Positions 1 through 64,000 of a stretch of 64,000 nt of DNA are shown here, piece after piece (positions within the stretch are counted from its first letter, which is position 1; every line of letters begins with the position of its first letter). Source of the stretch: Thermoprotei archaeon. Lineage in GTDB: Archaea; Thermoproteota; Thermoprotei; Thermoproteales; B15-G16. The DNA lies in NCBI GenBank assembly GCA_003649205.1, contig QMRC01000007.1, positions 1 through 64,000 of the forward strand. Direction: 5' to 3'. The translations under genes were made by a program, and so were the position numbers. The notes beneath the pieces were generated by a model. That model saw only the letters and a program-made list of their open reading frames with translations. It had not been told where the DNA came from and made no database searches.

Positions 1-26
1 ATTGGGCCTATGTAGTTTAGGGTAGT

Positions 27-1688
27 TTAGGTTTGGGTCTCTAGTAGTGCTCTTAATCTTGCTATCTCACGTTCCTTCTCTTCAAGTGCTCTCTTGAGTT
101 CTTCATTCTCGTGCTCTAGTCTACTTACCTTTCTCCTAAGCTCCTCTATCTCAGCTATCTTCTCCTTTAGTGCTCTCTCCCGTTCCTCAAGTTCACGTCT
201 CTTAGCATCTAGCTTCTCTCTAAGTTCTATGAGCGCCGCTTCTTTAGATGCTAGTAATCTCTGATAACCAGCTAGTTCACGCTCCTTCTCAAGGAGCTTT
301 CTCTCCCATTCAATTAATCTACGTTCTTCATCAGCTAGCTTGTGGAATAGTGGTTCTAGCTCTTCCTTGATCTTCTTCTCTCTTTCACGAATAGCCTCCT
401 CAAGTTCTCTCAACTTCTTCTCCTTCTCACTTCTCTCCTTCTCTAATCTCTCGATTTCATGCTTTAGCGCATCGAGGAGTAACTCACGTTTCCTGAGTAC
501 TGCTTCGCGATCACTAAGCTCCTTATCACGCTTCGATACCTCTGCCATTAGGTTCATTAACTTAGCTTCACGATCTCTTAACTCAGCTTCAAGCTTCTTC
601 AGGTACTCCTCTTTCTCTCTAACTCTATCTAGCTCCATCTTTAGGCTCTCAACTCTCATAGCTTCAGCCTCGACCTTAGCTCTTAACCTCTCTAGAGAGG
701 ACTCATACTCCTTGAGCTGCTCCTCACGCTTCTTAAGCTCCTCTTCCTTAACTCTTAACTCATCGAATCTCCTCTGTAGCTCCATTACTCTACTCTCGTA
801 CTCTCGAATCATATCCTCTAGTCTAGTAATTAAGCTAGCAATAGTTCCGGCACTTGAACCCAGTTCCTTTGATCTAATCTCCATTACTTCACGAAGCTCC
901 CTAGCAATACTCACTAGGTTTTCTTCTCTTGTAGTGATCTCCCTCTCCTTCTCCTCAAGCTTTTTCCTAGCTTCCTCAATCTCTCTTTCCCTTTCCTCAA
1001 TTTCCTTAACCTTAGCTTCAAGTGATCTCTTTTCCTCCTCGATCTTGCTCTGAAGCTCATCGAGAACCAGCTTCTGCTTCATTAATTCCTCTCTAGTTCT
1101 TGTGAGTTCTGTATAGAGCTCAATTACCTTCCTGGTTTGTTCCTCCAGTGAGGATGCTCTACTACTTACTTCGGTGAGTGCATTCAAGACCTTCTCTGAT
1201 AGCTCTAGGAGTTGTTTCCCCGAATCCTCGAATTTTGTAGCTCTTGCCTCTAAGTCCCTATACATGTTCTCGAGTGATGCCTTCATATCCTCAATGCTCT
1301 TGCTTGCCTCAGCTACTGCATCTCTCAACTTGACAACCAGATCTGTCATAAGCTTCTCATGAGTAGCTAGTGCTTTGCTCCTCTCCTCAATGACTTTCTG
1401 AAGTGAGTCAACAGTTCTTGCCCTAAGCTCGAGAATTCTCCTCTGTTCATCAAGTGCCTTCACTGCTTCGTGAATGATCTTCCTCTCTTCCTCGATTACT
1501 TGCCTTATGTCGGTTCTAGCTCCCTGTAATTCTTCACCAACCTTCTTCGATATAGCTTCAAGTCGATCCCTAAGTACTGAGACATTCTTCACAAGCTCAC
1601 CAATGTTACTACTGATCTTCTTCTCCAATGCATCTAATCTAGCTAGTACTGATGTAACTACATCAACTTTCTTACCAAATATTGGCAT
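27..1688 (-). CDS. Long coiled-coil protein (553 aa), no recognisable enzymatic domain
   Basis: E/K/R/L-rich heptad pattern over almost the whole length; N-terminus MPIFGKK; GGTGAG ribosome-binding site upstream of the ATG. Confidence 0.85.
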   Translation of the reverse strand: MPIFGKKVDVVTSVLARLDALEKKISSNIGELVKNVSVLRDRLEAISKKVGEELQGARTDIRQVIEEERKIIHEAVKALDEQRRILELRARTVDSLQKVIEERSKALATHEKLMTDLVVKLRDAVAEASKSIEDMKASLENMYRDLEARATKFEDSGKQLLELSEKVLNALTEVSSRASSLEEQTRKVIELYTELTRTREELMKQKLVLDELQSKIEEEKRSLEAKVKEIEEREREIEEARKKLEEKEREITTREENLVSIARELREVMEIRSKELGSSAGTIASLITRLEDMIREYESRVMELQRRFDELRVKEEELKKREEQLKEYESSLERLRAKVEAEAMRVESLKMELDRVREKEEYLKKLEAELRDREAKLMNLMAEVSKRDKELSDREAVLRKRELLLDALKHEIERLEKERSEKEKKLRELEEAIREREKKIKEELEPLFHKLADEERRLIEWERKLLEKERELAGYQRLLASKEAALIELREKLDAKRRELEERERALKEKIAEIEELRRKVSRLEHENEELKRALEEKEREIARLRALLETQT

Positions 1689-1782
1689 GTACTCACCACG
1701 GTAAAGCTTACTGAGGTAGGTTATATTCCCTACTCACAGGAAAAATGTAGTAATACTCCTTGCTAGGTACTTATAATGTAGC

Positions 1783-2439
1783 TTACTCACCCTTCTCTTC
1801 ACTTCTCCTCTCTTCAGTAGCTTTCTGTGTTGTCTCTACTAGCTTTCTCACAGCTAGTGATATGTCTTGAACAATCATTCTCAAGTCAGATACCGTGCTT
1901 AGGGTTTCATCTCGGAACTTACTTATGAAGGATTCCAGCATGAGTACTCTCTCTGAGAGATTGCTCTCCGATGAAGATATCGTGTGAGCTATTGTCTTTA
2001 CATCAAATGCTAGATCACGAACTGTTTCCTCAAGTGATCTGTAACCTGCCTGTATACTACTAACCTCATTTCTTATACTTAGTACATACTTCTCCATCAG
2101 TGATGTGAAACCACGTAAGTTAGCTAGGAAGAGTTCCTGAGTTTGACCAATATCTTCAGGTAATTTCTTCACGATATTCTCAAGCTCACTTACTCTCTGG
2201 GATAGAGCCTTAATCGTATCCTCTAACTGGTTGACTCTGGTATCTACGTGCTCTCTAACCTTACTCATCTCATTACTTAGCTTCTCTATGCTCTCATGGA
2301 TATTCTTTAGCTCTGTCGTAAGTACGTCAATAGATAGCTTTAGTGCTGTTAAGCTATTGCTGATATCACGTAGTAGTACCGGAAGTAACCTCAGTAATTG
2401 CTCCTCAATGACAACTACTCTACGTCTTCTCTCCTCCAT
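1783..2439 (-). CDS. Coiled-coil protein (218 aa)
   Basis: Heptad repeats (LTTELKNIHESIEKLSNEMSKV...), same strand as and just upstream of the 553-aa coiled coil. Confidence 0.8.
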   Translation of the reverse strand: MEERRRRVVVIEEQLLRLLPVLLRDISNSLTALKLSIDVLTTELKNIHESIEKLSNEMSKVREHVDTRVNQLEDTIKALSQRVSELENIVKKLPEDIGQTQELFLANLRGFTSLMEKYVLSIRNEVSSIQAGYRSLEETVRDLAFDVKTIAHTISSSESNLSERVLMLESFISKFRDETLSTVSDLRMIVQDISLAVRKLVETTQKATEERRSEEKGE

Positions 2440-2498
2440 TATCTCGAAATCTCTGAACGTGGCATAGGTTAAAAGTGTAACTAGTGATTAAAGGTGAT

Positions 2499-2550
2499 TG
2501 GTGATGAAGGAGGTTTAATCGGATTAGTGAAGAGGACCCCATTACTGACT
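2499..2550 (+). ncRNA. C/D box sRNA candidate
   Basis: C GTGATGA 2501-2507, 12-nt guide, D' CGGA, C' GTGAAGA, 11-nt guide, D CTGA 2545-2548; overlaps the THUMP gene stop in antisense. Confidence 0.8.
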
Positions 2551-3657
2551 TCTCTTCTTTCTCGGCCTTTCCGGGAACTTCTCTAAGGCACCTGCCTCTT
2601 CGAGTGCTGATATGAAGGCTATAACTGTCGATACTAGTGCGTAGTCTGTTGCTATGGTTACTTGAGGACATAGATCAACTACGAGGTCTGCAAACCTAAA
2701 AATTCCCACCGGTATACCCTCTCTAGCACCTATGAAGACGTTGACCACTGGGTACTCTCTAAATAGTCTAGCTAGTTCATGCTTTACATGAGTTATGTAC
2801 TCGCCCTTTGGATCTGTAACGATTATTGCTTCGTTTCGGTGTTCTCTAACGAATTGGTACATGTCGTATATGTATACAGGTACTTTGTGGACTGGTCTCC
2901 CGTAGCTTCTAACTTGAATTTGGTATCTAGATTCTATTCCTTCAAAGAGTCCTCGTAGGAATGTCTCTAACTCAATACCTGAAACAGGTCTGTAGTGAGC
3001 GATGTAGAGCTCACCTACCTCAAATGTCTGTACAGCTCTACCGATCCTCACACCCATCTTGTAAACTCCATCTAGAGGACCTGTGTAAGGCATCTGGATT
3101 ATTCGGAGCTTTCTCAAGATAGGTAATATTACGGGTTTTCCTGGAGTTATCTTCCTGTACTCTTCTGAACCGGGTATGATGCTTATAGCTGCTAGGTCAC
3201 GAAATATCTCAACGTAGATAGCCTTATCAGGTCTATCGAGATTAACATCACAACCAGTTACTTCCTGTACCTTCCTTCCTGCAACAACATTTACATCTAT
3301 TGAAGTGAAGGGATGGGTCCCTCTTCTAGTGGTCCTGATAGCGAAGGTTTCATCTGAACTCAATCTGCTTGAAGCCACTTCAGCACACTTAGTGGCTATT
3401 TCATCTAAGTTAGCTTTTACAACTGCGTATACAGGTAGTACTCGTGAAGCTTCGGGTATCTGCTCCTTAATCAATGCTGCACACTCATCTGGATCAAGAC
3501 CTAGAACAAATACGACGCCGGGAAAGTTTCCTGGTTTCGCTACTACCTCTCCCTCTCCCTTCAGCACATCCTCTATGTGGGACGCAGCTACCTCCTCCAA
3601 CCCCTTAGGTGTCTTCACTATTACACACAGCTCTCTGTACTTCTCAAACCAGCTCAT
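2542..3657 (-). CDS. THUMP domain plus SPOUT-family RNA methyltransferase
   Basis: THUMP motifs (TFAIRTTRRG, VNLDRPD) and C-terminal SPOUT motifs (VFIGAREGIP, ADLVVDLCP); start moved to ATG 3657 because the upstream extension is a C/D sRNA. Confidence 0.85.
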   Translation of the reverse strand: MSWFEKYRELCVIVKTPKGLEEVAASHIEDVLKGEGEVVAKPGNFPGVVFVLGLDPDECAALIKEQIPEASRVLPVYAVVKANLDEIATKCAEVASSRLSSDETFAIRTTRRGTHPFTSIDVNVVAGRKVQEVTGCDVNLDRPDKAIYVEIFRDLAAISIIPGSEEYRKITPGKPVILPILRKLRIIQMPYTGPLDGVYKMGVRIGRAVQTFEVGELYIAHYRPVSGIELETFLRGLFEGIESRYQIQVRSYGRPVHKVPVYIYDMYQFVREHRNEAIIVTDPKGEYITHVKHELARLFREYPVVNVFIGAREGIPVGIFRFADLVVDLCPQVTIATDYALVSTVIAFISALEEAGALEKFPERPRKKRSQ

Positions 3658-3659
3658 GG

Positions 3660-3713
3660 TATCAGTCTCCTGGAACTCAATCATCAATCATCTTCGTCCA
3701 GCTTCATCACCAA
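3660..3713 (-). ncRNA. C/D box sRNA candidate
   Basis: Minus strand GTGATGA-agctggacgaag-ATGA-TTGATGA-ttgagttccaggaga-CTGA, ending 4 nt before the THUMP ATG. Confidence 0.8.
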
Positions 3714-3756
3714 GTAGGTAAGTACTTTATAGACCCTAGTTTCTTTTTCTATCTTC

Positions 3757-3814
3757 GGGCGATGATTGGAGGGGTTGACATGATCCGTGATTGAGGAAGA
3801 GACGAGATGAGCCC
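3757..3814 (+). ncRNA. C/D box sRNA candidate (degenerate boxes)
   Basis: gCGATGA-guide-ATGA-tcc-GTGATTGA-guide-ATGA closed by terminal stem GGGC/GCCC; TTTATA about 25 nt upstream. Confidence 0.55.
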
Positions 3815-3868
3815 TCAGCTAAGTTTGCTGACTCGTCACTAATCCGTGCTCCAGACCATCATCATCTC
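3813..3868 (-). ncRNA. C/D box sRNA candidate, probable tRNA-Trp C34 guide
   Basis: ATGATGA-tggtctggagca-CGGA-tta-GTGACGA-gtcagcaaacttag-CTGA; D' guide complementary to GCUCCAGACC (CCA anticodon loop). Confidence 0.85.
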
Positions 3869-6374
3869 ATGCCTTACTCCTAGCTGTCACTGATACAGTG
3901 ACTTCTAAACCTTTCTTCTCCAATGAGTAGATACAGTACGATAGGTTTAGTGACTTAGCTACCTCTGGAAGTACCTCTCTAACTCTTACATCCTGTGTTG
4001 CTAGTACTATCTGTGCACCTGTTTCAGATGCTGTCTTCAGAAGCTGTTTGAGTAACTCAAATCTTAGATCCAAGTCTATGTTTGGTGTTGGGTCATCAAG
4101 TAGTATGAAACCTACGTTGCTCTTCATTAATTGTGAAGTAGCTAGTATGAATGAGAACATAAGTAGCATTCTCTGACCTTCACTTAACTTTGAAAGTAAT
4201 GGTACCTTCGAACCATCAGGTCTTAGACCGTAGAAGTGGTATATGCTTCTGACGTACTCTAGACCTGAAACGTGCTCAACCTCCATGTCTACACCAGTAA
4301 TATCTCCGTACCTGTATGTTGATGTGAAGAACTTAGAAACCACTTCACCTATGCTCCTGATCAACCTAGCTCTAACCTTTGCCTGTACTTCACGGTATAG
4401 TTGCTTAACTTCGAGGAGCTTCTTCCTCAGCTCCTCTAATCTCGATATCTTCGTCAATACCTCCCTATCCTCTAGCGTGCTGATTCTCTTAGCTATATCC
4501 TCTAGCTCGAGAACTTCCTTACTTACTCGACTCAATTCCTCATTTACCTCAGTTAACCTCTTACTCCGCTCTAGCAACCTGTTTAGGCGCTCCTCTAACT
4601 TACTTGGTGAGAACTCAAGTTCTCTAAGTTTTCTCGATACCTCATCCATCTTAGCCTCGTACTGCTTAACCTTCTCCCTTAGCTCTATGTACTCGAGTGC
4701 CTTCTCTATGTACTCCATACGTGCTCTAAGTGTCTTTATGAACTCAGCGATAATGTTCATTTTCCTCTTCAGGCTCTCTCTAGAACTTTCGAGATTACTT
4801 ACCTTCTCATACAATTCATCCATTCTCCTACGTATAGTCGATATCTGTGCTTCTATCTCAGCTACTCTCGTAAGAGCTTCCTCCATACTTCGAAGTTTTG
4901 GAAGTACTAAACGATACTCCTCTACTAGCTTAGTTAGCTCAGGTGCCTTCGATTTAGCTTCCTCAAGTTTCCTAGCTACTTCACTAATCTTCTTCTCAAT
5001 ACTATTACTCATGTCTCTACTTAATTCGCGATCACAGATAGGGCAGCTCACCTTGGTGCTCCTCATTAAGTCAGCTAGGACCTTCTTGAGGACCTCAAGT
5101 AGTGATTCCATGAATCGCTCCTCACTAGACATGTAGCTTATCTGACGCTCAAGCTCAAGTACCTTACTACTAACTTCTTCAGAGGTCCCGTACTTCTTAA
5201 CTAACTCACCGTACTCACCCTTAATCTTCTCTAATGATGCCAGTTGACGTTGTAGACTAGCTAACTCAACCCTTAACCTCTCTAACTCACCTCTGTACGT
5301 AGCTAATTCCTTAGAAATTGATAGAAGATCTTCGCTAAGCTCGTACCTCTTCTCCTCAAGTTTCTTTATGACATTCTCGATAGTATCAACTACATCACGG
5401 ATATTCGTAGGTGTAACCTCTAACTGAGCTAATTCAGAGCTTTCTCTATGCATTAGTAGCTCATCGAGTTTAACTACGATGTTCTCTAGCAGAGCTTTAA
5501 CTTCCTCAGCTAAGATGAGGGGGCTTGGTTCCTCAGCTATCTCCTTAGCTAACTTATCTAGCTTCTCACTCAAACTCTCATACTGAGCCTTAATGTGAAG
5601 TAGCTCACTCATTAGCTTCCTGTATTCGGATTCACGTCTCCTCAACTCAGCAACCTCACGCTTTAAGGATGCAACCTCATTTTCTAGAGAGGATCGTAAC
5701 TTCTCTAACTCACTAATCCTGAGCTTAAGCTCGTTTAATCTCTTAAGCAAACCCTCGTAACCACCGTACTTACTCACTACCTTGATCAGAGTATCGTAAT
5801 CACGAACTCTCTCCTTGAACTCCTGTATCTTCTTCTCAACTATTGAGATTGGGAATTGACGAAAGAGGTTTTCTAGCTCTTCAACACCAAATACCTTGTC
5901 TATAGCTAAGCTCCTTCTAGCTGGCGTTCCGTAGATTAAATCCTCGAGAACTCTATGACTAACGTAGACGTGCCTCATGAAGTCCTCAACATCTATATTC
6001 AATAGCTTAGTTACATTGAGTGTTACCTCACTCTCACCCTCTACTATGAGTGTTGCATAGGTGAGATGTGAAGTAGGTCTCTTACCCCTACGTCTTCTCC
6101 TCTCAACTACCAACTCCTTACCTTCCTCATCCTGTAGAACTAGCTTAACGTAAAGCTCATCACTGTAATCGTTTATTAAATCCTCCAACTTAGCTACGTG
6201 CTCCTTCACCTCATACGTTGTACCATAGAGAGCATACTGAATAGCTGAGAGTATACTGGTCTTACCAGTACCTACAGGTCCTACAAATACTACAACGTCG
6301 TAGTTCAGATCTATACTGTACCTATCCCTAAAGCATCTAAAACCACTTAGCTCAAGTAACTTAAGCCTGAACAT
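3867..6374 (-). CDS. Arcadin-4, Rad50/SMC-like ABC ATPase
   Basis: Walker A GPVGTGKT, long coiled coil with central CPIC, signature LSEGQ, Walker B FILLDDP; last gene of the crenactin cluster. Confidence 0.85.
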   Translation of the reverse strand: MFRLKLLELSGFRCFRDRYSIDLNYDVVVFVGPVGTGKTSILSAIQYALYGTTYEVKEHVAKLEDLINDYSDELYVKLVLQDEEGKELVVERRRRRGKRPTSHLTYATLIVEGESEVTLNVTKLLNIDVEDFMRHVYVSHRVLEDLIYGTPARRSLAIDKVFGVEELENLFRQFPISIVEKKIQEFKERVRDYDTLIKVVSKYGGYEGLLKRLNELKLRISELEKLRSSLENEVASLKREVAELRRRESEYRKLMSELLHIKAQYESLSEKLDKLAKEIAEEPSPLILAEEVKALLENIVVKLDELLMHRESSELAQLEVTPTNIRDVVDTIENVIKKLEEKRYELSEDLLSISKELATYRGELERLRVELASLQRQLASLEKIKGEYGELVKKYGTSEEVSSKVLELERQISYMSSEERFMESLLEVLKKVLADLMRSTKVSCPICDRELSRDMSNSIEKKISEVARKLEEAKSKAPELTKLVEEYRLVLPKLRSMEEALTRVAEIEAQISTIRRRMDELYEKVSNLESSRESLKRKMNIIAEFIKTLRARMEYIEKALEYIELREKVKQYEAKMDEVSRKLRELEFSPSKLEERLNRLLERSKRLTEVNEELSRVSKEVLELEDIAKRISTLEDREVLTKISRLEELRKKLLEVKQLYREVQAKVRARLIRSIGEVVSKFFTSTYRYGDITGVDMEVEHVSGLEYVRSIYHFYGLRPDGSKVPLLSKLSEGQRMLLMFSFILATSQLMKSNVGFILLDDPTPNIDLDLRFELLKQLLKTASETGAQIVLATQDVRVREVLPEVAKSLNLSYCIYSLEKKGLEVTVSVTARSKA

Positions 6375-6577
6375 TACTTACTGAGAACCTCCTGAATCAT
6401 CTCCTCAACTCTCTTTCTCACACCCTCTAAACCCTTCTCACGATACAGTAGGTAGAACTCCTTAGCAAGAGAAGCTACCTCACCTCTATCTTTAAACTCC
6501 TCATCAAGTACCTCAAGGACTAACCTAAGTAACGTAGTACTTCGCTCACGTCTACCCTTCTTAACCACTTTCACCAC
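6374..6577 (-). CDS. Arcadin-3-like small protein
   Basis: 67-aa helical ORF overlapping both neighbours, in the arcadin-3 position of the arcade gene order; call is positional. Confidence 0.7.
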   Translation of the reverse strand: MVKVVKKGRRERSTTLLRLVLEVLDEEFKDRGEVASLAKEFYLLYREKGLEGVRKRVEEMIQEVLSK

Positions 6578-7340
6578 CTTCCTTCGACCTCTTCCTCAAA
6601 ACCTCAACCCATGGATGATCTTTAAGGTACTCCTCCCAAAAGGTAGCACCTGAAGGTACTTCCTGAGAGACCTCAGCTGCTACCTCAACACCAGCTGCAG
6701 TCGGAGCTGTGGGTACATAGCTAGATAACTCTCTCCTAATCCTACTCAATTCCCTCTCAAGAATATCGGTAACCATTCTCCTAACATCATCTGGATGTAG
6801 TAGTGACCTCTCAATAGCCGAGATAGTACGTCTAAGCTCACTAACCTCCTTCATCAAGTTCTCAAGCCTATACTCAATATTTGCAATTCTCTCCTCAAGC
6901 TCCTCTAACCTCCTGAGATCAACAGCCGCAACCTTAGGTCTAGTAATAGGTTTTGCAGGGACTAACTCCTCTACACTACCCTTATCAAGATCGTAAACCA
7001 GTAAACCAATACCTAACTCCTTGATCAACCTACCATCTACAAGAAACCTATAGGTTATGGGTATAGCTACATAGATCTTATCTACGAAATCCCTCAACTT
7101 AGCAACACACTTCGTAGCTATTTCCCTACTAATTTCATCTCTTGAAACTCCTCTAGTCACTACGTAAATAGCAACCTTGTTCTTACCCTCCAAAAACACT
7201 AGGGTATTAGACCTCACATCAGAGAGAAGTTCAGGATTTTGGGAAATAAACTCATTAATGTCGAGAGGAACTAGGTTACGCTCTTCCCTAACCCACTTAC
7301 TAATTACGTACTTAGCCCACTCTAGCTCAGTCAATGACAT
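6561..7340 (-). CDS. Arcadin-2
   Basis: Directly downstream of crenactin; central coiled coil; C-terminal DHPWVEVLRKR resembles the crenactin-binding helix of Pyrobaculum arcadin-2 (recalled as ENEWVKILRSKR). Confidence 0.85.
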   Translation of the reverse strand: MSLTELEWAKYVISKWVREERNLVPLDINEFISQNPELLSDVRSNTLVFLEGKNKVAIYVVTRGVSRDEISREIATKCVAKLRDFVDKIYVAIPITYRFLVDGRLIKELGIGLLVYDLDKGSVEELVPAKPITRPKVAAVDLRRLEELEERIANIEYRLENLMKEVSELRRTISAIERSLLHPDDVRRMVTDILERELSRIRRELSSYVPTAPTAAGVEVAAEVSQEVPSGATFWEEYLKDHPWVEVLRKRSKEGGESG

Positions 7341-7356
7341 CGACTACATACACCAA

Positions 7357-8655
7357 CTACTTCCAACTATACCAACCCTCAAGTCTAGACCAATCCCACT
7401 TGTAATCACCTGGTAGTGCAAATCCATACACAATACATCCTCTCCAAACACTGTACTGTGGATCCTTGACCAGTGATATACTGACCTTACCCCTCATCTC
7501 AGGTAACTTCTCAGAGATCATAAGCTCTATTTTCGTTGCTGAGTCACAAGCTACATCACGTAGGTTAGGTGGTACACTCCACATGAATGCTCCACCACTG
7601 AGAATTATTCTCTCGAAGAGCCTTGACCTAATCTCAACAGGACAAACTCTAATAGCCTCAATTATCGCTGATGCTAGGTCTAATGTACCATATAGCTTCT
7701 GATCACCGATGACTATGTCCTCTATAACTAGTCTACCCTGTGATATGTAGCTCATGAACTCTTCATGACTTGGATTAAACACTATCTCACCAATGAGAAA
7801 CCTCATCCACGAATTATCACCAAGATCTATCTCAGTAACTGGATCTATCTTGACCTTAGCTCTAAACCTTTCCTTCTCCTCCTTAGCCTTCTTAATAGCC
7901 TCCTTTAAGTTCTTAGGGACTAAACCGATTTCACGCTTTACCTTCTCAACAACATACTCTTCACGAGCTAAATCACCATAACCACAATCCTTCAGTATCT
8001 CCCTAGTTATGGCATTTGCCTCAGCACCACCTCTATTTAGTGCCACAATAGCTTTCCTAATTGGGTAGTACGAGATTGGGCATATCTGTATGTTACCGTG
8101 ACCGCACTCAACAACAAGACATGTCAAGGCTTTCTCAGCTATAGCTACCGCTAGTGGCTGAGGTATTATGGTCATTGCCTTAATTAGCCTGTTGTCAAAC
8201 TCGCTATCTAGCTCCTTATGTAGTTCAAACAGCTTCTCGTACATGTACTTAGGTGCTAATGCTGAGAGAGCTGCAACAACGTAGTATCCTTTGAAGTTCG
8301 GATCTCTTGAAGCTACTGGGTAGAACTCCTCAAAGCCATACCTCGTAACTGCCTTAATTACCTTCCAAGCATCTTCGTCATCTATCTTAACTATTCCATC
8401 CCTCATAGGGTACACTAGGTTCTTAACTAAGTCCTCTCTAGAACCTAGGAACTTCGGTATCTCCTCATCACCAACAATAACGTCTCTCTCTATCTTGAAT
8501 ATCTCGTGAATAGCTGTCTTCTCCCTAATGAGGAGACCTCTGTTCTGTATCATTCTTGGATTCTCACCTATGGTTATTGGACCGTACTTGAAGTAACCTG
8601 TACCATAGTCCTCCGCATATACGTACTTCTTCCTATACTGAAGCTCAGCACCCAC
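7357..8655 (-). CDS. Crenactin (archaeal actin)
   Basis: Actin-fold motifs: phosphate-1 EDYGTGYFKYG, YPMRDG, IIPQPLAVA, phosphate-2 ECGHG, adenosine IILSGG, connect-2 QYSVWRG; GTG start with strong ribosome-binding site. Confidence 0.95.
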   Translation of the reverse strand: MGAELQYRKKYVYAEDYGTGYFKYGPITIGENPRMIQNRGLLIREKTAIHEIFKIERDVIVGDEEIPKFLGSREDLVKNLVYPMRDGIVKIDDEDAWKVIKAVTRYGFEEFYPVASRDPNFKGYYVVAALSALAPKYMYEKLFELHKELDSEFDNRLIKAMTIIPQPLAVAIAEKALTCLVVECGHGNIQICPISYYPIRKAIVALNRGGAEANAITREILKDCGYGDLAREEYVVEKVKREIGLVPKNLKEAIKKAKEEKERFRAKVKIDPVTEIDLGDNSWMRFLIGEIVFNPSHEEFMSYISQGRLVIEDIVIGDQKLYGTLDLASAIIEAIRVCPVEIRSRLFERIILSGGAFMWSVPPNLRDVACDSATKIELMISEKLPEMRGKVSISLVKDPQYSVWRGCIVYGFALPGDYKWDWSRLEGWYSWK

Positions 8656-8706
8656 TCACCTCACCCCCACGTGGGTAACTAGCTAAATGACTTATACTCA
8701 CCTCAA

Positions 8707-9594
8707 CTACTCAACACGTGGTGCTAACATAAATAGTACGCGGCCACCACCAGGGATCTCGAATGTCAAGGTTATTGGTTTTGCTGTAGAGAACCTTATC
8801 TCAACTATGTCAGATACATCAGCCATCCTCTTGACAAAATCTATTAGGTAGTCTAGACCGTACATGGCTTCGGCTTCTTCAGTTACCTCGTACTCGAGAA
8901 ATGCCTCACTTGAGGATGGGTACCTAGCTTCCAGTGCCTTACCTCCCTCAGCAAGTGCCTTTATAATGAACTCATCGGGTGAGGCTATGAACTTCACAGC
9001 ATCAGCTATTGTGTCCGCATCTCTCAGAATTTCATCAAGTACTTCACTAGTCATCTTGACCCTAGCTGTGTACGGTATCTTTGGCTCAGGAATCTCCTCA
9101 CTAGCAACCTCAATAATTGGTATACCGAATCTCCTAACTGGAGTCTTCTTACCGGAGAGAATGATGTGGAGTCTACGTTCCTTAACCTCCATAGTCACCG
9201 TTTGCTTAGCCTTACCCCTCTTCATAATCTTGCTCAGTATATCCATGAGGATCCCTGCCCTAACAACTCCATCACACTCATACTCATCAAATACTGTGCT
9301 AGGTAGGTAGAGATCTACCAGAGCTACCTTCGATGGGTCAAGTGCTCTCAATGTCAGCGCATCTGGTGTGAAGACGAAAGTAGCTTCGTGAAGTATGCTG
9401 GCTAGTGCCTGTATCATGTACTTCCAGTCCTTTGCACTACCGAAGACGAACCTAGCGTAGGTACCTTCAGGAACCTCCTCTTTAGGTTTCTCTTCAGTAA
9501 CCTCACTAACCTCCTCAGTAACCTCTCCACTAACCTCCTCACCAACTTCCTCTGAACCTACTTCCTCACCAATACGCTCCTCGCCTTCAAACAT
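8707..9594 (-). CDS. pcn: DNA polymerase sliding clamp PCNA with acidic N-terminal extension
   Basis: ALDPSKVALVDL, YGLDYL and C-terminal FMLAPRVE PCNA motifs. Confidence 0.92.
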   Translation of the reverse strand: MFEGEERIGEEVGSEEVGEEVSGEVTEEVSEVTEEKPKEEVPEGTYARFVFGSAKDWKYMIQALASILHEATFVFTPDALTLRALDPSKVALVDLYLPSTVFDEYECDGVVRAGILMDILSKIMKRGKAKQTVTMEVKERRLHIILSGKKTPVRRFGIPIIEVASEEIPEPKIPYTARVKMTSEVLDEILRDADTIADAVKFIASPDEFIIKALAEGGKALEARYPSSSEAFLEYEVTEEAEAMYGLDYLIDFVKRMADVSDIVEIRFSTAKPITLTFEIPGGGRVLFMLAPRVE

Positions 9595-9666
9595 AATAAC
9601 ACCTAAGCTAAACTAGAGTTTAGAACGTAAAAGTTTTGTCGGTTATAATTATCTGTAGGTATGTTG

Positions 9667-9718
9667 TGGTGATGAACTTCTCCACACTGATTGATGAGGA
9701 GAAGGAGGTAGGCTGATG
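9667..9718 (+). ncRNA. C/D box sRNA candidate
   Basis: GTGATGA-acttctccaca-CTGA-TTGATGA-ggagaaggaggtagg-CTGA; D box overlaps the ATG of ORF 9716. Confidence 0.85.
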
Positions 9719-10114
9719 ATCAAGTGGGTTAGACCTGACGTTGGTGAACTGTATGAGGGGCCCTTTAGGATAGGTACAGTAACTGTTATCGATAGCTTAC
9801 TTCTCCTGTGTCTAGACATATTCACTGAACTCAGTAGGGAACCTAGCGATGTAGATCAAGTACTTGAGTTATCATCAGGCCACAAGTTACTTTATCTGAA
9901 GATACCTAGTGAACTACTTACTGAGCTAGGTGTAGGTAAGTGTAGTGGTGAGATCGTGATCTACAGTAATGGTAGGGGTACTGTACAAGGTATTTCAGTG
10001 AGATTACTACTCCCCAAGTCTGTAGTTGATGTGGTGAGTAGTGAGTTCCTGAGAAAAGTACTTGAGTTCAGGAATGTAGTAGTTTCGTGGTTGAGAAGTA
10101 GGTATGGTGAGTAA
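9716..10114 (+). CDS. Hypothetical protein
   Basis: Typical codon usage, GGAGGT site upstream, overlaps the next ORF. Confidence 0.7.
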   Translation: MIKWVRPDVGELYEGPFRIGTVTVIDSLLLLCLDIFTELSREPSDVDQVLELSSGHKLLYLKIPSELLTELGVGKCSGEIVIYSNGRGTVQGISVRLLLPKSVVDVVSSEFLRKVLEFRNVVVSWLRSRYGE

Positions 10115-10652
10115 TGTTTACCTACTAATCTACAGGTTACCTAATCCACAGTACGTGAGGAAGTTAGATGAGAGTAGTAGGAGAGAACTTGAGGTAATTA
10201 ACTTAAGAGTTGAGAGATTAGTGAGAAGTCTAGGTATTGAGTGTAGTGATGGGGCTATTCTCTCACTAGAATCCGAAGACAGGATTCGTGAAGTAATGTC
10301 TCAAGTCAAGACAATGTACATAAACTTCATGGAGAAATACGAGGTAGCTGTAGACTTCGTGTATGCGGTGCTCGCACTTGATGAAGAGGATTTGAAGCAA
10401 TTAAAACCAGTAGTAACCTATAGTCTCCAGTTACGTACGCAGAAGCTAATTGAGAGAATTAGGAGGTTAATTGAGAGAGTTAAGTCGCTTAACCCTAAGC
10501 AGAGAAGGAGGTTCAGAAATACATACCGTGAGATAGAGAGGGAGTACCAGACACATGTCCTACTACATTACAGGTTAGGTATAAAGTACAGTGAACTCAG
10601 TACACTTCACGAGGAGATGAACGTGCTTAGGGGGCTCTTCGCAGGTATATAG
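10104..10652 (+). CDS. Hypothetical protein, N-terminus resembles ChrB-N/PaaX/Cas2-like ferredoxin fold, helical C-terminus
   Basis: YLLIYRLP...RVERLVRSLGIECSDGAIL pattern. Confidence 0.6.
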   Translation: MVSNVYLLIYRLPNPQYVRKLDESSRRELEVINLRVERLVRSLGIECSDGAILSLESEDRIREVMSQVKTMYINFMEKYEVAVDFVYAVLALDEEDLKQLKPVVTYSLQLRTQKLIERIRRLIERVKSLNPKQRRRFRNTYREIEREYQTHVLLHYRLGIKYSELSTLHEEMNVLRGLFAGI

Positions 10653-10708
10653 CATCAGCTAGGTATCCCTTCATCACCAATCTGGTCGGTGGTTCAAATC
10701 ATCACCAT
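10653..10708 (-). ncRNA. C/D box sRNA candidate, tRNA T-arm guide
   Basis: GTGATGA-tttgaaccaccgac-CAGA-ttg-GTGATGA-agggatacctag-CTGA; D' guide complementary to GUCGGUGGUUCAAA. Confidence 0.88.
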
Positions 10709-10723
10709 ATAGAGAGTTTATGT

Positions 10724-10873
10724 ACAGTGGTATTAAAGGTATTCACAGTATGGATATGTGTGGTCTAGGTACGTGAATGTACATTACGTAGCTATTGAGT
10801 AGGTATAGGTTCTAAATACCACTGTGATAACTTCGTGACACAGACATATCTAGACAACATTACGTAGATTGAG
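10724..10873. repeat. Intergenic inverted and direct repeats
   Basis: ACAGTGGTATT 10724-10734 and AATACCACTGT 10815-10825 (inverted); ACATTACGTAG at 10781 and 10857, each followed closely by ATTGAG (direct). Confidence 0.6.
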
Positions 10874-10926
10874 CATAGTGATTCGAGATCGTTAGCAAGA
10901 TAGTGTAACTGAAACCCCTAAATACC

Positions 10927-11331
10927 ATGAAGTCCAGTACCTGCCTATACAGGAACTATAGTGATGTTGTAAAGCTCGTGCTCTCATCACTTCAATACCT
11001 CATAAAGACTGCTAGAGGAAGCTGTGTAACTGTTAACTGCAAGAAGGTTGCTGTACTAGCTAATGTAGAGCCACAACCAGTACTACTCACAGTAATCAAG
11101 GATGTTCTCGAGAAGTTGAGAGAGAAGGGTCTTGTAGAGAAGTACATTACATCGAGTCAGGTAAAGTACCGAGTAAATAAGGAGAGTCCATTATGGAGAG
11201 TATGCAAGCAAGCAAGGTCAGTAGATGAAGTCTATGAGTTCATTAAGAACTATGAAAAGCCAAAGGTGGAGGCATACCTAGCTAAGGACGTACTAGAGGA
11301 GGTAGAGGGAGAAGTAGCAAGGAAATCGTGA
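10927..11331 (+). CDS. Winged-helix DNA-binding protein
   Basis: VTVNCKKVA...IKDVLEKLREKGLVEK...KYRV wHTH pattern. Confidence 0.7.
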   Translation: MKSSTCLYRNYSDVVKLVLSSLQYLIKTARGSCVTVNCKKVAVLANVEPQPVLLTVIKDVLEKLREKGLVEKYITSSQVKYRVNKESPLWRVCKQARSVDEVYEFIKNYEKPKVEAYLAKDVLEEVEGEVARKS

Positions 11332-11382
11332 GGTTAAAACAAAAACTCATAGATTTTTAACGTTTACATTACACTTCTCGGT

Positions 11383-11538
11383 TTAAGCCTGTGTCTTTAT
11401 ACCCTTCCTAAATGTTGCTCCACACCTTGGGCACTTGAATAGACCGATGACTACACCCTTCCTTCCTTTTGGTGCTAGTACCCATGTCTTTATTGGAGCC
11501 TCAACCTCTGCACCACACTTTGGACAGGTGTATGGCAT
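11383..11538 (-). CDS. creN7: Chromatin protein Cren7
   Basis: [19 protein letters not shown] signature; ATG at 11538 with GGGGTG site (51 aa). Confidence 0.93.
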
Positions 11539-11943
11539 ATCTCGCACCCCCTTGGGTTTGTTCCTCCGTGGTGTAATGATGCAGTACATGGTAAAAAACA
11601 TATGATAATGTTATGTTACTTGTGAAGAGACTTCACGTTTCTGATCTCTAGGTGATGTAATGTTGTTTTGAGCTGCGTATCTAGGGTCTATCAATGAAAA
11701 AGTTGTGTATCTACTTGGAAAGAGAATATATTCCATGTACAGATTTGCACTCTAGGATTTCCCTAAGAACTATTTCAAGTCGAAAAGAGAAATTTTTCCT
11801 CTCTTTGTGATATTAACCTCAGATTATGTGAGAAGCTACTCAGTTACGTCATTGATAGCTTGTGAGTGGGAACTTGAGTAAAGTATTTATCAAGGTATCC
11901 TCATGATGTAGGAAGGTGACTAGGTACTAGTAGGGTGTACATC

Positions 11944-14409
11944 ATGAGTGTTGATAAGTCAAAGAAGATAATCCTCTGGTTCGAGGAGCTAACTAAGGAG
12001 GATGTACCATTAGTTGGTGGTAAGTGTGCAAACCTTGGTGAGATGACAAGAGCAGGGCTACCAGTACCACCGGGATTCGCTGTATCAGCATATGCCTACA
12101 AGCGATTCATTGAGGAGACAGGTATCAAGGACAAGATCTACGAGATACTGAGGGAAGTCATTAAGGAGAAGAAACCTGAAGAGTACGAGGAGGCATCTAG
12201 GAGGATTAGGGAATTAATCGAGAAGACACCGATGCCAAAGGACATCGAGGAAGAGATTAGAAGAGCTTACCGCGAGCTCTGTAGGAGACTAAATATGGAG
12301 AAAGTTCCTGTTGCTGTGAGGAGTAGTGCAACAGCTGAGGACCTACCAGACGCATCATTTGCAGGACAGCAGGAAACGTACCTAAACGTAATTGGTGAAG
12401 ATGAAGTTATCGAGAAGGTCAAGAAGTGTTGGTCAAGTCTCTTCACACCAAGAGCAATATTCTATAGAGAGCAGAAGGGATTCGCTCACGAGAGAGTCCT
12501 GATATCGGTAGCCGTCCAGAAGATGGTTAATGCTAAGGCAGCTGGTGTGATGTTCACGATACACCCAGTTACTGGTGAAGAGGATAAGCTAGTTATTGAG
12601 GCTAACTGGGGTCTCGGTGAGACTGTTGTCAGTGGTAGAGTTACTCCAGATGAGTGGGTTGTAGATAAGAAGACCTTAGAGATAGTTGAGAGGAGGGTAT
12701 CTGAGAAGAAGGTAGCTATCTTCAGAGATCCAAAGACAGGTAAGTCAATTGAAGTAGAGTTACCACCAGAGAAGGCTAAGGCACCATGTTTAACAGATGA
12801 AGAGGTTAAGGAGTTAGCTAAGTACGGTATTGCAATTGAGAAGCACTACGGTAGAGCAATGGACGTTGAGTGGGCTATCGACCAAGACCTACCATTCCCA
12901 CAGAACGTATTCATAGTACAGGCAAGACCTGAGACTGTATGGAGTGTGAGAGGTGTCAAGAAGGCTGAGGAGAAGCCAGTTGCAGCTGCAGCTGCTAAGA
13001 TCGTGACTAAAGGTCTACCAGCAAGTCCTGGTATCGCGATTGGTACAGCTAAGGTATGTCTATCAGTTGAGGATGCACAGAAGCTAATGCAGAAAGGCGA
13101 TGTACTAGTAACAACAATGACGAACCCAGACTGGGTACCATACATGAGGATTGCTGCCGCCATCGTGACAGATGAAGGTGGTATGACATGTCACGCAGCT
13201 ATCGTGAGTAGAGAGCTAGGTATACCATGTATTGTTGGTACAGGTAATGCAACGAAGGTGATGAAGACAGGCCAGATGTACACAGTTGATGCTAAGACAG
13301 GTGTAGTGTATGAAGGTGTTGTTGCTGAGCTAGCTAAGCCAGCTGAGAAGAAAGTCGAGAAGGTTGAGGCGATGCCAGCAATCGAGATAGTACTAGCACC
13401 ACCAACAGCAACTAAGATCTACATGAACCTAGGTGTACCTGAGAAGATCGATGAGTACAAGAACTTACCATTTGATGGTATTGGCCTAATGAGGATCGAG
13501 TTCATACTAGCAAGCTACATAGGTGATCACCCACTGTACCTAATTGAGATTGGACAAGAAGAGAAGTTCGTAAGTAAGCTAGCTGAGGGCATTGCTTACG
13601 TAGCTAGAGCAATCTACCCGAGACCAGTAGTCGTGAGATTCAGTGACTTCAAGACGAATGAGTACAGACAGTTAAGAGGTGGTGAGAAGTACGAGCCAGA
13701 AGAACGTAATCCAATGATTGGTTGGAGAGGTGTAGCAAGGTACATCTCACCACAGTACGTTAAGGCATTCAAGCTAGAGGTCAGAGCGATTAAGAAGGTT
13801 AGGGAGGAGTACGGTCTCAAGAACGTATGGGTAATGGCGCCATTCGTGAGGACTCTATGGGAGGCTGAGAGATTCATTGAGTTACTAGCTGAGGAAGGTC
13901 TAGAGAGCGGTAGGGACTTCAAGATCTGGGCAATGGCTGAGGTACCAAGCGTGATCTTCCTAGCAGATGAGTTCTGTAAGTACTTTGATGGATTTAGCAT
14001 AGGTAGTAACGATCTAACACAGCTAATCCTAGGTACCGATAGAGACAGTGAGATACTAGTTAGCATCGATCCAAGGTACTTCGATGAGAGAGACCCAGCA
14101 GTGCTAAGAGCAATAGCACACCTAATCAAGGTAGCACATAGACATGGTAGAACTGTTAGCATCTGTGGACAAGCACCATCAGTGTATCCTGAATTTGTAG
14201 AGTTCCTAGTGAGGTGTGGAATTGACAGCATATCAGTGAACCCAGATGTGGTAATACAGACTAGGAAGCTAGTAGCATCTGTCGAGAGAAAGATAATGCT
14301 AGAGAGACTTGAGGATCTAGAGCGTAGAGTCGTGAGAAGACTACTGAGGACAAGAGTAACTGGTAGAAAGGTAGCGAAAGCACCCTGGGAATGGGAACCT
14401 GAGTGGTAA
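11944..14409 (+). CDS. ppsA: Phosphoenolpyruvate synthase
   Basis: [20 protein letters not shown], phospho-His motif [21 protein letters not shown]. Confidence 0.97.
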
Positions 14410-14622
14410 TTTCGGTAAACTCTATTCCTACTCTTTTTCCCTCCTCGCTATAGCTTCTAGATACTACGCTACCCTTCTCTTCCACTACAACTGATTAATC
14501 TTAATTGCTATCCTGGTCCCTAATTACTTAGGGGAATTTCATGAGAGAGAGAATAGGGTACCTTAGAGAAATTGAGCGAGAACGTATTGGTAGAATTTAC
14601 CCTAGAGGTGAAGTAAAGCCTT

Positions 14623-15054
14623 ATGGCTATAAGGTTGAAGTTAAGGTTGGTGAGGGGAGAGAAACATAGCATTGACGTCGTTGCTCTAGTCAATAGTGGT
14701 TATGAAACTAGAGAACCTGAGCTATTGGTACCAAGAGAAGTAGCTGAACAGCTAGATCTACTACCTAGACTTCCCTCTGGCTCTGAGATTAAGGAGTATG
14801 TCCTTGCCGATGGTACTGTAGTGAGGTTGATTAGAGTACCTAAGGCTGCTAGGGTGTTTGTTGTTGAGGAAGATAGGATTGTTGGTGGTATTGAGTCTAA
14901 TGTCGTCATCAGTGATAGAGCTGAGGAGGTCTTAATTAGCGATAAGTTAGCTGGGAAATTGAGTATTGTTGCTCTTGACTTTGGAGAGGGATTGTGGTGT
15001 TTTAGAGATGAATTAGGTAGAAAGGTTAGGTACTCACGTACTCGTACTAGGTGA
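14623..15054 (+). CDS. Clan AA aspartic-protease-like protein
   Basis: ALVNSGYE (D-S/T-G position), VLADG, EVLIS motifs. Confidence 0.65.
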   Translation: MAIRLKLRLVRGEKHSIDVVALVNSGYETREPELLVPREVAEQLDLLPRLPSGSEIKEYVLADGTVVRLIRVPKAARVFVVEEDRIVGGIESNVVISDRAEEVLISDKLAGKLSIVALDFGEGLWCFRDELGRKVRYSRTRTR

Positions 15055-15566
15055 AGATGTGCGCTTCAAGTGAAGAACTGCTAAGCACTATACCTAGGGT
15101 ACCTGGTATTTATGTCCTAATTGTGAAGGTACTAACGACAATATGTCTACGTGTTAGATCCCTCGGTGTTGTTGAGGTGCCTGAGGGATATGTAGTGTAT
15201 GTTGGTTCTGCTTGGGGTTTTGGTGGTTTGAAGAGTAGACTCAGTAGACATCTCAGAAAGAGTAAGTCCGTTAAGTGGCATATAGACTACATCACGTGTA
15301 GTTACTTTACGAGAGTTGAAGCTATTGTCTATGCTGAACGTGCGGGAAGAGAACTAGAGCATGTACTCGCTACAGAGTTCTCGAAGTTCTTTAAACCTTT
15401 GGCTAGAGGTTTTGGATCTAGTGACTGTAGGTGTGTAGCGCACGCATTTATAGCTGGTCAAGATCTTGAGCAAGTACTTACTACGGTGGTGGCGACGTTT
15501 AGGAAGCATGGTCTTAATCCTATGTTAGTCACTATAGCTACGGCTACCAACTCTAAGTCTTCATAA
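15051..15566 (+). CDS. GIY-YIG (Uri superfamily, DUF123-type) nuclease
   Basis: GIYVL, YVYVGSA-like, RLSRH, WHIDY, GFGSSDCRC. Confidence 0.88.
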   Translation: MKMCASSEELLSTIPRVPGIYVLIVKVLTTICLRVRSLGVVEVPEGYVVYVGSAWGFGGLKSRLSRHLRKSKSVKWHIDYITCSYFTRVEAIVYAERAGRELEHVLATEFSKFFKPLARGFGSSDCRCVAHAFIAGQDLEQVLTTVVATFRKHGLNPMLVTIATATNSKSS

Positions 15567-15605
15567 GTTCGTCTACGCAGTTGTATATCTGGAGGTGAAT
15601 GCTTA

Positions 15606-16550
15606 GTGAGAAAGGTGGTATTGGATACTGATCCAGGTATAGACGATGCACTAGCTATTGCACTATTGCTGAATTCTTCTGAGGTTGAGGTTTTAGCTAT
15701 AACAACAGTAGCTGGAAACACTACAGCAGACAAGACTACGAGGAACGCATTGAGAATTCTTGAGGTTCTCAAACGTAGGGATGTACCTGTAGCTAGGGGT
15801 TCAGAGAAACCACTCGTTAGAGAACTCGTGACGGGTGAGGTATATCATGGTAGTGATGGTCTTGGTGATACAGGTATGTTCCCAGAACCTACACAGAGAC
15901 CTGTTGGTAAGGATGCTAGTGAGTTAATAGTTGACCTAGTTCTAGGTGAACCACCGCATTCAGTGACCTTGGTAGCTATTGGCCCTCTAACGAATGTAGC
16001 TAAGGCAGTGTTAAGATGCCCTGAAATAGCTAAGAGATTGAGAGAAGTAGTCATTATGGGTGGATGCTACGGACTAACACCATATGCATACGGTAATGCA
16101 ACACCTGTCTCGGAGTTCAACTTCTATGTCGATCCCGAGGCAGCACACATCGTACTTAACTCAGGTGCAAGAATCAAACTCTTTGGACTTGACGTAACGC
16201 ACAACCCGAGAACTGCAATAACGACGGAGAAGTTGAGTGAGATAGAGAGATACAACACGTTCTTCGCTAAGTACATAGCTAAGGTGGCTAAGCCACGAGT
16301 AAACATGTACATGCACTTCTTCCTTCATGACCCATTGACAGTAGCTTCAGTAGTTGACGATAGAATTGTACAAAAGTCCATTACAGGGAGGGTTTACATT
16401 GAGACTCACGGTGAGTTAACTCGAGGACAATCTATTGTAGAGAGGAGACCTTGGATTAAGGTAGAGCCAAATGCAGAGATTGTAGTTGAGGTTGATGAGG
16501 AGAGGTTCATGAGCTTGTTCATGGATCGTGTTGTGCGTGTAGAGTTGTGA
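15606..16550 (+). CDS. Nucleoside hydrolase (IU-NH family)
   Basis: DTDPGIDDA, IGPLTNVA, EFNFYVDPEAA, LHDP. Confidence 0.95.
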   Translation: MRKVVLDTDPGIDDALAIALLLNSSEVEVLAITTVAGNTTADKTTRNALRILEVLKRRDVPVARGSEKPLVRELVTGEVYHGSDGLGDTGMFPEPTQRPVGKDASELIVDLVLGEPPHSVTLVAIGPLTNVAKAVLRCPEIAKRLREVVIMGGCYGLTPYAYGNATPVSEFNFYVDPEAAHIVLNSGARIKLFGLDVTHNPRTAITTEKLSEIERYNTFFAKYIAKVAKPRVNMYMHFFLHDPLTVASVVDDRIVQKSITGRVYIETHGELTRGQSIVERRPWIKVEPNAEIVVEVDEERFMSLFMDRVVRVEL

Positions 16551-16779
16551 ATTACAGGTATAGTCAATTCACGTGAGACAAAGCACTCCTATACACAAAA
16601 TCATCAAAAGTTAAACACATACCAGTTCCCTACCTGAAATCAGTATTAATCTAATTTCCTTCATACACTCGACAAGACTATAGTTGTTTATGTCTCTCAC
16701 ATCGAAGTACTTACCCTGAAGTACACCGTATACGTAGGTCATTGTGGTTACGAATAAGTAGGGTTTCCTAGTCGCTGTA

Positions 16780-17274
16780 GTGGGGATAGGCATGGTAGGT
16801 ATTATGGAAGCTATCCTGTACTACATAGCACATAGATGTTGGAATGTAGGGTATAGGCCCATCAATACACTGGTGTTGAAGCCTATTGCTGTACGTGATT
16901 TCACTGAGAGAGTACTCGGTACCTCAGTTGGCGTAGATGAGGTGGTGAAGGCACTAACAGAGCTAGGAGTGAATACTGTTGATCCGAAGACAGGTACTGT
17001 AGTGAGGAATGAACATGTGATTAAGCTACTTAAATCGCTGGACTTCAAGATACCTTGTCCTTGGTGTAGTGAGAAGTTTAGCGAGGTGAAGGACCTTGTT
17101 AAGCACGTGGCGTCTGCACACAGTACGCAGATAGTTGTCGAAGGTAACTCATGTAAAGTCTGCAGTAGGAAATTCCGCGGCATCAATGAAGTATGTCAGC
17201 ACTACCTGAAAAAGCACCTCAATGTAAATTCCATAGCTGAAGCCATTAAGGCAATAGCACCAAGTATCACGTAG
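16780..17274 (+). CDS. Protein with two C2H2 zinc fingers
   Basis: CPWC-x12-HVASAH and CKVC-x12-HYLKKH; exact start uncertain. Confidence 0.75.
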   Translation: MGIGMVGIMEAILYYIAHRCWNVGYRPINTLVLKPIAVRDFTERVLGTSVGVDEVVKALTELGVNTVDPKTGTVVRNEHVIKLLKSLDFKIPCPWCSEKFSEVKDLVKHVASAHSTQIVVEGNSCKVCSRKFRGINEVCQHYLKKHLNVNSIAEAIKAIAPSIT

Positions 17275-17329
17275 TCAGTCCCAATCGCCTTCATCCTCCT
17301 TTCAGAGTCGGGATTGTCCATCATCCAAA
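17273..17329 (-). ncRNA. C/D box sRNA candidate
   Basis: tGGATGA-tggacaatcccgact-CTGA-aagg-AGGATGA-aggcgattggga-CTGA. Confidence 0.75.
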
Positions 17330-17362
17330 ATACATTCCTTAGGGGCTACATAATATCTATTG

Positions 17363-18604
17363 CTAAGGTCCGAAGTGACCAATAGATGTCTGGACTATGA
17401 CGTACTTGAGGCCTACGTCATTTAGTAGCTTCTTTATTTCTAACATCTCACTTGGTGGTGGTCTCACAAGGTCTCTTCTCCTAAAAGCGGGGAAGTAGTC
17501 GAGAACGCATACCTGTACCTCAGGATCCCAGGAAGCTAATTTCTCACCCATCTTTACAATTTCCTCCCTACTTATCAGTGCTGAATTGTAGACAAATCCA
17601 ACACCTAGGTAAACCCTATCCCTGTAGTGATCGATAATGTACTTCACAGCATTCCAAGCTGTCTGTAGGTACTTCTCAGCAAGTTCTCGATCTGCAATTC
17701 CTGTAATCCTCATGTAGGTATCAACGTAGAGCGCCTTTGGTTCTACTCCAATGTTGTTACAGCCAGCTTCTACCAATTCATCGATGTAGTCAGGTGTCAA
17801 GACTGTTCCATTACTGTCCAGGTGCAATCTCGCCTTCTTGTCTGGATTCAGTCTACGGAGTTCTCTAAAGTACTCAACTAACCACTTCCTATTTATCGTC
17901 GGTTCACCACCACTAATAGCGAGACCATTGACACCATACTTCCTCCTGTAGTAGGTCACTAATCTAGCTGCTTCCTTAGGGGTCATCGGTGTTGAGGTAT
18001 TGTCATACGTAACGAAGTAATTCTGACACTGTGGACACCTGAGATTACATCCACCAACCCAGATCGCTACCTCGATATACCTACCCTTCCTCTTCTCCCA
18101 CCAAGGAGTACCTTTACCACCTACGGGATGAGGTTGTGGACCGTGAACAACTCTAAGAGGTTCTTTACCCTTGACATCAGTACTCACCTTCATACCTTCT
18201 CTAACAGGTGTTATACAGCTTCTCTCAAGTTCACCATTTATAACTACAGCACAGGCCCAACAGCTACCAGTTCTACACGGTGCATTAACTACCTTCTCAC
18301 CTCTTTCAGGAAATACTGTAACTCGGTAGCCTAATAGCTCAAGTGCTCTCAACACGGTTATCCCTTCAGGAACTTGAACTTCAACACCATCAACCTCAAT
18401 TCGTATCAACTTTCTCTCCTCTTCAACCTCTTCAATAACCTTAGCCTCGTATGGACAAGCCCAGTAACACGAGAGACACCCAGTACAGTAACCAACACCA
18501 GCGCTATAGCATATGTTGACTGATGTACAGAAACCACATCGATGACATCTATCTGGTAACGTACGTACTCTAAGGAACCTCATGATCATGTACTCATTAA
18601 TCAC
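17363..18604 (-). CDS. Radical SAM protein (PflA-like) fused to 4Fe-4S dicluster and 2Fe-2S-type domains
   Basis: CHRCGFC...CTGCLSCYWACP, CRTGSCWAC...SC, CNLRCPQC, SGGEPT; start probably a few codons downstream. Confidence 0.88.
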   Translation of the reverse strand: MINEYMIMRFLRVRTLPDRCHRCGFCTSVNICYSAGVGYCTGCLSCYWACPYEAKVIEEVEEERKLIRIEVDGVEVQVPEGITVLRALELLGYRVTVFPERGEKVVNAPCRTGSCWACAVVINGELERSCITPVREGMKVSTDVKGKEPLRVVHGPQPHPVGGKGTPWWEKRKGRYIEVAIWVGGCNLRCPQCQNYFVTYDNTSTPMTPKEAARLVTYYRRKYGVNGLAISGGEPTINRKWLVEYFRELRRLNPDKKARLHLDSNGTVLTPDYIDELVEAGCNNIGVEPKALYVDTYMRITGIADRELAEKYLQTAWNAVKYIIDHYRDRVYLGVGFVYNSALISREEIVKMGEKLASWDPEVQVCVLDYFPAFRRRDLVRPPPSEMLEIKKLLNDVGLKYVIVQTSIGHFGP

Positions 18605-18837
18605 GTAGAGGAAATTAGGTTTACTGGTCTCTAGATGATAGGGTCATCGAAGTCCCCCACCTCAATGCTAATTTATGAGAGGTTAGAAATTGTGAGGTGA
18701 TCAGACATGAGTATCTAACTACGCACTCTCCTACTACACACATAGCTCTACACAGCATTACATGGAGGGCTAACTTAGCTACCCTAGGATAATGTTTACA
18801 AACTTTTTACACCATACCGATGTTCGGTGGAATCTAG

Positions 18838-19446
18838 GTGAACATACCGTACCTAATCGAGTACCTAGGGTTGAACTTAATAGCTCCAAGACAAGGTATC
18901 AGGATTGTTATTGCTGAGCGACGTAGCTTAATATTTGGTTTCGTAACTGTGTTAATTGCAGCAATTATTGAGAGCTGTGTTGGTTCTACGGTATTTGTGT
19001 TGAAGCTTCTTCGTCATGTACCTATGGTCTATGCTTTTGCTGGTCCTTTAGTACCTACACTTGCTGTTCTTGTTGGTATTTTTGCTGTGTTCCTTATCTG
19101 GATCATTACTGGTGGTCTTGTGTACCTCTTCGCTAGGTTACTTGGTGGTAAAGGTGATTTTGAGGCTACTTTAGCTGCTGGATCTCTCCTGTGGCTACCT
19201 GTATTTCTCCTTGGTCTCTCTGGTCCTATTGCTGCTTTTGTCAACTACTTAGCTGCTATTGGTCTGTTCCTTACCTTGAGGTGCATCGCGTTTGTCTGGG
19301 GTATTGTTATCTGCTGTATTGCTCTATCTGAGGTTCATAGGTTTAGTGTTGGTAGAGCTCTTCTCTCAATGCTTCTTCCTGTAATCGTTTTCATGTCATT
19401 CCTACTTGGTCTTACGGTTATTCCGTTTATGGGGGTGTGGTGGTAG
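18838..19446 (+). CDS. Yip1-family membrane protein
   Basis: Five hydrophobic segments, ARLLGGKGDF, LSEVHRFSVGRA. Confidence 0.85.
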   Translation: MNIPYLIEYLGLNLIAPRQGIRIVIAERRSLIFGFVTVLIAAIIESCVGSTVFVLKLLRHVPMVYAFAGPLVPTLAVLVGIFAVFLIWIITGGLVYLFARLLGGKGDFEATLAAGSLLWLPVFLLGLSGPIAAFVNYLAAIGLFLTLRCIAFVWGIVICCIALSEVHRFSVGRALLSMLLPVIVFMSFLLGLTVIPFMGVWW

Positions 19447-20300
19447 TGAGGTATCTTTCGGAAGTTCTCGGTTTGCTAGTTATTATTGGTCTCGTACTGA
19501 GTATTGTAACACCTGTCTTAGTTTCTCTACAGGTACCAGCTAGACCTTGTTTCTCGATTCGTGGTTTGCTTAGGGAGTTTGGATTGGAGAATTTGATGTT
19601 GTTCAAGTACTTTGGTAGGAAGTTAATTGAGTCTGGTACTTTAGAGATTTTGAATGATACCTATGTCTTTATAGTTGTCTCTGGTGGTGGTGTTGAGGTT
19701 CGTACTCATGATGGTGATGTTGCTGTATATGGGGTGTATGGTATAGCTTTTCCGTCCTTTAAAGTACATCGTGGGAGCTATAGCGTTAGATACGATGTTG
19801 AGAATAGAGTTCTCGATGTTAGGGTTGAGGGGTGTTCTATCGAGCTTTCTCTACCTCGACATCTAGTGACAAATGTTGTTGTGTATCTCTCTGGTGGCGG
19901 TGCGAAGTTAGTTCTCGATTCACCTACTTTGAGGAAGTTCGTAGTTAGGGTTTCTGGTGGTGCTCTTGACTTTGAGATTGGTGGTGTGGAAGGTTGCTAT
20001 GCTAAGTTCTTGATTGAGGGTGGTTCTGTTAGGGGTTCTATTGCGTATGCTAAGTACAGTGGTGTATCGGAGCTATTGCTTAGGGTTAGGGGTGGTGCTG
20101 TTGACATCTACGTCTCTATTCCTAGAGATACCAAGCTGTGTTACACCTCTAGTCTAAGTGGTGGTGTCGTGAATGTTGAGCTAAATGGTGTTGACCTCTC
20201 ATCGCCGTACTATGAAATTGGTTATGAATCTGCTACCTCTAAGCTACATATTGATGCTGAGATTGCCGGTGGTATTGTGAATGTAGAGGTAAGTAGGTAG
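19437..20300 (+). CDS. Membrane-anchored beta-solenoid protein (DUF4097/LiaF-like)
   Basis: N-terminal TM segment, repeated (V/L)SGG(A/V/S)h units. Confidence 0.65.
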   Translation: MVVVRYLSEVLGLLVIIGLVLSIVTPVLVSLQVPARPCFSIRGLLREFGLENLMLFKYFGRKLIESGTLEILNDTYVFIVVSGGGVEVRTHDGDVAVYGVYGIAFPSFKVHRGSYSVRYDVENRVLDVRVEGCSIELSLPRHLVTNVVVYLSGGGAKLVLDSPTLRKFVVRVSGGALDFEIGGVEGCYAKFLIEGGSVRGSIAYAKYSGVSELLLRVRGGAVDIYVSIPRDTKLCYTSSLSGGVVNVELNGVDLSSPYYEIGYESATSKLHIDAEIAGGIVNVEVSR

Positions 20301-20308
20301 AGTTAGTC

Positions 20309-20923
20309 ATGGTTGAAGAGCTTCTAATTAGTGAAGAGAGGTTTCTCTTAGCTAGGAGGATCTTGGAGGTACTTACTTGTGATCCTAAGCTACAGATATT
20401 AAAGGTTCTTCTGAGAAGGGTGAGATCTCTGCTAAGGATTTATCTGCTGCTGTTGGTACAAAGTTATCTACCGTACTATCTCACCTATAAATGGGAGGGC
20501 AGGTTGAGGGTTAGGAAGCTCAATCTCGTCATTTCTTGAGCTCTTTCTCCACCTGGAGGGTGTCTTCATGATGAGCTTAGGAAGGAGCTTGCTTGCAGAT
20601 ACGTTGAGATGGAGAGAGCTAGCGTTAGTCTAACACTAGCTATATCGGTTAGAGATGTCGCTAACGTACTTGGTGTAGATCTGAGTACAGCTATTGAGGT
20701 TAAGATCTTATTAACATACATACTGAAAGAGTTATTGAGCATTTGAGTAGGTACGTAGTAGAGGTACTGAAGTCTAAAGGTAAAGCTAGCTTAAGGGATC
20801 TAGCTAAGGAGCTTAACATCCATCACTCACTACTGGATTGTTCTCGTAGCTCAGTCCTTAGTCAGTAAGGGTATAGTGTCTGTTGATGGAGGAGGTTATG
20901 TTAGGTTAATCTCTACCTACTGA
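20309..20923 (+). pseudogene. Degraded multi-HTH (ArsR-like) transcription regulator
   Basis: HTH fragments in different frames: GEISAKDLSAAVGTKLSTVLSHL*, ISVRDVANVLGVDLSTA, KASLRDLAKELNI, VAQSLVSKGIVSVDGGGYVRL; several frameshifts and stops. Confidence 0.75.
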
Positions 20924-21671
20924 ACTTAGCTATGTACTCCTCTATGAACTCCCTATACACCTCATTGAACTTACCTCTATACACCTCTACCTTCTCTAAC
21001 TCTTCACACATTCTCTCACTAACCTTAATCGCAATGTCTATGTCCTTTGAGAATCTCTTCACTATATCGTCAGGTACTGTAGCTTTGTTCCTGAATTCTC
21101 TCACATCACCCATAGATCTGTACGTAACCTCGTATGCATCAACCACGTTCTGTAGACCAGCTAATGCGGTCACGAATCTAGCTGTGAAGACCATGAAACA
21201 GGCTCTACCAAATTTCCTAGGTGGTTCCCTAAGTATGTCTATGGCCTTCTCGTAGACTGTTCTCAGTTTTGGTAGCAAATCAATTACCTTGTTTATACAC
21301 CTGTGAACTAGGTCATGAAGTCCTCGATCAACAATTAGACCTCCTTTCTTCACTAAAGCGGCTAACATCAACGCATTTATTGATCCACGGTATATGTTCC
21401 TGAGAAACCTCTTAATACTCATGAAGACTACTTCACCATACTCATACGGTCTAGCTTTAGGTACCACGATACTCAGATCAACTTCTGGACTAAGCATGAT
21501 GACCCTGTAATCACTTGTTGCTGTAGCATAGCCTCGAACGTAGCTATTCACTGGATATACTACGTACCTCTTAAACCCGAGATCACTAGCGTACTTAGCC
21601 ACAGCACTCACGACATATTCACGAATATCCTCAGGTACTAGTACTTGCGCGAAGTCCATATCAATGCTCAT
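20913..21671 (-). CDS. Pol-beta superfamily nucleotidyltransferase-like protein (degenerate motif)
   Basis: VNSYVRGYATATSDYRV resembles hGS-x3-G-x5-SDhD. Confidence 0.55.
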   Translation of the reverse strand: MSIDMDFAQVLVPEDIREYVVSAVAKYASDLGFKRYVVYPVNSYVRGYATATSDYRVIMLSPEVDLSIVVPKARPYEYGEVVFMSIKRFLRNIYRGSINALMLAALVKKGGLIVDRGLHDLVHRCINKVIDLLPKLRTVYEKAIDILREPPRKFGRACFMVFTARFVTALAGLQNVVDAYEVTYRSMGDVREFRNKATVPDDIVKRFSKDIDIAIKVSERMCEELEKVEVYRGKFNEVYREFIEEYIAKFSR

Positions 21672-21787
21672 AATCTAAGAGCTGAAATTATTACTTTACG
21701 CTATGTCAACTCCCACCTAACCCCTAGTAGTAACTCATAGTACTGGATTGACAGTACAACGTAATAACTACCCCCAATGAGATAACT

Positions 21788-22777
21788 ATGATGCAGTACC
21801 TAAAGGACTTAGGTGAGTACTACGTCGTTGAGCAGATACTTAATTTAATAAAGAGCTCGAGAGCATCCTACTTACCCCCTGGTGATGATGCTGTAGCGCT
21901 GAAGCTAGGTAACTACTTCGTGGTAGTTAATGTAGATACCTTGATTGCTCGTTACTGTATGCTTCCAGGCATGACACTTTACGACCTTGGTTGGAGGGTT
22001 GTAACAGCTTCTGCAAGTGATTTAGCATCGAAATTAGCTCAACCAAAGATCTTCCTCATCTCCATCTCCATGCCGGGTACTACACCCCTAGAGGATGTTC
22101 TTGACTTTACTAGAGGAGCTATTGATGCTTCGAGATACTATGGTGCTGAGTTGTGTGGTGGAGACACAAATGAGTCAAGTGACATAGTGGTCTCAGCAGT
22201 TGGTATAGGATTGACAGACATTGAACCTCTACCTCGTAGTGGTTTGAGACCTGGTGATGTAGTTGCTGTGACCGGAGCCTTTGGGTATACAGGCCTGGTA
22301 TTCAAGGCTTACTACAGTGGTGTAGAGTTAGATCGCTTACCAAGGAAATTCATTGAGAAAACCTACAGACCTAGAGCTAGGGTTGATATTGTACCTGTAC
22401 TGCGAGAGATTAGGAGTTACTTAACTGCTTCATCTGATTCAAGTGATGGTCTAGTACGTACACTGTACAACTTGGCTGAGGCTAGTGGAGTATCCATAGT
22501 TTTAGATAGGTTACCTATTAGTGATGAGGTATCTGAGGTATGTGCTCAGTTTGGTTTCTCTCCAGAGGAAGTTGTTCTGTACGGTGGTGAGGAGTTTGAG
22601 TTGGTTCTCGGTATTAGACCTAGTAGTATTGATGAAGTGATTAGGCGTTTTCACTCCATAGGTACTGAGTTGCTCGTTGTGGGAAGAGCTACTGAGGGTA
22701 GAGGTGTTGTGTATCTGAAGTCAGGTAGTGAGGTCAGGAAGTTACCTCTCTCAGGTTGGGAGTACTTTAGGAAATAG
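21788..22777 (+). CDS. thiL: Thiamine-monophosphate kinase
   Basis: GDDAV, SDLAS, GGDTN, DSSDGL, GGEEFEL, C-terminal GWEYF. Confidence 0.93.
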   Translation: MMQYLKDLGEYYVVEQILNLIKSSRASYLPPGDDAVALKLGNYFVVVNVDTLIARYCMLPGMTLYDLGWRVVTASASDLASKLAQPKIFLISISMPGTTPLEDVLDFTRGAIDASRYYGAELCGGDTNESSDIVVSAVGIGLTDIEPLPRSGLRPGDVVAVTGAFGYTGLVFKAYYSGVELDRLPRKFIEKTYRPRARVDIVPVLREIRSYLTASSDSSDGLVRTLYNLAEASGVSIVLDRLPISDEVSEVCAQFGFSPEEVVLYGGEEFELVLGIRPSSIDEVIRRFHSIGTELLVVGRATEGRGVVYLKSGSEVRKLPLSGWEYFRK

Positions 22778-22780
22778 CTT

Positions 22781-24094
22781 CTAGAGTAGGTACGTATTTG
22801 ACTTCTCAATCTCGTCAAAAGATTCACTGAGTCTAATGAAACCAACATCTATACCTCTAATCGGCTTCTCTCTATGTAATCTAGCTCTAATCCTGAGTAC
22901 GAGATTTCTGTAGTCGATGCCATCGATGATACCTACACCGATGTACCTGTCCTCATCCTCAAGTAATCCAACTAGTAGACCTCTCTCCTGTCCCCGAGTA
23001 AATATGTGAACTTCCTCAACACCAAGTACATGTGCCACAGCACTAGTGTTAACTCTATGTGTCTTATCTAGAACTACGACACCGTACTTACCATCTCTTG
23101 AGATACCAACGTACAGCACCTTACCCCTTAGTACCTTCCTCACTTCAGGTAGCTTACTATTTACAGGAACCGTAGAGAGAAGCTTAGAGCCATACACTAT
23201 GTCTAGCGTAGTTGCTTTCAATGCTATGGTCTTCGCCTTTGAGAAGTACCTTGCATACATGTTCTCCCTGTGCTTCCTCCTATCACTTCTTGTTCGGATT
23301 CTCGCACTTGGTGGCGACGGTAGTCTATACACCTCTGAACATAGCTTCTGAACTTCACTCACTAGCTCCTGTAGCTCACCTACCCTTCTCTCCATTATTA
23401 TCACAGCACTTGGCTTCGTAGCTTCTACGATCTTTACCTTGAAGTTAATTGCGGACCTACCCTCTACCCAACCATCAGTATTCACCACAACTACATCTAG
23501 CCCAAGCTCATCACATTCCTCTAGTAATGCCCTCAATCCTCTTACGTACTTTGGTATCAGTGATGCTGGTGCTACATGACCTATGAAGTAGAGATCATAC
23601 GGTTCATACTCTCTTATACTGAGCTTTGGTTCACGAGGTAGTGCTAGAGCTAAGGTAGTTGGAATAGCTACGTCATTCTGACCAACATCACCGTCAACAA
23701 TAGCCGTGGTCAAGCCCTTACTGAGAGCTAAGTTCGTTAACCAAGCTGTAACAGTTGACTTACCGCTATCCGTAGCACCAATGATCAGGAACCTACCTCT
23801 TGTATACCTCGTGAATAAGGTACTGAGTGCTGAGTACCAGAAATCCACAACCTCACTCTCCGGAGGAACTACAGATACTGAACCTCCAGGTCCTACAATG
23901 AACCGAACCTCACTACTCGTAAGTACCTTGAAGCCATATGACCTAGCATAAGGAATAACAACCGTAGAACTCTCACCAAACTCAATACCTACACCCATTA
24001 ACTTACCTGAGATAACCTTAATCGTTACAGGACCCTCAACCCTAATTACAGTACCCTTGCTGTACCTCTCAGTAACCTCCTTAACAGTACTCAT
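22781..24094 (-). CDS. Polynucleotide 5'-hydroxyl kinase (Clp1/Grc3 family)
   Basis: GATDSGKST, DGDVGQ, NTDGW, Arg-rich lid RSDRRKHRE. Confidence 0.9.
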   Translation of the reverse strand: MSTVKEVTERYSKGTVIRVEGPVTIKVISGKLMGVGIEFGESSTVVIPYARSYGFKVLTSSEVRFIVGPGGSVSVVPPESEVVDFWYSALSTLFTRYTRGRFLIIGATDSGKSTVTAWLTNLALSKGLTTAIVDGDVGQNDVAIPTTLALALPREPKLSIREYEPYDLYFIGHVAPASLIPKYVRGLRALLEECDELGLDVVVVNTDGWVEGRSAINFKVKIVEATKPSAVIIMERRVGELQELVSEVQKLCSEVYRLPSPPSARIRTRSDRRKHRENMYARYFSKAKTIALKATTLDIVYGSKLLSTVPVNSKLPEVRKVLRGKVLYVGISRDGKYGVVVLDKTHRVNTSAVAHVLGVEEVHIFTRGQERGLLVGLLEDEDRYIGVGIIDGIDYRNLVLRIRARLHREKPIRGIDVGFIRLSESFDEIEKSNTYLL

Positions 24095-24103
24095 ACACTA
24101 CCC

Positions 24104-24871
24104 TCAGCACTGTTCTCTCTTGAACCTACGGTACCTACTGAGGTACTCTAGAACCTCCTCATCACTTAAATCATACCAATTCCTATACGCATCAGCAACA
24201 GCAAAACCAAACACATCACTTCTAACATTCACGACGCAAAGTAAATCAACCTCACTACTCAACATCTTGAGTGATGAAGCTGATGCAGTTGGCGTAGCAA
24301 CGATAACCTTACCAGCACCTAACTTCTTGAGAAACCTAGCAGCAACAAGCATAGTGTACCCACTCGCAATACCATCATCTACAACAATCACTGACCTACC
24401 TCTTAAATCAGGATAAGGTCTACCACCTCGAAAAACCTGTTCCCTCCTCCTAATCTCCTTCAAGGTCTTCTCAATACCCTCCCTAACATCTGCCTCAGAG
24501 AAACCAAGGTACTGAACAAGAGCTTCATTGAGTACGTAGGTACCATCGGGAGCTACTGCACCATAACCAGCTTCCGGATTCCAGGGTATGAGAATCTTCC
24601 TACAGATAACGAGATCTAGCTCAATACCTAGCTCCGTAGCCACTACATAGGCAACAGGAACACCACCACAAGGTATCGCGAATACTATGGAGTTCTCCGG
24701 TATCTCGACTTCACTTCTAAGTAATCCAGCTAGCTTCCTACCAGCATCCTCCCTATCTTCAAATACATGGTAGAGACCAAGTAGTGACTTATCGTAAACT
24801 AGCTTCCTACCTAACTCCCGTACAGTAGATAGCAATTGCTCAAGCTCCAATCTAACAGGGTACCTAGACAC
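24104..24871 (-). CDS. Type I phosphoribosyltransferase-family protein
   Basis: FEDREDAGRKLA, VIVVDDGIASG PRPP-binding motif. Confidence 0.9.
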   Translation of the reverse strand: MSRYPVRLELEQLLSTVRELGRKLVYDKSLLGLYHVFEDREDAGRKLAGLLRSEVEIPENSIVFAIPCGGVPVAYVVATELGIELDLVICRKILIPWNPEAGYGAVAPDGTYVLNEALVQYLGFSEADVREGIEKTLKEIRRREQVFRGGRPYPDLRGRSVIVVDDGIASGYTMLVAARFLKKLGAGKVIVATPTASASSLKMLSSEVDLLCVVNVRSDVFGFAVADAYRNWYDLSDEEVLEYLSRYRRFKREQC

Positions 24872-24917
24872 AACCTACAACCTCACTATGAGGTAGTGAG
24901 GGAAAGGAGCAACACCT

Positions 24918-26204
24918 TCACTTTCTCAACATTCCCACTAGAGACAGCACTCTAGGTAGTAGCTCCCATCCATGCTCTAGTACACCCAAGCTACCCTTCT
25001 GGCAACACTCCTTCTCTGTAAATCTCGTTACTTGATCTGGTTCTATGCTAGGTGCTCTAACTAGTATTGGTACTGGATCATCTGTATGAGCCTTGACCGT
25101 GTACGGTGTTGCGTGATCTGACGTAACTAGTATTGCTACTTCATCTAGGTTTACATGCCCTATCAGCGGTTTAACATAGTACTGATCAATTAGCTCAATA
25201 GCTCTTGCCTTACGCTCTAGACTACCGTCGTGACCTGGCTCATCTGGTCCCTTAAGATGTACGTAGACTACATCACACCTCTCAAGTAGCTCTAAAGTAG
25301 CTTCAAGTCTCTGAGCGTAGTCACGTACCTTGTCTTCAGTGGGTGGTGGGACCTCAGCAACTTCCATACCCAATAGCTTAGCAATACCCTTCTCAACAGG
25401 CATCTCAGCTACAGCACCGAACTTTAGACCGCCATAGACCTCACTTAGCTTCGGTACTTTAGGAAGTGCAGCACCAGCATCTCTGAGAAGTATGGCATTT
25501 GCCTTTAACTTTCCAAGTCTTTCTCTCCTAACATTGACAGGGTGCTTACTCAGTATTGTGATAGCTAGTCTTGTGAATCTATTAACTAACTCAGCTGTTA
25601 CCCTAGCTTCACGTGAATCGTCAAGTGGTTTACACTCTGCAATTCTTTTCTCATAAGTCTTAGCTGCAACACTTATTTTACCGCATCTCACATATGCTGG
25701 ATCTGTATTTGAAACGTTGTCTGATAATCTATGGGATCTACTACCAATTACAACCACTGCTCTATGACCAACCGTTGCTATAACGCGAGCATAGCCATCG
25801 TACATACCTAGCTCAAGTCCATCAAGTGCCCTCGCTAGCTCTCTAGCCTCATCACTAGCCAAGTCTCTCCCACATCTCCTATCAAGGATTTCAAGTATAT
25901 CCTCTCTAATGGTTGCGAAATTAGCTCTAAAGGCAACCTCAAAACCTTCTCGAATCTCGATACCAGCACCTAGAGCCTCAATCGGTCCCCTGCCTGTGTA
26001 GTACTTCTCCGGATCGTAACCAAGTATGGAGAATACTGCAGTATCGCTCTCCGGTGCAATCCCTCTACCTATCGTGTACATACAGCCACAGACACCTTCC
26101 TTAGCTAGTCTATCCAAGTTCTCTTTCTTAGCTACTTCAAGTGCTGTTGGCGAATCCACTACTCTATCTGGGGCTCCATCAATGACCAGGTAAATGAGCT
26201 TCAT
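24918..26204 (-). CDS. apgM: 2,3-bisphosphoglycerate-independent phosphoglycerate mutase (archaeal type)
   Basis: VIDG, PESD, YTGRGPIEA, DEPGHDG, TSDHATP, AHTDDPVP; ATG 26204 with GAGGTG site. Confidence 0.93.
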   Translation of the reverse strand: MKLIYLVIDGAPDRVVDSPTALEVAKKENLDRLAKEGVCGCMYTIGRGIAPESDTAVFSILGYDPEKYYTGRGPIEALGAGIEIREGFEVAFRANFATIREDILEILDRRCGRDLASDEARELARALDGLELGMYDGYARVIATVGHRAVVVIGSRSHRLSDNVSNTDPAYVRCGKISVAAKTYEKRIAECKPLDDSREARVTAELVNRFTRLAITILSKHPVNVRRERLGKLKANAILLRDAGAALPKVPKLSEVYGGLKFGAVAEMPVEKGIAKLLGMEVAEVPPPTEDKVRDYAQRLEATLELLERCDVVYVHLKGPDEPGHDGSLERKARAIELIDQYYVKPLIGHVNLDEVAILVTSDHATPYTVKAHTDDPVPILVRAPSIEPDQVTRFTEKECCQKGSLGVLEHGWELLPRVLSLVGMLRK

Positions 26205-26265
26205 GAACCTCACCTCACGACAAGGTTTCTCCACTTAGGTACTATCGTGGTCTAAGTTATATAGT

Positions 26266-27522
26266 GTGACTCCTGTTACCGCTATGTGGGTAAATATGGG
26301 TAACTCAATCATCCTCAGTAGGTTGCGTAGATCAGTTACTGAGTTAAGTGTTAGGGCGACGTATAGGTATTTGGAGAGAGCTACTGAACTAGCTGCTAGT
26401 GGTGTTGAGGTTATTTCCCTCGGTATTGGTCAACCAGATTTCTCTCCTCCTGGGTACGTAATTGATGCGTTGAAGGAAGCCTGTGATAAGGGGATGTTTA
26501 GGTATGTTTCTTCACAAGGTACTGAGAGCTTTAAGAGAGCTGTTTCAGAGTTCCTGAAGTGTGAGTTAGGTGTTGATGTGAAACCTGACGAGGTTTTAGC
26601 TGTGCCCGGTGCATCTGCTGGTATCTTCATGGGGTTATATGCACTGCTCAATCCCGGTGATGAAGTTATTGTGTTGGATCCAGCATTTCCACAATACTTC
26701 GATGTTGTTAAGGTTCTTGGTGGTAGGGTTGTTCCAGTTAAATTAAGGGAGTTATCTGATGAATTTGTCGTGGATATCGATAATGTTGTTAGTGCTATTA
26801 CGGATAGAACTAAGGTCATCATCTTGAACACGCCACATAACCCCACAGGTATGGTTATTCCTGAGTCTACAATGATGAAGTTACTTGATGTGGCTAGAGA
26901 ACACGGAATTATTGTGCTAAGTGACGAGGTTTATGATCACTTCGTGTACGAGGGTAAACACACTAGCTGCCTACATCATCCTGAATGGAGAGACTTCTGC
27001 ATCTATGTCAATAGTCTCTCAAAGACCTTCGCTATGACCGGTTGGAGAGTAGGTTTTGTCGTAGCTAGAAGAGAAGTAATTCAGAAATTGAGTGCACTTG
27101 CCAACAACATATACAGCTGCTTACCTCCGTTCATCATGTATGCTGCTGAGGTAGCGCTTAGATCTGGTCTAGACTGGTTTAAGGAGGTATTACGGGAGTA
27201 CAGAAGACGTAGGGACTTAGCACTTAGTGAGTTACGTAAGGTCTCAGGTATTAGGTGTGTTAGACCTCGAGGAGCTTTCTACCTGTACCCAAATCTAAGT
27301 GATATCCTCAGTGAGTTGGGGCTATCTATTGGAGATTTCGTTGAGTTGCTGATAGTTAAGAAAGGTGTTGTTACGTTACCAAGTACTGTCTTCTCCATTG
27401 CTGGTGATGTTGAGCATATTCGCATGTCGTTTACTGTACCTGTTGAGAAGTTATTGTCCGGTCTCGCTAGGTTTAAAGATTTCATTGATGAGTTGAGGAG
27501 TATGAGAGGTAGAGTTAAGTAG
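26266..27522 (+). CDS. PLP-dependent aminotransferase class I/II
   Basis: GQPDF, NTPHNPTG, SDEVY, SLSKTFAMTGWRVG; start possibly ATG 26296. Confidence 0.93.
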   Translation: MTPVTAMWVNMGNSIILSRLRRSVTELSVRATYRYLERATELAASGVEVISLGIGQPDFSPPGYVIDALKEACDKGMFRYVSSQGTESFKRAVSEFLKCELGVDVKPDEVLAVPGASAGIFMGLYALLNPGDEVIVLDPAFPQYFDVVKVLGGRVVPVKLRELSDEFVVDIDNVVSAITDRTKVIILNTPHNPTGMVIPESTMMKLLDVAREHGIIVLSDEVYDHFVYEGKHTSCLHHPEWRDFCIYVNSLSKTFAMTGWRVGFVVARREVIQKLSALANNIYSCLPPFIMYAAEVALRSGLDWFKEVLREYRRRRDLALSELRKVSGIRCVRPRGAFYLYPNLSDILSELGLSIGDFVELLIVKKGVVTLPSTVFSIAGDVEHIRMSFTVPVEKLLSGLARFKDFIDELRSMRGRVK

Positions 27523-27544
27523 CTCTATTCACTTAGCCACTACT

Positions 27545-27598
27545 CAGTGATGAGAGGGACGTATTGATGATCTGTGATTGTAGGTGGAGCAGCTGATC
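27545..27598 (+). ncRNA. C/D box sRNA candidate, probable 16S rRNA guide
   Basis: GTGATGA-gagggacgtattg-ATGA-tct-GTGATTG-taggtggagcag-CTGA; guide complementary to the conserved archaeal 16S sequence AAUACGUCCCU (recalled). Confidence 0.78.
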
Positions 27599-27889
27599 AT
27601 GACCAAGGATGAGAAGCTTCTAAATGATATGAAGAGAACCCTGAGGAATATGCTCAAGAACTTTCGCCTATACTTTGACAAGTATGATAGGTTGAACTCA
27701 GAGGGTAGAGCACTACTCTGTAAGGTTGCTAGGATTGCTGCTGAGATACGACCTGAACTACTACCTAGGTTTAGGTATGTACTGAAAAGTGGTTCACTTA
27801 ATGACTTCATCAAGCTTGCGAGAGAGATACTTGGTGAGGAGGAGATTGAATCTTTCACTAACGAGTATGGTGTCACTAGCTATCAGTGA
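27599..27889 (+). CDS. Small helical hypothetical protein
   Basis: ORF with normal codon usage flanked by two C/D sRNA candidates; ATG 27599 preferred. Confidence 0.6.
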   Translation: MTKDEKLLNDMKRTLRNMLKNFRLYFDKYDRLNSEGRALLCKVARIAAEIRPELLPRFRYVLKSGSLNDFIKLAREILGEEEIESFTNEYGVTSYQ

Positions 27890-27934
27890 CCGAGGTTTTC
27901 CTCATCCATCAGGTCGGGACTTCCTCATCACTGG
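27881..27934 (-). ncRNA. C/D box sRNA candidate
   Basis: GTGATGA-ggaagtcccgac-CTGA-TGGATGA-ggaaaacctcggtca-CTGA. Confidence 0.85.
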
Positions 27935-27958
27935 AGAATCAATAGATTCGAGGTTAAC

Positions 27959-28648
27959 TTATACCTTCCTCAGGTAGCCAGGTAGTACGTACCTCTTCTC
28001 CACTATGTGACTTAGCTTAACTAGTGTGTAGCATATGAGGAGGTATATGAGTGCTGTCATTGCGTAAATCTCTAATGCTCTGAAGGTCCATGCAACCATG
28101 TACTCAGCTCTTCTCGTTAACTCCGGTACACCTATGATAGATGCGAGAGAGGTTTCCTTAATCAACGTCACAACTTCATTCATTAGTGCAGGTATGGCGT
28201 TTCTCAGTGCTTGAGGTACGAGTACCTTCATGTATGCTTGGTACCTAGAGAGCCCATCAACGAGTGAAGCCTCTAATTGATCCCTTGGTAATGCCTGAAG
28301 TACTGACCTCAAGATCTCAGCTTGATAAGCGCCACTGTTGAGACCTAGAGCTATGATACAGGCTGAGAGAGGGTTTAGTTTAATGCCTATGGAGGGTAAA
28401 CCGAAGTATATGAAGAGGAGCTGGACGAGTAGTGGTGTACCTCGGAAGAACTCTATGTATGCTGAGGCTATTGCCGAGACTAATCTACTACCTAGTAACC
28501 TACACATAGTGAGTACAGTACCGATCACAAATCCTATACCGAACCCACTTAAGCTAATTAGCAGAGTATAGTTAGCTCCCTTTACAAGATATGGAAAGAC
28601 CTGTGTAAAAAGTTGTAGGGTATTCATGACTCTCCACCTCTTACTCAC
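27959..28648 (-). CDS. Polar amino acid ABC transporter permease
   Basis: FRGTPLLVQL, AYQAEILR, EAA-like loop, KETSLAS. Confidence 0.93.
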   Translation of the reverse strand: MSKRWRVMNTLQLFTQVFPYLVKGANYTLLISLSGFGIGFVIGTVLTMCRLLGSRLVSAIASAYIEFFRGTPLLVQLLFIYFGLPSIGIKLNPLSACIIALGLNSGAYQAEILRSVLQALPRDQLEASLVDGLSRYQAYMKVLVPQALRNAIPALMNEVVTLIKETSLASIIGVPELTRRAEYMVAWTFRALEIYAMTALIYLLICYTLVKLSHIVEKRYVLPGYLRKV

Positions 28649-29465
28649 CTGTTAACCACTTACTGATCTCCTCATCGAATATCTCATTCAGCTTACCTGT
28701 TGTACGGAGCTTCTCAAGTACCTTATTGATGAAGTACTTGAACTCTTCATCACCAGGTGGTAGCGCAATAGCTGTGAACTTCTCACTACCTGGAACAACG
28801 AATGCTATCTCTAGCTCAGGGAATTTCCTACATAGTACCTCAGCAAAGATGTTCCCTATTACAATTGCATCTACATCACCTCTCTTCAATGCCATGACCA
28901 TCTCAGGGTAAACCCTGTCATACGACTTGACTGTCGCCTTACCAGCCTTCTCAAGAACTTCCTTAGCCCACTCCTCTTGAACAGTACCCAGCTGAACACC
29001 AATGACTTTACCATAGAGATCCTCAACAGACCTAATACCACTACCCTTGAGAACTACAACAACACTACAACCCATGTAGTAAGGTATTGAAAAGTCAACA
29101 ACCTTCTCACGCTCTGCAGTAATCGACATATCTGCTATGACCATATCAACCATACCCTTCCTAAGTGCTTCAACTAAAGCTGCGAACTTCATGTCCTTGA
29201 CCTCAAGCTCAACACCAAGCTCCTTAGCAATTTCCTCAGCAATCCTAATGTCTATACCACAGTACTTACCTGCCTCAACGTACTCGAAGGGTGGCCAATC
29301 AGCTGATGTACCTACAATAAGCTTTCCACGCTGCTTAATGAGTTCAAGCCTAGATTTCGCAGTCTCTACAGGAACAGTAGCCGGCTTTAATAATGCTGTG
29401 CCAATGAGTAGACCAAGTACTAACCCTATGATTAGACCCACAGCAACATGTACTGAATACCTCAT
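28641..29465 (-). CDS. Polar amino acid ABC transporter substrate-binding protein
   Basis: N-terminal TM anchor, GTSADWPPFEY, SITAER, GVQLGT. Confidence 0.93.
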   Translation of the reverse strand: MRYSVHVAVGLIIGLVLGLLIGTALLKPATVPVETAKSRLELIKQRGKLIVGTSADWPPFEYVEAGKYCGIDIRIAEEIAKELGVELEVKDMKFAALVEALRKGMVDMVIADMSITAEREKVVDFSIPYYMGCSVVVVLKGSGIRSVEDLYGKVIGVQLGTVQEEWAKEVLEKAGKATVKSYDRVYPEMVMALKRGDVDAIVIGNIFAEVLCRKFPELEIAFVVPGSEKFTAIALPPGDEEFKYFINKVLEKLRTTGKLNEIFDEEISKWLTGE

Positions 29466-29854
29466 GGTCTCACTCTGCTCTCATTGTAGTGAATCTTTAA
29501 TAAGTATTGTTGCTTTACTAAGGATTTTGATTATGTAAACGAAGCTTTGTTTTTAAATTGCTAAATTTCAATTAACGTAGGTTATAGAGATCCAAACCAT
29601 ATACTTCGGCTGAGCACATTATTTGTCATTGATCAAATGTTCTTCCAGGCCAGTGCTTAAGTTAGTACCTAGCTTCAGAGCTATGTTTAATGTTCCTTAA
29701 ATGAGCTTTCTACTAACATCCCCACTTTTCTCAACTTTAACCGATTCAGTGAAGCTGGAGGTTACAGCATGTATCTAGGTGCTACGTTGGACCTAAATCA
29801 CGTGATAAAGAGCTAGGGAACTGAGAAACATGGGACTTAAGATGCTGTTGTGTG

Positions 29855-31264
29855 CTATGTCAAGTCTCTAACCACATTAACTACCTTCAAGAACTTCCTA
29901 TACATCCTAAGCAGTGGTTCTCTGAGTTCACTACTCGGCTCAACAACCTCGTACTTGACAACCTTCTCAACAGCATCCTTGAAACTACTGAATAACTTAG
30001 TTCCAACACCAGCTATAATTGCCGATCCAAGAGCTTCACATTCAGGTATAGTAACCCTCTTCACCTCTCTACCAAGTACTGAGCTAATTACTTTACATAG
30101 CGCTCTTCCTCTAGATACACCACCACCTAAGTAAACATCACCAATGTAATGACCTAATTCACCAAGATAGTCGACGATGTACTTAGTCAGGAAGCTCAAT
30201 CCTGCATAGAGACCTAGAGTGAGGTTAGGTATCGATGGTAGGAGGTTACTCAGTACAACGAACTTAGTAGGGTCCCAACCGACATCTCTCATAACTAGGT
30301 ACGGAGGTACTACGTAGGTACTTAGCTCAGCTACCTCCCTCATCAAGTACCTCTCGAGCAAATCATCGATTGCGCTCATGCTAAGTGATGACATGTTGTT
30401 TAACCACTCAATGAAGCCACCAAAGAGCACAATGACTAAACCACAAAGCCAAAGTCCATTGATTACATGTGGTGTGTTAACTAGTACATGAGGTGCAATA
30501 ACTTCCCTAGCACAATAATCAACTCCAGCACTAAACCCAGTCCTAATGAATAGCAATCCATCATTGATGATCCCGCAGCCAATAGCTGAGGCAAGGTAGT
30601 CGAAACACCCCTTAACAACAGCTATACCTTCAGGTAATCCCAAATCCTTAGCAATATCCCTTCTTAACCCACCAACAGTGAATCCGATAGGTAGTACCTC
30701 ACCGAAGTAATCTCGATCAACACCTAACCTCTCGAGCACAGAATAGTCAATAGCTAGAGGGCCGTCTGCTATTACTGTGTGCACCGCTCTACCCGTGAAC
30801 AGAAACGTCAAGTAATCATGTAAGTGGAAGAACTTAACACCTCTCCTAGCTAAATTCGGGTATCTCCTTAAGATCCAGAGCACCTTAGCTTCAAACATAG
30901 CAGGGCTACACTGCTTACCACTTACCTCACTTAGCTCCTTAGCCTCATTAACTGCAGGTGCCTCAAACCAAAGTAACGTAGGTTCAAGAACCTCCCCATT
31001 CTCAGAGCAAGGTATTACTGTTGGTGCTTGACCACTAATACACATAGCGACTATCCTCTGAAGATCTATATCTTGCTCTCTCAGTGTCTTCATAGCTCTA
31101 ACCAAAGCATCGTACACATCACGTACATTCCTAGTGTACCTAAATGTGTGATCCGTACACGTGGTAGTGATCTTCGATCCATCAATTGAAGCACACACTA
31201 CCTTCACTCTAGAGGTACCGACATCAATTCCAAGTACGAGTTCAGTAACCATCGAGAAGTACAC
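29855..31264 (-). CDS. FGGY-family carbohydrate kinase
   Basis: LGIDVGTS, ISGQ, GGGVSR, ALGSAIIAG; start probably ATG 31252. Confidence 0.85.
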   Translation of the reverse strand: MYFSMVTELVLGIDVGTSRVKVVCASIDGSKITTTCTDHTFRYTRNVRDVYDALVRAMKTLREQDIDLQRIVAMCISGQAPTVIPCSENGEVLEPTLLWFEAPAVNEAKELSEVSGKQCSPAMFEAKVLWILRRYPNLARRGVKFFHLHDYLTFLFTGRAVHTVIADGPLAIDYSVLERLGVDRDYFGEVLPIGFTVGGLRRDIAKDLGLPEGIAVVKGCFDYLASAIGCGIINDGLLFIRTGFSAGVDYCAREVIAPHVLVNTPHVINGLWLCGLVIVLFGGFIEWLNNMSSLSMSAIDDLLERYLMREVAELSTYVVPPYLVMRDVGWDPTKFVVLSNLLPSIPNLTLGLYAGLSFLTKYIVDYLGELGHYIGDVYLGGGVSRGRALCKVISSVLGREVKRVTIPECEALGSAIIAGVGTKLFSSFKDAVEKVVKYEVVEPSSELREPLLRMYRKFLKVVNVVRDLT

Positions 31265-31309
31265 TTAACCTCTTTAACCTCTTATCACTTTCCCCTGTAG
31301 TGAGAACCT

Positions 31310-32155
31310 ATGGAGTTGGTAATCACGGATAATCACCTCCACGTAAATCCTGTAAGAGGACGAGGACCTAGAGAAGTTGCAAAACTATTTCTAAGAGAAG
31401 GAGGTAGAGGAGCTGTTGTAGTGGCACTACTTAGCTGGCACTATGGGATCGCCCTAAGAGGTAGAGACGACATTACTCGATTCTATGACCTTGTTGTGAA
31501 GTCATGTGATGTATTTCGTGAGGTCGGTATTGTAGCTGTATCAATTGTTGGACTTCACCCAGCTGAGTACACTAAGTTAATCCAACTAGGTGTTAAGCCG
31601 AGTAAAGCTATGTCAATAATGGAGCTAGGTATAGAGATAGCTGCAGAGTACGTGAAATCAGGTAGAGCTGTTGGAATTGGTGAAGTAGGTCTTCCACACT
31701 GGTACGTTGATAAGAACACCTATTCACAGCTATGGAACTTACTCCTTCACGCACTAACCATTGCTAAGGATCTAGACTGCGTTATTCACCTTCACCTACC
31801 TAGAGACCTAGCTGTTGTCAGTAAGGTTGGTCAAGTAGTTAAGTCTCTTGGCTTAGAGAAGTCGAGAGTAATTCTCCATCACTCACTACCTGAAGTCAAT
31901 AGACCTGAAGTAGAGTTTTTTACACCATCCATACCAGCTAAGTGGAGTGACTTAGTTAGAGCCACTAGGTGTAGACCAGTGTATCTAGTAGAGAGTGATT
32001 ACCTAGATGACCCGAGTAGACCGGGCTGTGTTGTTGAGCCTTGGGTACTTGCCAGGCGTGTGAAGAGGTTACTCAATGAAGGTTTTGTAGATTTTAACTA
32101 CCTTGATACTGTTCTCAGGAAGAACTTTGAGAAGGTTTACAGAGTTTCCCTCTAG
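31310..32155 (+). CDS. TatD-related metal-dependent hydrolase
   Basis: DNHLH, GLHP, IGEVG, HLH, ESDYLDD. Confidence 0.85.
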   Translation: MELVITDNHLHVNPVRGRGPREVAKLFLREGGRGAVVVALLSWHYGIALRGRDDITRFYDLVVKSCDVFREVGIVAVSIVGLHPAEYTKLIQLGVKPSKAMSIMELGIEIAAEYVKSGRAVGIGEVGLPHWYVDKNTYSQLWNLLLHALTIAKDLDCVIHLHLPRDLAVVSKVGQVVKSLGLEKSRVILHHSLPEVNRPEVEFFTPSIPAKWSDLVRATRCRPVYLVESDYLDDPSRPGCVVEPWVLARRVKRLLNEGFVDFNYLDTVLRKNFEKVYRVSL

Positions 32156-32796
32156 CTGATGAACCTAGTTAGTGCCAGTACCAGTAGACCTGCTAGCAGG
32201 GTATAGAGACCATAGGTTAGAGGTCTTCTACCTGTGTACTTACCCAATAGAGCACCAACTACATACAACATAGCTAGTGCTATGGCTATTGACATCACTA
32301 TGGCATAGGTGTTCGGTATGATGCCGTGTACTGCTAACATGAATGGTACCGTTATCAGTAGAGCTGTTACAAAAGGACAGAAACCACTTAAAACCGCGGA
32401 GTACATAGCAGCAAACTTCTCAGCTCTCTCAATAGCTGTCTTCCTAAGTTTCGTCAGTAGAACATGCTCTAATTCAGTAATTCTTCTACTTCTCTCAGCC
32501 CACTCAGTAATCAGTGTGCTGACTGTACCTGAGAGTCCAGAACCAACAGCTGCACCAATACCTAGGCCAAGCAGTATCTCAGGTCTCTCACTAGCACCAG
32601 CAACGTAGGAAAACAGCACAGCACCTAAGAGAGTTAAGGTTATGTCAAAGGTATTTGAGACAGCATATCTCCTAGCAACTTCTGAAGCTCTAGTAATTCT
32701 CAGGTAGAATTTAACAGTATGCAAGTTACGTCTCATAAATGAAACTAATCGTCTAAGTACCTTCAGTACCAAGCTACGTGACAATCCCCTCACCAC
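32152..32796 (-). CDS. VIT1/CCC1-like membrane protein
   Basis: RRYAVSNTFD, EWAER, five TM segments. Confidence 0.75.
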   Translation of the reverse strand: MVRGLSRSLVLKVLRRLVSFMRRNLHTVKFYLRITRASEVARRYAVSNTFDITLTLLGAVLFSYVAGASERPEILLGLGIGAAVGSGLSGTVSTLITEWAERSRRITELEHVLLTKLRKTAIERAEKFAAMYSAVLSGFCPFVTALLITVPFMLAVHGIIPNTYAIVMSIAIALAMLYVVGALLGKYTGRRPLTYGLYTLLAGLLVLALTRFIS

Positions 32797-32873
32797 GTAG
32801 AGATTCCGAGTAGCGAGGTTAAGAACATTAATTGAGGAAACGAGATTTTCGTCAGCCTCACATAGTTAAGTCT

Positions 32874-32927
32874 CTTCAGCTCCTCTGACTCACATCACAT
32901 ACTCAGACCGGGCGTCTTCATCACACA
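32874..32927 (-). ncRNA. C/D box sRNA candidate
   Basis: GTGATGA-agacgcccggt-CTGA-gtat-GTGATGT-gagtcagaggag-CTGA. Confidence 0.82.
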
Positions 32928-32982
32928 GTATACTCAATGAGGTATTCGGTACTTAATCTCTCTTCTCTAATTTACTCAGTAC

Positions 32983-33585
32983 CTACTCCTTTCGCGACAC
33001 ATACACCCTATACCCAGCTTCAGAACCAACAACATCACAATTGCCAAATACCTGAAGCATTCTCTCCATTAACCTCCTACCACCCTTATTGTGTCGAGCA
33101 ACGAGCTGCAGCAATCCACCTCTCTCTAGGTACTGTGGAGCCTCATCAATTACTCTATAACACACATCAAGGCCAGCAGATATCGGAGGGTTGCATAGTA
33201 TTGCATTGAACTTCTCTCCTCTAACTGGCTCATATAGATCTCCCTCTCTAACCTCAGCATTGTGAATATCATTTAGCTTTAAGTTCTCTCGAGCTAGTTT
33301 CACGGCTAGCTTATTGATATCCGTCAAGATCACGTAGCCTCTAGGAGCTAACTTAGCAGCAACTATACCAATTACACCGTATCCACATCCAAGATCGAGG
33401 ATTCTCCATCCATCCTCAATTATCATGTACTTGAGTAGTACCTCAGTACCCTTATCCAATTTCCTTGCTGAGAATATGCCAGGCGCTGATATTAACTTGA
33501 CGTAGATACCCCTAATCTGCACCTCAATAGTGTACCTCCTACCTGTATCCCTAGGTCTCTTCGAGTAGTAATGGTAGTGAGACAT
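32983..33585 (-). CDS. Class I SAM-dependent methyltransferase (RsmC/MTS-like)
   Basis: GIFSARKLDKGT, LDLGCGYG, NPP. Confidence 0.9.
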   Translation of the reverse strand: MSHYHYYSKRPRDTGRRYTIEVQIRGIYVKLISAPGIFSARKLDKGTEVLLKYMIIEDGWRILDLGCGYGVIGIVAAKLAPRGYVILTDINKLAVKLARENLKLNDIHNAEVREGDLYEPVRGEKFNAILCNPPISAGLDVCYRVIDEAPQYLERGGLLQLVARHNKGGRRLMERMLQVFGNCDVVGSEAGYRVYVSRKE

Positions 33586-33593
33586 CTCAATCC

Positions 33594-33971
33594 CTACATC
33601 TTCCATCTGGGTCTCAACTTAACGATACCTAGCGTTGAGCATATTTCAATGCACCAACCTGCTAGTAATTTAGCAATTTCAATTCTAGCTTCTTCCTCCG
33701 TATACGATACTCCTCTACAGGTCTCTAGCACGTGCTTAGCTACCTCACCATCGACTCTACTGTAGAACTTATTCGTTAGTATCTGCAGTAGCTCAGCGAG
33801 CGACACGGTACCTGATTCAACAATTTTCTTTACGTACTCTAGATCCTCTCCTCTCGGTACTACATCATCTACATGTGCTTCACCTTTTCTCTTCCTTGCT
33901 TCCTCTAAGTACTTGATTAGTGGTGTGTAGTCTCCAACTACTGATCCATTTGCGAAGAGTGGTAATGTCAC
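33594..33971 (-). CDS. Hypothetical protein
   Basis: Normal codon usage, adjacent to the methyltransferase gene on the same strand. Confidence 0.7.
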   Translation of the reverse strand: MTLPLFANGSVVGDYTPLIKYLEEARKRKGEAHVDDVVPRGEDLEYVKKIVESGTVSLAELLQILTNKFYSRVDGEVAKHVLETCRGVSYTEEEARIEIAKLLAGWCIEICSTLGIVKLRPRWKM

Positions 33972-34036
33972 GTTGAGTACACCTCTGCACCTAGAGTAAT
34001 ACAGTATGGCTTAAAATATAGTCTTCGCGTGTATGC

Positions 34037-35644
34037 TTGATGAAGGTTCTTCTAGTTGATTGTTTGGGTTGGGGTAGTGTTGGTAGGGTTGCTACTGTTG
34101 ACGTTATTGGTACTGGTCCTAGTATTGTTGCTTCCATACTCGAGAGCTACGGTATTTCTGTTGACTACTCCTCACCTACAGGTTTACCTAGTTCTCTACA
34201 TGAGTACACTGGTTTCATGATCTCTGGTATGGTTAGTGACGTTAAAACCATTAGATGTGTTATAAGTAAGCTCCGTAAGGAAAATCCTCATGCTATCATT
34301 GTACTTGGTGGTCCTATTTCAGCTGCTAAGGATATTGTTGCTGATCTAGGTGTTGACTTCGCTATTGTCGGTGAAGCTGAGTACGTTCTCCCGAAACTAA
34401 TTGAGTACGGTCTTTTCAGTAATGATGAGGGTGATGTAGCTGAGAGATGTTGTGAAGAGAAGCTACCTAACTTAATCATTGTTAGGGATGGCAGTGTCGT
34501 GTACTCAGGACCTATTAGGTGGTGCTCTATTGACGAGATCACTAGGTTCAGTCTATCTCAGAACTTTATCTCTAGGTATCCTGGTATCACTTGGTCTAGA
34601 GTATACGTTGAGGTTCTTAGAGGATGCAGTAATTTCCTTAGACCTAGAATTCAGCTACCTGATGGTAGGGAGTGCATTGAGTGTGGTCTATGTAGATCTC
34701 CAAGGTTATCGGATAGGTTAAGGTGTCCCGTAGGTATACCACCAGGTTGTGGTTACTGTTCTGTTCCTACACTGTATGGACCTGCTAGGAGTAAACCTGT
34801 TGAGTACATTGTTGAGGAAATTAGAAAGCTGGTTTCCGTTGGTGTTCAGCGTGTTGTACTGAGTGCATCTGATATACTTGACTATGGTAGGGACTGGTTG
34901 GTTAGTCCTGAACCTCTAACTGATCCGAGAAAACCTATGCCCAATGTAGAGGCTCTAGAGGCTCTATTCTCCAGTGTTTTCGACTTACCTGAAGTCCGTA
35001 GTAGGAAGTGTGTTGTGATGATTGAGAACATTAAGGCTAATCTCGTAAATGAGGAAGTTGCTAAGGTACTTGGTAAGTACTTTAGAGGTACTTCTGTTCA
35101 CATAGGTTGCGAAACTGGTTCTGAAGAGCATGCAATCTCCATAGGTAGACCATGTACACCAACTGAAGTGCTTCAAGCTGTTAAACTACTTAAGAGGTAT
35201 GGCTTAAGACCGTACGTCTACTTCATACATGGTCTACCTGGTCAAGACCTGAAGATAGCTAGGAGAACGGCTAAGTTGATAACTAAGCTAGGTAGGGTGG
35301 GTGTAGAGAAGATTACTGTGTATAGGTTTCAGCCGCTACCTGCAACAGCATTTGAGAAGTTCCCTAGAGCACCACCAGCTAGTAAGTCTATGGTTGGTAG
35401 GATAATTGTTGATGCTAGTAAGTTCGTGAATAGATTCTCAAAGAGGAAGATGATTGGTAAGGAGTTAGAGGTAGTTGTTGCATCTCGTTGGAGAGACGGT
35501 ATACACTATGTGACCTACCCTATCTACCATGGTCCTGTAACATTAGTGAAGGTGAATCGAGAACTTAAACCAGGTACAAGACTTAAGGTAAGGATCATTA
35601 AGGTACTTAGTGATAGAGTTGTCTTAGGTACAGTTATCGAGTGA
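34037..35644 (+). CDS. B12-binding radical SAM protein with C-terminal TRAM-like domain
   Basis: IVLGGP, GEAE, split RGC...GCGYC motif with Cys-rich insert, GCETGS, C-terminal beta domain. Confidence 0.85.
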   Translation: MMKVLLVDCLGWGSVGRVATVDVIGTGPSIVASILESYGISVDYSSPTGLPSSLHEYTGFMISGMVSDVKTIRCVISKLRKENPHAIIVLGGPISAAKDIVADLGVDFAIVGEAEYVLPKLIEYGLFSNDEGDVAERCCEEKLPNLIIVRDGSVVYSGPIRWCSIDEITRFSLSQNFISRYPGITWSRVYVEVLRGCSNFLRPRIQLPDGRECIECGLCRSPRLSDRLRCPVGIPPGCGYCSVPTLYGPARSKPVEYIVEEIRKLVSVGVQRVVLSASDILDYGRDWLVSPEPLTDPRKPMPNVEALEALFSSVFDLPEVRSRKCVVMIENIKANLVNEEVAKVLGKYFRGTSVHIGCETGSEEHAISIGRPCTPTEVLQAVKLLKRYGLRPYVYFIHGLPGQDLKIARRTAKLITKLGRVGVEKITVYRFQPLPATAFEKFPRAPPASKSMVGRIIVDASKFVNRFSKRKMIGKELEVVVASRWRDGIHYVTYPIYHGPVTLVKVNRELKPGTRLKVRIIKVLSDRVVLGTVIE

Positions 35645-35649
35645 GTTAA

Positions 35650-35703
35650 CATCAGCATAGACGAGTCTCGTCACTACTCTGTAACCTACCCTCTCATCAC
35701 TTC
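35650..35703 (-). ncRNA. C/D box sRNA candidate, probable 16S rRNA guide
   Basis: GTGATGA-gagggtaggtta-CAGA-gta-GTGACGA-gactcgtctatg-CTGA; guide complementary to UAACCUACCCUC of the crenarchaeal 16S 5' domain (recalled). Confidence 0.88.
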
Positions 35704-35752
35704 TAGCAGGATCTGAAGTAGTTTAAGGAACAAGTAGAAACACAACACGTAT

Positions 35753-35771
35753 ATATTCGAATTTCGAATAT
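35753..35771. promoter_or_regulatory. Perfect 9-1-9 palindrome, putative operator
   Basis: ATATTCGAA-T-TTCGAATAT between a TATA-like element and the start of ORF 35778. Confidence 0.65.
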
Positions 35772-35777
35772 TTAAGG

Positions 35778-37151
35778 TTGATGAACATAACAAAGCTCTT
35801 CATAGACCTCATGACACATAAAGCTACTACAACTCTAGCCACCTACTTACTCAAACCACTGATCAAGTACTTCGACCCCATTAGCTGTTCTCAAACTGGT
35901 CTCTTAACTATGTTCTTTGAGAGGTTAACTGATGAAGGTGTTAAGTGGTTAATTAAGGTAGGTTCTCGTATACTAGGTTCTTCAGCACCTGAAGATCTTG
36001 ATGGTAGGAATAGGTACCTAGTAAATGGTGTAGCTATCGTCCTAGATTCAATAGCTAGGTTTGGAGTACGAAAACCGCTTGTAACTTCTAGACCACTAAT
36101 GGTTGTGTGGAATTTCACTAATCTATGTAATTTAAGATGTAAACACTGTTATCAGGATGCTAGTAGGAGGCACCCTAATGAACTAAGTGTTGAGGAGAAG
36201 TTAGATCTGGTAGATATGTTATGTAGAGACAGAGTACCTCTCCTAGCATTTTCAGGTGGTGAACCTCTTGCTGCTCCTGAATTCTTTGAGGTAGCTGAGT
36301 ACGCTGCTAATAGGGGTCTCTTCGTATCAATAGCTACCAACGGTACATTAATAACTGAAGAAGTTGCTAAACGATTGAAGAAGCTAGGAGTTAACTATGT
36401 TCAGGTTAGTGTAGATGCTGCTACGCCTAGCAAGCATGACCTCTTTCGTGGCATTCCAGGTGCGTGGGAATTAGCTATTCGTGGTGTTAAGAATCTAGTG
36501 AAGTACGGCATCTTCACGTGCATAGCAATGACAGTAACTAAATTTAACGTAGATGAGGTGCCTAAGGTAATTGAATTAGCTAAAAAGCTCCACGTACCTA
36601 GAGTTGCTCTTTACAACTTCATTCCAGTTGGTAAGGGTACGGAGATAGTGAAGTGGGACCTGAGCCCTATTGAGCGTGAGAGATTACTATACTACATACT
36701 TCGTGAATTTATGAAGGGTGGTATTGAGGTCATGACAACAGCACCACAGTACGGTCGTGTAATAGCTTCATTACTGGAGGAGTACGGATATCTGCCGAAG
36801 GTAGCTGCAGCGCATTTCTACAGTGGTAGTAGTGAGTGGGGTAAGGTAGTTGAGTTCATAGGTGGTTGTGGTGCTGGTAGAGTCTACCTAGGCATTGAGC
36901 CTGATGGTACTGTTACGCCCTGTGTCTTTCTTAAGATACCTGTTGGTAATGTTCGTCAGTCACGGATTAGGGATATCTGGATGAAATCTCAAGTACTTTG
37001 GGATCTTAGAGATAGGGATAAATTGAAGGATCCATGTGGTTCCTGCCCCTACAAACACGTCTGTGGTGGTTGTAGAGCTAGAGCATATGCATATTTCCAA
37101 GACTACCTAGCACCTGACCCTGGATGTTTCAGAGCTAGTAAATACCTCTAA
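35778..37151 (+). CDS. Radical SAM/SPASM domain protein
   Basis: CNLRCKHC, SGGEPL, GCGAG...PC and CGSC-x5-CGGC...C SPASM cysteines. Confidence 0.92.
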   Translation: MMNITKLFIDLMTHKATTTLATYLLKPLIKYFDPISCSQTGLLTMFFERLTDEGVKWLIKVGSRILGSSAPEDLDGRNRYLVNGVAIVLDSIARFGVRKPLVTSRPLMVVWNFTNLCNLRCKHCYQDASRRHPNELSVEEKLDLVDMLCRDRVPLLAFSGGEPLAAPEFFEVAEYAANRGLFVSIATNGTLITEEVAKRLKKLGVNYVQVSVDAATPSKHDLFRGIPGAWELAIRGVKNLVKYGIFTCIAMTVTKFNVDEVPKVIELAKKLHVPRVALYNFIPVGKGTEIVKWDLSPIERERLLYYILREFMKGGIEVMTTAPQYGRVIASLLEEYGYLPKVAAAHFYSGSSEWGKVVEFIGGCGAGRVYLGIEPDGTVTPCVFLKIPVGNVRQSRIRDIWMKSQVLWDLRDRDKLKDPCGSCPYKHVCGGCRARAYAYFQDYLAPDPGCFRASKYL

Positions 37152-37171
37152 TCAGTAATCTAGCTCAAGAA

Positions 37172-37441
37172 CTATACTCTTGCTCTGGATCTATAAGGGC
37201 AAGTCTCACTCCTACAAAATATTTTACAAAATTCCTTAGCAAACTCCTCATTTATTCCCTTAAATCCGGTTCTCGTACCATCACACGTACATACCTTCCA
37301 CTTCCCTCGAAAACCAACGTAGATATAACCAGTGCTAGTTATTGGTGATGGTATCTTCCTACATCTCGTAATGCACTCAGGGCACCACTCAAATCTTCCA
37401 CCTAAGGTAATGACCTTCTGAGCAGTGTGCTTCACACCCAT
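37172..37441 (-). CDS. Small Cys-rich protein
   Basis: 8 Cys in 89 aa (CPEC-x3-C, CTC, C-x3-C-x4-C); AGGTG site upstream of ATG 37441. Confidence 0.65.
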   Translation of the reverse strand: MGVKHTAQKVITLGGRFEWCPECITRCRKIPSPITSTGYIYVGFRGKWKVCTCDGTRTGFKGINEEFAKEFCKIFCRSETCPYRSRARV

Positions 37442-37501
37442 AAGAAACACCTTGATTTAGCATTTACACCCTGTATTAAAGGGTGTCCTCATTACAGTGC
37501 T

Positions 37502-37557
37502 CCTCAGGTCCCGCCATAATCTTCACTAATCCGTCCGGGTTCATCACATCATCGGAC
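37502..37557 (-). ncRNA. C/D box sRNA candidate
   Basis: cCGATGA (or the internal GTGATGA)-guide-CGGA-tta-GTGAAGA-ttatggcgggac-CTGA. Confidence 0.78.
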
Positions 37558-37595
37558 CTAGCTGAGTGATTAAACCTTAAGGTCTGTTATAAGGG

Positions 37596-38447
37596 TCACT
37601 CCTCGTAGATATATGCATCGACACAAATCTTGTAGACATATGGTGCGTAGGGATGGACAATCCTTCTACTTAGTATCTTGACTGCTCTACCTAGCTTCTC
37701 AGCTTCCTTTCTAATGAGTTCCTCAGCTTCATCAAATAACCTATCCTCAGGAGCCCAGTGGTAAAAGTGTAGGATACCACCTTCAGGCTTAAGACACTTG
37801 ATAGCTATGTCGAGGTACTGGTAGGCACCTTTTGGAAGTGGCATGAGGACACGATCGCAGATACCGTACCAGTAAGGACATACGTCACGAACATCGCCTA
37901 GGACAGGGACAACACGATCCTCAACCCTATTCAACGCAACGTTCTCGACCATGTACTGGTAAGCATGTGGGTTAATCTCAACAGAAACTATTCTGTAAAC
38001 TCTAGGCTGAACCCTACATATTATGAGAGCATAGGGTCCGACACCAGCAAACATGTACATAATGACCTCACCAGGACGGACCTGCTTTGCAATCCTCAAT
38101 CTCTCAGTAGAGTCCCTAGGTGAGAAGTAAGCCTTCGTAGGATCAACCTTAATCCTACAACCATACTCCTTATGAATAACCTCAGTACTACCAGAACCAG
38201 CAATAACCTCGTACTCACGCAACCTATACACACCCTTCCTCTCAGAACACTTCCTCAAGACAACACGAACATGCTTATGAACCTTCATCAAAGCCTCACC
38301 AATAACGTGCTTCCAAGGCTCAAGCTCATCAGGAATCTCGATAATAGCAACAGCACCCTCCCTAGAACCAATAATATCAAAACTACGAGGTACAAGAGGA
38401 AGTAAATCATCAGGAATCTTACCCCTCAATAGCTCACGAAGTCTCAC
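37596..38447 (-). CDS. Trm5/Tyw2 (Met-10+)-family tRNA-modifying SAM-dependent transferase
   Basis: HKEYGC, YFSPR...[21 protein letters not shown]. Confidence 0.9.
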
Positions 38448-38539
38448 AAGGACCCCCTATAAGCTAATCTGAATCAGAGTATCGGGGAACTAAAATGCTA
38501 TTCGACATAGTTATCCTACTAGAAAACCATGTGAAGAAC

Positions 38540-38782
38540 ATGAGGAACGTAAAGAGAAGAAAAAGAGGTTCACTACTAGTTGAAGAAGCAATACTCATAG
38601 GAGTAGCAGCCATAGTACTAGTCATACTACTCACAATGCTCACAAAAATATTGGGAATAGTTAAGGGGACACTAAACACAACAAACCAATCACTTGAACA
38701 ATTCATAGTGAATGTACTAAAGGAATTGGATAAGATAGGAGCAGCACTAGGGCTACCAACACCAACGAATAGCACAGGCTAA
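38540..38782 (+). CDS. Short type IV pilin-like protein with class III signal peptide
   Basis: Basic leader KRRKRG followed by SLLVEE (Glu at +5) and a hydrophobic helix. Confidence 0.7.
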   Translation: MRNVKRRKRGSLLVEEAILIGVAAIVLVILLTMLTKILGIVKGTLNTTNQSLEQFIVNVLKELDKIGAALGLPTPTNSTG

Positions 38783-38859
38783 ATAGCAACATTAAAAACA
38801 CATAGATACAGTACTTCAATAGCCCCGAAGACCGCACACCTACGAGAGTCCACTAGGAC

Positions 38860-40845
38860 TCAATGAGTAGGTGTGTGGCTAGGGGCTACACCCCTCTTCT
38901 TAACGTACTCTGCGTAAAGCCGTTTAAGCCTAATCATCCTACCTTTTGCTTCTCTCAAGCTAGTTAACCTACTGTAGATCACCATATCGACATAGTACCT
39001 AGCAATAGGACATACAAGTAGGCATTTCTGGCAACCTACACATTTGCTGGGTATTACTGTGAAGGGTAGTTCAATAGCTTCGTAATCACAGTTCAAATAG
39101 CAGTGACCACACGCTCCGCAGTTCAAGGTCATGATTAGTACCTTGAGTACATTGAGAGCTGTATCGAGGTCTCTATAGCTAATGACTACGTACCCCCTGG
39201 AGTTCACCGTGCCCTGTACCTCATCTGATGCGAAATACACCTCATCTACCCTACGATTGACCATCATCCTGAGCACTGATCGTAGATTTACCTCAAGTGA
39301 ATAAGAGTTCCACCTCTTCACAGGTATTGACAATTCGAGTACTTCTTCACTTCTCTGGACTGTTTTCAGGAAGGGATTTAGTTCTTCGAGACTCACAGTT
39401 GGGTATATGTACCTGATACCTAGCATCTTCGTCACTCGCTGTAGTTCTTGGTGAAGTAAGAAGAATCTCCAAAGATGTCTACTACGAGCAATTTCTCTCT
39501 CCTTCTCTGTAGAGAACATCACGTTAATTATCTTCTCCATGTACTTCTTCCAGAAGCTCATCAGTTCACTGTAGTGCATCTCACTCATCTTCAGCTCCAG
39601 ACATGTCCTATGTGGACACATGACACAGCTAATTCTCTCAAAGCCCCTGTAGTAATCTGGGTGAAGTGGAGTGCGTGCTCTATACCATAGGTACAGGTAC
39701 TCAAGGAGCTTAGGAAAGTTGTAGGGTATGCAGTGCGATAGTACACCAGCTTCAGAGTCAATGTACGTTGGCGGTCTTACACTTCGTCTAAAGGTCTCGT
39801 ATCTTCTGGAACCAGTGTAGCTAACTACCTTATCCAAACCATACTTCTCCTTAATTAGCTTAAACATCGGAACTAATTTCCACAGTGGTGTGCACCACCT
39901 AAATCCACGAACTGGAATACCTAGAGTCTCGAGGTAACTCAGTAACTTATCGAGTGAGTACTCCACGACCTCAAGTGAGAAACCTAGTCGAGAACATACC
40001 CTGTACACGAAATCACGAGTAACCTCAGTATCGGCATACGGTATGTGTACGTAAATCACCAAAGGATCTGAATCAACTTCCTCAAGTAAGTGAAGTGTTA
40101 GTAAGCTATCCTTACCTCCAGAAAATCCAACTACACCACGTCTACCCTCTTCACACTCCAACCACTTCACAGCACGTCTAACCTTCTCAACAAGAAACTC
40201 AATGTAATCCTCATTAAATTCATACAATTCACGGTAAGTCCTCCTAACTCTATCCAATGAAGAGAGTACCTCCTCAGGATATGCAGGAGACCAAATCTTT
40301 ATCGGAACAAATCCTCTCTCAGTACGAAGAGCAACACCACACAACCTACCATCTCTAGTAACAGCAACGAAGTACCTACAACCCTCAACACTAACCCTAT
40401 AGCTACTAAATGTCCTCATCCTCTCATCACTAATAACGGTATTGCAGATACCACGAATATAGAGTAGAGCAGCACCTAACTTACCAGGAACGACATTGAA
40501 GCTTAGGGTCTTCAAATCATAGTTGATAGTACACAGTATCTCTCCATTAACCATGAACTCGTAGACGTGGTCAAGTACAGGGTCATTACCAACATTAACT
40601 ATGGTTAAGTGCTCCCTACAGATTCCCTCAAAGAGATACGCTACATCACTACCAAAGACATCACAGCAAGCTCTTGACATGACCTCAAGATCACGACTAG
40701 TAATAGGTCTCGGATCAACCCAGAACCTGAATCTCTTCGAAACATCAATGAGATCATCACAGTACCTCCTACCATAACTCATCTTGAAAAAGTAAACATT
40801 CAGACTAGGGCTGTAGTAGAGCTTGAGGGGCCCTCTATCACTCAT
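38860..40845 (-). CDS. PAPS-reductase-family PP-loop protein with C-terminal 4Fe-4S dicluster
   Basis: FSGGKDS, RWC, RISCVMCP, CGACGHCYLNC, CVGCQKCLLVCP. Confidence 0.88.
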   Translation of the reverse strand: MSDRGPLKLYYSPSLNVYFFKMSYGRRYCDDLIDVSKRFRFWVDPRPITSRDLEVMSRACCDVFGSDVAYLFEGICREHLTIVNVGNDPVLDHVYEFMVNGEILCTINYDLKTLSFNVVPGKLGAALLYIRGICNTVISDERMRTFSSYRVSVEGCRYFVAVTRDGRLCGVALRTERGFVPIKIWSPAYPEEVLSSLDRVRRTYRELYEFNEDYIEFLVEKVRRAVKWLECEEGRRGVVGFSGGKDSLLTLHLLEEVDSDPLVIYVHIPYADTEVTRDFVYRVCSRLGFSLEVVEYSLDKLLSYLETLGIPVRGFRWCTPLWKLVPMFKLIKEKYGLDKVVSYTGSRRYETFRRSVRPPTYIDSEAGVLSHCIPYNFPKLLEYLYLWYRARTPLHPDYYRGFERISCVMCPHRTCLELKMSEMHYSELMSFWKKYMEKIINVMFSTEKEREIARSRHLWRFFLLHQELQRVTKMLGIRYIYPTVSLEELNPFLKTVQRSEEVLELSIPVKRWNSYSLEVNLRSVLRMMVNRRVDEVYFASDEVQGTVNSRGYVVISYRDLDTALNVLKVLIMTLNCGACGHCYLNCDYEAIELPFTVIPSKCVGCQKCLLVCPIARYYVDMVIYSRLTSLREAKGRMIRLKRLYAEYVKKRGVAPSHTPTH

Positions 40846-40847
40846 CT

Positions 40848-40903
40848 ACTCAGTCACCGAGCGTTCTTCATTAATCTGTACACTGACACCTCATCATCAC
40901 TAG
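40848..40903 (-). ncRNA. C/D box sRNA candidate
   Basis: GTGATGA-tgaggtgtcagtgta-CAGA-tta-ATGAAGA-acgctcggtga-CTGA, ending 4 nt before ATG 40845. Confidence 0.82.
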
Positions 40904-41055
40904 CATAGAAACAGCATTAAGTACCATATAGACTTTACTCAAGGGAATGTTGGCTATTGACCCTCAGCACTGGAAGAGCAGTCCGGAAACAATTAAGATC
41001 TAGTGAAATGCAGTAAAAAGGTTGAGAATTAAGGATGTGGGGAGGTTAAAGACAT

Positions 41056-42873
41056 CTATGGAGTTGCTACTTTGCTGATTCTCTCGTATATCTGCTTTGC
41101 TAACCTAGCTACTTCCTCAGCTCTATACTTTGCACCAGGTATTGCTCTAGTTAGGTAAGCTCCGCTCTCCGCTCTCTTAGCTGCCTCCTTTGGATCCATA
41201 CCTAGACATGCAGCTACTGCTGCTGGTACTGTTACGTTTATCACTGTATGCCCAATGTATGCTAGTTCCTGAGCTAGTACTGAACCAATTGTAAGTGCCC
41301 ACATGTAATCTGGGTCTTCTCTACCAACACCCTTTAGTACGTATTCAGGTATTGCCTTAGCGAATAGGTTCTCGATCTTGTACTTCTTCTCTCCAATGGT
41401 TATCTCGTAGGATACGTATGAGTCAAAGCCCCAGTACTTCTTCGTGAATGGATCGTGTCTTCTTGCTTGTGGTCTCAGCTCGATGAACTTTATCTCAACC
41501 TTCTTTCCGAGCATCTTGGAGAAGAGCTCTGAACCTCTCTTCTCAACAAGTTCCTTTCTCTCTTCATCGAGTGCTTTAGCAGCTTCTTCGAGACTCTTAC
41601 CTGCCTTCAACATCTCGTACACCTTGATGGCTCTCCTGTAGATTGCTGCATCTCTTACAGGTTCACCAGCAATTATCATTGCTCTGGTAACCGGTCCTCT
41701 CCTAACTTCCTCAGCCTTTCTAGCTATGGTATTTGCTGCACAAAGCGCCATCTCTGGGTCGAAGAATGACTCTTCCTTATACTTCCTAATCTCTTCAGCA
41801 ACCTTATGGACATCACCTTTGTACTTCATCAGTAATCTAATAGCTGGTACAGCATCACCGCAGAGGTGTCCTAGCGGTGGGTTCACTGGACCTCCTGAGA
41901 ATCCACCACCAATCATGGCTGCTTCCTTGAGACCTGCGAAGATCTCGTTAAGGGCCATTGCGCCGATTACGGTGAATGCTGGTAGGTCCTTGAATATTAG
42001 ACCAAAGTCACCTATCACTCTAGCTGTATCTAGCTCCTCATCTGTACCCCTAATGTGTAGCTTTGGCGGTAGCTTAGCTGCTTCCATAGCTCCCTTACCA
42101 GCCATGTACGCTGAGTCAACAGTGCCGAAGGGTCCATATTCCTCACCTAGGAATGCGTCTGGGTGAACTATCTCGAGAGCTACTGTGGCACCTATGAGTG
42201 CTGCCCAGAGTGGACTTGGCGTTATGCCAGCACCCTCAAATGCCCTCAACATAGCCTCCGTACCTATCTTAGCCGCATTGTAGGCTATCTCTGGGAATGC
42301 TATGTCCTCACCAAGTACGCTATGTCCATATGGTGAACCACCTGATACGAATGGTGGCAGTTTAGCGCCATCTACCTTAGTTAGCTTCTTCTCTAGTAGT
42401 GCCTCATACACTGCCTTATATGCTGGGTATGCTGTTAATCTATTTGAGAACTTATTGGTTACGAGTGTTATTCCTCCACCTCTAGGTAGACCTACTTTAA
42501 TTCTCGCCATTGCACCTAGCTTTCTATTAGCCATTGGTACACCCGCTCTAGCTCCTGAACCAGCGAAGTAGCACAGTGCTGCTGCTATGAGTGCTGCGTT
42601 CTCCGGTGCTGCACCAGCCTCCATAGCTGCCTTGATTGCTTTCTCCAGGACATCATCTAGTGGTATTGTAGGTGCTTCAGCATCACTAATCTTAATGTCG
42701 ATACCTCTTAGAATTTCTTCAGCTACTGCATTAGCTGCACAGAGAACGGCTATTGCTAGTGAACCCCAACCCTTAGCACCTGCCTCTAGTCTATCATTAG
42801 TCATTAGGTCAGGCTTGAAGGTTGTAGCCATTAGCGTCGCTGCTACTACTCTTTCTCTTTCTGGTAGACTCAA
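41056..42873 (-). CDS. Uncharacterised Ala/Gly-rich soluble protein (about 605 aa)
   Basis: Long ORF with strongly biased codon usage like ppsA; TTG start at 42873 with GGGGGTG site; no family recognised. Confidence 0.85.
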   Translation of the reverse strand: MSLPERERVVAATLMATTFKPDLMTNDRLEAGAKGWGSLAIAVLCAANAVAEEILRGIDIKISDAEAPTIPLDDVLEKAIKAAMEAGAAPENAALIAAALCYFAGSGARAGVPMANRKLGAMARIKVGLPRGGGITLVTNKFSNRLTAYPAYKAVYEALLEKKLTKVDGAKLPPFVSGGSPYGHSVLGEDIAFPEIAYNAAKIGTEAMLRAFEGAGITPSPLWAALIGATVALEIVHPDAFLGEEYGPFGTVDSAYMAGKGAMEAAKLPPKLHIRGTDEELDTARVIGDFGLIFKDLPAFTVIGAMALNEIFAGLKEAAMIGGGFSGGPVNPPLGHLCGDAVPAIRLLMKYKGDVHKVAEEIRKYKEESFFDPEMALCAANTIARKAEEVRRGPVTRAMIIAGEPVRDAAIYRRAIKVYEMLKAGKSLEEAAKALDEERKELVEKRGSELFSKMLGKKVEIKFIELRPQARRHDPFTKKYWGFDSYVSYEITIGEKKYKIENLFAKAIPEYVLKGVGREDPDYMWALTIGSVLAQELAYIGHTVINVTVPAAVAACLGMDPKEAAKRAESGAYLTRAIPGAKYRAEEVARLAKQIYERISKVATP

Positions 42874-42892
42874 AATTAGACACCCCCTAATC

Positions 42893-42914
42893 ATTCTGTG
42901 CAATGTCACGGAAT
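42893..42914. promoter_or_regulatory. Imperfect palindrome next to TATA box of gene 41056-42873
   Basis: ATTCTGTG-caatgt-CACGGAAT (7 of 8 match) adjacent to TTTATA on the minus strand. Confidence 0.45.
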
Positions 42915-42983
42915 ATAAAGGTTAACCAATACTAGTAATACTCTTTCATTGAATTAGTAATGCTTTCCCAATTCAATTCAGGT

Positions 42984-44249
42984 TCAACCTATTCCCGTAT
43001 CTAATTCCTGAAGCTTAGCCCTTACCTGTCGTATAACCTCCTCATAAACGTCCTTTATCGCTAATCCAGTTTCCTCGGCAATCCTTCTCAAGTCCTCGTA
43101 CTCTGGCTTAGCTCTAAGTAATTGGCCTGATGGGGCTCTCGATATCTTAACTGTTACAGTGAATTTTCTTCCTTTAATAACAACATCAATAGGGACCTTA
43201 ACTCTAGACGCAACAACTCTCGACAATTCACTAACGCGAACACCTAACGTACCTACCTCCCTCATCAGTAACTCAACTAAATCCCTGTAGTTACCTACAT
43301 CAGCAAGAACCTTAATCACGTGTACTGGTCTATTCTTCTTACCTAAGCCAGGTAGCACAACGACGTCAATAGCACCTTGAGACAGCAACTTATTGACAAG
43401 GTACCCAATGAATTCACCGGGTACATCATCTACATTCGTCTCCAGAACAACCACCCTATCTTCACAGATATCGGCAATTGAGCCTTCAACCACTCTAAGT
43501 ACATTTGGTCTACCTTCAACATCTCTTGCACCAGCTCCATAACCAACTCTCTCAACTCTCATACCTGGGTAGAAATCAACAATGTGCTTTGTCAAGTGTA
43601 CTAATAGAGCTGCACCGGTAGGTGTAGTTAATTCATACGGTACATCCGCCATTGAGTACCTGTAGTTATGCCTTCTCAAGATCTCAAGAGTGGCGGGTGC
43701 TGGTACAGGTAGGAGACCATGTTCGCACTTCACGAAACCACTACCAAGCGCAGGTGGTGTAGTGTAGACTCTATATCCCTCGCAAAATACACCCATCTCA
43801 TCGAGTAGCTTAGCACTACAAACAATATCGAACACCGTATCTAGCGATGCTAGTTCATGTAGGTGAACTTCATCAACACTAATCCCATGTACCATAGCTT
43901 CAGCTTCAACGAGCTCCTTCACAACAGCAATAGCGTATTCCCTAGCTCTCGTGGATAGGTTAGTGGCACTACAGCACTTATTAACTAACTCAATAACCTC
44001 CCTACCACTCCTCTCCTCTTCACTACTGGGACATAGAACCTCAACTCTCTTTGCTCTTAACCCAGACTTACGAACATCATATATCTTAACGCCAAAATCA
44101 CTACATCCAGAAACATCTCTAACGGCATCTACCACGAGATTAACAATATCTGTAAGCCCCGTGAGATCAAGTAGTGCACCAACAAGCATATCACCTGAAA
44201 CACCTGCAACACGAGGATCAAGCAACAATACCTTAACCACATCATGCAC
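42984..44249 (-). CDS. larC: Nickel pincer cofactor biosynthesis protein LarC
   Basis: AGVSGDM, VHLHE, HGLLPVPAPAT, ELTTPTGAA, ETNVDD, KKNRP, KPEYED. Confidence 0.95.
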   Translation of the reverse strand: MHDVVKVLLLDPRVAGVSGDMLVGALLDLTGLTDIVNLVVDAVRDVSGCSDFGVKIYDVRKSGLRAKRVEVLCPSSEEERSGREVIELVNKCCSATNLSTRAREYAIAVVKELVEAEAMVHGISVDEVHLHELASLDTVFDIVCSAKLLDEMGVFCEGYRVYTTPPALGSGFVKCEHGLLPVPAPATLEILRRHNYRYSMADVPYELTTPTGAALLVHLTKHIVDFYPGMRVERVGYGAGARDVEGRPNVLRVVEGSIADICEDRVVVLETNVDDVPGEFIGYLVNKLLSQGAIDVVVLPGLGKKNRPVHVIKVLADVGNYRDLVELLMREVGTLGVRVSELSRVVASRVKVPIDVVIKGRKFTVTVKISRAPSGQLLRAKPEYEDLRRIAEETGLAIKDVYEEVIRQVRAKLQELDTGIG

Positions 44250-44344
44250 CTCACGTGAATTCTGAGCAATTGTACAGTAAACAACACACTTAACAGTAAC
44301 TCTACATAGGTGGTACTAATCAAGAGAGTTGACGTCATGTAACT

Positions 44345-44403
44345 TAGTGATGAGTCGCCGGGCCACATAACTGAACTATGATGTCTTCGGGACTGGCTGA
44401 TCA
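44345..44403 (+). ncRNA. C/D box sRNA candidate
   Basis: GTGATGA-gtcgccgggccacataa-CTGA-act-ATGATGT-cttcgggactgg-CTGA. Confidence 0.82.
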
Positions 44404-44433
44404 CTTTCACTTACCTCTCCCTGTATCTACTCT

Positions 44434-45873
44434 GTGATTTCAGACTTTAATCCAATGAACTTGGTAAGAAGCTTAGGGTATGTAATGAGCACTGACCTCT
44501 TCTTCGATCTCTTCGTCAAGGAGGTTGAGGAGAAGCTCACTAATGGGAATTCAGGTACTGAATTCACTATGAAGCCGAAGATACCTACCATTCTCTTCAA
44601 CGAGATCAAGAAGCTATGGGTAAGCGAACTCCCCAAGAGAACAACTAACTGCTCCATAGTAGCTGTTGATGGTGGTATAAGGTCACTAGGTCTAGAAGGT
44701 GGTAGAGAGGTAGTTATAACGAGGGCTATAGCAGTAACTAGTTCAGGTGCTAGAGCAAGACAATTAAGAGTTGAGTTAAGTAAGCTACAGGGTTTTGCTC
44801 TAAAGCTCTCACTACTTACGCAGGTAGAGTGCTCTGTTGCTCTTGAAGCTCTAGAGAAGGTACCTAATGTGGATTACTTACTTCTCGATGGTTCACTATA
44901 CTATAGAGTAGTCCATGCACTTCACAGAATTCTTAGACCTAGGGAGATAGCAGATACTTACTACCTACCTGAGCTAATCATGACCGTGACCTACGTAGCT
45001 ACCTTACTCAAGCGATGTCGCGAGCTCAACGTAGTGCCGCTATTCATAACGAAGGACTCATCATCACGAATGTTGAAGGACTACGTAATCAGCAACATAA
45101 TCTACGAGCAGCTGTACGAGAACAAGCTCCTTACAGACCTAGAGGACATCACCACGGAACTACTTTTAAAAGCACGAAACCTGTACTCAGTTACCTGGGT
45201 AAAACACTACAGAGCAAATCTCGAAAAACTTCAACAACACCTAAGAGCGGCACCTACGAATGTAGCGGAAGAACTTATACACTGTATTGAGCTATGGCTT
45301 CAACCGCACATCACAGACGTAGACTTAATTCGCTCAACAGTAACCACTATAGGTTTCTCAAGACCGCTCAACATAGGTCTCATAGATATCCACTTAGATA
45401 ACTTACTACAGGTACTTGAGAGGAGTAAGAAGAGAGTACTTGACAGGATCAGTGATGCACTCAAGATGAGAATCAATGAGGTACTAGGTAATGAGAGTTA
45501 CTGGTACACCCTACTGATGAATGCTCTCAAGACAATACCAACTCTCTACATGACGTACATACGTGTGACACCAGACGATACACCACTAGCAATTGAGATA
45601 CCTAACTTCAGATCCAGTATGGGATTCGTAGAGTTCCGAAGTAGGAGATTAAGTAGTGAACTCGAGATACTAGATCCACTTAGTATAGTTGTCAGTGGTT
45701 ACAGGAATTCAACAGTCTACAATGTATGGCTCTACTTAGCACATCAGTACGCAACCTTCAGATCAACTCAGTTCAGAAGCTACGTAAAGTACCTCGAAGC
45801 ACATCTCTCAAAGTATGGTCTTATCCTTCGAAAGAAGAGAAGAGAGAAGATGGTGGTGGCTCCTCTTGAGTGA
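44434..45873 (+). CDS. nurA: DNA double-strand break repair nuclease NurA
   Basis: VAVDGG, LLLDGSL, ITKDSSS, LYLAH; directly upstream of herA-mre11-rad50; start uncertain. Confidence 0.85.
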   Translation: MISDFNPMNLVRSLGYVMSTDLFFDLFVKEVEEKLTNGNSGTEFTMKPKIPTILFNEIKKLWVSELPKRTTNCSIVAVDGGIRSLGLEGGREVVITRAIAVTSSGARARQLRVELSKLQGFALKLSLLTQVECSVALEALEKVPNVDYLLLDGSLYYRVVHALHRILRPREIADTYYLPELIMTVTYVATLLKRCRELNVVPLFITKDSSSRMLKDYVISNIIYEQLYENKLLTDLEDITTELLLKARNLYSVTWVKHYRANLEKLQQHLRAAPTNVAEELIHCIELWLQPHITDVDLIRSTVTTIGFSRPLNIGLIDIHLDNLLQVLERSKKRVLDRISDALKMRINEVLGNESYWYTLLMNALKTIPTLYMTYIRVTPDDTPLAIEIPNFRSSMGFVEFRSRRLSSELEILDPLSIVVSGYRNSTVYNVWLYLAHQYATFRSTQFRSYVKYLEAHLSKYGLILRKKRREKMVVAPLE

Positions 45874-47899
45874 GGAGGTTGGTTATGTAGTTGGTGAGGT
45901 CACTCCCCTAGAATTTACCTTCGCTGTAAACCCCAAGACACCAGTACCTCTCTACGAGTATGTGTACTGTGAGCTAGAGGATGTACCACCTGGTGAGACC
46001 AAGCTCCATAGAGTAAAGGTCATAGCACAGGTACATGAGGTGTATCGTGTTGGTGTTGGTCTTGGCAAGAATGTACCCTATGATGTGGCTAAGAACTTAG
46101 CAGCTAGCGGTGTTGAGGTTGAGGAGATTCACCTAGCTAAGGCTAGGGTACTTGGGTATGTGTGGAGAGGTAGATTGGTAACTCCGAGGAGACCACCGAG
46201 AGCGAATACTAAGGTCTTTAGAGCACCAACTGAGCTAGTTAAGGAGCTTTACAGCGTTCCAGAGGATAGAGCACTTCACATAGGGTACCTTGTTGCTAGA
46301 CCTGAAGTACCTGTCTACCTAGATGTTGAGGGCTTGAAGAGGCACTTAGCGATAATAGCAGCTACAGGTAGTGGGAAGACTTGGTGCGCAGTGTTATTGA
46401 TTGAAGAGCTGTTGAAGAAGGGTGCCACGATAGTTGTCATAGATCCTCATGGTGAGTACGTTAAGTTGAAGGAGAAGGTTCACGTCCTAGATCCCAGACT
46501 TAGGGATAGAGTTCTTGTACTTAAAGCTTCACGAACGCAGGAAGGTGATAAGCTCTATAGAATAAAGCTCCTTCAACTAGATTCAGAAACTCTCTCAAGT
46601 ATAGCGGGTATACCACAGAATGCTCACAAGATAAGACACTGTGTGAGAGCAGCATTCAACATAGTTAAGGCAATTGCTAAGTACGTGAATAGGCCTGAGC
46701 TAGTTAACATAGGTAACTTGTTGAAGGTGCTTAGTTTCTGGAGGAGAGAACGAAATGTATCAAAGTCGAGGAAGTCAGGTAACCTATCTCCTGAACCTAT
46801 AGTTAGGAAGATGCTTCAGGAATTATTTAATCTAGGTAATTCAGATAGTGAGTTAGTTAGGAAGCTCAGTAAGTACATTGAGGATCTGTACGCAGCAACG
46901 TACCGTGATGTATCACCTTGTCTTGATGCTATCAGGTACCTAAGGTCACTTAAGAGGTATGGGGTCTACACCTCAACAACTACACCACTACACGAAATTC
47001 TTCAACCAGCTCACGTAACGATACTGAACCTCAGTGGTGTTAAGGAGGAAATACAGGACCACATCGTCTACAATGTCCTAACCAGGATATTCAATGCTAG
47101 AGTCAGGTACGTCAGAGACCTACCTGGTGAAAGGTATGAGTACCCTGTTGTCGTCTTCATTGAGGAAGCACATAGATTCGCACCACCTAAACACCGTAGT
47201 AGAAGAACTTGGAGTCAAGAGATAATCACGAGGATTGCTTCTGAAGGTAGGAAGTTCGGTGTCTACTTAGTGGTCATAACTCAGAGACCATCGAAGATAG
47301 ACTCAGATGTGCTGTCTCAATGTCAGAATCAGATCGTCCTCAAGATAGTTAATCCGAAAGATCAAGAAGCTATTAAGGATGCTAGTGAAGTGCTCTCACA
47401 GGACTTACTCATGAACTTACCTAGCCTCAACACCGGTGAAGCTATTGTTGTTGGTCCATTAACTAAAGCACCCGTAATAGTCAGGTTGAGGGATCGTATA
47501 TTACCCTACGGTGGTTCAGATATCGTGGTTAGTGAGGTATGGAGTAGAGCATTGACCTCAGTACTTCCAGATACCTCAAGTGAAGTACATGTACTTAGGA
47601 AGCTAGGTATCAACGTTGATCAAGGTACATTGAGGAAGGTAATGCCCTACCTACCGTATGTCACGTACGAGATTGATCCACTAACATTGACTATCCTCGG
47701 TAAGGTAAGTCTTGGACGTGAAGCGTATGTCGAGTATAGACTCGGTGAAGGTACATGGTACTGTTCAGCATGTAGACATAGCATTCAACCATGTGTACAC
47801 GTACTAGCACTCCTGCTAAAAGTTATAGCTTCTAAGGATATAAAATTACTTGAGAGAGAAGTGGTGCAGAACAATGGTAACGATAGCACACCTAGCTGA
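45866..47899 (+). CDS. herA: HerA helicase/translocase with C-terminal SWIM-like zinc finger
   Basis: HAS barrel VGYVVGE, RHLAIIAATGSGKT, IDPHGEY, FIEEAH, EGRKFG, TQRP; tail WYCSAC-x6-CVH. Confidence 0.93.
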   Translation: MSEEVGYVVGEVTPLEFTFAVNPKTPVPLYEYVYCELEDVPPGETKLHRVKVIAQVHEVYRVGVGLGKNVPYDVAKNLAASGVEVEEIHLAKARVLGYVWRGRLVTPRRPPRANTKVFRAPTELVKELYSVPEDRALHIGYLVARPEVPVYLDVEGLKRHLAIIAATGSGKTWCAVLLIEELLKKGATIVVIDPHGEYVKLKEKVHVLDPRLRDRVLVLKASRTQEGDKLYRIKLLQLDSETLSSIAGIPQNAHKIRHCVRAAFNIVKAIAKYVNRPELVNIGNLLKVLSFWRRERNVSKSRKSGNLSPEPIVRKMLQELFNLGNSDSELVRKLSKYIEDLYAATYRDVSPCLDAIRYLRSLKRYGVYTSTTTPLHEILQPAHVTILNLSGVKEEIQDHIVYNVLTRIFNARVRYVRDLPGERYEYPVVVFIEEAHRFAPPKHRSRRTWSQEIITRIASEGRKFGVYLVVITQRPSKIDSDVLSQCQNQIVLKIVNPKDQEAIKDASEVLSQDLLMNLPSLNTGEAIVVGPLTKAPVIVRLRDRILPYGGSDIVVSEVWSRALTSVLPDTSSEVHVLRKLGINVDQGTLRKVMPYLPYVTYEIDPLTLTILGKVSLGREAYVEYRLGEGTWYCSACRHSIQPCVHVLALLLKVIASKDIKLLEREVVQNNGNDSTPS

Positions 47900-49202
47900 T
47901 GCGCATCTAGGCTTTAGACAGTATGGGCTACCTGAAAGAGCTAGTGACTTCGCTAAATCATTCCACAGGGCAGTCGATGAGATAGTGGAGAGGAGAGCTG
48001 ACATAGACCTAGTACTGATAGTTGGTGATCTATTCCACAGCAAGAGACCTAGTCCAGAGACAATTCGTGAAGCTGTTATTGGTCTTAAGAAGCTCAGAGA
48101 AGCGAATATACCGGTCATAGTGACAAGAGGCAATCACGACGCGCCATACTCGCAAGGCAGCAACAATGTGTTGACTCTCCTCTCTGAGCTAGGTTTAGTC
48201 AAGTACATAGATTATGGAAGAGTAGAGATTAGTGGGATCGAAATCATAGCATGTGGTTGTACACCAACAGCGTATACAAGAGCACTAGAGAACTACTTGA
48301 GACAAGTAGTTAGCTTAGAGAAGGGACAACGTATCCTCCTACTTCACCAGGTTATTGAGGGTATAGAGCAAAATTACCCAAATGACCCGTATGTAGTACC
48401 ATTAGATGTAGTTAAGGAATTTGCTACGAAATTCAACTACATAGCTCTAGGTCATGTACATACCTTCGCACTGAAGCACCCTCAATTACCTGCATACTAC
48501 TCCGGATCACTAGATATCTGGGATATCTCTGAATTCGAGACATACATCATGAAGTCTAGCAAGACCTTAGTTAAGGAACGTGACATGAGTGAGAAGGGTT
48601 TCCTCATAGTTCATGTAGATGGTGGAATTGAGGTAGAGAGAGTAAGACTTAGACCTAGTAGGAGGATGATTAGAGCAGTTCTCGCTTACAGTAATGAGGT
48701 GAAGCCTAGTGAAGTAATGAGGGATCTTATATCGGTAGCTCACGAGCTAGATAGGGAAGATGCTGTTGTTGTGATCGAGTTGCTAGGTAATCTAGTACCT
48801 GGTTCGAGTAGGCATGAGCTAAATTTGAAGGAGGTGAGGAAGTACTTTAGAAGAGTTCTCAAACTCGATATCAGGAATAGGCTGGGTGTAGTTACGTCGA
48901 CTACAGATGGTAAAGTAGTAGACATATCGTCACTGAGTTTAGAGTCGCTTCTCAGGAGTTCATTCCTGAAATACTTCAGCAACGTAGCTAAGTCAATTGC
49001 TCTAGATCCTCAGTTCCTAAGTGAGTTAGCTATGAAATTGCTCGATCTCCTAGCTCAAGGTAAGACTAGAGAAGCCCTCTACGTATTGTATAGAGAGTTG
49101 GGTGTTGATACAGGTACTGTATCGATTCCGAGTATCAGTACCTCTACTTCAGCTCCCTCTAGAAGGGGTAGGGAATCCACGATATTAGATTGGTTGAGGT
49201 GA
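47874..49202 (+). CDS. mre11: Mre11 nuclease
   Basis: ADAHLG, GDLFH, GNHD, LLHQ, LGHVH, YSGS. Confidence 0.95.
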   Translation: MVTIAHLADAHLGFRQYGLPERASDFAKSFHRAVDEIVERRADIDLVLIVGDLFHSKRPSPETIREAVIGLKKLREANIPVIVTRGNHDAPYSQGSNNVLTLLSELGLVKYIDYGRVEISGIEIIACGCTPTAYTRALENYLRQVVSLEKGQRILLLHQVIEGIEQNYPNDPYVVPLDVVKEFATKFNYIALGHVHTFALKHPQLPAYYSGSLDIWDISEFETYIMKSSKTLVKERDMSEKGFLIVHVDGGIEVERVRLRPSRRMIRAVLAYSNEVKPSEVMRDLISVAHELDREDAVVVIELLGNLVPGSSRHELNLKEVRKYFRRVLKLDIRNRLGVVTSTTDGKVVDISSLSLESLLRSSFLKYFSNVAKSIALDPQFLSELAMKLLDLLAQGKTREALYVLYRELGVDTGTVSIPSISTSTSAPSRRGRESTILDWLR

Positions 49203-49212
49203 GGGACTTACC

Positions 49213-51633
49213 TTGATCATTAGGTTAGAGGTAGAGAACTGGAGGTCCTACATAAGGGCCAGTGCTACGTTTACTGAAGGAATAACGTTTGTACATGGTG
49301 TTAATGGTGCTGGTAAGACATCTCTCCTAGAAGCTATAGCATATGCTCTCTACGGTTCTAGGTGGTTAAGGTTAGCGAGGAGGGAAGGTGAGGAGAGGTT
49401 AAGTGATCTCCAGAGGAGGGGTTCCAGTATTACTAAGGTTAGGTTGTGGTTTAGAGCACCTAGTGGTGAGGTGTATGTTGTTCAGAGGTGTATCGTGGGT
49501 GGTAGATCTCAACGAGATAGTACGTACCTAATGGATTCTAGAGGTAGGAGATTAGCTATTGGTGATGAGGAGGTTACTGAAGCTATTGAGAGGATAACTG
49601 GTATATCCTGTAGGGCGTTTAGGGAACTCCTCTACGTTAGGCAGGGTGAGCTGAAGGATATTCTAAAGGAGAGACGGAGAGAGAAGCTGGATGAGCTACT
49701 TAGGATCAAGGATCTGGAGAAGGCTAAGGACTCTATGAGGGATGTTATCTCGAAGCTAGATACAGCACTTAGGTTAACGATCCAGGAACTAAGTCAGGTA
49801 GAGCACCTCATTCGTGAGTACGAGAATAGGGTTCTAGATATCTCTAAGAAGATGGATGGGTTAGTTAAGTTGATTGAGGAGTATAGGACTAGAGTTAGTT
49901 CCATTGAGAGTAGACTTGAGGAGATGAAGAAACGTGAGGAGGAGTTGAGGAGTTATCGTGAGAGGATTCAGAATCTAAGACTCGAGGTAGCTAACTTAAG
50001 GACTGTTAGGGAGAGGTACATTTCTGAGATAAGGGTTCTAGAGGGTGAGCTTCAACGGGTTAAGGAGTTAAGGGATGAAGTTGAGAGGTTAGCTCGAGAA
50101 TTGCAGAGAGCATCTGAACTTGAGCAGAGATTACGTAGCTTGAGAGAACAGGAGAAGCAATTGCTCAATCTCCTCGGTGAGTACACGTACCTACTCAACC
50201 AAGTTAAGGAGTATGAAAAGCTGCTTAGTGAGGTCAATAGGCTTAGAGATGAGTATGAGAAGTGCAGTCAGGAGCTTAGATTGCTAGAGAGTGAGAGGAG
50301 TAAGCTACTTCAACAACTCTCATTAATTAGGAAGTTTGAGGAGGAGTATAGTGAACTACTTAAGCGTAGAGCTCAGCTAGAGCAGGAACTGAGTATTCTA
50401 CGTAATTTTGTAGATAATTTGGAGGGATCTAGGGTAGCTACGTGCCCTCTCTGTGAAAGAGAGATTAGTAGTGAGTACAGGGAATTGATTCTAAAGAGAA
50501 AGAGGAAGAGAATTGAGGAGTTGAAGAATACTCTAACTGACTTATCTAAGCGTATTCAGGAGATTGAGCAGTCACTTAAGCAACGAGATGAGCTTCTCTC
50601 TAGACTACTGAATGTCGAGCAGTGTATAGCTAGTGCTCGATCTAGGTTGCAGGAACTGGAGAGTAAGCTACGTGAGCTAAGTGATCTACAGAAGCAGGTA
50701 CAGAGTATGTATGAGAAGATTAAGACTCTTGAGGGTAAGTTAAGTGAGTTAGAGAGAATTCGAGATGACATAACTCAGCTAGAGCGTGAAGCTGGTAGAG
50801 TACAGGAACTGAGAGAGAGATTGAGTTCTTTAATGCAGGAGCTATCTAGGGAGCGTGTACTCGAGCAGAAAATAGCGGAGCTAAGGGAGAGGGTAAGTGA
50901 GGTTACGGAACTAATTGAGTGTAAAGAACGTGAGGTTAAGTCTCTACTCACTAAATTCAATGAGGAGGAGTACACTAACTTACAGAGTAGTATTCAGCAT
51001 CTTGAGGAGGAGCTTGTGAGGTCTAAATCAGAGCTAAGTAGGCTAGAGGGTGAACTAAAGTCCTACCATGAACAACTATCCGAAGCCAAGAGGAAGTTAA
51101 GTGAACTCGAGAAGAGACGAGAAGAGTTAATCAGGAAGAGGCAGAACCTCGAGCGGGTACTCGCAGTAGCCTCTCTGATAAGGAGGTCGTACGACGAGAT
51201 CAAGCCAATGCTTAGGTCATTGGTCATCGAAGCAATAAACATGGAAGCAGAGAACCTGTTCAATCAACTTAAACACAAGAAAAACTATGAGAGTATCGAG
51301 ATATCACCTGATTACGAGGTGTATATACGTGATAGATCAGGTGCTAAGTACCTTATCGACTACTGTTCTGAAGGTGAGAAGACACTCATAGCACTGGTCC
51401 TCAGATATGCACTAGCAAAGGTACTCATAGGTGAAACACCCATATTAATTCTTGACGAACCAACAGAACACCTAGATAGAGAGCATAGAGCAAGACTCAT
51501 CAGGTGGTTAAGCACCTGTGAGTGGGCTAGACAACTAATAGTGACATCTCACATAGATGAGTTCAGTCAAGTAGCAAACAACGTAGTGGAGGTAAGAGTA
51601 AGAGAAGACGGCGTATCAGAGGTAATTCAGTGA
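49213..51633 (+). CDS. rad50: Rad50 ATPase
   Basis: GVNGAGKT, Q-loop YVRQ, zinc hook CPLC, CSEGE, ILDEPT, VTSH. Confidence 0.95.
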   Translation: MIIRLEVENWRSYIRASATFTEGITFVHGVNGAGKTSLLEAIAYALYGSRWLRLARREGEERLSDLQRRGSSITKVRLWFRAPSGEVYVVQRCIVGGRSQRDSTYLMDSRGRRLAIGDEEVTEAIERITGISCRAFRELLYVRQGELKDILKERRREKLDELLRIKDLEKAKDSMRDVISKLDTALRLTIQELSQVEHLIREYENRVLDISKKMDGLVKLIEEYRTRVSSIESRLEEMKKREEELRSYRERIQNLRLEVANLRTVRERYISEIRVLEGELQRVKELRDEVERLARELQRASELEQRLRSLREQEKQLLNLLGEYTYLLNQVKEYEKLLSEVNRLRDEYEKCSQELRLLESERSKLLQQLSLIRKFEEEYSELLKRRAQLEQELSILRNFVDNLEGSRVATCPLCEREISSEYRELILKRKRKRIEELKNTLTDLSKRIQEIEQSLKQRDELLSRLLNVEQCIASARSRLQELESKLRELSDLQKQVQSMYEKIKTLEGKLSELERIRDDITQLEREAGRVQELRERLSSLMQELSRERVLEQKIAELRERVSEVTELIECKEREVKSLLTKFNEEEYTNLQSSIQHLEEELVRSKSELSRLEGELKSYHEQLSEAKRKLSELEKRREELIRKRQNLERVLAVASLIRRSYDEIKPMLRSLVIEAINMEAENLFNQLKHKKNYESIEISPDYEVYIRDRSGAKYLIDYCSEGEKTLIALVLRYALAKVLIGETPILILDEPTEHLDREHRARLIRWLSTCEWARQLIVTSHIDEFSQVANNVVEVRVREDGVSEVIQ

Positions 51634-51735
51634 TACGTGCAATAACAATACAATAAAGTGCAATTCTGCACATTGAAAGAGCAACAACTCAACAGGTTAA
51701 GTACCTCTACTCCAACTCCTTCTCCGGGAACACTC

Positions 51736-52455
51736 ATGGGTAAGGTAGTGGTTATTAAGGAGAAGAGCGAGAGCATACCATCGATATTCTTGAAGTCAGT
51801 AGTGGGTGTAGTCTGCTTCGTACTATTACTCACGATATCACCAGTGCTAGCAATGCTATCTCTCGGCTCAGCCGCTACCTTCATAGCTTTGAAAAAGATA
51901 GTAGGTAGAAAGAGGAAAAGAGAAGATACAGTACCTGAAGACGAAGATACAGAAGCGCTGAAACTCAACACAAAGAGGAGTAGGGCATTTCACTCAGTAA
52001 TCAGGCTGAAGCCAGTGAACTTAAGTAAGCTACATAGACTAGACATGAAGGTGACACTCCTCGTACTTGATCCCAAAGCAAACTACATACTGGTACCTAG
52101 AGGACTAGAGTTAACCTGTATAGCACTCATGAAAGTACAGACACAGCAACCGCTTGACAGGGATACTATAGCGAAGATCTGCCTCAGTACAGATTGTGAA
52201 GTCGAGCCCTCCGAAGTAGTAACACTAGATCACGTAGGTAATAGCAAGATACCGCTCACACACTACGTACTGGTAGTTAGGTCTAGGAAGGTAACACCAG
52301 TAGTGACATCAAACACCGTAGCTGAGTTAATTAGCAGAGTTAGTCTCGCAATCTCAACACTAACCTCAACAATCATGAGTAGAGACCCCCAAGCAGTGAT
52401 CGAAGTTCTACCAGCTAGTAGAGTTATTGAGGAACAGCTACTGATGAGGTGGTGA
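51736..52455 (+). CDS. Membrane-anchored hypothetical protein
   Basis: N-terminal hydrophobic hairpin (VVGVVCFVLLLTISPVLAMLSLGSAATFIAL), then KKIVGRKRKR and a soluble alpha/beta domain; stop 1 nt before the next ATG. Confidence 0.75.
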   Translation: MGKVVVIKEKSESIPSIFLKSVVGVVCFVLLLTISPVLAMLSLGSAATFIALKKIVGRKRKREDTVPEDEDTEALKLNTKRSRAFHSVIRLKPVNLSKLHRLDMKVTLLVLDPKANYILVPRGLELTCIALMKVQTQQPLDRDTIAKICLSTDCEVEPSEVVTLDHVGNSKIPLTHYVLVVRSRKVTPVVTSNTVAELISRVSLAISTLTSTIMSRDPQAVIEVLPASRVIEEQLLMRW

Positions 52456-52456
52456 C

Positions 52457-53785
52457 ATGAGGATCACCATAGGTTACGAAATTCAGGGTAACGTAGCAGT
52501 ACGTGAAGCAATGCTAGATCTTAGAGGTGGAGACGTAATCGGTATCTTCGGTAAGTGTGGTAGTACTACAGTCAAGCAGTTAATCACATCACTTAGTGAT
52601 CTGTCAGAGGAAATAACCTCCACAGTGATTCTAGATAGTGAAGGTACTCTCCGAAACCTCAAAGCACTAAACGAGTACAGGTACACAGTTCTTGGATGGA
52701 ATGCATCACTACCTCTAATAGAAGTAATTCCCCCAGGAAAAGACCTCTCATCTAGACTCCTCATGGTAACTGACATCATTGCAGCAGCACTGAATCTCAG
52801 CGATATCGAGGCACACATACTTCACAACGCACTCATGAAGTACCTAACAAGCAGTAGTCACGAGCTAGATAACCTAATGAAAGCTCTCTCGGAAGAGTAC
52901 ATGAAGTTAAGTCCTGTAGAGAGAACGAGAGCATACAACATACTCTCACTAATGAGGGACCTAAAGTACGGTAGACTAGGAGCTACTTTCTCTGAACTAC
53001 ACCACACAGTAAATTTAGAAGAGAGTATGCTCTACGTAGATACAGCACTAATACCTCCAAGCTACAGACCTCTCATACTATCACTCCTGATGTACTACCT
53101 GTATAGTAGAGGTGCTAGGGGTAAGATCATAGTGATACTGAACTTCGGCACTTACCTAAGTGATGTATCGATGAGATCAAAGAGCTTCAGTACCCTACTC
53201 ACTACGTTACTGATAAACAACGTGACGGTAATACATTCAAACTCAATACTAGAGCTCCCTACGTACTTAAGAGAATACATCACATACATAATCCAGCACA
53301 GGGTAAACACAAGTACTGAAGCAAGAGCTCTAGCAGATTTCTACAAGCTACCTGAAGAAACATTAACGAAGTTGAGAGATCACGAAGCATACCTAGTCGG
53401 TAGAGGTCTATGCCTCAAGATTGCGCTATGGCATGACATAGTTGAGGAGTTACCTACCTCTAGGTTACCCAGAGAATTACTTACACCCCGTGAACCAGCA
53501 GCCCAACCACTGATAAGGGAGGTATTCGGTGATAGAGCAGAGCTAGTGTACGAGGTACTGAACTACCTAAGGAGAGGTGCAGTTACTAGAGATGAGCTAC
53601 TCTCCTTCCTAACTGAAGGTATGGGTCTCGATACCACATCAGCGGCCAAGCTAATCAATGAGCTATGTGTTCACGGTCTTGTAGAGGACTTCATTGCGAG
53701 AGATGGTAGGTACTGGATTAGGCTCTCCATTAGGGGTCTTGTCTCTGTTGATGAGTATGAGGAGTGGAGAGCAAGAGAGACGTAG
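52457..53785 (+). CDS. Degenerate HerA/VirB4/FtsK-like P-loop protein with C-terminal winged helix
   Basis: IGIFGKCGSTT (broken Walker A), VILDSEG, LTKLRDHEAYL; C-terminal VTRDELL...AAKLINELCVHGLV wHTH. Confidence 0.65.
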   Translation: MRITIGYEIQGNVAVREAMLDLRGGDVIGIFGKCGSTTVKQLITSLSDLSEEITSTVILDSEGTLRNLKALNEYRYTVLGWNASLPLIEVIPPGKDLSSRLLMVTDIIAAALNLSDIEAHILHNALMKYLTSSSHELDNLMKALSEEYMKLSPVERTRAYNILSLMRDLKYGRLGATFSELHHTVNLEESMLYVDTALIPPSYRPLILSLLMYYLYSRGARGKIIVILNFGTYLSDVSMRSKSFSTLLTTLLINNVTVIHSNSILELPTYLREYITYIIQHRVNTSTEARALADFYKLPEETLTKLRDHEAYLVGRGLCLKIALWHDIVEELPTSRLPRELLTPREPAAQPLIREVFGDRAELVYEVLNYLRRGAVTRDELLSFLTEGMGLDTTSAAKLINELCVHGLVEDFIARDGRYWIRLSIRGLVSVDEYEEWRARET

Positions 53786-53799
53786 TGGAGGTGATTTTG

Positions 53800-54219
53800 A
53801 TGAATATTAGATGGGACTCTAGTGGACTAGGATTTACATGGACTATAGGTATTGTAGGTACAGGTATCCTACGTGGTAGGGTAAGGAGGGTCAGTACTAG
53901 GAATGGCGTACGAATAGTGCGGTCAGTGTACCTTGTACCAAAGAGGTCGTTAAGAGATGATGCTGGTGAGGAATTACTTACAGAGTGGTATGAACCGCAG
54001 GAATTCAGTAAGCTAGTCGACGCAGAACTCAAGTTGCTCTCCATAGTGCTTGAAGAAAGAAGTAGATCAGGCGACCCTGTTCAGGAGATTAAGCTCGCAC
54101 TTGCTGACTTGGAGAAGCTCCTCAATCAAGTTGCCCTCCTTAAAGCTAGATTGGAGAAGTTATTGGAGGTGGTGAGTTATGGGAGGAAGGAGGAGAACTC
54201 AAACCACAACTCAAACTAG
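53800..54219 (+). CDS. Hypothetical protein, beta-rich basic N-domain plus C-terminal leucine zipper
   Basis: GGAGGTGA site before ATG 53800; overlaps the radA start. Confidence 0.7.
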   Translation: MNIRWDSSGLGFTWTIGIVGTGILRGRVRRVSTRNGVRIVRSVYLVPKRSLRDDAGEELLTEWYEPQEFSKLVDAELKLLSIVLEERSRSGDPVQEIKLALADLEKLLNQVALLKARLEKLLEVVSYGRKEENSNHNSN

Positions 54220-55222
54220 CTCACAGGTTCAGCAGGTAAGTGAACAGAGATCTGGAGTACAGGAGCTTAAGGTAGTCAGGATACCAATCGAGGAGTTACC
54301 TAACACGACGAGAGCTACCATAGAGAAGTTGAAGAGTGCAGGTATCTACAGCGTTCAGCATCTCTCAATGTTTACGGTAGATGAGCTAGTTATGTACGAT
54401 GTGACGCCGGAGACAGCAGCTAGGTTACTGAGAAAAGCAAGAGCACTACTCAAGAGTGAACCACGAGTATTCTCACTCAAGGAGTTCTCAAACTACAAGA
54501 GTTCACTACCTAGAGTGAGGATTCACGTAAATGCTATAGACAACATGTTGGGAGGAGGTCTAGAACCTAGAGCTATCTACGAATTTGCTGGTGAATTCGG
54601 TGCTGGCAAGACACAGCTTTGTCATCAACTAGCTGTCACAGTTCAACTAAGCTACGATAGAGGTGGCGTAGCAGGAGCGGCGCTGTACATAGATACTGAA
54701 GGTACCTTTACACCCTCTAGAATAAAGTCAATAGCAGAGAGATTTGGGCTAGATCTCGACTACGTATTCTCAAACATCTACGTAACACAACCGAAGACTG
54801 TTGACGATTTACTTGAGTGTATTAGGACAGATGTCGTTAGGTACGTAGAGGACCACAACGTCAAGCTAATAATAGTTGACTCATTAATAGGTCTCTTCAG
54901 AGCTGAGTACCCTGGAAGGGAGAATCTAGCTCTAAGACAGCAGAGACTGAACTACGCTCTAGACTGGCTCTCGAGAGTAGCCAAGACCTACAACATCTTC
55001 GTAGTGATCACGAATCAGGTAATGGATGTACCAATGGGATTTGGTTCACAGAAACCAGCTGGTGGAAACATCATGGCACATGGTGCAACACATAGATTCC
55101 TACTATACAAAGTCGGTAGGGAATCAGGTCTAAGAGCAATGGAAGTGCTTGACTCACCAGCACTACCTGAGGGACTTACTGTCAAGTTCAGAATAACTGA
55201 AAGAGGGTTAGAGGATGTCTAG
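54179..55222 (+). CDS. radA: RadA/Rad51-family recombinase (divergent full-length form)
   Basis: N-terminal HhH domain, GEFGAGKTQ, YIDTEGTF, IIVDS, FRAEYPGRENLALRQQ, TNQV, GGNIMAH. Confidence 0.9.
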   Translation: MGGRRRTQTTTQTSSQVQQVSEQRSGVQELKVVRIPIEELPNTTRATIEKLKSAGIYSVQHLSMFTVDELVMYDVTPETAARLLRKARALLKSEPRVFSLKEFSNYKSSLPRVRIHVNAIDNMLGGGLEPRAIYEFAGEFGAGKTQLCHQLAVTVQLSYDRGGVAGAALYIDTEGTFTPSRIKSIAERFGLDLDYVFSNIYVTQPKTVDDLLECIRTDVVRYVEDHNVKLIIVDSLIGLFRAEYPGRENLALRQQRLNYALDWLSRVAKTYNIFVVITNQVMDVPMGFGSQKPAGGNIMAHGATHRFLLYKVGRESGLRAMEVLDSPALPEGLTVKFRITERGLEDV

Positions 55223-55556
55223 AGTAGACATACCACCAAAGATACTGCAGAAGTTCAGAGAGATGTTTCCGAATAAGAGTACATCGTGGATAAGGAGGTG
55301 CATAGCGAGATTACCAGATGTCGTTGAGGGTAAGGTAAGAGGTGTCTGGTTTGTTCGTGGTAATGCTAAGCTTGGTGATGCGTATTCACAGTACATAGTG
55401 AAGTACATTGCTGGTAAGTACATGTGTAGCTGTATGGAGAGAGAAAGACCGTACCACAGTAGGAGAAGAAAGGAGCTGTGCACACATGTTGGTGCGGTAA
55501 TCCTGTATAGGTTACTGAAGGGTGAGACTATATGCGAGACAGAGGTCTCATCCTGA
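55215..55556 (+). CDS. SWIM zinc-finger protein
   Basis: YMCSC-x15-CTH followed by VGAVIL helix. Confidence 0.85.
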   Translation: MSRVDIPPKILQKFREMFPNKSTSWIRRCIARLPDVVEGKVRGVWFVRGNAKLGDAYSQYIVKYIAGKYMCSCMERERPYHSRRRKELCTHVGAVILYRLLKGETICETEVSS

Positions 55557-56023
55557 TCTACGGTAATCCAAAGAGGATACTGAAGAAGCTAGTAACAGCA
55601 CTACAGAGAGAATCTGCACTACTGTTAACCGATAGCGAGAACTATGCAGCAGTACCATATGAGGAAAGCGATCTCAAGATAGCTATTGTCGATGTATTAG
55701 AGCATGTACCTGAGGTACTGAGTAAGGAAGCTAGAAAGGTAAACGTAGTGTGCACACCATCAATACTCAGCAAGGTTGTTAGAGAGTTCTACAGCTACGT
55801 AAGGAGTTCACCTAGTGGAAGTTACCTAGGAATATACTACGTCAAGCTACTTAGAGAGGTTCTCGAAAGAATTCGAGCAATAACGTACTCGAGAAGGTTA
55901 CTCACAATTGTCGTAGCACCTTCACGAATAAATCCAGTAACAGGTCAGGAGTACCCTGTACTACATTGGTTAGTTCAGAGGTACTTCGATGAGGTACTTC
56001 ATGAACAACACGTGATGGTGTGA
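55532..56023 (+). CDS. Truncated, inactive RecA-fold (RadB-like) protein
   Basis: GLILIYG without the GKT loop, LLLTDSE, VCTPSI at the Walker B position, IRAITYSRRLLTIVV, YPVLHWLVQRYFDEVL. Confidence 0.6.
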   Translation: MRDRGLILIYGNPKRILKKLVTALQRESALLLTDSENYAAVPYEESDLKIAIVDVLEHVPEVLSKEARKVNVVCTPSILSKVVREFYSYVRSSPSGSYLGIYYVKLLREVLERIRAITYSRRLLTIVVAPSRINPVTGQEYPVLHWLVQRYFDEVLHEQHVMV

Positions 56024-56024
56024 G

Positions 56025-56522
56025 GTGATTGATCTGTCTAAGGCGGGGAAGAACAACACAGTCGACATATACATATGTCCAATATGTGGTAAGACTTTCA
56101 GCAAGGAAAGCAGTTTAGCGCATCACATAACTAGAGCACATGGAACATACAAGCTAATTGTTGATGCAGGTAAATTCATCACTAGATTAGAGAAGGTTGA
56201 GAGAACACTCGCTAGAGTAGAGAGAGCAGTATCTCAACTACTTGAGCAAATTAAAACCCTAAATGGTAAGCTTGAGGAAGTCTCAACATCGATATCCGAG
56301 CTACAGAAGCAATTACAGGAGGTACCTCAGATAACGGTCATGGCTCCTAAAGTAACACTTGTAACTCAAGAAGCTAAGGCACTGAAGACCGAATTAGCTA
56401 CATCAATCAAGAGACTTGACCTACATAGCGCAGACACCATAGAGATACCAGACTACATCCTGGACAATCCATGGTTAAAAGTTCTCCAGCAAAAACCAAG
56501 AGAAGGCAACTTAAATTCCTAA
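56025..56522 (+). CDS. C2H2 zinc finger plus coiled coil plus arcadin-2-like C-terminal peptide
   Basis: YICPICGKTF-x5-LAHHITRAH, heptads, C-terminal DYILDNPWLKVLQQK. Confidence 0.85.
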   Translation: MIDLSKAGKNNTVDIYICPICGKTFSKESSLAHHITRAHGTYKLIVDAGKFITRLEKVERTLARVERAVSQLLEQIKTLNGKLEEVSTSISELQKQLQEVPQITVMAPKVTLVTQEAKALKTELATSIKRLDLHSADTIEIPDYILDNPWLKVLQQKPREGNLNS

Positions 56523-56540
56523 ATTTTGAACAATATCTCT

Positions 56541-58715
56541 TTACGAGTATAGAAACGTAAGTGATGCCAGCACTAGATATACGAGCTGTGAAGCTACTAG
56601 TCCAATACCAATCATGTAAAGGATCACTGACAATGTCAACCTTACACTACGTGACTCCTGATATATCACAGCTATTGTTGGTAGACAAGGTACGTAAAGC
56701 GTGAAGAAAACCAGAAACGCCATCAAGCTAGGTAGAGTGAAGCCAAGTGCTCTCAATGCTTCATCAATACTCACTCCACCATATAGTAATGACGTAGCCT
56801 CCAAGAAGGCCTCCTTCGCTATAAATCCATGAAGTAGTGCAAAACCTACCTTCCACGCTTTTTCAGCGTCAAGACCATACAGCACAGAAATTACTGGAGC
56901 TAGTAGCTTCCCAAGTAATGCACCATAGGTCTTCTCAATACCTACACCATACCCCTCTGGACCATAGCTCAGCAACATCCACGTGACGATACTCAAGCCA
57001 ACTATTATGATACCTGCCTTCCTTAGGAAGTGCTTACTGTAATCCCAAGTCAACCACCACAGTACCTTACCTGAAGGTCTGTGAATTGGAGGTAGCTCAA
57101 TAACCAGTTCCGGTGGCTCCTTCCTACGGTACACGACTCTCCTAGTGAGAATTGATGTGAGGAGTGCTACAAGGAAGGATATGGCGTAGAGCGATAGAAG
57201 TGCAAGTGCTTGCCCTAGTGGGTTCTTAATGTATGTAGTGACAAATGCTAAGATAACAACTAACCTTGCTTGACAAGGAATGAATGGTACAGAAACTATC
57301 AATTGCCTCCTCTCCTCTTCCTCAAGTGCTGTCCTAGATGCCAGTACAGCAGGTAGGTTACATCCGAGACCTATCATGAATGGGTAAATAGCTCTACCAC
57401 TTAACCCAAATCTACTGAAGAAGTTGTGGAATGAGATAGCGAAGCGTGGTGCTAATCCACTATCCTCTAGCGTAGCTATGAGTAGAGAGATCAACATTAT
57501 CAGTGGCAGGAATGAGAGAATAGCACCAACACCTGGAATAACACCATCAACTATTAACGACGTCACTTGTGGTCCAAGACACGTCTTGAGAAGTGGTTCA
57601 AGAAGTGTACTTAGGTACGTAAATCCTAGACCAAGCAATCCCGATATGCTGTACTCCTCAATTAACTCAGCTAATTCACTAAACCCTAAGTAGCTAAGAA
57701 GTACATTGAATGGAAATCCCGTATTCACAGCAAATATCAGAGAGAACAGTATGAGAAGGGATATGAAACTGACTACAGGACCCATCAGTGGGTGCTGAAT
57801 TAACCTATCGAGAAGCGCAGTAGCTAACTCAGTTAGGCTAAGTTCCTCGTACCTACGTGCTTTCTTCTCAACACGAACAACGACATCGCCTAGGAGAGAG
57901 TCTATGAACTTGAATCTCTGAGCTACAAATAACTCCATTAACTCTCTACCATAGGTTCTAGCTAATGACTCGCGAATCCTCCTAACTCCATGAACTACCT
58001 CATCTTCACCAAGTAACTCAAGCTCCTTCTCCAGCTCTGGATCACCTTCGAGAAGTCTAATAGCCAACCACCTAAGAGGGTACTTCCTGGAGAGAGCTGA
58101 CTTAGACAGTACCCTCTCCACATCGGATATAGTAGACTCAAGAAAAGACCCATAGTTAACCCTAATAGGCTCTCTCCTACACCTCCTACCCTCGGCAACA
58201 TCAATTATCGCATCGAGTAATTCTCTCAAGCCATATCCCTTAATAGCGGATACAGGAACTACAGGAACAGAGAGCTTACTTTCAAGTCTATCTACGTGGA
58301 TGTGAATGCCTAAACTATGTGTGAGGTCTGATTTCGTCAACGCAATGACGACTTTAGGCGTTAACTCAAGTACCTGAATAGCTAGGTACATTGTCCTCTC
58401 TACAGCTGTTGAATCAACGAGCACCAAAACGAGATCAGGTTTCTCCTCCACGATGTACTTCCTAGCAATAACCTCTTCAGTGGTGGAAGCTGATAAACCG
58501 TAGATACCGGGTAGATCAACAAATCGAATAATCTTGCCCTTATATTCACGAACTCCCTCCTTTCTCTCAACGGTTGTTCCAGGCCAATTAGCTACATGAG
58601 ATATCTCACCAGTGAGTACGTTAAATAGCGTTGACTTACCAACATTTGGCTGCCCAATAACGCCAACAACTATCTCACGTTCTCTTCCACTGTTCTTACC
58701 CGTGGTAACCACCAT
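56541..58715 (-). CDS. feoB: Ferrous iron transporter FeoB
   Basis: GQPNVGKS, NWPGTTVE, DLPG, LEDSG, PFIPC, FFTLYVPC; ATG 58715 preferred. Confidence 0.96.
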   Translation of the reverse strand: MVVTTGKNSGREREIVVGVIGQPNVGKSTLFNVLTGEISHVANWPGTTVERKEGVREYKGKIIRFVDLPGIYGLSASTTEEVIARKYIVEEKPDLVLVLVDSTAVERTMYLAIQVLELTPKVVIALTKSDLTHSLGIHIHVDRLESKLSVPVVPVSAIKGYGLRELLDAIIDVAEGRRCRREPIRVNYGSFLESTISDVERVLSKSALSRKYPLRWLAIRLLEGDPELEKELELLGEDEVVHGVRRIRESLARTYGRELMELFVAQRFKFIDSLLGDVVVRVEKKARRYEELSLTELATALLDRLIQHPLMGPVVSFISLLILFSLIFAVNTGFPFNVLLSYLGFSELAELIEEYSISGLLGLGFTYLSTLLEPLLKTCLGPQVTSLIVDGVIPGVGAILSFLPLIMLISLLIATLEDSGLAPRFAISFHNFFSRFGLSGRAIYPFMIGLGCNLPAVLASRTALEEEERRQLIVSVPFIPCQARLVVILAFVTTYIKNPLGQALALLSLYAISFLVALLTSILTRRVVYRRKEPPELVIELPPIHRPSGKVLWWLTWDYSKHFLRKAGIIIVGLSIVTWMLLSYGPEGYGVGIEKTYGALLGKLLAPVISVLYGLDAEKAWKVGFALLHGFIAKEAFLEATSLLYGGVSIDEALRALGFTLPSLMAFLVFFTLYVPCLPTIAVIYQESRSVRLTLSVILYMIGIGLVASQLVYLVLASLTFLYS

Positions 58716-58752
58716 GAGTTTGACATATACAACATTTAATAAACATTTCCAC

Positions 58753-58986
58753 TTACTTGAGCACTTCAACCAGAATCTTCTTAGCAATACCCCTACTCAG
58801 GGCAATCTCAACACCTCTAACCTCAATCACGAGAGGTCCCCTACCACTATTGTCAAGAACCTTAACCTCACTACCAGGTACCAACCCCATCTGCATAAGT
58901 CTTCTATTAATTCCGTAACCTACATCGAGAGCAATGACCCTACATCGAGTACCTGGAGGTACCATATCTAAAGCAGTTGTAGTCAT
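58753..58986 (-). CDS. feoA: FeoA protein
   Basis: RRLMQMGLVPG, GPLVIEVRG, IALSRGIA. Confidence 0.95.
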   Translation of the reverse strand: MTTTALDMVPPGTRCRVIALDVGYGINRRLMQMGLVPGSEVKVLDNSGRGPLVIEVRGVEIALSRGIAKKILVEVLK

Positions 58987-59702
58987 GGAGACCTCACCTC
59001 AGACACAATGAGTAGCCTAGCATGTTCAACAGGTAACTTAACGAGACGACAAGTACCATTACTCTTAATCTCAAGCTCGAGAAATCTCCGACCAACACCT
59101 CGAATACTAAATACACACCCAGTAACAAGTCCAAGCCTAGTAAGCTCATGTAGTGCCCTTGTCAGCTCACCTAGTATCCTAACAACAGTAAACACCTTAC
59201 CTACACTTACCGTGCTAATCTCAGCTAGATTACTACCACATCTCTTCTCCTCTCCTCTACCAGGTACAGGGTTGCCATGTGGACAGGATACTGGGTAATG
59301 TAGATAACTATCAATCCTCCTAATGACCTCGCTTGGAACATGCTCTAGTGAATGAGCAACAACGTGTGTGCTGTATAGATCAAGACCAAGCACTCTATAG
59401 AGGAAGCATTCCGAGACCCTGTGCTTGTATAGTACACCTAGCGCTATTTCACGACCCCTATCAGTTAACTTCGCACCACCATACCTAGTCCACTCAACGT
59501 ACCCAAGCTCATGGAGCTTCTTCAACATCTTAGATGCTGTTGAATACGTAACCTCTAGCTCACTAGCTAAGTGTGAAGTCCTGACAATACCATAAATCTC
59601 TTCGAGACGGTACATTGTCGATAAGTAATCCTCAATAGTGTTTCTAGTCTGAGAGCTAATGTTGTGTAGCGAGGTCATCCATGGGTTAGATATGGGAAAC
59701 AA
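58983..59702 (-). CDS. DtxR/MntR-family metal-dependent regulator with FeoA-like domain
   Basis: EDYL, HTH, KHRVSE, LEH, CPHGNPVP. Confidence 0.92.
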   Translation of the reverse strand: MFPISNPWMTSLHNISSQTRNTIEDYLSTMYRLEEIYGIVRTSHLASELEVTYSTASKMLKKLHELGYVEWTRYGGAKLTDRGREIALGVLYKHRVSECFLYRVLGLDLYSTHVVAHSLEHVPSEVIRRIDSYLHYPVSCPHGNPVPGRGEEKRCGSNLAEISTVSVGKVFTVVRILGELTRALHELTRLGLVTGCVFSIRGVGRRFLELEIKSNGTCRLVKLPVEHARLLIVSEVRSP

Positions 59703-59711
59703 CTTATAAGG

Positions 59712-60923
59712 TTACTCTAGGTTTAGCGAAGTTCTCTTCTCACTAAGTACAGAAACCATGAATGCCAGTGAGCAAGCAGATATAGCAAATGCTATGGTTG
59801 CTCTGTAGTTGAGAACTTCAGCTAGAAATCCACCAATAATAGAACCTATCGTGGCAGCTAAGCTAAGTGATGTATTTAGGAGACCTAGTGCTGTACCCCT
59901 TATGCTAGCACCTACTACTCTAATTAATGAAATCTCAGCACCAACAAGTAGTAAAGACCAACCCACACCTAGAAGCACCTGAATAGGTATCACCAGTACA
60001 GCTGTTGGTGTGAGCATGTAACCTACGAAGACTAGTAGTGAGAAGAGTGTACCGAGAGTAAGGGTTCTAAGACCATACCTATAAGCAAGTTCTGAAGCTC
60101 TCTTCATGAATAGTGCTGACACCAAAGTGCTAACAGCAGCAGAGATGCCAATCACAACATTGTTACCACCTAAGTACCTTATGTAGAGTGGGTATATTGC
60201 CCATACAGCACAGGCACCGGTATGCCTCAAGAATATGGTTATGTAAATTGATGTCGCTATCCTAGACTTAATTACGGTTCCTAATGCGCTAAGAAAGCTA
60301 GTATTGAGACCTTCGTTCGCTTTACCATAATTGAGTGAATAGGTTCTGGATGATATGATTAAGGATATGAGAGGTACTGAGAGCAGTAGTGCAGAGAGGG
60401 TGAAGGTCATAGCTAGACTAAATAACTCAGCAACTATACCACCAACAATACTACCGATGAAGGACCCCATGGAGTAAAATAACTCTATGATACCTATACC
60501 CCTAGTAATGCCGAAGAATTCAACAGCAATAGTACGAATTAGTGGAGCTAGTGAAGCCATAGCGATACCTTGAAATATTCTAGCAAAGAGCATTGAGAGA
60601 AATGAAGCATTTAAAACGATGACTGTACATGAGAGTATATTAAGTGAGATAGCTAACATCAGTAACCACCTAGCTCCCTTCACTCTATCAGTAATCCAAC
60701 CGAGGAAAACAGCAAAGAAAGAAGTCACTATGTAGAACGTTGAAAAGATAATACCGATGCCGAGTTCAGTGATACCACTATCCTTAGCATAGAGAGGTAG
60801 AAAGTCAAAGAAAACAGCGTACATGAATGCTGTTGTGAATGCAATAAGCACTATACCAACTCTCTCACTTAGAAATTCCAATCCATACCTCTTCAGCAAC
60901 CATATTACATTTGTAAAGCCCAT
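59712..60923 (-). CDS. MFS transporter
   Basis: About 12 TM segments, GWITDRVKG motif A, RIFQG. Confidence 0.9.
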   Translation of the reverse strand: MGFTNVIWLLKRYGLEFLSERVGIVLIAFTTAFMYAVFFDFLPLYAKDSGITELGIGIIFSTFYIVTSFFAVFLGWITDRVKGARWLLMLAISLNILSCTVIVLNASFLSMLFARIFQGIAMASLAPLIRTIAVEFFGITRGIGIIELFYSMGSFIGSIVGGIVAELFSLAMTFTLSALLLSVPLISLIISSRTYSLNYGKANEGLNTSFLSALGTVIKSRIATSIYITIFLRHTGACAVWAIYPLYIRYLGGNNVVIGISAAVSTLVSALFMKRASELAYRYGLRTLTLGTLFSLLVFVGYMLTPTAVLVIPIQVLLGVGWSLLLVGAEISLIRVVGASIRGTALGLLNTSLSLAATIGSIIGGFLAEVLNYRATIAFAISACSLAFMVSVLSEKRTSLNLE

Positions 60924-61004
60924 GAAGGTTCAAGGACTTAGGTTAGTACCTGTGTAAAATTTAAAAATTGCCCAAATGACAGCGGAGAATACACTAGGTG
61001 ATAC

Positions 61005-63566
61005 TTACACACCTCCTACTACTCGACTTATGATGCTCCTTCTCTTCAGTACGTAGCAGATGAGTATGGTAGCAATAGCTATGAGAGCTATGATAACGAA
61101 CATTGTTATCTTGACTTCAGCTTTCTCGACAACTACATTAACTACCTTACTTGTACTTAATTCTCTACCTTCCTGAGTCCAAAAGATGTCGAATTCAATG
61201 GGGTTTTTCCCGATTGGTATAGCATCACTGACATCTATCTCCATAGCTACAACTCTACTCTCCTCTGGACCCACATCTCCGACCAATATCGTTGTCGTGC
61301 CTGTGATGTAGGGAGATACCAAGCTAATTCTCACATCTCTACACATAACCTTACCCAAGTTTTTAAGCACTAAAAGCAATTTCACACCTCTCATACCTGG
61401 TTTTAAAACCTTTGGACTCTTAATCTCAATACTCCACCTAGCCTTCCCATACACCAGGAGTGGGACAGGAATCGACTTATTAATCACGTAACTACCTCTT
61501 ACATCCAGATGTAGCTCATGTAGTCCCTCATAACCTTCTGAAATATCCATTACGAAGGTCACAGTCACAGTATTGCCAACAGGTAGGTAGGGTATTGTAT
61601 ATGTATCTGAGCCAGCGTAGGTTGGTTTAGTCACATTACCTCTAAGTACTAGCTTCAAGTTCTTAGCTGGGTAATTACCTATGTTCGTTACTGTAACCTG
61701 AATCCTAACTGCTCTATCTCCATCGAAGATAGGTGTTGGTATCGTTAGTACGTGTGCTACAGCTATCTCAGCTAAACCTCTGACCTCAAATCCTACTGGT
61801 GTTAGGACTCTGTAGCTCTTACCCCACTTATCTTCGTACAGGATACTTAGATAGAGCTGTACTGCACCATAGACTACAGGTTGAATGAAGAGCCTAAATG
61901 CTGTAGTTACTGTCTCATTTTCTCTCAGTACAGGGTAGAAGTATCTACCTGGGCTAGCTAACGATACGTACTTCTCAGAGCCAGGAGCAGGTGTCAGTAC
62001 TATCGTTACATTGTATGCACTTCCCAAACCAACATTACTGACAACTATCACCACTCTATTCACTCTATTCGGCTCAAGTGTCGAATTGAGTACAGCGTAC
62101 GTTATGTATGGTTTTCCTCTCTCAAGGCTAATCAAGCTAAGGGTTATCGTATTGACGTAGGTACTACCTCTCGAATCCCTATAGGTGATGATAGCCCTTA
62201 AGTTCTGAACCCCAAATCTCTCTGTAGGTACGTAGAGCCCAATCTCTATCCTCTTGCTTGATCCAGGAGGTACCGTACCAACATCAATGACCGTAGGCCC
62301 TAATACAGCTAATTGAGGTGTTGGTTGAAGGTTAAGTACAACATCGTGAGCAGTATCGCCACCAACATTCTTGACCTCGAGGTAAACCCTCTGAACCTCA
62401 CCTGGACTTACCTGCCTTGGCTCCATCTCAAGCACTATCAGTGGTGCTTCAGCTCTCACAATGACGAATCCTAGAGTAACAGTCTCTAGATGTGATCTAT
62501 CGAGGTCATCAGTATAGTGTACCGTAAGTGCTACGTCAGCACCACCAATGGCATTAGGATCAGCGTATAGACCTAACTTCACAGAAGCTATTGCTTCAGG
62601 AGGTATATCACCAACATAGAGCTTACTCCGGCCAACAACTGTTAGCTTTGGCGAATGAGTTATAACCTCGATCGTCACATTCTTTGCTGTACCTGGCCCC
62701 CTATTCTCCACTAGTACATCCACAACTTCTTGAACACCAGCTTTGAGTGAGGTCTTCGATGTGTAGATTACTAGCTCTGGCGTAGGTACCTCAGCTATCT
62801 TAAACCCCATGGTGTAGGTCATGTAAAACCTACCAGAGGTGTCGTAGTACGTAATTCTTATAGTTACTGAGGTTGTATCACCTGATCGTGAGCTAGGGTA
62901 TATTGAGAAACGTACCTCAGCTACTTGATCCTGATCTAGTACAGCAAACCTACCTACAACACTCTCCGTGGTTACCGTAACGGAGGGATCTGCTGTGTAA
63001 ACTTCAATTGCTACATCCCTAGCAGTAGCTGTACCATTATTTTCTATCAAGACCGTAACCTCATTCTCAACCTCTTTAGTAAGTGTACGTGGTCTATAAT
63101 CAATGACTACTAGATCGGGTTCACCAGCTATAGATATTGTGAGTTCCGTACTCCAGATAAGTGAGGTGCAGTTCTTGAGGTACCTAATTTCTAGGGGTAG
63201 TACGTACGTTGTTAACTTAGCCTCATCTGGAACCCTAAAGGTGAATGTGAAGGTTACTACACGTGGATAAACAACGGTCCCATTGTAGGTATCTACCACA
63301 TAGTACTCATACCCATAGAGCTTCGTTAAGTTTAGCCTAGCAGTTACGTTGTTAATAGGTGTAGGTGACAGGCACTTTATCATAACCTCTAAAGTAGCTA
63401 AGGCACCCCTTCTCACAGGTGCTGTCCAATAACAATCCACAACACACCAATCATCAACATCCTCACTCCTCACTGCATAAGTACTCGGTAGTACAGTAAG
63501 GAATATCGTAGTGATTAATACAATGAGTAGTGCGAGTAGTGCTCGGTGAATTGAGGAGTTACACAT
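61005..63566 (-). CDS. Surface protein with repeated CARDB/Ig-like domains (COG1361-like)
   Basis: Signal peptide, six N-x-G-x3-A-x-(N/D)V type repeats, C-terminal TM with basic tail. Confidence 0.85.
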   Translation of the reverse strand: MCNSSIHRALLALLIVLITTIFLTVLPSTYAVRSEDVDDWCVVDCYWTAPVRRGALATLEVMIKCLSPTPINNVTARLNLTKLYGYEYYVVDTYNGTVVYPRVVTFTFTFRVPDEAKLTTYVLPLEIRYLKNCTSLIWSTELTISIAGEPDLVVIDYRPRTLTKEVENEVTVLIENNGTATARDVAIEVYTADPSVTVTTESVVGRFAVLDQDQVAEVRFSIYPSSRSGDTTSVTIRITYYDTSGRFYMTYTMGFKIAEVPTPELVIYTSKTSLKAGVQEVVDVLVENRGPGTAKNVTIEVITHSPKLTVVGRSKLYVGDIPPEAIASVKLGLYADPNAIGGADVALTVHYTDDLDRSHLETVTLGFVIVRAEAPLIVLEMEPRQVSPGEVQRVYLEVKNVGGDTAHDVVLNLQPTPQLAVLGPTVIDVGTVPPGSSKRIEIGLYVPTERFGVQNLRAIITYRDSRGSTYVNTITLSLISLERGKPYITYAVLNSTLEPNRVNRVVIVVSNVGLGSAYNVTIVLTPAPGSEKYVSLASPGRYFYPVLRENETVTTAFRLFIQPVVYGAVQLYLSILYEDKWGKSYRVLTPVGFEVRGLAEIAVAHVLTIPTPIFDGDRAVRIQVTVTNIGNYPAKNLKLVLRGNVTKPTYAGSDTYTIPYLPVGNTVTVTFVMDISEGYEGLHELHLDVRGSYVINKSIPVPLLVYGKARWSIEIKSPKVLKPGMRGVKLLLVLKNLGKVMCRDVRISLVSPYITGTTTILVGDVGPEESRVVAMEIDVSDAIPIGKNPIEFDIFWTQEGRELSTSKVVNVVVEKAEVKITMFVIIALIAIATILICYVLKRRSIISRVVGGV

Positions 63567-63567
63567 G

Positions 63568-64000
63568 CTACTCTAACCTCATCTTCAATAGGAACATCGA
63601 GAATATGAGGACAGTAACTGTGTACACGATCAATGCTGTGAACTCTGTAGATACATCAGCTAGTGTAGCACCCTTAATCATTATCTTGTAGAAGGCTTCA
63701 GCAAAGTAATAGGATGGGAGTGTATAGCTTATGAGCTTAATCTCCTTGGGGAAGAGTGCTACTGGTTTGAAGAATCCAGAGAAGAGTAGACATGGTATGA
63801 AGAAGAATATCGCTGTCTGCTGTGCCTGTAGCTGATTTCGTGAAATTGCTGATATTACAAGCCCTATACTCAGTGATGTTAGTAAGAAAACAATACAGAT
63901 CAGAATTAGGTCAGTTATTGGTCCCTTGATGTGTACATCAAATACTGAGATCCCTATGAATAGTGTGAAGAATAGATCGCCAAGTGTAGCTATGAAGTAC
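63568..64000 (-). CDS. ABC-2 type exporter permease (partial, 5' end outside the window)
   Basis: Manual translation ...LSIGLVISAISRNQLQAQQ...LLFSGFFKP...LPSYYF...KMRLE-stop; missing from the ORF track. Confidence 0.88.
   Translation of the reverse strand, partial: YFIATLGDLFFTLFIGISVFDVHIKGPITDLILICIVFLLTSLSIGLVISAISRNQLQAQQTAIFFFIPCLLFSGFFKPVALFPKEIKLISYTLPSYYFAEAFYKIMIKGATLADVSTEFTALIVYTVTVLIFSMFLLKMRLE

Follow-up and report, generated by a model that had tools for sequence, protein, structure and literature searches.

An eleven-gene stretch composed of two units

The window, that is, the whole 64,000-nt stretch of DNA that was analyzed, contains eleven ORFs on the + strand between positions 44434 and 56522, as claimed in the initial annotation; they are denoted g01 to g11 in their order along this strand. 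The genes are tightly packed, with successive spacings of -59, -50, +10, +24, +1, -22, -41, -8, -25, and +1 nt when the longest-ORF starts are used, and on both flanks the neighboring genes lie on the opposite strand (a Ni-insertion protein gene at 42984 to 44249 and FeoB at 56541 to 58787). The stretch consists of two units, g01 to g04 (44434 to 51633) and g05 to g11 (51658 to 56522). The spacer between rad50 (g04) and g05 (51634 to 51735, no strand assigned) measures 24 nt to the GTG at 51658, the longest-ORF start of g05, and 102 nt to the ATG at 51736, the latter being the gap reported initially. The spacer sequence, read directly, contains no run of five or more T residues and has an AATAAA-like stretch near 51652. 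A second assembly from the same genus shows an identical gene order, including the rad50-g05 junction, on two contigs that overlap within g05. Each of the domain calls made in the initial annotation was upheld by Pfam and NCBIfam searches, Atlas models, and family alignments.

Unit 1 is a nurA-herA-mre11-rad50 operon

The first unit corresponds to the nurA-herA-mre11-rad50 operon that was reportedly first described for thermophilic archaea. All four products, encoded on the + strand, pass the Pfam cutoffs: the NurA nuclease g01 (44434 to 45873, 479 aa; 39.3 bits against a cutoff of 21), the HerA helicase g02 (45815 to 47899, 694 aa; DUF87, 126.7 bits, plus HAS-barrel and HerA_C), the Mre11 nuclease g03 (47850 to 49202, 450 aa; Metallophos, 49.9 bits; Mre11_Pyroc, 143.3 bits), and the Rad50 ATPase g04, with a CPLC hook (49213 to 51633, 806 aa; SMC_N, 76.1 bits; Rad50 PRK03918, 250.4 bits). 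The score of g04 on the hook model is narrowly below the cutoff (22.6 versus 24.3). The unit thus has the four defining domains of the known end-resection operon but differs from it in that the scores are far under the NCBIfam equivalog cutoffs (for example, 207 versus 800 for HerA_Thermprot and, for g01, 21.1 versus 400 for NurA_Sulf), g02 has a C-terminal extension with a zinc finger (CxxC..CxHxxA), and seven extra genes are located downstream in the host genus. A C-terminal CxxC..CxH motif is found in HerA of 11 of 12 relatives.

Judged by sequence, g01 to g04 are the only mre11/rad50-linked nurA-herA operon of the genome and are orthologous to the operon in the other families of the order. 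The g01 product is 27 to 30% identical to the NurA encoded upstream of herA in relatives, and g02 shares 40 to 45% identity with the HerA that 13 relatives encode in this operon. The genome encodes a single Mre11, g03, orthologues of which are present in 56 of the 62 genomes of the order, and the only other Rad50-like gene encodes arcadin-4 (3867 to 6374, - strand). The order's other two families contributed 15 rad50 loci; these retain the mre11-rad50 core, and within the fetched stretches herA was also detected in 12 and nurA in 7. The seven loci showing all four genes have the gene order of g01 to g04. Concerning the second nurA and herA copies considered in the initial annotation, further NurA-domain and HerA-like genes do exist in the genome, so that the term "housekeeping" for unit 1 is based on synteny and on the presence of just one mre11 and one rad50.

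Membrane, HerA-fold, and small coiled-coil proteins

Unit 2, also entirely on the + strand, starts with g05 (51658 to 52455; 265 aa, or 239 aa from the ATG at 51736), an N-terminally membrane-anchored protein with a single 35-residue hydrophobic segment (residues 39 to 73) followed by a KKIVGRKRKR stretch. No matches to g05 were obtained in Pfam or NCBIfam. In six other loci of the module described below, the gene upstream of g06 encodes a protein of the same architecture; hhalign comparison of g05 with this family gives a probability of 22% (E = 9e-4). The next protein, g06 (52457 to 53785, 442 aa), is predicted to adopt a HerA/FtsK fold that is devoid of Walker A and is followed by a C-terminal winged-helix-like domain. 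All 10 clusters of structural neighbors of its Atlas model (pTM 0.73) are DUF87/HerA (TM 0.62 to 0.75); our own AF2 model is poor (pLDDT 56.6) and confident in residues 353 to 441 only, so the fold, like that of g10, is taken from Atlas's own predicted models. There is no Pfam match for g06, and GK[ST] is found in none of the eight members of its family (n = 10) that cover the N-terminal region. The third protein, g07 (53764 to 54219, 151 aa), has no match in domain libraries and, according to the alignment alone, combines a beta-rich N-terminal part with C-terminal helices, probably a coiled coil. An HMM built from six members places g07 directly upstream of RadA2 in 13 of 13 module loci (E = 4e-51 to 3e-6).

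Ced/Ted DNA-import systems consist of a HerA/VirB4-like ATPase and membrane proteins, and the succession of a membrane-anchored protein and a HerA/VirB4-fold protein in unit 2 recalls CedA/CedB. Furthermore, the single library match of g06 is, weakly, the CedD DNA-translocating ATPase (NCBIfam, E = 0.005), and DNA exchange had already been raised in the initial annotation. Conceivably, the module could be a membrane-anchored acceptor that passes Ced/Ted-imported DNA to a dedicated RadA for integration. However, without Walker A, g06 would be unable to drive translocation, and the module encompasses no pilin-like gene and no gene for a polytopic, CedA-like channel, given the single hydrophobic segment of g05. 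We therefore consider a role in DNA import very improbable.

RadA2, SWIM, and RecA-fold proteins

The protein encoded by g08 (54179 to 55222, 347 aa; PRK04301, 299.1 bits against a cutoff of 259) is a full-length RadA paralog, here denoted RadA2. Its identity to a clade of paralogs from other families is 50 to 57%, compared with 44% to the canonical RadA of this genome, which is encoded elsewhere, on contig C2, and scores higher on Pfam Rad51 (324.6 versus 220.3 bits). In the RadA tree, the branch between the canonical (22 rows) and RadA2 (25 rows) proteins has an SH-aLRT value of 100, and the RadA2 clade roughly tracks the families. The Phe-x-x-Ala "ball" is the polymerization element of RadA/Rad51; its Phe is present in 21 of the 22 canonical rows versus none of the 25 RadA2 rows, and all 49 of the rows compared for Walker A have this motif. 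By these sequence criteria, RadA2 is a separate, old RadA paralog with an intact ATPase motif and no FxxA polymerization motif. The known archaeal RadA paralogs (RadB, aRadC/RadC, and the Sulfolobus Rad55-like proteins) likewise have a RecA fold and are considered mediators of RadA function. RadA2 differs from these in being full length, with an N-terminal HhH domain (HHH_5 match), in the missing FxxA, and in its fixed partners.

The adjacent g09 (55215 to 55556, 113 aa) encodes a SWIM-type zinc-finger protein (CxC..CxHxxA) in which C71, C73, C89, H91, and A94 are invariant across all nine family members. When the AF2 model of g09 (pLDDT 87.1) was compared with 48,161 solved chains, the top match was ZSWIM8 (Z = 5.7), with Shu2 ranked fourth (Z = 3.3), both values falling in the range that the structure-search tool calls a common arrangement. 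No sequence-level homology of g09 to Shu2 or SWS1 emerged: PDB profile search and Foldseek yielded no matches, and Pfam SWIM hits only three of the nine family members, with E values of 0.12 or worse. In 6 of the 10 long matches tested, the g09-type domain forms the N terminus of XPD/DinG-type helicases.

The product of g10 (55532 to 56023, 163 aa) is predicted to be a small RecA-fold protein without Walker A, the corresponding position being occupied by LILIYGNPKRILKK. The neighbors of its Atlas model (pTM 0.77) are RecA_N, RecA, Rad51, and RadB (TM 0.68 to 0.78), with a feature score of 0.89, under the structure tool's bar of 0.9; in this model, g10 resembles the short, core-only type of archaeal RadA paralog. 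A search of 5.8 billion proteins retrieved only the orthologue from the second assembly of the genus, and significant sequence relatives outside the genus were found for neither g10 nor g05. In 10 other loci, a gene of 141 to 212 aa follows the SWIM gene, in the position of g10, with at most marginal sequence similarity to it.

This combination resembles the eukaryotic Shu complex, in which a small SWIM protein (Shu2/SWS1) is found beside RecA-fold paralogs of Rad51 (Csm2-Psy3-Shu1, or SWSAP1). As stated in a published account (PMC6316741), CxC..Xn..CxHxxA is the signature of the Shu2/SWS1 family; in g09, the same motif is encoded beside RecA-fold paralogs, one of which lacks the ATPase loop. 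Compared with the Shu complex, the archaeal module adds the ATPase-competent, full-length RadA2, the catalytically dead g06 with its HerA fold, the membrane protein g05, and a putative cytoskeletal adaptor.

A crenactin-type tail in g11

The last gene, g11 (56025 to 56522, 165 aa), encodes a C2H2 zinc finger (zf-C2H2, 28.6 bits against 25.2), a coiled coil, and a crenactin-type C-terminal helix. The tail (residues 140 to 159; 56442 to 56501, + strand) aligns with that of arcadin-2 over 20 residues, with 8 identical and 17 similar (BLASTP, E = 6e-5), and P142, N148, P149, W150, and V153 are invariant in the family alignment (n = 9). Izore et al. (2016; PMC5173319) showed that arcadin-2 binds a hydrophobic groove of crenactin through its 17 C-terminal residues, among them a key Trp. 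The crenactin locus is located in the same window (3867 to 8655, - strand) and comprises arcadin-4 (3867 to 6374; Rkd4, 459.6 bits), an arcadin-2-like gene (6561 to 7340; Rkd2, 42.2 bits, a weak match), and crenactin (7357 to 8655; NF053560, 655.9 bits against 630). The complex predicted for the g11 tail and crenactin has an ipSAE of 0.89, compared with 0.00 for the best of three controls. Of 80 solved complexes, 58 reach the same mark, as do 2 of 110 mismatched pairs. Between runs, at least 80% of the contacts agree, and the partner pLDDT is 59 or higher. The predicted interface is formed by the tail residues, with W150 at its center. Because a similar complex is already solved (5LY3) and may have been remembered by the model, the prediction indicates likeness only, namely, that the tail resembles a crenactin-binding peptide. 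Together, the hydrophobic segment of g05 and, for g11, the tail alignment and complex prediction support the membrane anchor and the crenactin-type tail named in the initial annotation as real features.

Of the 112 genomes in the phylum sample that have coiled-coil-plus-tail matches, 111 also carry crenactin. Conversely, in the module loci of the four crenactin-negative genomes, the 1.5-kb flank beyond the position of g10 contains no g11. In both arcadin-2/crenactin and ParR/ParM, a hydrophobic groove of the actin fold receives a C-terminal helix that carries a key Trp, and g11 has such a tail. Unlike arcadin-2, g11 has no Rkd2 match at E of 0.01 or below, carries a C2H2 finger in place of the arcadin-2 N-terminal domain, and is separated by 48 kb from the crenactin locus, lying within the recombination module; ParR, like g11, has a DNA-binding-type N terminus, a putative one in the case of g11. 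Five tail-bearing proteins, arcadin-2 included, are encoded in the genome. In the other four, or in relatives of these, the N-terminal domain is of a DNA-binding type: C2H2 (g11), HTH_23/sigma-70 r4 (contig C12), RHH_1 (contig C16), and winged-helix-like (the f15 relatives of g11).

In bacteria, division is paused during repair by SulA acting on FtsZ. By analogy, g11 could be a checkpoint rather than a tether: its helix, predicted on the corresponding surface of crenactin, might cap monomers and dismantle filaments. Growth or division would then be put on hold while repair proceeds, g11 being produced together with the repair genes. However, the DNA-binding-type N termini of all tail proteins of this genome other than arcadin-2, or of their relatives, make up the layout of a ParR-like adaptor, and a checkpoint appears unlikely.

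The module is conserved apart from the resection operon

The genes of unit 2 are not scattered in relatives; six of the seven belong to families that recur together in the same order in other lineages. Single-sequence search detected g06 in 2 of the 62 genomes of the order. The g06-g07-RadA2-SWIM order, with or without g11, was identified in five further genomes by tblastn and jackhmmer, a rearranged form in two others, and a g07-RadA2-SWIM triad accompanied by the gene of 141 to 212 aa in seven loci of other classes. Altogether, 13 loci representing 9 families of the phylum Thermoproteota contain the module core. Across these lineages, sequence relates g06, g07, g08, g09, and g11, whereas g05 is matched in position and architecture and g10 in position only. 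In one family, a RadA2 orthologue occurs alone, with no module partner at any of 10 loci; hence, the partners are not obligatory. We regard unit 2 as an ancient module of this phylum. No description of it was found in the literature searched, and the module apparently is undescribed.

The claim of a single supercluster fares differently in its two halves: the downstream genes do form a recurrent set, but their linkage to rad50 was seen only in the host genus (2 of 2 genomes). None of g05, g06, g07, g09, and g10 was detected in the 15 rad50 loci of the order's other two families; in five loci that were scanned, rad50 is followed by genes for a CoA-ligase, ThiD/ThiN, a POR-like enzyme, ribosomal S10, SurE, and an eRF1-like protein. 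Reciprocally, none of 12 module loci contains nurA, mre11, or rad50 within flanks of 8 to 10 kb. In these loci outside the host genus, unit 2 is independent of rad50, and the eleven genes as a whole do not constitute a conserved unit. Six module loci, from several families, share a different neighbor, a divergent gene whose product ends in ...FFPHxHxTxGFFIAK and which we would guess to be a NOP2/RsmB-like methyltransferase. These observations weigh against the view that all eleven genes are one co-evolved, spatially anchored machine extending from break resection through strand exchange. Such a machine would fit the tight packing on one strand, the spacer free of an oligo-T run, the junction kept in both genomes, the finger carried by the HerA of this genus, and the sensible functional order of resection followed by RadA loading; nevertheless, we regard it as doubtful.

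Another potential explanation is that the module is a domesticated recombination/partition cassette of plasmids or integrated elements, in which the RadA-like recombinase, its SWIM partner, and the HerA/VirB4-like proteins would serve element replication, integration, or segregation, with a ParR-like adaptor riding the host crenactin. Two HerA/VirB4/TraG-like ATPases are encoded on contig C16, a probable mobile element (36.1 kb; GC content of 39.9% versus approximately 43 to 44% for the window), together with a RadA-like gene, a ParA-like gene, a g09 paralog (E = 1.7e-9), and the RHH protein with a coiled coil and tail. In addition, SWIM-family genes are multicopy and partly broken in several genomes (6 copies in one, and 10 in another, several with stops); together with the RadA-like/SWIM pair on C16, this fits a mobile origin or use. 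However, the GC content of the module in the window equals that of its surroundings, and neither a tRNA gene nor a flanking repeat was found. The chromosomal neighbor shared by six loci and the old, family-tracking RadA2 clade likewise argue against mobility, the RadA-like copy on C16 is far more divergent (end branch of 8.24), and two scans of viral contigs yielded nothing. Derivation from mobile DNA accordingly seems quite unlikely.

A candidate tethered recombination mediator

The explanation that we favor, with about even confidence, is that g05 to g11 are a Rad51-paralog/Shu-like mediator module that is tethered to the membrane and the cytoskeleton and that, in a single lineage, came to be joined to the resection operon. 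Unit 1 would resect DNA ends, the ordinary role of this operon. Given that the module starts 24 to 102 bp after rad50 and that no oligo-T run intervenes, transcription of the operon probably continues into the module in the host genus. RadA2, the SWIM protein g09, and g10 would assemble on the resected 3' tails and may aid the canonical RadA in forming or keeping its filament, whereas g06, with its dead HerA fold and winged-helix end, g07, and g05 would provide a scaffold and anchor. In crenactin-bearing lineages, g11 appears to be an addition to the module, in which the C2H2 finger could bind DNA or protein and the C-terminal helix could occupy the hydrophobic groove of crenactin. In this capacity, g11 would link the complex, or the DNA held by the complex, to the actin-like cytoskeleton.

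Two neighboring units: a resection operon and a seven-gene module

Eleven forward-strand ORFs occupy positions 44434 to 56522, separated by overlaps of 8 to 59 nt or by gaps of 1 to 24 nt. The sole bigger gap, 102 nt after rad50, exists only if the ATG at 51736, not the GTG at 51658, is taken as the start of g05. Unrelated genes on the opposite strand flank the stretch on both sides, encoding a nickel-insertion protein (42984 to 44249) and FeoB (56541 to 58787); further out, a 617-aa ORF at 41056 to 42909 on the reverse strand had no Pfam match. The genome assembly totals 2.07 Mb in 31 contigs at 93.8% completeness, with the window on contig C7. The stretch consists of two units, namely, nurA-herA-mre11-rad50 (g01 to g04, 44434 to 51633) and a downstream module (g05 to g11, 51658 to 56522).

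All four upstream genes passed the Pfam cutoffs of the respective resection domains: NurA for g01 (38.8 to 39.3 bits versus a cutoff of 21), DUF87 for g02 (126.7 versus 23.2, with HAS-barrel and HerA_C also passing), Metallophos for g03 (49.9 versus 21.5), and SMC_N for g04 (76.1 versus 40). The four domains lie on adjacent, codirectional genes. The best NCBIfam names were NurA, HerA, Mre11, and Rad50, with all scores far under the equivalog cutoffs (NurA_Sulf, 21.1 against 400; helicase_HerA, 250.1 against 970; Mre11_Pyroc, 143.3 against 600; Rad50 PRK03918, 250.4 against 700; g02 also scored 207 against 800 for HerA_Thermprot). Judged by these sequence scores, g01 to g04 are divergent members of their families, and their orthology to the usual operon is drawn from synteny with relatives. 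Across the 15 loci retrieved for the remaining two families of the order, herA, rad50, and, where in range, nurA are 27 to 45% identical to g01 to g04 and stand in the same order; Mre11 was found in 56 of the 62 genomes of the order. The initial annotation of the four genes as a resection operon is upheld by the Pfam cutoffs and the order kept in relatives.

A check for extra copies of herA, nurA, and radA, which had been proposed, found all three. Mre11 is present in one copy, and arcadin-4, inside the window, is the only other Rad50-like gene of the genome. Further HerA-like genes exist, the top-scoring one on contig C1 amid purine-synthesis genes, and a second RadA is encoded on contig C2. 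The Pfam NurA model recognizes three places, g01 and two on C2. A second pair of HerA-like and NurA-domain genes lies at C2:186435-188733, and a lone NurA-domain gene at C2:64399-65214 scores 61.4 bits with the Pfam NurA model, above g01 (38.8). The C terminus of the operon HerA (window 47700 to 47899) forms a CxxC..CxH zinc finger that reads CSAC..CVHVLA, with a CxHxxA ending; the finger was seen by eye in the HerA of 11 of 12 relatives, 4 of which carry the strict CxHxxA pattern.

Linkage between the two units was seen only in this genus. No match to g05, g06, g07, g09, or g10 was detected by tblastn in any of the 15 rad50 loci of the other two families, where the only other matches were of the g11 coiled coil inside rad50 (locus L029, E 0.002) and of g08, a weak RecA-type match upstream of herA (locus L030, E 8e-5). 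With phmmer, g05 to g11 had no match better than E 0.01 among the ORFs of the roughly 9 kb beyond rad50 (14 of the 15 loci, the incomplete locus L020 being excluded). In the five of these loci that were scanned for it, rad50 is followed by genes for a CoA-ligase-type enzyme, ThiD/ThiN, a pyruvate-oxidoreductase-like protein, ribosomal protein S10, SurE, and an eRF1-like protein. Conversely, nurA, mre11, and rad50 were absent from the fetched 8 to 10 kb in all 12 loci that carry partners of the module, the sole unit 1 match there being a 42-residue P-loop match of HerA in locus L057. The only other genome with all eleven genes, in identical order, is the second genome of the same genus (G001); its genes are split between two contigs, which overlap in g05, and the rad50-g05 junction is inside one of them. 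The claim that the eleven genes form one conserved system did not survive this comparison. The rad50-g05 spacer lacks a run of five T residues, which makes read-through from rad50 into g05 plausible on sequence grounds. Such read-through, together with the tight packing and the shared order in the second genome, would suit a truly integrated eleven-gene machine; given the separate lives of the two units in other families, we consider this reading unlikely.

The module core recurs across Thermoproteota

Searches with single sequences stayed close to home: g06 was found in 2 of the 62 genomes of the order, a related-locus search with g06 alone returned the same-genus MAG only, and word-based protein searches reached close relatives only (3 proteins for g06, 2 for g10, and 3 for g11). 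The RadA-like gene g08, here called RadA2, had a match in 119 of 120 genomes across the class. These matches fall into two levels of identity, 50 to 57% versus 41 to 48%, with the RadA encoded on C2 (44%) at the lower level. Neighbors were then checked by tblastn around the high-identity g08 places (16 loci). The order g06-g07-g08-g09 is the same in G092, and G090 and G089 have g06-g07-g08-g09-(gap)-g11. The genes g08-g09-g11 were found in G080 and G079, where jackhmmer also recovered shorter homologues of g06 and g07; g09 adjoins g08 in G095, G086, and G087. Family f15 contributes four genomes in which g08 is flanked by a stretch of 20 residues matching the tail of g11. Altogether, jackhmmer grouped 7 further g06, 5 g07, 7 g09, and 7 g11 proteins with the window genes, and found no partners of g05 or g10 in those loci.

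An adjacent SWIM gene is present in 8 of the 16 RadA2 loci. A g09-family profile matched 72 of the 401 sampled genomes of the phylum, with a RadA gene beside the match in 8 of the 26 loci returned. Seven of these, from other classes, contain the g06 C terminus (where in range), g07, RadA2, the SWIM gene, and then a gene of 141 to 212 aa. An HMM built from six g07 sequences recognizes the gene before RadA2 in 13 of 13 loci (E 4e-51 to 3e-6), and these 13 module loci represent nine families. The initial annotation had named scattering of the downstream genes in relatives as one part of the outcome that would speak against it; the core order is kept throughout these loci. In the 10 loci of family f2, one of them with 9-kb flanks, the RadA2 orthologue stands alone, with no partner detected by HMM. 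A divergently transcribed gene, whose product has a conserved C-terminal motif and which we would guess to be a NOP2/RsmB-type methyltransferase, is a fixed neighbor in six module loci. At the module end in L047 (3711 to 4190), L052, L050, L045, and L055 comes an ArsR-type HTH protein (HTH_5, E 1.9e-12) with C-terminal transmembrane segments; the window has no such gene, and FeoB is there instead. Genes g05 to g11 are a conserved module of their own.

RadA2 and the SWIM protein

RadA2 passed the PRK04301 cutoff (299.1 versus 259), did not reach that of TIGR02236 (277.7 versus 361.15), and carries an HhH N-terminal domain. Its Walker A motif, GxxxxGK[ST], reads GEFGAGKT, and the motif is present in all 49 aligned RadA-type rows. 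The FxxA motif, between the N-terminal domain and the core, mediates self-polymerization of RadA/Rad51. Both its Phe and its Ala are present in 21 of 22 canonical rows, versus a Phe in none of the 25 RadA2 rows; g08 reads RVFSLK at this position. In a midpoint-rooted tree of 47 sequences (quick search, two very long rows excluded), the 22 canonical sequences, including the C2 RadA, form a clade (SH-aLRT 100, branch 1.49), and g08 is placed among the other 25 rows on a long end branch (1.36). The description of g08 as a divergent RadA is borne out by its position outside the canonical clade, the missing FxxA Phe, and the intact Walker A motif. By its motifs, RadA2 would be a non-polymerizing, ATPase-competent RadA paralog.

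In the g09 family, residues C71, C73, C89, H91, and A94 (CxC..CxHxxA) are invariant in 9 of 9 members. This pattern is described as the extended signature of the Shu2/SWS1 family (PMC6316741). Shu2 orthologs are said to be conserved "from archaea to humans" (PMC5727457). The Pfam SWIM model (PF04434) does not match g09 and matches only weakly in 3 of the 9 family members (best E 0.12). The AlphaFold2 (AF2) model of g09 is confident (pLDDT 87.1), and comparison with 48,161 solved chains ranked ZSWIM8 first (Z 5.7, rmsd 3.7, 90 residues aligned; next row, Z 3.7) and Shu2 (6dex_B) fourth (Z 3.3). With this aligner, values of Z below 8 can reflect a common arrangement, so that the predicted model lends modest support to the SWIM likeness of g09. 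A Foldseek search of the PDB with the model gave nothing at E 0.001 or better, and a profile search of PDB chains with the g09 family returned no SWIM protein. Shu2 and SWS1 bind Rad51 paralogs; the g09 gene stands next to that of RadA2, and g09 shares the CxHxxA ending.

Among 1.84 billion representative sequences, the g09 profile recovered 266 proteins at E 0.001 or better. Ten long matches were scanned: six are XPD/DinG-type helicases (Helicase_C_2) with a g09-like N-terminal domain (P0085, P0087, P0090, P0093, P0117, and P0146, several with inteins), and two are DEAD/ResIII fragments.

The remaining module proteins

Neither Pfam in general nor its DUF87 model matched g06. All 10 structural neighbor clusters of the g06 Atlas model (pTM 0.73) are DUF87/HerA, with TM by query of 0.62 to 0.75 between predicted models. 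The motif GK[ST] is absent from all 8 aligned members (of 10 in the family) that cover the N-terminal region, and a winged-helix-like C terminus is conserved in 10 of 10. An AF2 model that we built for g06 from three aligned sequences had low confidence (pLDDT 56.6), and PDB sequence and profile searches with the g06 family and with arcadin-2 found nothing relevant. The Atlas model of g10 (pTM 0.77) has RecA_N/Rad51/RadB clusters as neighbors (TM 0.68 to 0.78 between predicted models; its feature score, 0.89, amounts to no more than a lead), and its Walker A position reads YGNPKRILKK, which is no Walker A motif. Comparison of g10 with position-equivalent genes elsewhere by hhalign and jackhmmer lent no support to kinship, with hhalign probabilities of at most 2.4% and a best phmmer E of 0.0013 in a set of 11. 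Both proteins had been annotated as inactive, g06 as HerA/VirB4-like and g10 as a RecA-fold protein; the predicted folds and the missing Walker A motifs are consistent with this. In g05, one hydrophobic segment at the N-terminal end precedes a basic stretch, in keeping with the proposed membrane anchor, and the gene before g06 in six other loci has the same architecture; hhalign comparison of g05 with that upstream family (probability 22%) is suggestive only. The small protein g07 had no library match.

The g11 tail and crenactin

The window encodes crenactin (655.9 bits versus a cutoff of 630), arcadin-2, and arcadin-4 at 3867 to 8655 on the reverse strand. The arcadin-2-like gene (6561 to 7340, reverse strand) scores 42.2 bits with the arcadin-2 model Rkd2 (cutoff 290), and a PCNA sliding-clamp gene (8707 to 9594, reverse strand) directly adjoins crenactin. 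The module gene g11 (56025 to 56522, forward strand) passed zf-C2H2 PF00096 (28.6 versus 25.2 bits) and did not match Rkd2 at E 0.01 or better. Over its final 20 residues, g11 can be aligned to the end of the arcadin-2-like protein (E 6e-5), and P142, N148, P149, W150, and V153 (NPW..V) are invariant in 9 of 9 family members. The CPICGK..H...H finger is present in 6 of the 9, three f15 members having a winged-helix-like N terminus instead. These results confirm the annotation of g11 as a C2H2 protein with an arcadin-2-like tail.

Izore et al. (2016; PMC5173319) showed that the C-terminal 17 residues of arcadin-2, among them a key tryptophan, bind a hydrophobic groove of crenactin at 31 nM and depolymerize its filaments. 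The predicted complex of crenactin with g11 residues 120 to 165 scored 0.89 versus 0.00 for the best of three controls, a mark that 58 of 80 solved complexes attain, as do 2 of 110 mismatched pairs; runs agree on at least 80% of contacts, partner pLDDT is at least 59, and the interface (g11 140 to 159) is centered on W150. Since the arcadin-2 peptide complex has already been solved, this score speaks for likeness, not binding. A depolymerizing tail could mean that g11 alone serves as a checkpoint in the manner of SulA, dismantling crenactin filaments; we regard this as improbable.

In the phylum sample, the g11 profile, which mainly collects coiled-coil-plus-tail proteins, including arcadin-2 beside crenactin, matched 112 of 401 genomes, and crenactin was found in 138. 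All but one of the 112 are crenactin-positive, the exception being G124, which is 85% complete; because the sampled genomes are kin, this co-occurrence is not a statistical test. No g11 was found after the g10 position, within 1.5-kb flanks, in the crenactin-negative module genomes G299, G225, G264, and G414. Outside the class, too, crenactin-like genes (E 1e-30 or better) adjoin a coiled-coil-plus-tail gene in many families, namely, f21, f25, f28, f30, f34, f41, f44, and f56.

Arcadin-2 and g11 share their tail, ..(F/Y/W)(L/I/V)xDNPW(L/V/I/T)x(V/I)L.., with three more proteins of this genome: one with an RHH_1 domain (E 3.6e-9; C16:35216-35656, reverse strand), one with HTH_23/sigma-70 region 4 (E 1.4e-9; C12:17617-18318, forward strand), and one recovered by profile search (C8:37662-38288, reverse strand). 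A scan for the motif hit 5 of 7,575 frames, one of them probably spurious. Besides arcadin-2, four tail-bearing proteins are encoded here; they combine a DNA-binding domain, a coiled coil, and the putative actin-binding helix in a ParR-like layout and would extend the set of crenactin partners beyond arcadin-2. The family points to DNA-linked functions for crenactin, an archaeal actin.

Relation to mobile DNA

Contig C16 (36,109 bp, GC 39.9%) is probably a mobile element. It encodes two HerA/VirB4/TraG-like ATPases, a ParA-like protein (29301 to 30041), and the RHH-tail protein, as well as a very divergent RadA-like protein (7827 to 8990) and a g09 paralog (9755 to 10213, reverse strand); most of its other ORFs had no Pfam match. 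No terminal overlap was found, and circularity is not supported. Elsewhere, g09-family SWIM genes are multicopy in some genomes, with 6 places in G043, 4 each in G036 and G039, and 10 in G115, several of the latter with stop codons. They often lie in ORFs of 190 to 270 aa with no RadA within 1.5 kb, which suggests a repeated or mobile gene family. Viral contigs scanned for relatives of g08 and of the RadA-like protein on C16 (single-protein scans, which reach close relatives only) gave no match. Recent insertion of the module was looked for through tRNA genes, repeats, and GC content, and none of these gave a sign of it: no tRNA gene lies in the 38- to 64-kb part of the window, only short imperfect repeats were seen, and there is no GC step across the eleven-gene stretch. 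The C16 paralogs would fit a cassette serving mobile elements; set beside the fixed neighbor gene of six module loci and the lack of insertion marks, that explanation is decidedly improbable. Even less probable is that the module is an acceptor for imported DNA, a role for which the membrane segment of g05 and the HerA-like fold of g06 would be apt.

A candidate archaeal counterpart of the Shu complex

The reading that we favor, with roughly even chances of being right as a whole, combines a Rad51-paralog-like or Shu-like group of RadA2, g09, and g10 with a membrane scaffold of g05 to g07 and a crenactin link through g11. RadA2, g09, and g10 would act together to help canonical RadA on resected DNA, g05, g06, and g07 would scaffold this mediator complex at the membrane, and g11 would tie it to crenactin.

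A more far-reaching composite, which we hold to be doubtful, sees here an archaeal forerunner of the eukaryotic Shu/Rad51-paralog mediator together with crenactin coupling and fusion to the resection operon. The forerunner would consist of a SWIM protein with CxC..CxHxxA, a RecA-fold protein without a P loop, and a non-polymerizing RadA2, placed on a dead HerA-type ring with a membrane anchor. Where a lineage has crenactin, an adaptor resembling ParR (DNA-binding finger, coiled coil, and arcadin-2 helix) would couple the complex, or broken DNA, to actin-like filaments, and the cytoskeleton may position or move recombination intermediates. In this genus, fusion of the module with the resection operon would have produced a single transcription unit that covers the path from end processing to presynapsis.

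Each part belongs to a known kind; what appears to be new is the module, the range of lineages in which it occurs, and the cytoskeletal adaptor. The literature searched offered no connection of crenactin, or of arcadin tails, to RadA paralogs and no account of an archaeal RadA-SWIM module; archaeal SWIM proteins may already figure in work that PMC5727457 cites. Recombination in eukaryotes has Rad51 paralogs and the SWIM-containing Shu complex among its central regulators, and both are treated as eukaryotic in the portions of the literature consulted. Protocols for RadA and crenactin exist with which each piece can be expressed and assayed. A conserved archaeal module of a SWIM protein with the same extended signature and RadA paralogs, in lineages closest to the actin-bearing ancestors of eukaryotes, would give the Shu machinery a testable prokaryotic counterpart.

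Follow-up and report, generated by a model that had tools for sequence, protein, structure and literature searches.

The window (the whole 64,000-nt stretch of DNA that was analysed) carries an array of genes on one strand between 44434 and 56522 (Table 1), in which nurA, herA, mre11 and rad50 lie directly upstream of, and on the same strand as, an operon that includes a RadA paralogue (RadA2), a small SWIM zinc-finger protein and a 163-aa protein, ORF163. From rad50 onwards neighbouring genes overlap or are separated by gaps of at most 24 nt: the gap between rad50 and the gene for the 265-aa protein is 24 nt, the SWIM gene starts 8 nt ahead of the RadA2 stop (ATGTCTAG overlap) and ORF163 starts 25 nt ahead of the SWIM stop. 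A sister species (G001) has RadA2, SWIM, ORF163 and C2H2 genes in the identical four-gene order, and dN/dS ratios against it (Nei-Gojobori) are 0.03 for RadA2, 0.05 for the SWIM protein, 0.15 for ORF163 and 0.16 for the C2H2 protein, with 19 synonymous differences in the SWIM gene and 46 in ORF163. Given these ratios and the conserved order, we therefore take all four to be real genes under purifying selection, as an earlier sequence-only reading of this DNA had assumed for the 113-aa and 163-aa ORFs.

Table 1. Genes of the one-strand array, with their coordinates in the window.
Feature	Coordinates	Strand	Match or remark
nurA-like	44434-45873	+	Pfam NurA 6.9e-10
herA	45815-47899	+	Pfam DUF87/HerA 1.9e-36
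mre11-like phosphoesterase	47850-49202	+	Pfam Metallophos 6.9e-13
rad50	49213-51633	+	Pfam SMC_N 3.4e-21 plus Rad50 zinc hook
265-aa protein with hydrophobic stretch, first gene 3' of rad50	51658-52455	+	no family match
442-aa HerA/DUF87-like P-loop-fold protein without canonical Walker A, winged-helix-like C-terminus	52457-53785	+	
151-aa protein of the operon's '~117-aa' family	53764-54219	+	hhalign to family
RadA paralogue RadA2, 347 aa, full length	54179-55222	+	Pfam Rad51 5.7e-65
stand-alone SWIM zinc-finger protein, 113 aa	55215-55556	+	N-terminal helices, beta-sheet, CxC...CxHxxA
ORF163, small alpha/beta protein, 163 aa, fast-evolving	55532-56023	+	most likely RecA/RadB-fold derivative without P-loop
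C2H2 zinc-finger and coiled-coil protein, 165 aa, last gene of the array	56025-56522	+	Pfam zf-C2H2 1.7e-6

RadA2 has an N-terminal HhH domain, its Walker A (GEFGAGKT) and Walker B (IIVDS) are both intact, and it is apparently active. It exceeds the cut-off of NCBIfam model PRK04301 (299.1 bits, cut-off 259) and falls under that of TIGR02236 (277.7 bits, cut-off 361). With PF08423 the RadA on contig C2 scores 324.6 bits and RadA2 220.3, which ranks RadA2 second among the genome's copies, and a quick maximum-likelihood tree places RadA2 outside the main-RadA clade. Judged by its sequence, RadA2 is a RadA paralogue and not the main RadA; the neighbour that had been called radA does belong to the RadA family, at full length, but as a second copy that shares 44% identity with the main RadA on C2. 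In all five genomes checked, the RadA of the operon is likewise a paralogue, and a main RadA with a higher score is present as well.

The SWIM protein belongs to a family in which the zinc ligands C71, C73, C89 and H91 (CxC...CxH) are invariant in 19/19 homologues, while the residue at His+3 is Ala in 17 of these and Ser in the other 2; the window protein reads C-T-H-V-G-A here. The Pfam SWIM model (PF04434, gathering cut-off 19.6 bits) is matched at E<=1 by 15 of the 19 family members (best 5.1e-5), with no Pfam match at E<=1 for the window protein itself, and some members of the family in the databases bear a precomputed PF04434 match or the name 'SWIM zinc finger family protein'. On the invariant ligands and the Pfam matches of its family, we class the 113-aa protein as a true SWIM protein, which agrees with its first description as a small stand-alone SWIM protein overlapping radA.

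The AlphaFold model of this protein (pLDDT 84.7) was compared with 48,161 solved chains using VIA-align, which placed ZSWIM8 at rank 1 (PDB 9rwz chain M; Z 5.9, 90 residues aligned, rmsd 3.5 Å, 19% identity) and Shu2 at rank 3 (6dex_B), the latter a weak match with Z 3.4 over 91 residues at rmsd 5.1 Å. A Foldseek search with the model found nothing at E<=0.001. ZSWIM8 itself, in contrast to the 113-aa archaeal protein, is a large substrate receptor of a eukaryotic ubiquitin ligase, and the match indicates a shared SWIM fold only.

ORF163 is a near-orphan: a search of 5.8 billion clustered proteins gave 2 matches, and one of 1.84 billion representatives gave none of any meaning; its sole sequence homologue is the protein of the sister species, and it has no Pfam or NCBIfam match at E<=1. 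The only non-self match in an exhaustive HMMER search was to a surface repeat protein from bacteria (P0004, 1219 aa; E 1.7e-8 over 4 stretches) and was judged spurious. A split-gene origin, with ORF163 corresponding to the C-terminal domain of the ~195-aa SWIM proteins that relatives have, was also rejected, as BLASTP found nothing. An AlphaFold model made from the 2-sequence alignment was unusable (pLDDT 40.6), but the ESM Atlas's own single-sequence model (pTM 0.77, pLDDT 0.72) has as neighbours mostly RecA/Rad51/RadB/KaiC and AAA_24 clusters, with TM 0.68-0.78 (by query) and 137-159 of the 163 residues aligned; three rows of that result name no family.

The position after the SWIM gene, which we call the post-SWIM slot, is occupied in other genomes by proteins whose subgroups are mutually undetectable by hhalign. 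One subgroup, A6, is linked to the RadA paralogues (hhalign 95%, E 3.7e-8, 106 columns) and has RAD51 and RadB as its top PDB sequence matches (E about 0.1), while the slot protein of genome G194 has an intact Walker A (GEAGAGKT) and matches RadB model TIGR02237 at 1.5e-13. In G133, the SWIM and slot domains are joined in one natural fusion protein of 265 aa, and G196 keeps SWIM, a slot protein of 146 aa and C2H2 in the conserved order. ORF163 itself gives 0.1% probability against the RadA paralogues by hhalign, 0.1-1.3% against most other post-SWIM subgroups, 14% against a mixed set and a weak 29% (E 5.8e-4) against the RadB-like slot group A7; further weak links are a BLASTP match at E 0.003 and phmmer matches at about 1e-3 in a 21-sequence set. 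A strand-G...helix...strand start and a C-terminal RY.DE stretch are common to ORF163 and the RecA-like slot proteins. ORF163 has no GK[ST] anywhere, and G-N-P-K-R follows the first strand, at the expected P-loop position.

Taken together, A6, the G194 protein, the Atlas fold matches and the common start and end motifs mark the post-SWIM slot as RecA-derived, and the Atlas model, slot position and weak sequence links make ORF163 most likely a P-loop-less derivative of the RecA/RadB fold. Of the two claims made earlier for this ORF, the absence of Walker A holds, whereas its description as a RecA-fold remnant draws indirect support from the Atlas neighbours, from the RadA/RadB-like proteins that fill the slot elsewhere and from the weak sequence links, but none from AlphaFold or from the hhalign comparison with the RadA paralogues. 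RadB and aRadC/Sulfolobus Ral, the small archaeal RadA paralogues that consist of the RecA core without the N-terminal domain, are thought to be recombination mediators. The G194 slot protein is like RadB in its TIGR02237 match, but ORF163 and most slot proteins have no Walker A and lie far under the RadB cut-offs; RadB is not known to be linked to a SWIM gene, and our literature searches turned up no linkage of this kind.

The genes ahead of RadA2 extend the comparison to distant genomes, where the two genes ahead of the operon's RadA paralogue encode homologues of the 442-aa and 151-aa proteins. By hhalign the 442-aa protein matches a ~445-aa family of other members of the phylum (99.8%, E 1.1e-28, 377 columns) and the 151-aa protein matches the ~117-aa operon family (98.2%, E 6e-14, 96 columns), the latter protein having no Pfam or NCBIfam match. 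In the ESM Atlas the 442-aa protein has a feature score of 0.93-0.94 to DUF87/HerA clusters (TM 0.62-0.75), with weak Pfam/NCBIfam matches and no Pfam DUF87 match at E<=1. It probably has a HerA/DUF87-like fold in common with the HerA-NurA end-resection system, directly behind whose genes, nurA-herA-mre11-rad50, the operon stands; it differs from HerA in having no HAS barrel or HerA_C Pfam matches, and its family ends in a winged-helix-like domain and has no conserved GK[ST] (none is invariant in a 12-member alignment). The 265-aa protein behind rad50 shows no profile likeness to the ~210-aa protein found in that slot elsewhere (hhalign 0.3%).

The operon is conserved in Thermoproteota and consists of genes for a HerA-like protein without conserved Walker A, a ~117-aa protein, a RadA paralogue, a SWIM protein and a small RecA/RadB-like protein, to which a C2H2 protein is added here. 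Of 301 sampled genomes, 21, from 10 GTDB families, have a full-length member of the ~445-aa family, and 19 of them have a SWIM match within about 3 kb of its gene. Among 41 related genomes, 21 of 48 SWIM copies, in 11 genomes, are found no more than 6 kb from a PF08423 match, where by our own estimate about 1 such pairing would be expected by chance. A SWIM neighbour accompanies 18/36 divergent RadA paralogues versus 1/39 main RadAs, and outside the order a RadA-like gene adjoins the SWIM gene in 15 of 20 fetched loci. The co-encoding of a stand-alone SWIM protein and a degenerate RecA-type protein with a RadA-family recombinase, which had been proposed from this one locus, is therefore upheld by these counts and by the G133 fusion; the SWIM/RecA-like pair is indeed operon-encoded, but as part of a larger operon that includes the HerA-like protein.

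Within the window's own order, RadA2 orthologues (52-56% identity) have no SWIM or other operon genes beside them, and none of the 30 genomes sampled from families f2 and f3 gave a member of the ~445-aa family; because of this, the arrangement seen here could be a lateral acquisition. When ORF163 and the 442-, 151-, 265- and 165-aa proteins were compared by hhalign with 19 neighbour clusters of the order's SWIM/RadA cassettes, none scored above 20%.

These features invite comparison with the eukaryotic Shu complexes, SWS1-SWSAP1(-SPIDR) and Shu2-Shu1-Psy3-Csm2. As described in PMC6316741, Shu pairs a small SWIM protein, with the motif CxC...CxHxxA, with divergent Rad51-fold proteins that partly lack the ATP site and act alongside the main recombinase. 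A SWIM protein with this motif, and a putative degenerate Rad51/RadA-fold partner, are also found in the archaeal set, where the pairing is known from gene linkage and one natural fusion; the motif of the archaeal protein is not, however, specific to Shu2/SWS1. No sequence link to Shu2/SWS1 emerged: when a 19-sequence SWIM profile was searched against all PDB chain sequences (Shu2, 6dex, among them) at E<=10, the sole match was a coiled-coil protein that is unrelated. In fold, the protein matches Shu2 weakly (Z 3.4), and less well than ZSWIM8. The full-length RadA paralogue, the HerA-like protein and the ~117-aa protein of the archaeal module also have no Shu counterpart. None of the 120 listed among 234 longer SWIM matches, all of 188-212 aa, is fused to a RecA-like domain. 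Complex prediction with the SWIM protein (alignment A4) and ORF163 (A2) gave ipSAE 0.00 in two runs and is uninformative either way. The idea of an archaeal counterpart of Shu thus keeps its footing in the co-encoded SWIM, RecA-type and RadA-family genes, but not in any sequence link to Shu2/SWS1.

On balance, we lean towards the view that the two ORFs are subunit genes of a conserved recombination-accessory operon of Thermoproteota, one for its SWIM protein and the other for its degenerate RecA-fold protein, and we propose that the operon provides a Shu-like mediator. Such a role is the best reading of the operon, and with it we infer complex formation, an action on RadA and a link to end resection. 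The SWIM protein would bridge the RecA-fold protein without an ATP site and the RadA paralogue, giving a heteromeric mediator of the Rad51-paralogue type, and this could cap, nucleate or stabilise RadA filaments on ssDNA, in a mode like that of SWS1-SWSAP1 or Shu2-Shu1-Psy3-Csm2 in eukaryotes; the ssDNA might be supplied by NurA-HerA/Mre11-Rad50, whose genes are directly upstream here.

Other explanations of the locus have to be set against this. That the SWIM ORF and ORF163 are merely chance open frames beside radA might be thought from the lack of Pfam or NCBIfam matches for either window protein, but this is already refuted by their dN/dS against the sister species (0.05 and 0.15), by hundreds of SWIM-family homologues and by the keeping of the operon across genomes, and we give it next to no credence. 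ORF163 could instead be an unrelated, lineage-specific alpha/beta protein in a slot of fast turnover, with the SWIM protein a generic DNA- or protein-binding zinc finger (a regulator, for example) that has no Shu-like role. The near-orphan status of ORF163 would fit this, as would the failure of hhalign to find likeness among the post-SWIM subgroups; SWIM domains are found in many unrelated contexts, and in family f4 genomes the SWIM gene adjoins a family-B DNA polymerase and not RadA. Yet the Atlas fold neighbours of ORF163 are consistently of RecA type, two independent slot subgroups belong to the RecA family by sequence and have the start and end motifs in common with ORF163, and the gene order is kept in G196, so that we hold this explanation to be improbable.

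A mobile origin deserves somewhat more weight, although we still regard it as unlikely: the module would belong to, or derive from, a mobile element or DNA-transfer system (an integrated conjugative element, a Ted/Ced-like system or a virus), and the RadA paralogue, SWIM and RecA-like proteins would process incoming or element DNA and not serve the chromosomal RadA. Pyrobaculum-type relatives carry SWIM and RadA-like genes in multicopy, mobile-looking cassettes, with up to 6 SWIM copies in one genome, 5 of them beside a RadA-like gene, and these cassettes also contain HerA/FtsK/TraG-like and TrwB-like ATPases. The source genome itself has, on contig C16, a third RadA-like gene and a SWIM homologue beside HerA/TraG-like ATPases; 8 of the 15 SWIM matches in genome G231 contain internal stop codons; and within the window's order the operon has a patchy distribution. 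HerA-like and Rad50 genes are reported in Ted loci of Thermoproteales (PMC9905601), but the words RadA, RecA and SWIM do not occur in that paper. At the locus, moreover, there is no integrase or tRNA gene nearby (the 64,000-nt window has 0 tRNA genes), GC content is even between 50 and 60 kb of the window, at 0.41-0.47, and PHROGs and PADLOC at E<=0.01 give nothing for the SWIM, ORF163, 442-aa and 151-aa proteins. Distant lineages have one operon copy per genome in varied chromosomal contexts, and its position here, behind nurA-herA-mre11-rad50, also speaks against an element.

Considering the evolution of recombination mediators, those of the Rad51-paralogue type, and Shu above all, are treated as eukaryotic inventions that arose from duplicated RadA genes, and we know of no explanation given for the origin of the Shu SWIM subunit. 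The operon offers a simple prokaryotic system in which to study the effect of a SWIM subunit on a recombinase filament, allows a test of whether the eukaryotic SWIM/Rad51-paralogue arrangement was inherited or is convergent, and gives a likely role to several families now labelled hypothetical across Thermoproteota. Our literature search for archaeal SWIM proteins in connection with RadA, RadB or Shu turned up no account of them; the introduction of PMC5727457 does describe Shu2 orthologues as conserved 'from archaea to humans', which may bear on novelty.

More speculative, and in our opinion improbable, is common descent with Shu, by which an SWS1-type SWIM protein and a Rad51-paralogue partner without an ATP site would have been a functional archaeal pair before eukaryogenesis, with the HerA-like protein and the NPW-tailed C2H2 protein as the pair's connection to end resection and, perhaps, the archaeal cytoskeleton. 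The C2H2 protein has a conserved C-terminal (D/N)NPW tail and a homologue in the equivalent slot of the G196 operon (BLASTP E 2e-19), and it matches LmuB, SbcC and Rad50 weakly, in their zinc-hook/coiled-coil part.

The SWIM gene of the window lies in a same-strand array that begins, by Pfam, with nurA-like, herA, mre11-like and rad50 genes, in that order, and continues with ORFs of 265, 442 and 151 aa, the RadA-family gene (RadA2), the SWIM ORF, ORF163 and a C2H2 gene. Downstream from rad50 the genes overlap or are spaced by at most 24 nt; the SWIM ORF starts 8 nt upstream of the RadA2 stop and ORF163 starts 25 nt upstream of the SWIM ORF stop. The last four genes are kept, in the same order, in the sister species, against which dN/dS is 0.03 (RadA2), 0.05 (SWIM), 0.15 (ORF163) and 0.16 (C2H2). 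These low values argue that the SWIM ORF and ORF163 are genes under constraint, and the two small frames can, with the kept order, be accepted as real. Elsewhere in the window there is a second SMC/Rad50-like open frame, weakly matching the window Rad50 (E 2e-9 and 4e-9), and the genome has three NurA-family matches, of which the window copy is not the top scorer. Three proteins are encoded downstream of the array: one of 748 aa, which has a GTPase P-loop and numerous membrane helices, and two of 77 and 239 aa. On visual inspection they resemble FeoB, FeoA and a DtxR-type regulator.

Coordinates of the window genes and of related loci in other sequences
Feature	Location	Strand	Size
Second SMC/Rad50-like frame	window 3999-6299	-	836 aa
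Whole array	window 44434-56522	+	
265-aa protein	window 51658-52455	+	265 aa
442-aa protein	window 52457-53785	+	442 aa
151-aa protein	window 53764-54219	+	151 aa
RadA2	window 54179-55222	+	347 aa
SWIM ORF	window 55215-55556	+	113 aa
ORF163	window 55532-56023	+	163 aa
C2H2 protein, (D/N)NPW tail	window 56025-56522	+	165 aa
FeoB-, FeoA-, DtxR-like proteins	window 56541-59702	-	748, 77, 239 aa
C16 RadA/SWIM set	L039:388-10213 (also L003)		
SWIM beside DNA polymerase	L048:7020-9487		
SWIM beside DNA polymerase	L050:4891-7416		
(D/N)NPW-tail protein	L068:5562-5930		
(D/N)NPW-tail protein	L074:8659-9111		
(D/N)NPW-tail protein	L023:8764-9141		
(D/N)NPW-tail protein	L024:7341-7661		
(D/N)NPW-tail protein	L025:7550-7945		

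Judged by its sequence family, the 113-aa product is a SWIM protein, as the sequence-only reading had it: all four zinc ligands are invariant in a 19-member alignment, Ala stands at His+3 in 17 of the 19, and 15 of them match Pfam SWIM, the window protein itself giving no match in the Pfam search. Some database homologues carry the source name 'SWIM zinc finger family protein'. Homologues occur in 35 of 41 related genomes (six-frame search, E<=1) and in 67 of 301 sampled across the phylum (six-frame search, E<=0.001); in relatives of the same order the protein reaches ~195 aa through an additional C-terminal domain, and the short form is that of the window and of members outside the order.

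The recombinase gene next to it is, on our comparisons, a paralogue and not the main RadA. Three genes of this genome match PF08423, on contig C2 (324.6 bits), in the window (220.3 bits) and on contig C16 (88.9 bits). RadA2 retains the HhH domain, Walker A and Walker B, and scores above one NCBIfam RadA cut-off and below another. A quick ML tree built from 52 RadA-family proteins groups the 12 main RadAs in one clade without RadA2 (SH-aLRT 98), a clade that also takes in two long-branch extra copies; the closest RadA2 relatives are second copies in genomes of family f2 (54% identity), whose surroundings are ordinary chromosome and include none of the genes that neighbour RadA2 in the window. 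Thus the proposed adjacency to RadA stands for a RadA-family gene, but this gene is 44% identical to the higher-scoring C2 copy. In all five genomes checked the operon RadA is likewise a paralogue beside a better-scoring main RadA.

SWIM genes travel with RadA paralogues. Among the 41 related genomes, 21 of 48 SWIM copies have a PF08423 match within 6 kb; 18 of these adjoin divergent paralogues, two adjoin the RadA2 type (in the window's genus only) and one is near a main RadA. Conversely, SWIM neighbours 18/36 divergent paralogues versus 1/39 main RadAs, counts in which copies within one genome are non-independent, although they still represent five or more different gene arrangements. Outside the order, 15 of the 20 SWIM loci fetched have an adjacent RadA-like gene, the other five all being from genus g9; in two of these five (L048 and L050, family f4) SWIM adjoins a family-B DNA polymerase (646-694 aa), not RadA. 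One genome (G231) has 15 SWIM matches, of which eight contain internal stop codons, and a gene like TnpB/Cas12f lies close by.

Most of those 15 loci share a common order: proteins of ~210, ~445 and ~117 aa, the RadA paralogue (~320 aa), SWIM (~110-145 aa) and, in the slot directly after it, a small protein of 130-207 aa. In the window, hhalign aligns the 442-aa protein with the ~445-aa family (99.8%, E 1.1e-28) and the 151-aa one with the ~117-aa family (98.2%, E 6e-14); for the 265-aa protein it gives no match to the ~210-aa family. Profile searches found full-length ~445-aa members in 21 of the 301 sampled genomes, from 10 GTDB families, with a SWIM match within ~3 kb in 19, and in none of 30 sampled genomes of f2 and f3, families of the window's own order. 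The ESM Atlas groups the 442-aa protein with HerA/DUF87 ATPases, and no GK[ST] is invariant across the aligned family. In G196, a genome of the same class, the slot protein is followed by a homologue of the window's C2H2 protein (E 2e-19); the two loci therefore share six genes in the same order, from the ~445-aa gene to C2H2, with a seventh counterpart, the upstream ~210-265-aa protein, equivalent by position only. In genome G133 SWIM and the slot domain are fused in one 265-aa protein.

ORF163 had been read as a RecA-fold remnant without Walker A. By sequence it is an orphan: a clustered protein collection gave two matches, the 41 genomes a homologue in the sister species only, an exhaustive HMMER search of 1.84 billion representatives nothing credible, and the Pfam, NCBIfam, phage and defence libraries no family match. 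We rejected its sole non-self match, P0004 (E 1.7e-8), a 1219-aa bacterial surface tandem-repeat protein matched in four stretches, since repeats can inflate the E-value. Three lines nevertheless point to a RecA-fold derivative. The exact protein is present in the ESM Atlas (model pTM 0.77), where its nearest models are mostly of RecA/Rad51/RadB/KaiC or AAA_24 clusters (no family is named for three of the ten listed), with TM 0.68-0.78 over 137-159 of its 163 residues; in a feature search a cluster named 'putative recombinase RecA' reached 0.89, under the tool's 0.9 line. In other genomes the slot is, on sequence evidence, RecA-derived: a subgroup of four slot proteins matches RadA paralogues (95%, E 3.7e-8, over 106 columns that run from strand 2 through Walker B and the long helix to strand 4) and has RAD51 and RadB as top PDB sequence matches (E about 0.1), and the slot protein of G194 keeps GEAGAGKT intact and matches RadB at 1.5e-13. 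The remaining subgroups have no mutual similarity detectable by hhalign, which means that the slot evolves fast. Lastly, the direct links from ORF163 to slot proteins are weak but collinear: phmmer to the G194 protein (about 1e-3, in a 21-sequence set only), BLASTP (E 0.003) and residues 106-157 to the RadB-like slot group (hhalign 29%, E 5.8e-4); in a joint alignment ORF163 shares with them a strand-G/helix/strand start and a C-terminal RY.DE stretch. It has no GK[ST], and G-N-P-K-R occupies the position of the G194 P-loop. The absence of Walker A is thus borne out, and the RecA fold has indirect backing from the Atlas model and slot relatives, with hhalign to RadA paralogues at 0.1%.

The locus is read most economically as a module accessory to recombination, made up of SWIM, ORF163 and the RadA paralogue and coupled in the window to end-resection genes. 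In it the SWIM protein and a RecA-fold protein lacking an ATP site would work with a dedicated RadA paralogue, perhaps as a Rad51-paralogue mediator of the Shu type; that these proteins form a complex or affect RadA we only infer. The searched literature gave no description of an archaeal SWIM/RadA-paralogue operon. PMC5727457, citing other work, describes orthologues of Shu2 as conserved 'from archaea to humans'. The evidence does not place the window's SWIM protein in the Shu2/SWS1 family: the archaeal family has the motif in common with Shu2/SWS1, but this is not specific, and a profile search of PDB chain sequences found no sequence link. The AlphaFold model of the window's SWIM protein (pLDDT 84.7) gave no significant Foldseek match and, among 48,161 chains, ranked ZSWIM8 first (Z 5.9) and Shu2 third (Z 3.4), both low in absolute terms. 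What is supported of the suggested archaeal Shu counterpart is that SWIM, RecA-like and RadA-paralogue genes are encoded together.

The main rival is a role in a mobile element or DNA transfer. In Pyrobaculum-type genomes the SWIM-RadA pair belongs to multicopy cassettes that also encode HerA/FtsK/TraG-like and TrwB-like ATPases. One of ~12 kb (loci L028-L038, genomes G005, G029 and G039; up to five repeats per genome) runs from a small protein through a 658-aa HerA/FtsK-like ATPase, two unknown proteins, a 305-aa TrwB-like AAA ATPase, SWIM (194 aa), a 137-aa Cys-rich protein, variable genes and a 310-aa RadA-like protein to large unknown proteins; it probably represents an element that is mobile or transfers DNA. 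The third RadA-like gene of the window's own genome, on C16, is very divergent (387 aa, Walker A intact). A 152-aa SWIM homologue is encoded on the other strand ~0.8 kb downstream of it, and two HerA/TraG-like ATPases lie close by among many unknown ORFs; this set, similar to the Pyrobaculum-type cassettes, looks like an integrated element. The patchy operon distribution within the order would also fit such a role, but at the window locus neither an integrase nor a tRNA gene is present, the GC content does not shift, and the phage and defence libraries gave no match. The Ted paper (PMC9905601) connects DNA import in Thermoproteales with genes for HerA-like proteins and Rad50, with no mention of RadA, RecA or SWIM in the part of its text consulted.

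Several small proteins of SWIM/RadA-paralogue loci share a C-terminal tail of (D/N)NPW plus hydrophobic and basic residues, following a low-complexity linker. Its bearers differ: in the window and G196 the C2H2 coiled-coil protein carries it, in loci of family f2 it ends ribbon-helix-helix proteins, and in G303 the bearer is a 150-aa protein encoded behind the RadA paralogue.

What the first reader, a model, noticed from the sequence alone, without database searches (positions are those of the whole stretch)
56025..56522. Second crenactin-binding-type tail on a zinc-finger protein that ends the recombination cluster
Seen: C-terminus DYILDNPWLKVLQQK (about 56451-56495) aligns without gaps to the arcadin-2 C-terminus EYLKDHPWVEVLRKR encoded 50 kb away (Y, D, P, W, V, L identical; five more conservative). 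Both proteins share the layout putative nucleic-acid-binding head, coiled coil, flexible linker, terminal helix. Established: the arcadin-2 C-terminal helix binds the crenactin hydrophobic cleft like eukaryotic WH2-type peptides and blocks polymerisation. Inference: the helix is a portable actin-binding module, and this protein couples DNA or the recombination machinery to the actin cytoskeleton or remodels it after DNA damage.
Basis: partly seen in the sequence, partly recalled or inferred. Interest (0 to 1): 0.9.

Follow-up and report, generated by a model that had tools for sequence, protein, structure and literature searches.

The report
Portable crenactin-binding tail on DNA-binding proteins
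The last gene of this archaeon's DNA-recombination cluster encodes a small zinc-finger protein ending in the short helix that arcadin-2 uses to grip the archaeal actin crenactin, and that helix is a reusable tag found on many DNA-binding proteins only where crenactin exists.

Summary
The 165-aa ORF 56025-56522 (+) has a C2H2 finger, a long helix, a disordered linker and the tail EIPDYILDNPWLKVLQQK. That tail matches the arcadin-2 tail encoded beside crenactin (6561-7340, 7357-8655). [YFW]xxD[NHDQ]PW occurs 5 times in 10,690 six-frame ORFs of the genome, always 10-19 residues from the stop (0.2 expected). The other carriers have HTH, RHH or unassigned heads. Profile comparison aligns the ZnF and arcadin-2 families only over coiled-coil end, linker and tail (E 5.8e-16). 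In 401 genomes of the phylum, 136 have both tail and crenactin, 1 the tail only, 3 crenactin only and 261 neither. A complex model puts W150 in crenactin's groove (0.88 against 0.02 for the best control), but the solved arcadin-2 complex may explain that pass. The radA-SWIM-like-(x)-ZnF-tail operon recurs in four families of the class. Best reading: a ParR-like adaptor linking DNA or the recombination machinery to crenactin. Binding and function are untested. Four literature searches found no report of this tail outside arcadin-2.

The parts
56025..56522 (+). ZnF-coiled-coil-tail gene (165 aa, GTG start 1 nt after the stop of the upstream ORF)
   Evidence: ORF list. The same start is used in database proteins P0001 and P0002.
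56070..56141 (+). C2H2 zinc finger, residues 16-39 (C18, C21, H34, H39; C-x2-C-x12-H-x4-H)
   Evidence: Pfam zf-C2H2 28.6 bits against a cut-off of 25.2. C18, C21 and H34 are invariant in 7 orthologues. The model shows a beta-beta-alpha fold. The family profile matches Zif268, CTCF and PRDM9 fingers in the PDB.
56166..56321 (+). Long helix, residues 48-99, presumed coiled coil
   Evidence: AF2 helix 48-99 with pLDDT above 90. Its end aligns with the arcadin-2 helix in hhalign. Oligomerisation was not tested.
56322..56441 (+). Variable, disordered linker, residues 100-139
   Evidence: pLDDT below 50 for residues 104-137. Length and sequence are not conserved among 7 orthologues. Only 6 of 17 residues (123-139) are identical to the 79%-identical orthologue, against 17 of 17 in the tail.
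56442..56495 (+). Crenactin-binding-type tail E140-K157 (EIPDYILDNPWLKVLQQK)
   Evidence: Motif scan. P142, N148, P149, W150, V153 and L154 are invariant in orthologues. The complex model places W150 and L154 in the crenactin groove.
6561..7340 (-). Arcadin-2 orthologue (259 aa), with tail E237-R251 at 6588-6632
   Evidence: It lies next to crenactin and has the tail. 16 orthologues were aligned. The N-domain fold resembles XisH and restriction endonucleases.
7357..8655 (-). Crenactin (432 aa)
   Evidence: Pfam Actin. E 2.1e-150 to PDB 4CJ7/5LY3/5MW1 crenactin.
54179..55222 (+). radA (347 aa), first gene of the conserved radA-SWIM-like-x-ZnF operon
   Evidence: Pfam Rad51 5.7e-65. Synteny in G059, G018, G019, G028, G029 and G058.
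55215..55556 (+). 113-aa CxC...CxH (SWIM-like) protein, overlapping radA by 8 nt
   Evidence: ORF. No Pfam hit. Conserved after radA in 5 other genomes. The SWIM label is recalled from the motif and was not tested.
55532..56023 (+). 163-aa protein of unknown family between the SWIM-like and ZnF genes
   Evidence: ORF. No Pfam hit. By sequence it was found only in the same genus; ORFs of 149-187 aa occupy the same position in G028, G029 and G058.
44434..51633 (+). nurA-herA-mre11-rad50 genes heading the same co-directional array
   Evidence: Pfam NurA, HerA (DUF87, HAS-barrel), Metallophos and SMC_N/AAA_23.

Best explanation
The gene encodes a small modular adaptor. An N-terminal single C2H2 zinc finger provides nucleic-acid binding (inferred). 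A roughly 50-residue helix probably dimerises as a coiled coil (inferred). A disordered linker follows, and then a C-terminal amphipathic helix, (E)hP(D/S)(F/Y)hxDNPWhxhL. This helix is homologous to the arcadin-2 tail. It inserts its Trp and Leu into the hydrophobic groove of crenactin between subdomains IA and IIA. Insertion is shown experimentally for Pyrobaculum arcadin-2 and only modelled here. In a filament that groove is filled by the D-loop of the next subunit. The tail can therefore hold only crenactin monomers or the terminal subunits at one filament end, as ParR does on ParM. The coiled-coil-linker-tail cassette is a portable module. In this genome it is fused to five different heads. 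Across crenactin-bearing archaea it is fused mostly to DNA-binding domains. This ZnF version is the last gene of a conserved radA operon. It most likely tethers DNA, or the RadA/Mre11-Rad50 recombination machinery, to crenactin, or recruits and locally controls crenactin there. Whether the outcome is anchoring or pushing (ParR-like) or local sequestration and depolymerisation (as arcadin-2 does in vitro) cannot be decided from sequence.
For: Homology of the tail: 5 motif hits in the genome, all C-terminal, against 0.2 expected. The profile of the 5 tails scores 57-66 bits on each, and the next hit scores 15.6 bits. hhalign of the ZnF family against the arcadin-2 family gives probability 98.6% and E 5.8e-16. 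The alignment covers only the helix end, linker and tail.

Constraint: the tail is 17/17 identical to the 79%-identical orthologue, while the adjacent linker is 6/17 identical. P142, N148, P149, W150, V153 and L154 are invariant in 7 orthologues from 4 families, whereas the linker varies in length.

Portability: heads confirmed by Pfam are C2H2, HTH_23/Sigma70_r4_2 and RHH_1. Of the top 150 of 258 significant clusters in 1.84 billion proteins, 142 of the 149 that carry the core motif have it within 20 residues of the C-end. The commonest Pfam families are HTH_23 (16), Sigma70_r4_2 (14), GerE (13), RHH_1 (6) and zf-C2H2 (4).

Co-occurrence: in 401 genomes, 136 have both, 1 the tail only, 3 crenactin only and 261 neither. 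Patchy families agree genome by genome: f21 14/17, f25 8/17, f31 1/8. The 3 crenactin-only genomes carry a weaker tail next to crenactin. The HTH-tail family was found in 5 of 5 crenactin-positive genomes from 5 families, and in 0 of 9 (f4) and 0 of 3 (f5) genomes of crenactin-less families.

Binding model: ipSAE 0.88, 0.88 and 0.89 against a best control of 0.02. That mark was reached by 58 of 80 solved complexes and 2 of 110 mismatched pairs. The runs agree in at least 95% of contacts and the partner's pLDDT is 68. W150 touches crenactin residues 172, 175, 177, 409, 410 and 413, and L154 touches 409-415.

Recombination link: radA-SWIM-like-(x)-ZnF-tail synteny occurs in G059, G018, G019, G028, G029 and G058. 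The gene ends an 11-gene co-directional array that starts with nurA-herA-mre11-rad50.
Against: There are no binding or functional data for any non-arcadin tail. The complex model may pass from memory of the solved crenactin:arcadin-2 peptide structure 5LY3, and the alignments I supplied were not part of the tool's calibration.

Most of the genome-level co-occurrence comes from arcadin-2 itself, which is physically linked to crenactin. Extra tails are concentrated in one class: 32 of 56 hit genomes there have 2-5 matches, against 3 of 81 elsewhere. Independent evolutionary events are therefore few.

One genome (G378, 98% complete) has a tail ORF but no detectable crenactin.

The radA-linked ZnF-tail gene was not found next to radA in the 8 genomes examined from families f2 and f3.

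A single C2H2 finger often does not bind DNA specifically by itself.

The only activity shown for this tail type is depolymerisation and sequestration, not anchoring.

After the helix the ZnF tail has QQK where most tails have S/R-R/K-R/K.
Confidence: 0.68

Rival explanations
1. G-crenactin-sensing transcription factors (MRTF/RPEL-like logic). The tail binds monomeric crenactin, and this occupancy controls the activity or localisation of the DNA-binding head. The ZnF, HTH, RHH and wHTH proteins would then be regulators that read the monomer pool rather than tethers. The ZnF protein would tune expression of the radA operon to cytoskeletal state.
For: Nearly all heads are typical transcription-factor folds: HTH_23, Sigma70_r4_2, GerE, RHH_1, C2H2 and wHTH. 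The groove is free only on monomers and at one filament end, and arcadin-2 forms a tight 1:1 complex with monomers (Izore 2016 passages). The ZnF gene is the terminal gene of the operon it might autoregulate.
Against: No operator repeats were sought or found. The arcadin-2 head is nuclease-like rather than TF-like. One genus puts the tail on a membrane protein. Some family members carry 2-3 tandem tails. These last two features fit recruitment or nucleation better than sensing. No expression data exist (no RNA holder listed).
Confidence: 0.17
2. A pure crenactin antagonist. Like arcadin-2 in vitro, the ZnF protein only sequesters monomers or caps and depolymerises filaments. It would be co-expressed with recombination genes to dismantle the cytoskeleton during DNA repair, and the head would play no tethering role.
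For: The arcadin-2 tail alone depolymerises crenactin filaments and makes crenactin monomeric (Izore 2016 passages). The ZnF tail is predicted to occupy the same groove.
Against: This does not explain why the tail is almost always joined to a nucleic-acid-binding head through a long helix and linker, conserved across families. Five or more parallel sequesterers in one genome would be redundant.
Confidence: 0.08
3. The tail has another or additional partner, such as DNA through its basic end, another arcade protein, or self-association. Its resemblance to the arcadin-2 tail would then not imply crenactin binding in the paralogues.
For: Binding was never measured for a non-arcadin tail. One tail-bearing ORF occurs in a genome without detectable crenactin (G378). 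The helix is followed by a basic stretch in most copies.
Against: Tail presence follows crenactin in 397 of 401 genomes (136 both, 261 neither), or 400 of 401 with the relaxed threshold. In family f3 both arcadin-2 and the paralogous HTH tails lost the Pro, together with a K-to-N change at the predicted contact residue 175 of crenactin; this is one clade only. The unrelated-protein controls scored 0.00-0.02.
Confidence: 0.05
4. Chance similarity of two short C-terminal peptides.
Against: Five C-terminal occurrences against 0.2 expected. Profile-profile E 5.8e-16. 258 clusters worldwide, with the motif at the C-end.
Confidence: 0.01

Closest known systems
Arcadin-2 (arcade cluster; Ettema 2011, recalled; Izore et al. 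2016, eLife 5:e21600, passages read)
   Same: Homologous coiled-coil end, linker and C-terminal helix with the conserved D-N-x-W-h-x-h-L core. Predicted to use the same groove of crenactin.
   Different: The head is a C2H2 finger, not the arcadin-2 alpha/beta (XisH/restriction-endonuclease-like) domain. The gene lies 47 kb from crenactin, in a radA operon and not in the arcade cluster. It is not an arcadin-2 orthologue.
ParR / ParM (plasmid R1 ParMRC; PDB 4A62, as cited by Izore 2016)
   Same: A DNA-binding head plus a C-terminal helix that inserts into the hydrophobic groove of an actin-like protein, in the same orientation as arcadin-2. One of this genome's tail proteins even has ParR's RHH fold.
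   Different: There is no sequence homology, no adjacent actin gene and no centromere repeats identified. The partner is the chromosomal, F-actin-like crenactin rather than a plasmid ParM. The link is functional analogy only.
WH2 / thymosin beta4 / RPEL motifs of eukaryotes
   Same: A short helix binding the same 'hot spot' cleft of actin, used as a portable module. Tandem copies occur in some tail proteins, with 2-3 tails in P0004, P0005, P0008 and P0009, as in Spire or Cobl (recalled).
   Different: The orientation is reversed relative to thymosin beta4 and there is no LKKT/V motif. These are unrelated sequences. In eukaryotes such motifs are rarely fused to DNA-binding domains, MRTF being the nearest case (recalled).
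Classical C2H2 zinc fingers (Pfam PF00096)
   Same: C-x2-C-x12-H-x4-H, beta-beta-alpha fold and a Pfam score above the cut-off.
   Different: A single finger followed by a coiled coil and an actin-binding tail. I know of no described C2H2 protein with this architecture.

Membership tests
Arcadin-2 | Conserved C-terminal helix separated from the core by a non-conserved linker (Izore 2016) | tested here: met
   Tail alignment of 43 sequences: W invariant, N and L at least 90% conserved. hhalign E 5.8e-16 over helix end, linker and tail. Disordered linker.
Arcadin-2 | Arcadin-2 N-terminal core domain | tested here: not met
   hhalign aligns nothing N-terminal of profile column 63. The head is a C2H2 finger, whereas the arcadin-2 head is XisH/endonuclease-like.
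Arcadin-2 | Gene adjacent to crenactin in the arcade cluster | tested here: not met
   The ZnF gene is at 56025-56522 and crenactin at 7357-8655, about 47 kb apart. The true arcadin-2 is at 6561-7340.
Arcadin-2 | Binds the crenactin hydrophobic groove and depolymerises filaments | not testable with these tools
   Only a model exists: ipSAE 0.88 against a best control of 0.02 (58 of 80 solved complexes and 2 of 110 mismatched pairs reach the mark). It is possibly from memory of 5LY3.
C2H2 zinc finger (PF00096) | C-x2-4-C-x12-H-x3-5-H with a beta-beta-alpha fold | tested here: met
   28.6 bits against a cut-off of 25.2. C18, C21 and H34 invariant. Strands at 16-17 and 24-25 and helix 28-39 in the model. 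PDB finger matches.
ParR-type centromere adaptor | N-terminal DNA-binding domain plus C-terminal helix in the actin-like groove | tested here: inconclusive
   The architecture is analogous. DNA binding and groove binding were not measured.
ParR-type centromere adaptor | Encoded with its actin-like ATPase and a repeat centromere | tested here: not met
   The gene is not adjacent to crenactin. No centromere-like repeats were searched for at this locus.
WH2 / thymosin beta4 | Amphipathic helix followed by LKKT/V, N-to-C orientation as in thymosin | tested here: not met
   There is no LKKT/V in the tail. Izore 2016 states the thymosin orientation is reversed relative to arcadin-2.
Crenactin (for ORF 7357-8655) | Close sequence relation to the solved P. 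calidifontis crenactin | tested here: met
   E 2.1e-150 over residues 6-428 to 4CJ7/5LY3/5MW1. Pfam Actin.

The most novel reading that the evidence does not exclude
Crenactin is not only a shape or division filament. It is the motor or track of an archaeal DNA-handling system served by a whole family of ParR-like adaptors: HTH, RHH, ZnF, wHTH and nuclease-like arcadin-2, plus membrane-anchored and tandem-tail nucleator-like forms. All share one portable groove-binding tail. The radA-operon ZnF member would bring broken or recombining DNA onto actin filaments. That would be an archaeal counterpart, and possible forerunner, of actin-driven movement of DNA breaks and chromosomes in eukaryotes.
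Probability: 0.25. Interest if true: 0.95.

Novelty: new variant of a known kind. Interest (0 to 1): 0.8.

Why it matters
The cellular role of crenactin, the prokaryotic filament most like eukaryotic F-actin, is still unsettled. A 2024 survey states that the experiments were inconclusive and that the functions of arcadins 1, 3 and 4 remain unclear (passage read). Only one crenactin-binding peptide is known, and it has been read as a sequesterer.

Two findings change what can be tested. The same peptide is a portable tag on dozens of DNA-binding protein families. One of these families is a conserved member of the radA operon. Together they give a concrete list of candidate crenactin clients. 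They point to DNA segregation, repair or gene regulation as the function. They also make the question testable with peptides, pull-downs, ChIP and reconstitution.

The work also supplies a sequence signature, (L/I/V)P(D/S/E)(F/Y)hxDNPWhxhL near a C-terminus, for annotating such proteins. It offers an archaeal parallel to modular WH2/RPEL-type actin-binding motifs.

Tried and rejected
- **Word-based homologue search.** The search with the whole ZnF protein found only 3 proteins (itself, a 79% orthologue and a fragment). This wrongly suggested a genus-specific gene. Six-frame searches of the class with the N-terminal 105 aa then found orthologues in other families.
- **Weak C2H2 hits.** Most weak hits (E 0.001-0.01) in families f2, f3 and f4 are unrelated finger proteins without a tail and not beside radA. 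One example is a CBS-domain protein in G009. I rejected them as orthologues.
- **Virus search.** The search for related loci with the tail alignment on viral contigs returned an error because it found no sufficiently conserved stretch. A strict degenerate DNA pattern for the tail then found 0 viral contigs. This is no evidence of absence, because the pattern demands the full PxFhxDNPWhxhL.
- **Expression.** No RNA holder is listed, so nothing can be said about expression.
- **Neighbours of the other tail genes.** The HTH-tail gene lies between aEF-2 and a DUF72 gene, which is uninformative. The RHH-tail gene has neighbours with no Pfam match.
- **The 31.5-kb contig of G053 that encodes a tail protein.** Of 10 ORFs scanned against Pfam, 8 had no match at E 0.001 and 2 had matches (Rce1-like, weak DUF1771) that say nothing of plasmid or virus. 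I could not call it a plasmid or a virus.
- **Sixth weak tail hit in the genome.** C6:79894-79938, 15.6 bits, in a 34-aa frame. Rejected as noise.
- **Radial link between radA and the arcade cluster in Pyrobaculum.** A RadA-like match beside arcadin-4 appears in G099. In 5 complete f3 genomes the radA matches lie far from crenactin, so I did not pursue it.
- **Supplements of papers.** These were closed. The arcadin-2 alignment of Izore 2016 (Figure 3-figure supplement 1) was not seen and might show more of the tail's known conservation.
Full report
**What is there**

The window is contig C7:1-64000 of a 2.07-Mb, 31-contig archaeal genome with 43% G+C. ORF 56025..56522 (+) encodes 165 aa. Pfam finds a C2H2 finger at residues 16-39, scoring 28.6 bits against a cut-off of 25.2. 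An AlphaFold2 model built on 7 orthologues shows:
- a beta-beta-alpha finger;
- one long helix, residues 48-99, with pLDDT above 90;
- a disordered stretch, residues 104-137;
- two short helices, 143-146 and 149-154.

The C-terminal sequence is EIPDYILDNPWLKVLQQKPREGNLNS.

At 6561..7340 (-) there is a 259-aa ORF ending FWEEYLKDHPWVEVLRKRSKEGGESG. It lies directly beside a 432-aa actin-family ORF at 7357..8655 (-). That ORF matches the solved Pyrobaculum calidifontis crenactin (4CJ7/5LY3/5MW1) at E 2.1e-150. The two ORFs are therefore crenactin and its arcadin-2.

**Is the match more than chance?**

Yes. The motif [YFW]xxD[NHDQ]PW occurs five times among 10,690 six-frame ORFs of at least 50 aa in the genome. 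All five lie 10-19 residues before the stop. Composition predicts 0.2 occurrences. One hundred shuffles gave at most 2 anywhere and at most 1 near a C-end.

The five carriers are:
- arcadin-2;
- the ZnF protein;
- a 209-aa protein on C12 with an HTH_23/Sigma70_r4_2 head (E 1e-9);
- a 139-aa protein on C16 with a CopG-type RHH head (E 3.6e-9);
- a 198-aa protein on C8 with no Pfam match.

A profile of the five tails scores 57-66 bits on each of them. The next hit in the genome scores 15.6 bits. A profile-profile comparison of the ZnF family (7 sequences) with the arcadin-2 family (16 sequences) gives probability 98.6% and E 5.8e-16. The alignment covers only the end of the long helix, the linker and the tail. 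The heads do not align.

**The tail is a conserved, portable module**

Across the window's class (120 genomes) the five-tail profile hit 80 genomes. The ORFs recovered include arcadin-2 orthologues next to crenactin. They also include many proteins elsewhere in the genomes:
- a widespread sigma-70-region-4-like HTH family;
- C2H2 fingers;
- winged-helix proteins;
- RHH proteins;
- an AbrB/MazE-like protein.

The consensus is E-(L/V/I)-P-(D/S/E)-(F/Y)-h-(R/K)-D-N-P-W-h-x-h-L-(S/R)-(R/K)-(R/K). The ZnF tail fits this consensus better than the window's own arcadin-2 does.

In Pyrobaculum and Thermoproteus (family f3) the arcadin-2 tail reads ...(D/E)NEWV(R/K)(I/L)LR(S/R)(R/K). This is the type that Izore et al. 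crystallised in crenactin's groove. It shares the D/E-N-x-W-h-x-h-L core with the window's tails.

In the library of 1.84 billion cluster representatives, 258 proteins match the 43-tail profile at E of 0.001 or less. Of the best 150:
- 149 have the core motif;
- 142 of those 149 have it ending within 20 residues of the C-terminus;
- 6 carry two or three tandem tails.

The Pfam families found most often on them are HTH_23 (16), Sigma70_r4_2 (14), GerE (13), RHH_1 (6), zf-C2H2 (4), PSV_ORF131-like (3) and VAPB_antitox (3).

The arcadin-2 head itself models as an alpha/beta domain. Its best structural neighbours are XisH proteins (E 2.5e-5, TM 0.59 on the target). These are followed by restriction endonucleases, EndoMS, tRNA-splicing endonuclease and Hjc at E 0.009-0.11. 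Its head is therefore also plausibly nucleic-acid binding. The label 'PD-(D/E)XK-like' is my own and is recalled.

**Does the tail go with crenactin?**

I searched an even sample of 401 genomes of the phylum with the tail profile at E of 0.001 or less (137 genomes hit) and with crenactin at E of 1e-20 or less (139 genomes hit). Comparing the two printed lists gives:

| Tail | Crenactin | Genomes |
|---|---|---|
| yes | yes | 136 |
| yes | no | 1 |
| no | yes | 3 |
| no | no | 261 |

Families with patchy distribution agree genome by genome: f21 14/17, f25 8/17, f28 5/6, f30 23/24 and f31 1/8. Large families without crenactin have no tail: f16 0/56, f18 0/16, f26 0/25, f33 0/15 and f27 0/12.

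The 3 crenactin-only genomes (one genus, g91) do have a weaker tail...DAAKDNPWAGILSDRK (E 0.013-0.05). It sits at the end of a 395-437-aa protein with several hydrophobic segments, encoded next to crenactin.

The single tail-only genome is G378 (98% complete). It has an 86-aa helix-plus-tail ORF on a small contig, and no crenactin even with a 23-sequence profile.

There are two caveats:
- Most of this signal is arcadin-2, which is linked to crenactin.
- Extra tails are concentrated in the window's class. There, 32 of 56 hit genomes have 2-5 matches, against 3 of 81 elsewhere.

As a separate check on a non-arcadin family, I searched with the HTH head alone. It was found once in each of 5 of 5 crenactin-positive genomes from five families, always in the ORF that carries a tail (compared). 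It was not found in 0 of 9 and 0 of 3 genomes of the two crenactin-less families of the class.

**Does this tail fit crenactin?**

The one complex job used the window's crenactin (alignment of 23) and the last 33 residues of the ZnF protein (alignment of 43 tails). The results were:
- scores of 0.88, 0.88 and 0.89, against 0.02, 0.00 and 0.00 for three controls;
- the mark is reached by 58 of 80 solved complexes and 2 of 110 mismatched pairs;
- the runs share at least 95% of contacts, and the partner's pLDDT is 68.

W150 touches crenactin residues 172, 175, 177, 409, 410 and 413. L154 touches 409-415.

Izore et al. equate crenactin Q164 with actin Q137; I take the window's invariant Q166 as its counterpart from the two-residue offset, which I did not test by alignment. 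Using this offset and my recalled list of actin cleft residues, these positions correspond to Y143, A144, G146, T148, I345, L346 and L349 of actin. That is the hydrophobic cleft between subdomains 1 and 3. This mapping is recalled, not computed.

Because the crenactin:arcadin-2 peptide complex (5LY3) is solved, the pass may reflect likeness to it. It supports binding but does not show it.

One further observation is consistent with a shared partner. In family f3 both arcadin-2 and the paralogous tails lack the Pro: DNEW, RNAW and DNVW. In every f3 crenactin examined (13 rows, counting two sequences twice), the predicted contact residue 175 is N. It is K or R in the other 20 crenactins examined. 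This is a single clade and so a single event.

**Genomic setting**

The ZnF gene starts 1 nt after the preceding stop. It ends a tightly packed array on the + strand:
- NurA (44434-45873);
- HerA (45815-47899);
- Mre11-type phosphoesterase (47850-49202);
- Rad50-type SMC (49213-51633);
- three ORFs without Pfam matches;
- RadA (54179-55222);
- a 113-aa CxC...CxH protein (55215-55556);
- a 163-aa protein (55532-56023);
- the ZnF gene.

Orthologues of the ZnF-helix-tail protein were found by six-frame search. In each case they lie just downstream of radA:

| Genome | Family | Arrangement |
|---|---|---|
| G059 | f1 (same genus) | full four-gene arrangement |
| G018, G019 | f8 | radA, SWIM-like, ZnF |
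| G028, G029 | f11 | radA, SWIM-like, 149-164-aa ORF, ZnF |
| G058 | f15 | radA, 187-aa ORF, ZnF |

In these 7 proteins the finger ligands (C18, C21, H34) and six tail residues are invariant, while the linker varies from about 10 to about 45 residues. Against the 79%-identical orthologue the tail is 17/17 identical and the preceding 17 linker residues are 6/17 identical.

The arrangement was not found beside radA in 5 genomes of f2 and 3 of f3.

**Mechanism and what is inferred**

*Shown elsewhere.* The arcadin-2 tail binds the groove in a tight complex (Kd 31 nM for crenactin:arcadin-2), competes with the D-loop, depolymerises filaments, and lies in ParR's orientation (Izore 2016, passages).

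*Shown here:*
- homology and portability of the tail cassette;
- its C-terminal position;
- purifying constraint on the tail;
- co-occurrence with crenactin;
- the conserved radA operon;
- a favourable complex model.

*Inferred:*
- The ZnF tail binds crenactin.
- The long helix oligomerises.
- The finger binds nucleic acid.
- The protein thereby links DNA or the recombination machinery to crenactin.

The groove is exposed only on monomers and at one filament end. An oligomer with two or more tails could hold the end of the two-stranded filament as ParR does, or it could sequester monomers locally. Sequence cannot decide between these.

The main rival is that these proteins are monomer-sensing transcription factors. 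A pure antagonist role, another partner and chance rank lower, for the reasons given under the rivals.

**Novelty**

Four full-text searches were run: 'arcadin-2' plus 'crenactin' (30 papers); 'crenactin' plus 'arcadin' plus 'helix-turn-helix' (4 papers); 'crenactin' from 2021 onward (37 papers); and 'crenactin-binding', 'arcadin-2-like' and 'crenactin-interacting' (0 occurrences).

I saw no listed title or abstract start, in the 20, 2 and 32 papers the three lists showed, that describes this tail outside arcadin-2. I read passages of only two papers:
- Izore 2016, whose main text has 0 occurrences of 'DNA-binding';
- the 2024 ESCRT survey, which calls the experiments inconclusive and the functions of arcadins 1, 3 and 4 unclear.

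Ettema 2011 is recalled and was not read. Subscription journals and supplements were not searchable. I rate the finding a new variant of a known kind: the known crenactin-groove peptide reused on new, mostly DNA-binding, proteins.

**Verdict**

Interest is high, because the finding gives crenactin a list of candidate clients and a testable link to DNA recombination.

Noticed in passing
window 8707-9594 (-): A PCNA homologue (PCNA_N 1.5e-14, PCNA_C 4.5e-9) with an acidic N-terminal extension of about 45 residues is encoded directly upstream of crenactin. It sits where Pyrobaculum has arcadin-1 (the arcadin-1 position is seen loci as a ~120-aa ORF).
   Followed up: no
window 3867-6374 (-) and 27-2439 (-): A Rad50/SMC-like protein with a weak zinc-hook match (arcadin-4-like) lies downstream of arcadin-2 on the same strand, followed by two long coiled-coil proteins (553 aa and 218 aa). 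The window therefore holds two Rad50-like genes, one in the arcade cluster and one in the nurA-herA-mre11-rad50 array.
   Followed up: partly
L002 6996-8259 (= G000:C8:36995-38258, -): The 198-aa tail protein on contig C8 lies 281 nt upstream, on the same strand, of a 128-aa ORF matching the archaeal Holliday-junction resolvase family Hjc (25.5 bits against a cut-off of 21.1). This is a second tail protein next to a recombination gene.
   Followed up: partly
L192 6000-12000 (G053:C2, a 31.5-kb second contig of a two-contig genome): A 132-aa tail protein (8952-9350) is encoded on a small separate contig that carries 5 copies of the palindrome GCCACAAAATTTTGTGGC within 4 kb. Of 10 ORFs scanned, 8 had no Pfam match and 2 had matches (Rce1-like, weak DUF1771) that do not type the element. 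It may be an extrachromosomal element with its own crenactin adaptor and binding sites.
   Followed up: partly
proteins P0004, P0005, P0007, P0008, P0009, P0014: Six of the top 150 tail proteins carry 2-3 tandem tails spaced about 33-40 residues apart. Four of them have a zinc-ribbon plus winged-helix head. They resemble tandem WH2 nucleators. The arcadin-2 of G053 also has two tail matches in one ORF.
   Followed up: partly
L188, L189, L190 (G246, G374, G309; genus g91): In this genus the gene next to crenactin encodes a 395-437-aa protein with several hydrophobic, membrane-like segments, a coiled coil and a divergent tail (DAAKDNPWAGILSDRK). A von Willebrand-like gene follows it. This looks like a membrane-anchored crenactin binder.
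   Followed up: partly
crenactin residue 175 (window 8131-8133, -): The predicted tail-contact residue is K or R in the 20 crenactins examined from lineages with DNPW tails. It is N in all 13 rows from family f3, where tails read DNEW, RNAW or DNVW. This is one clade and so one event.
   Followed up: partly
L187 1315-1575 (G378:C4): An 86-aa helix-plus-tail ORF (…LPDFVTGNPWISVIRGRGDVR) occurs in a 98%-complete genome in which neither the crenactin protein nor a crenactin profile finds a match. It is the only tail without crenactin among 401 genomes.
   Followed up: partly
L156 2871-3233 (G099:C61): A RadA-like match (39% identity over 122 aa) lies just beyond the arcadin-4-like gene of a Pyrobaculum-type arcade cluster. 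In 5 complete genomes of the family the radA matches lie far from crenactin.
   Followed up: partly
top-150 tail proteins (alignment A7): Three tail proteins carry the Pfam domain PSV_ORF131-like, named after a Pyrobaculum spherical virus protein. This hints that viruses or virus-derived genes use the tail. A strict DNA pattern found no match in the viral contig collection.
   Followed up: partly
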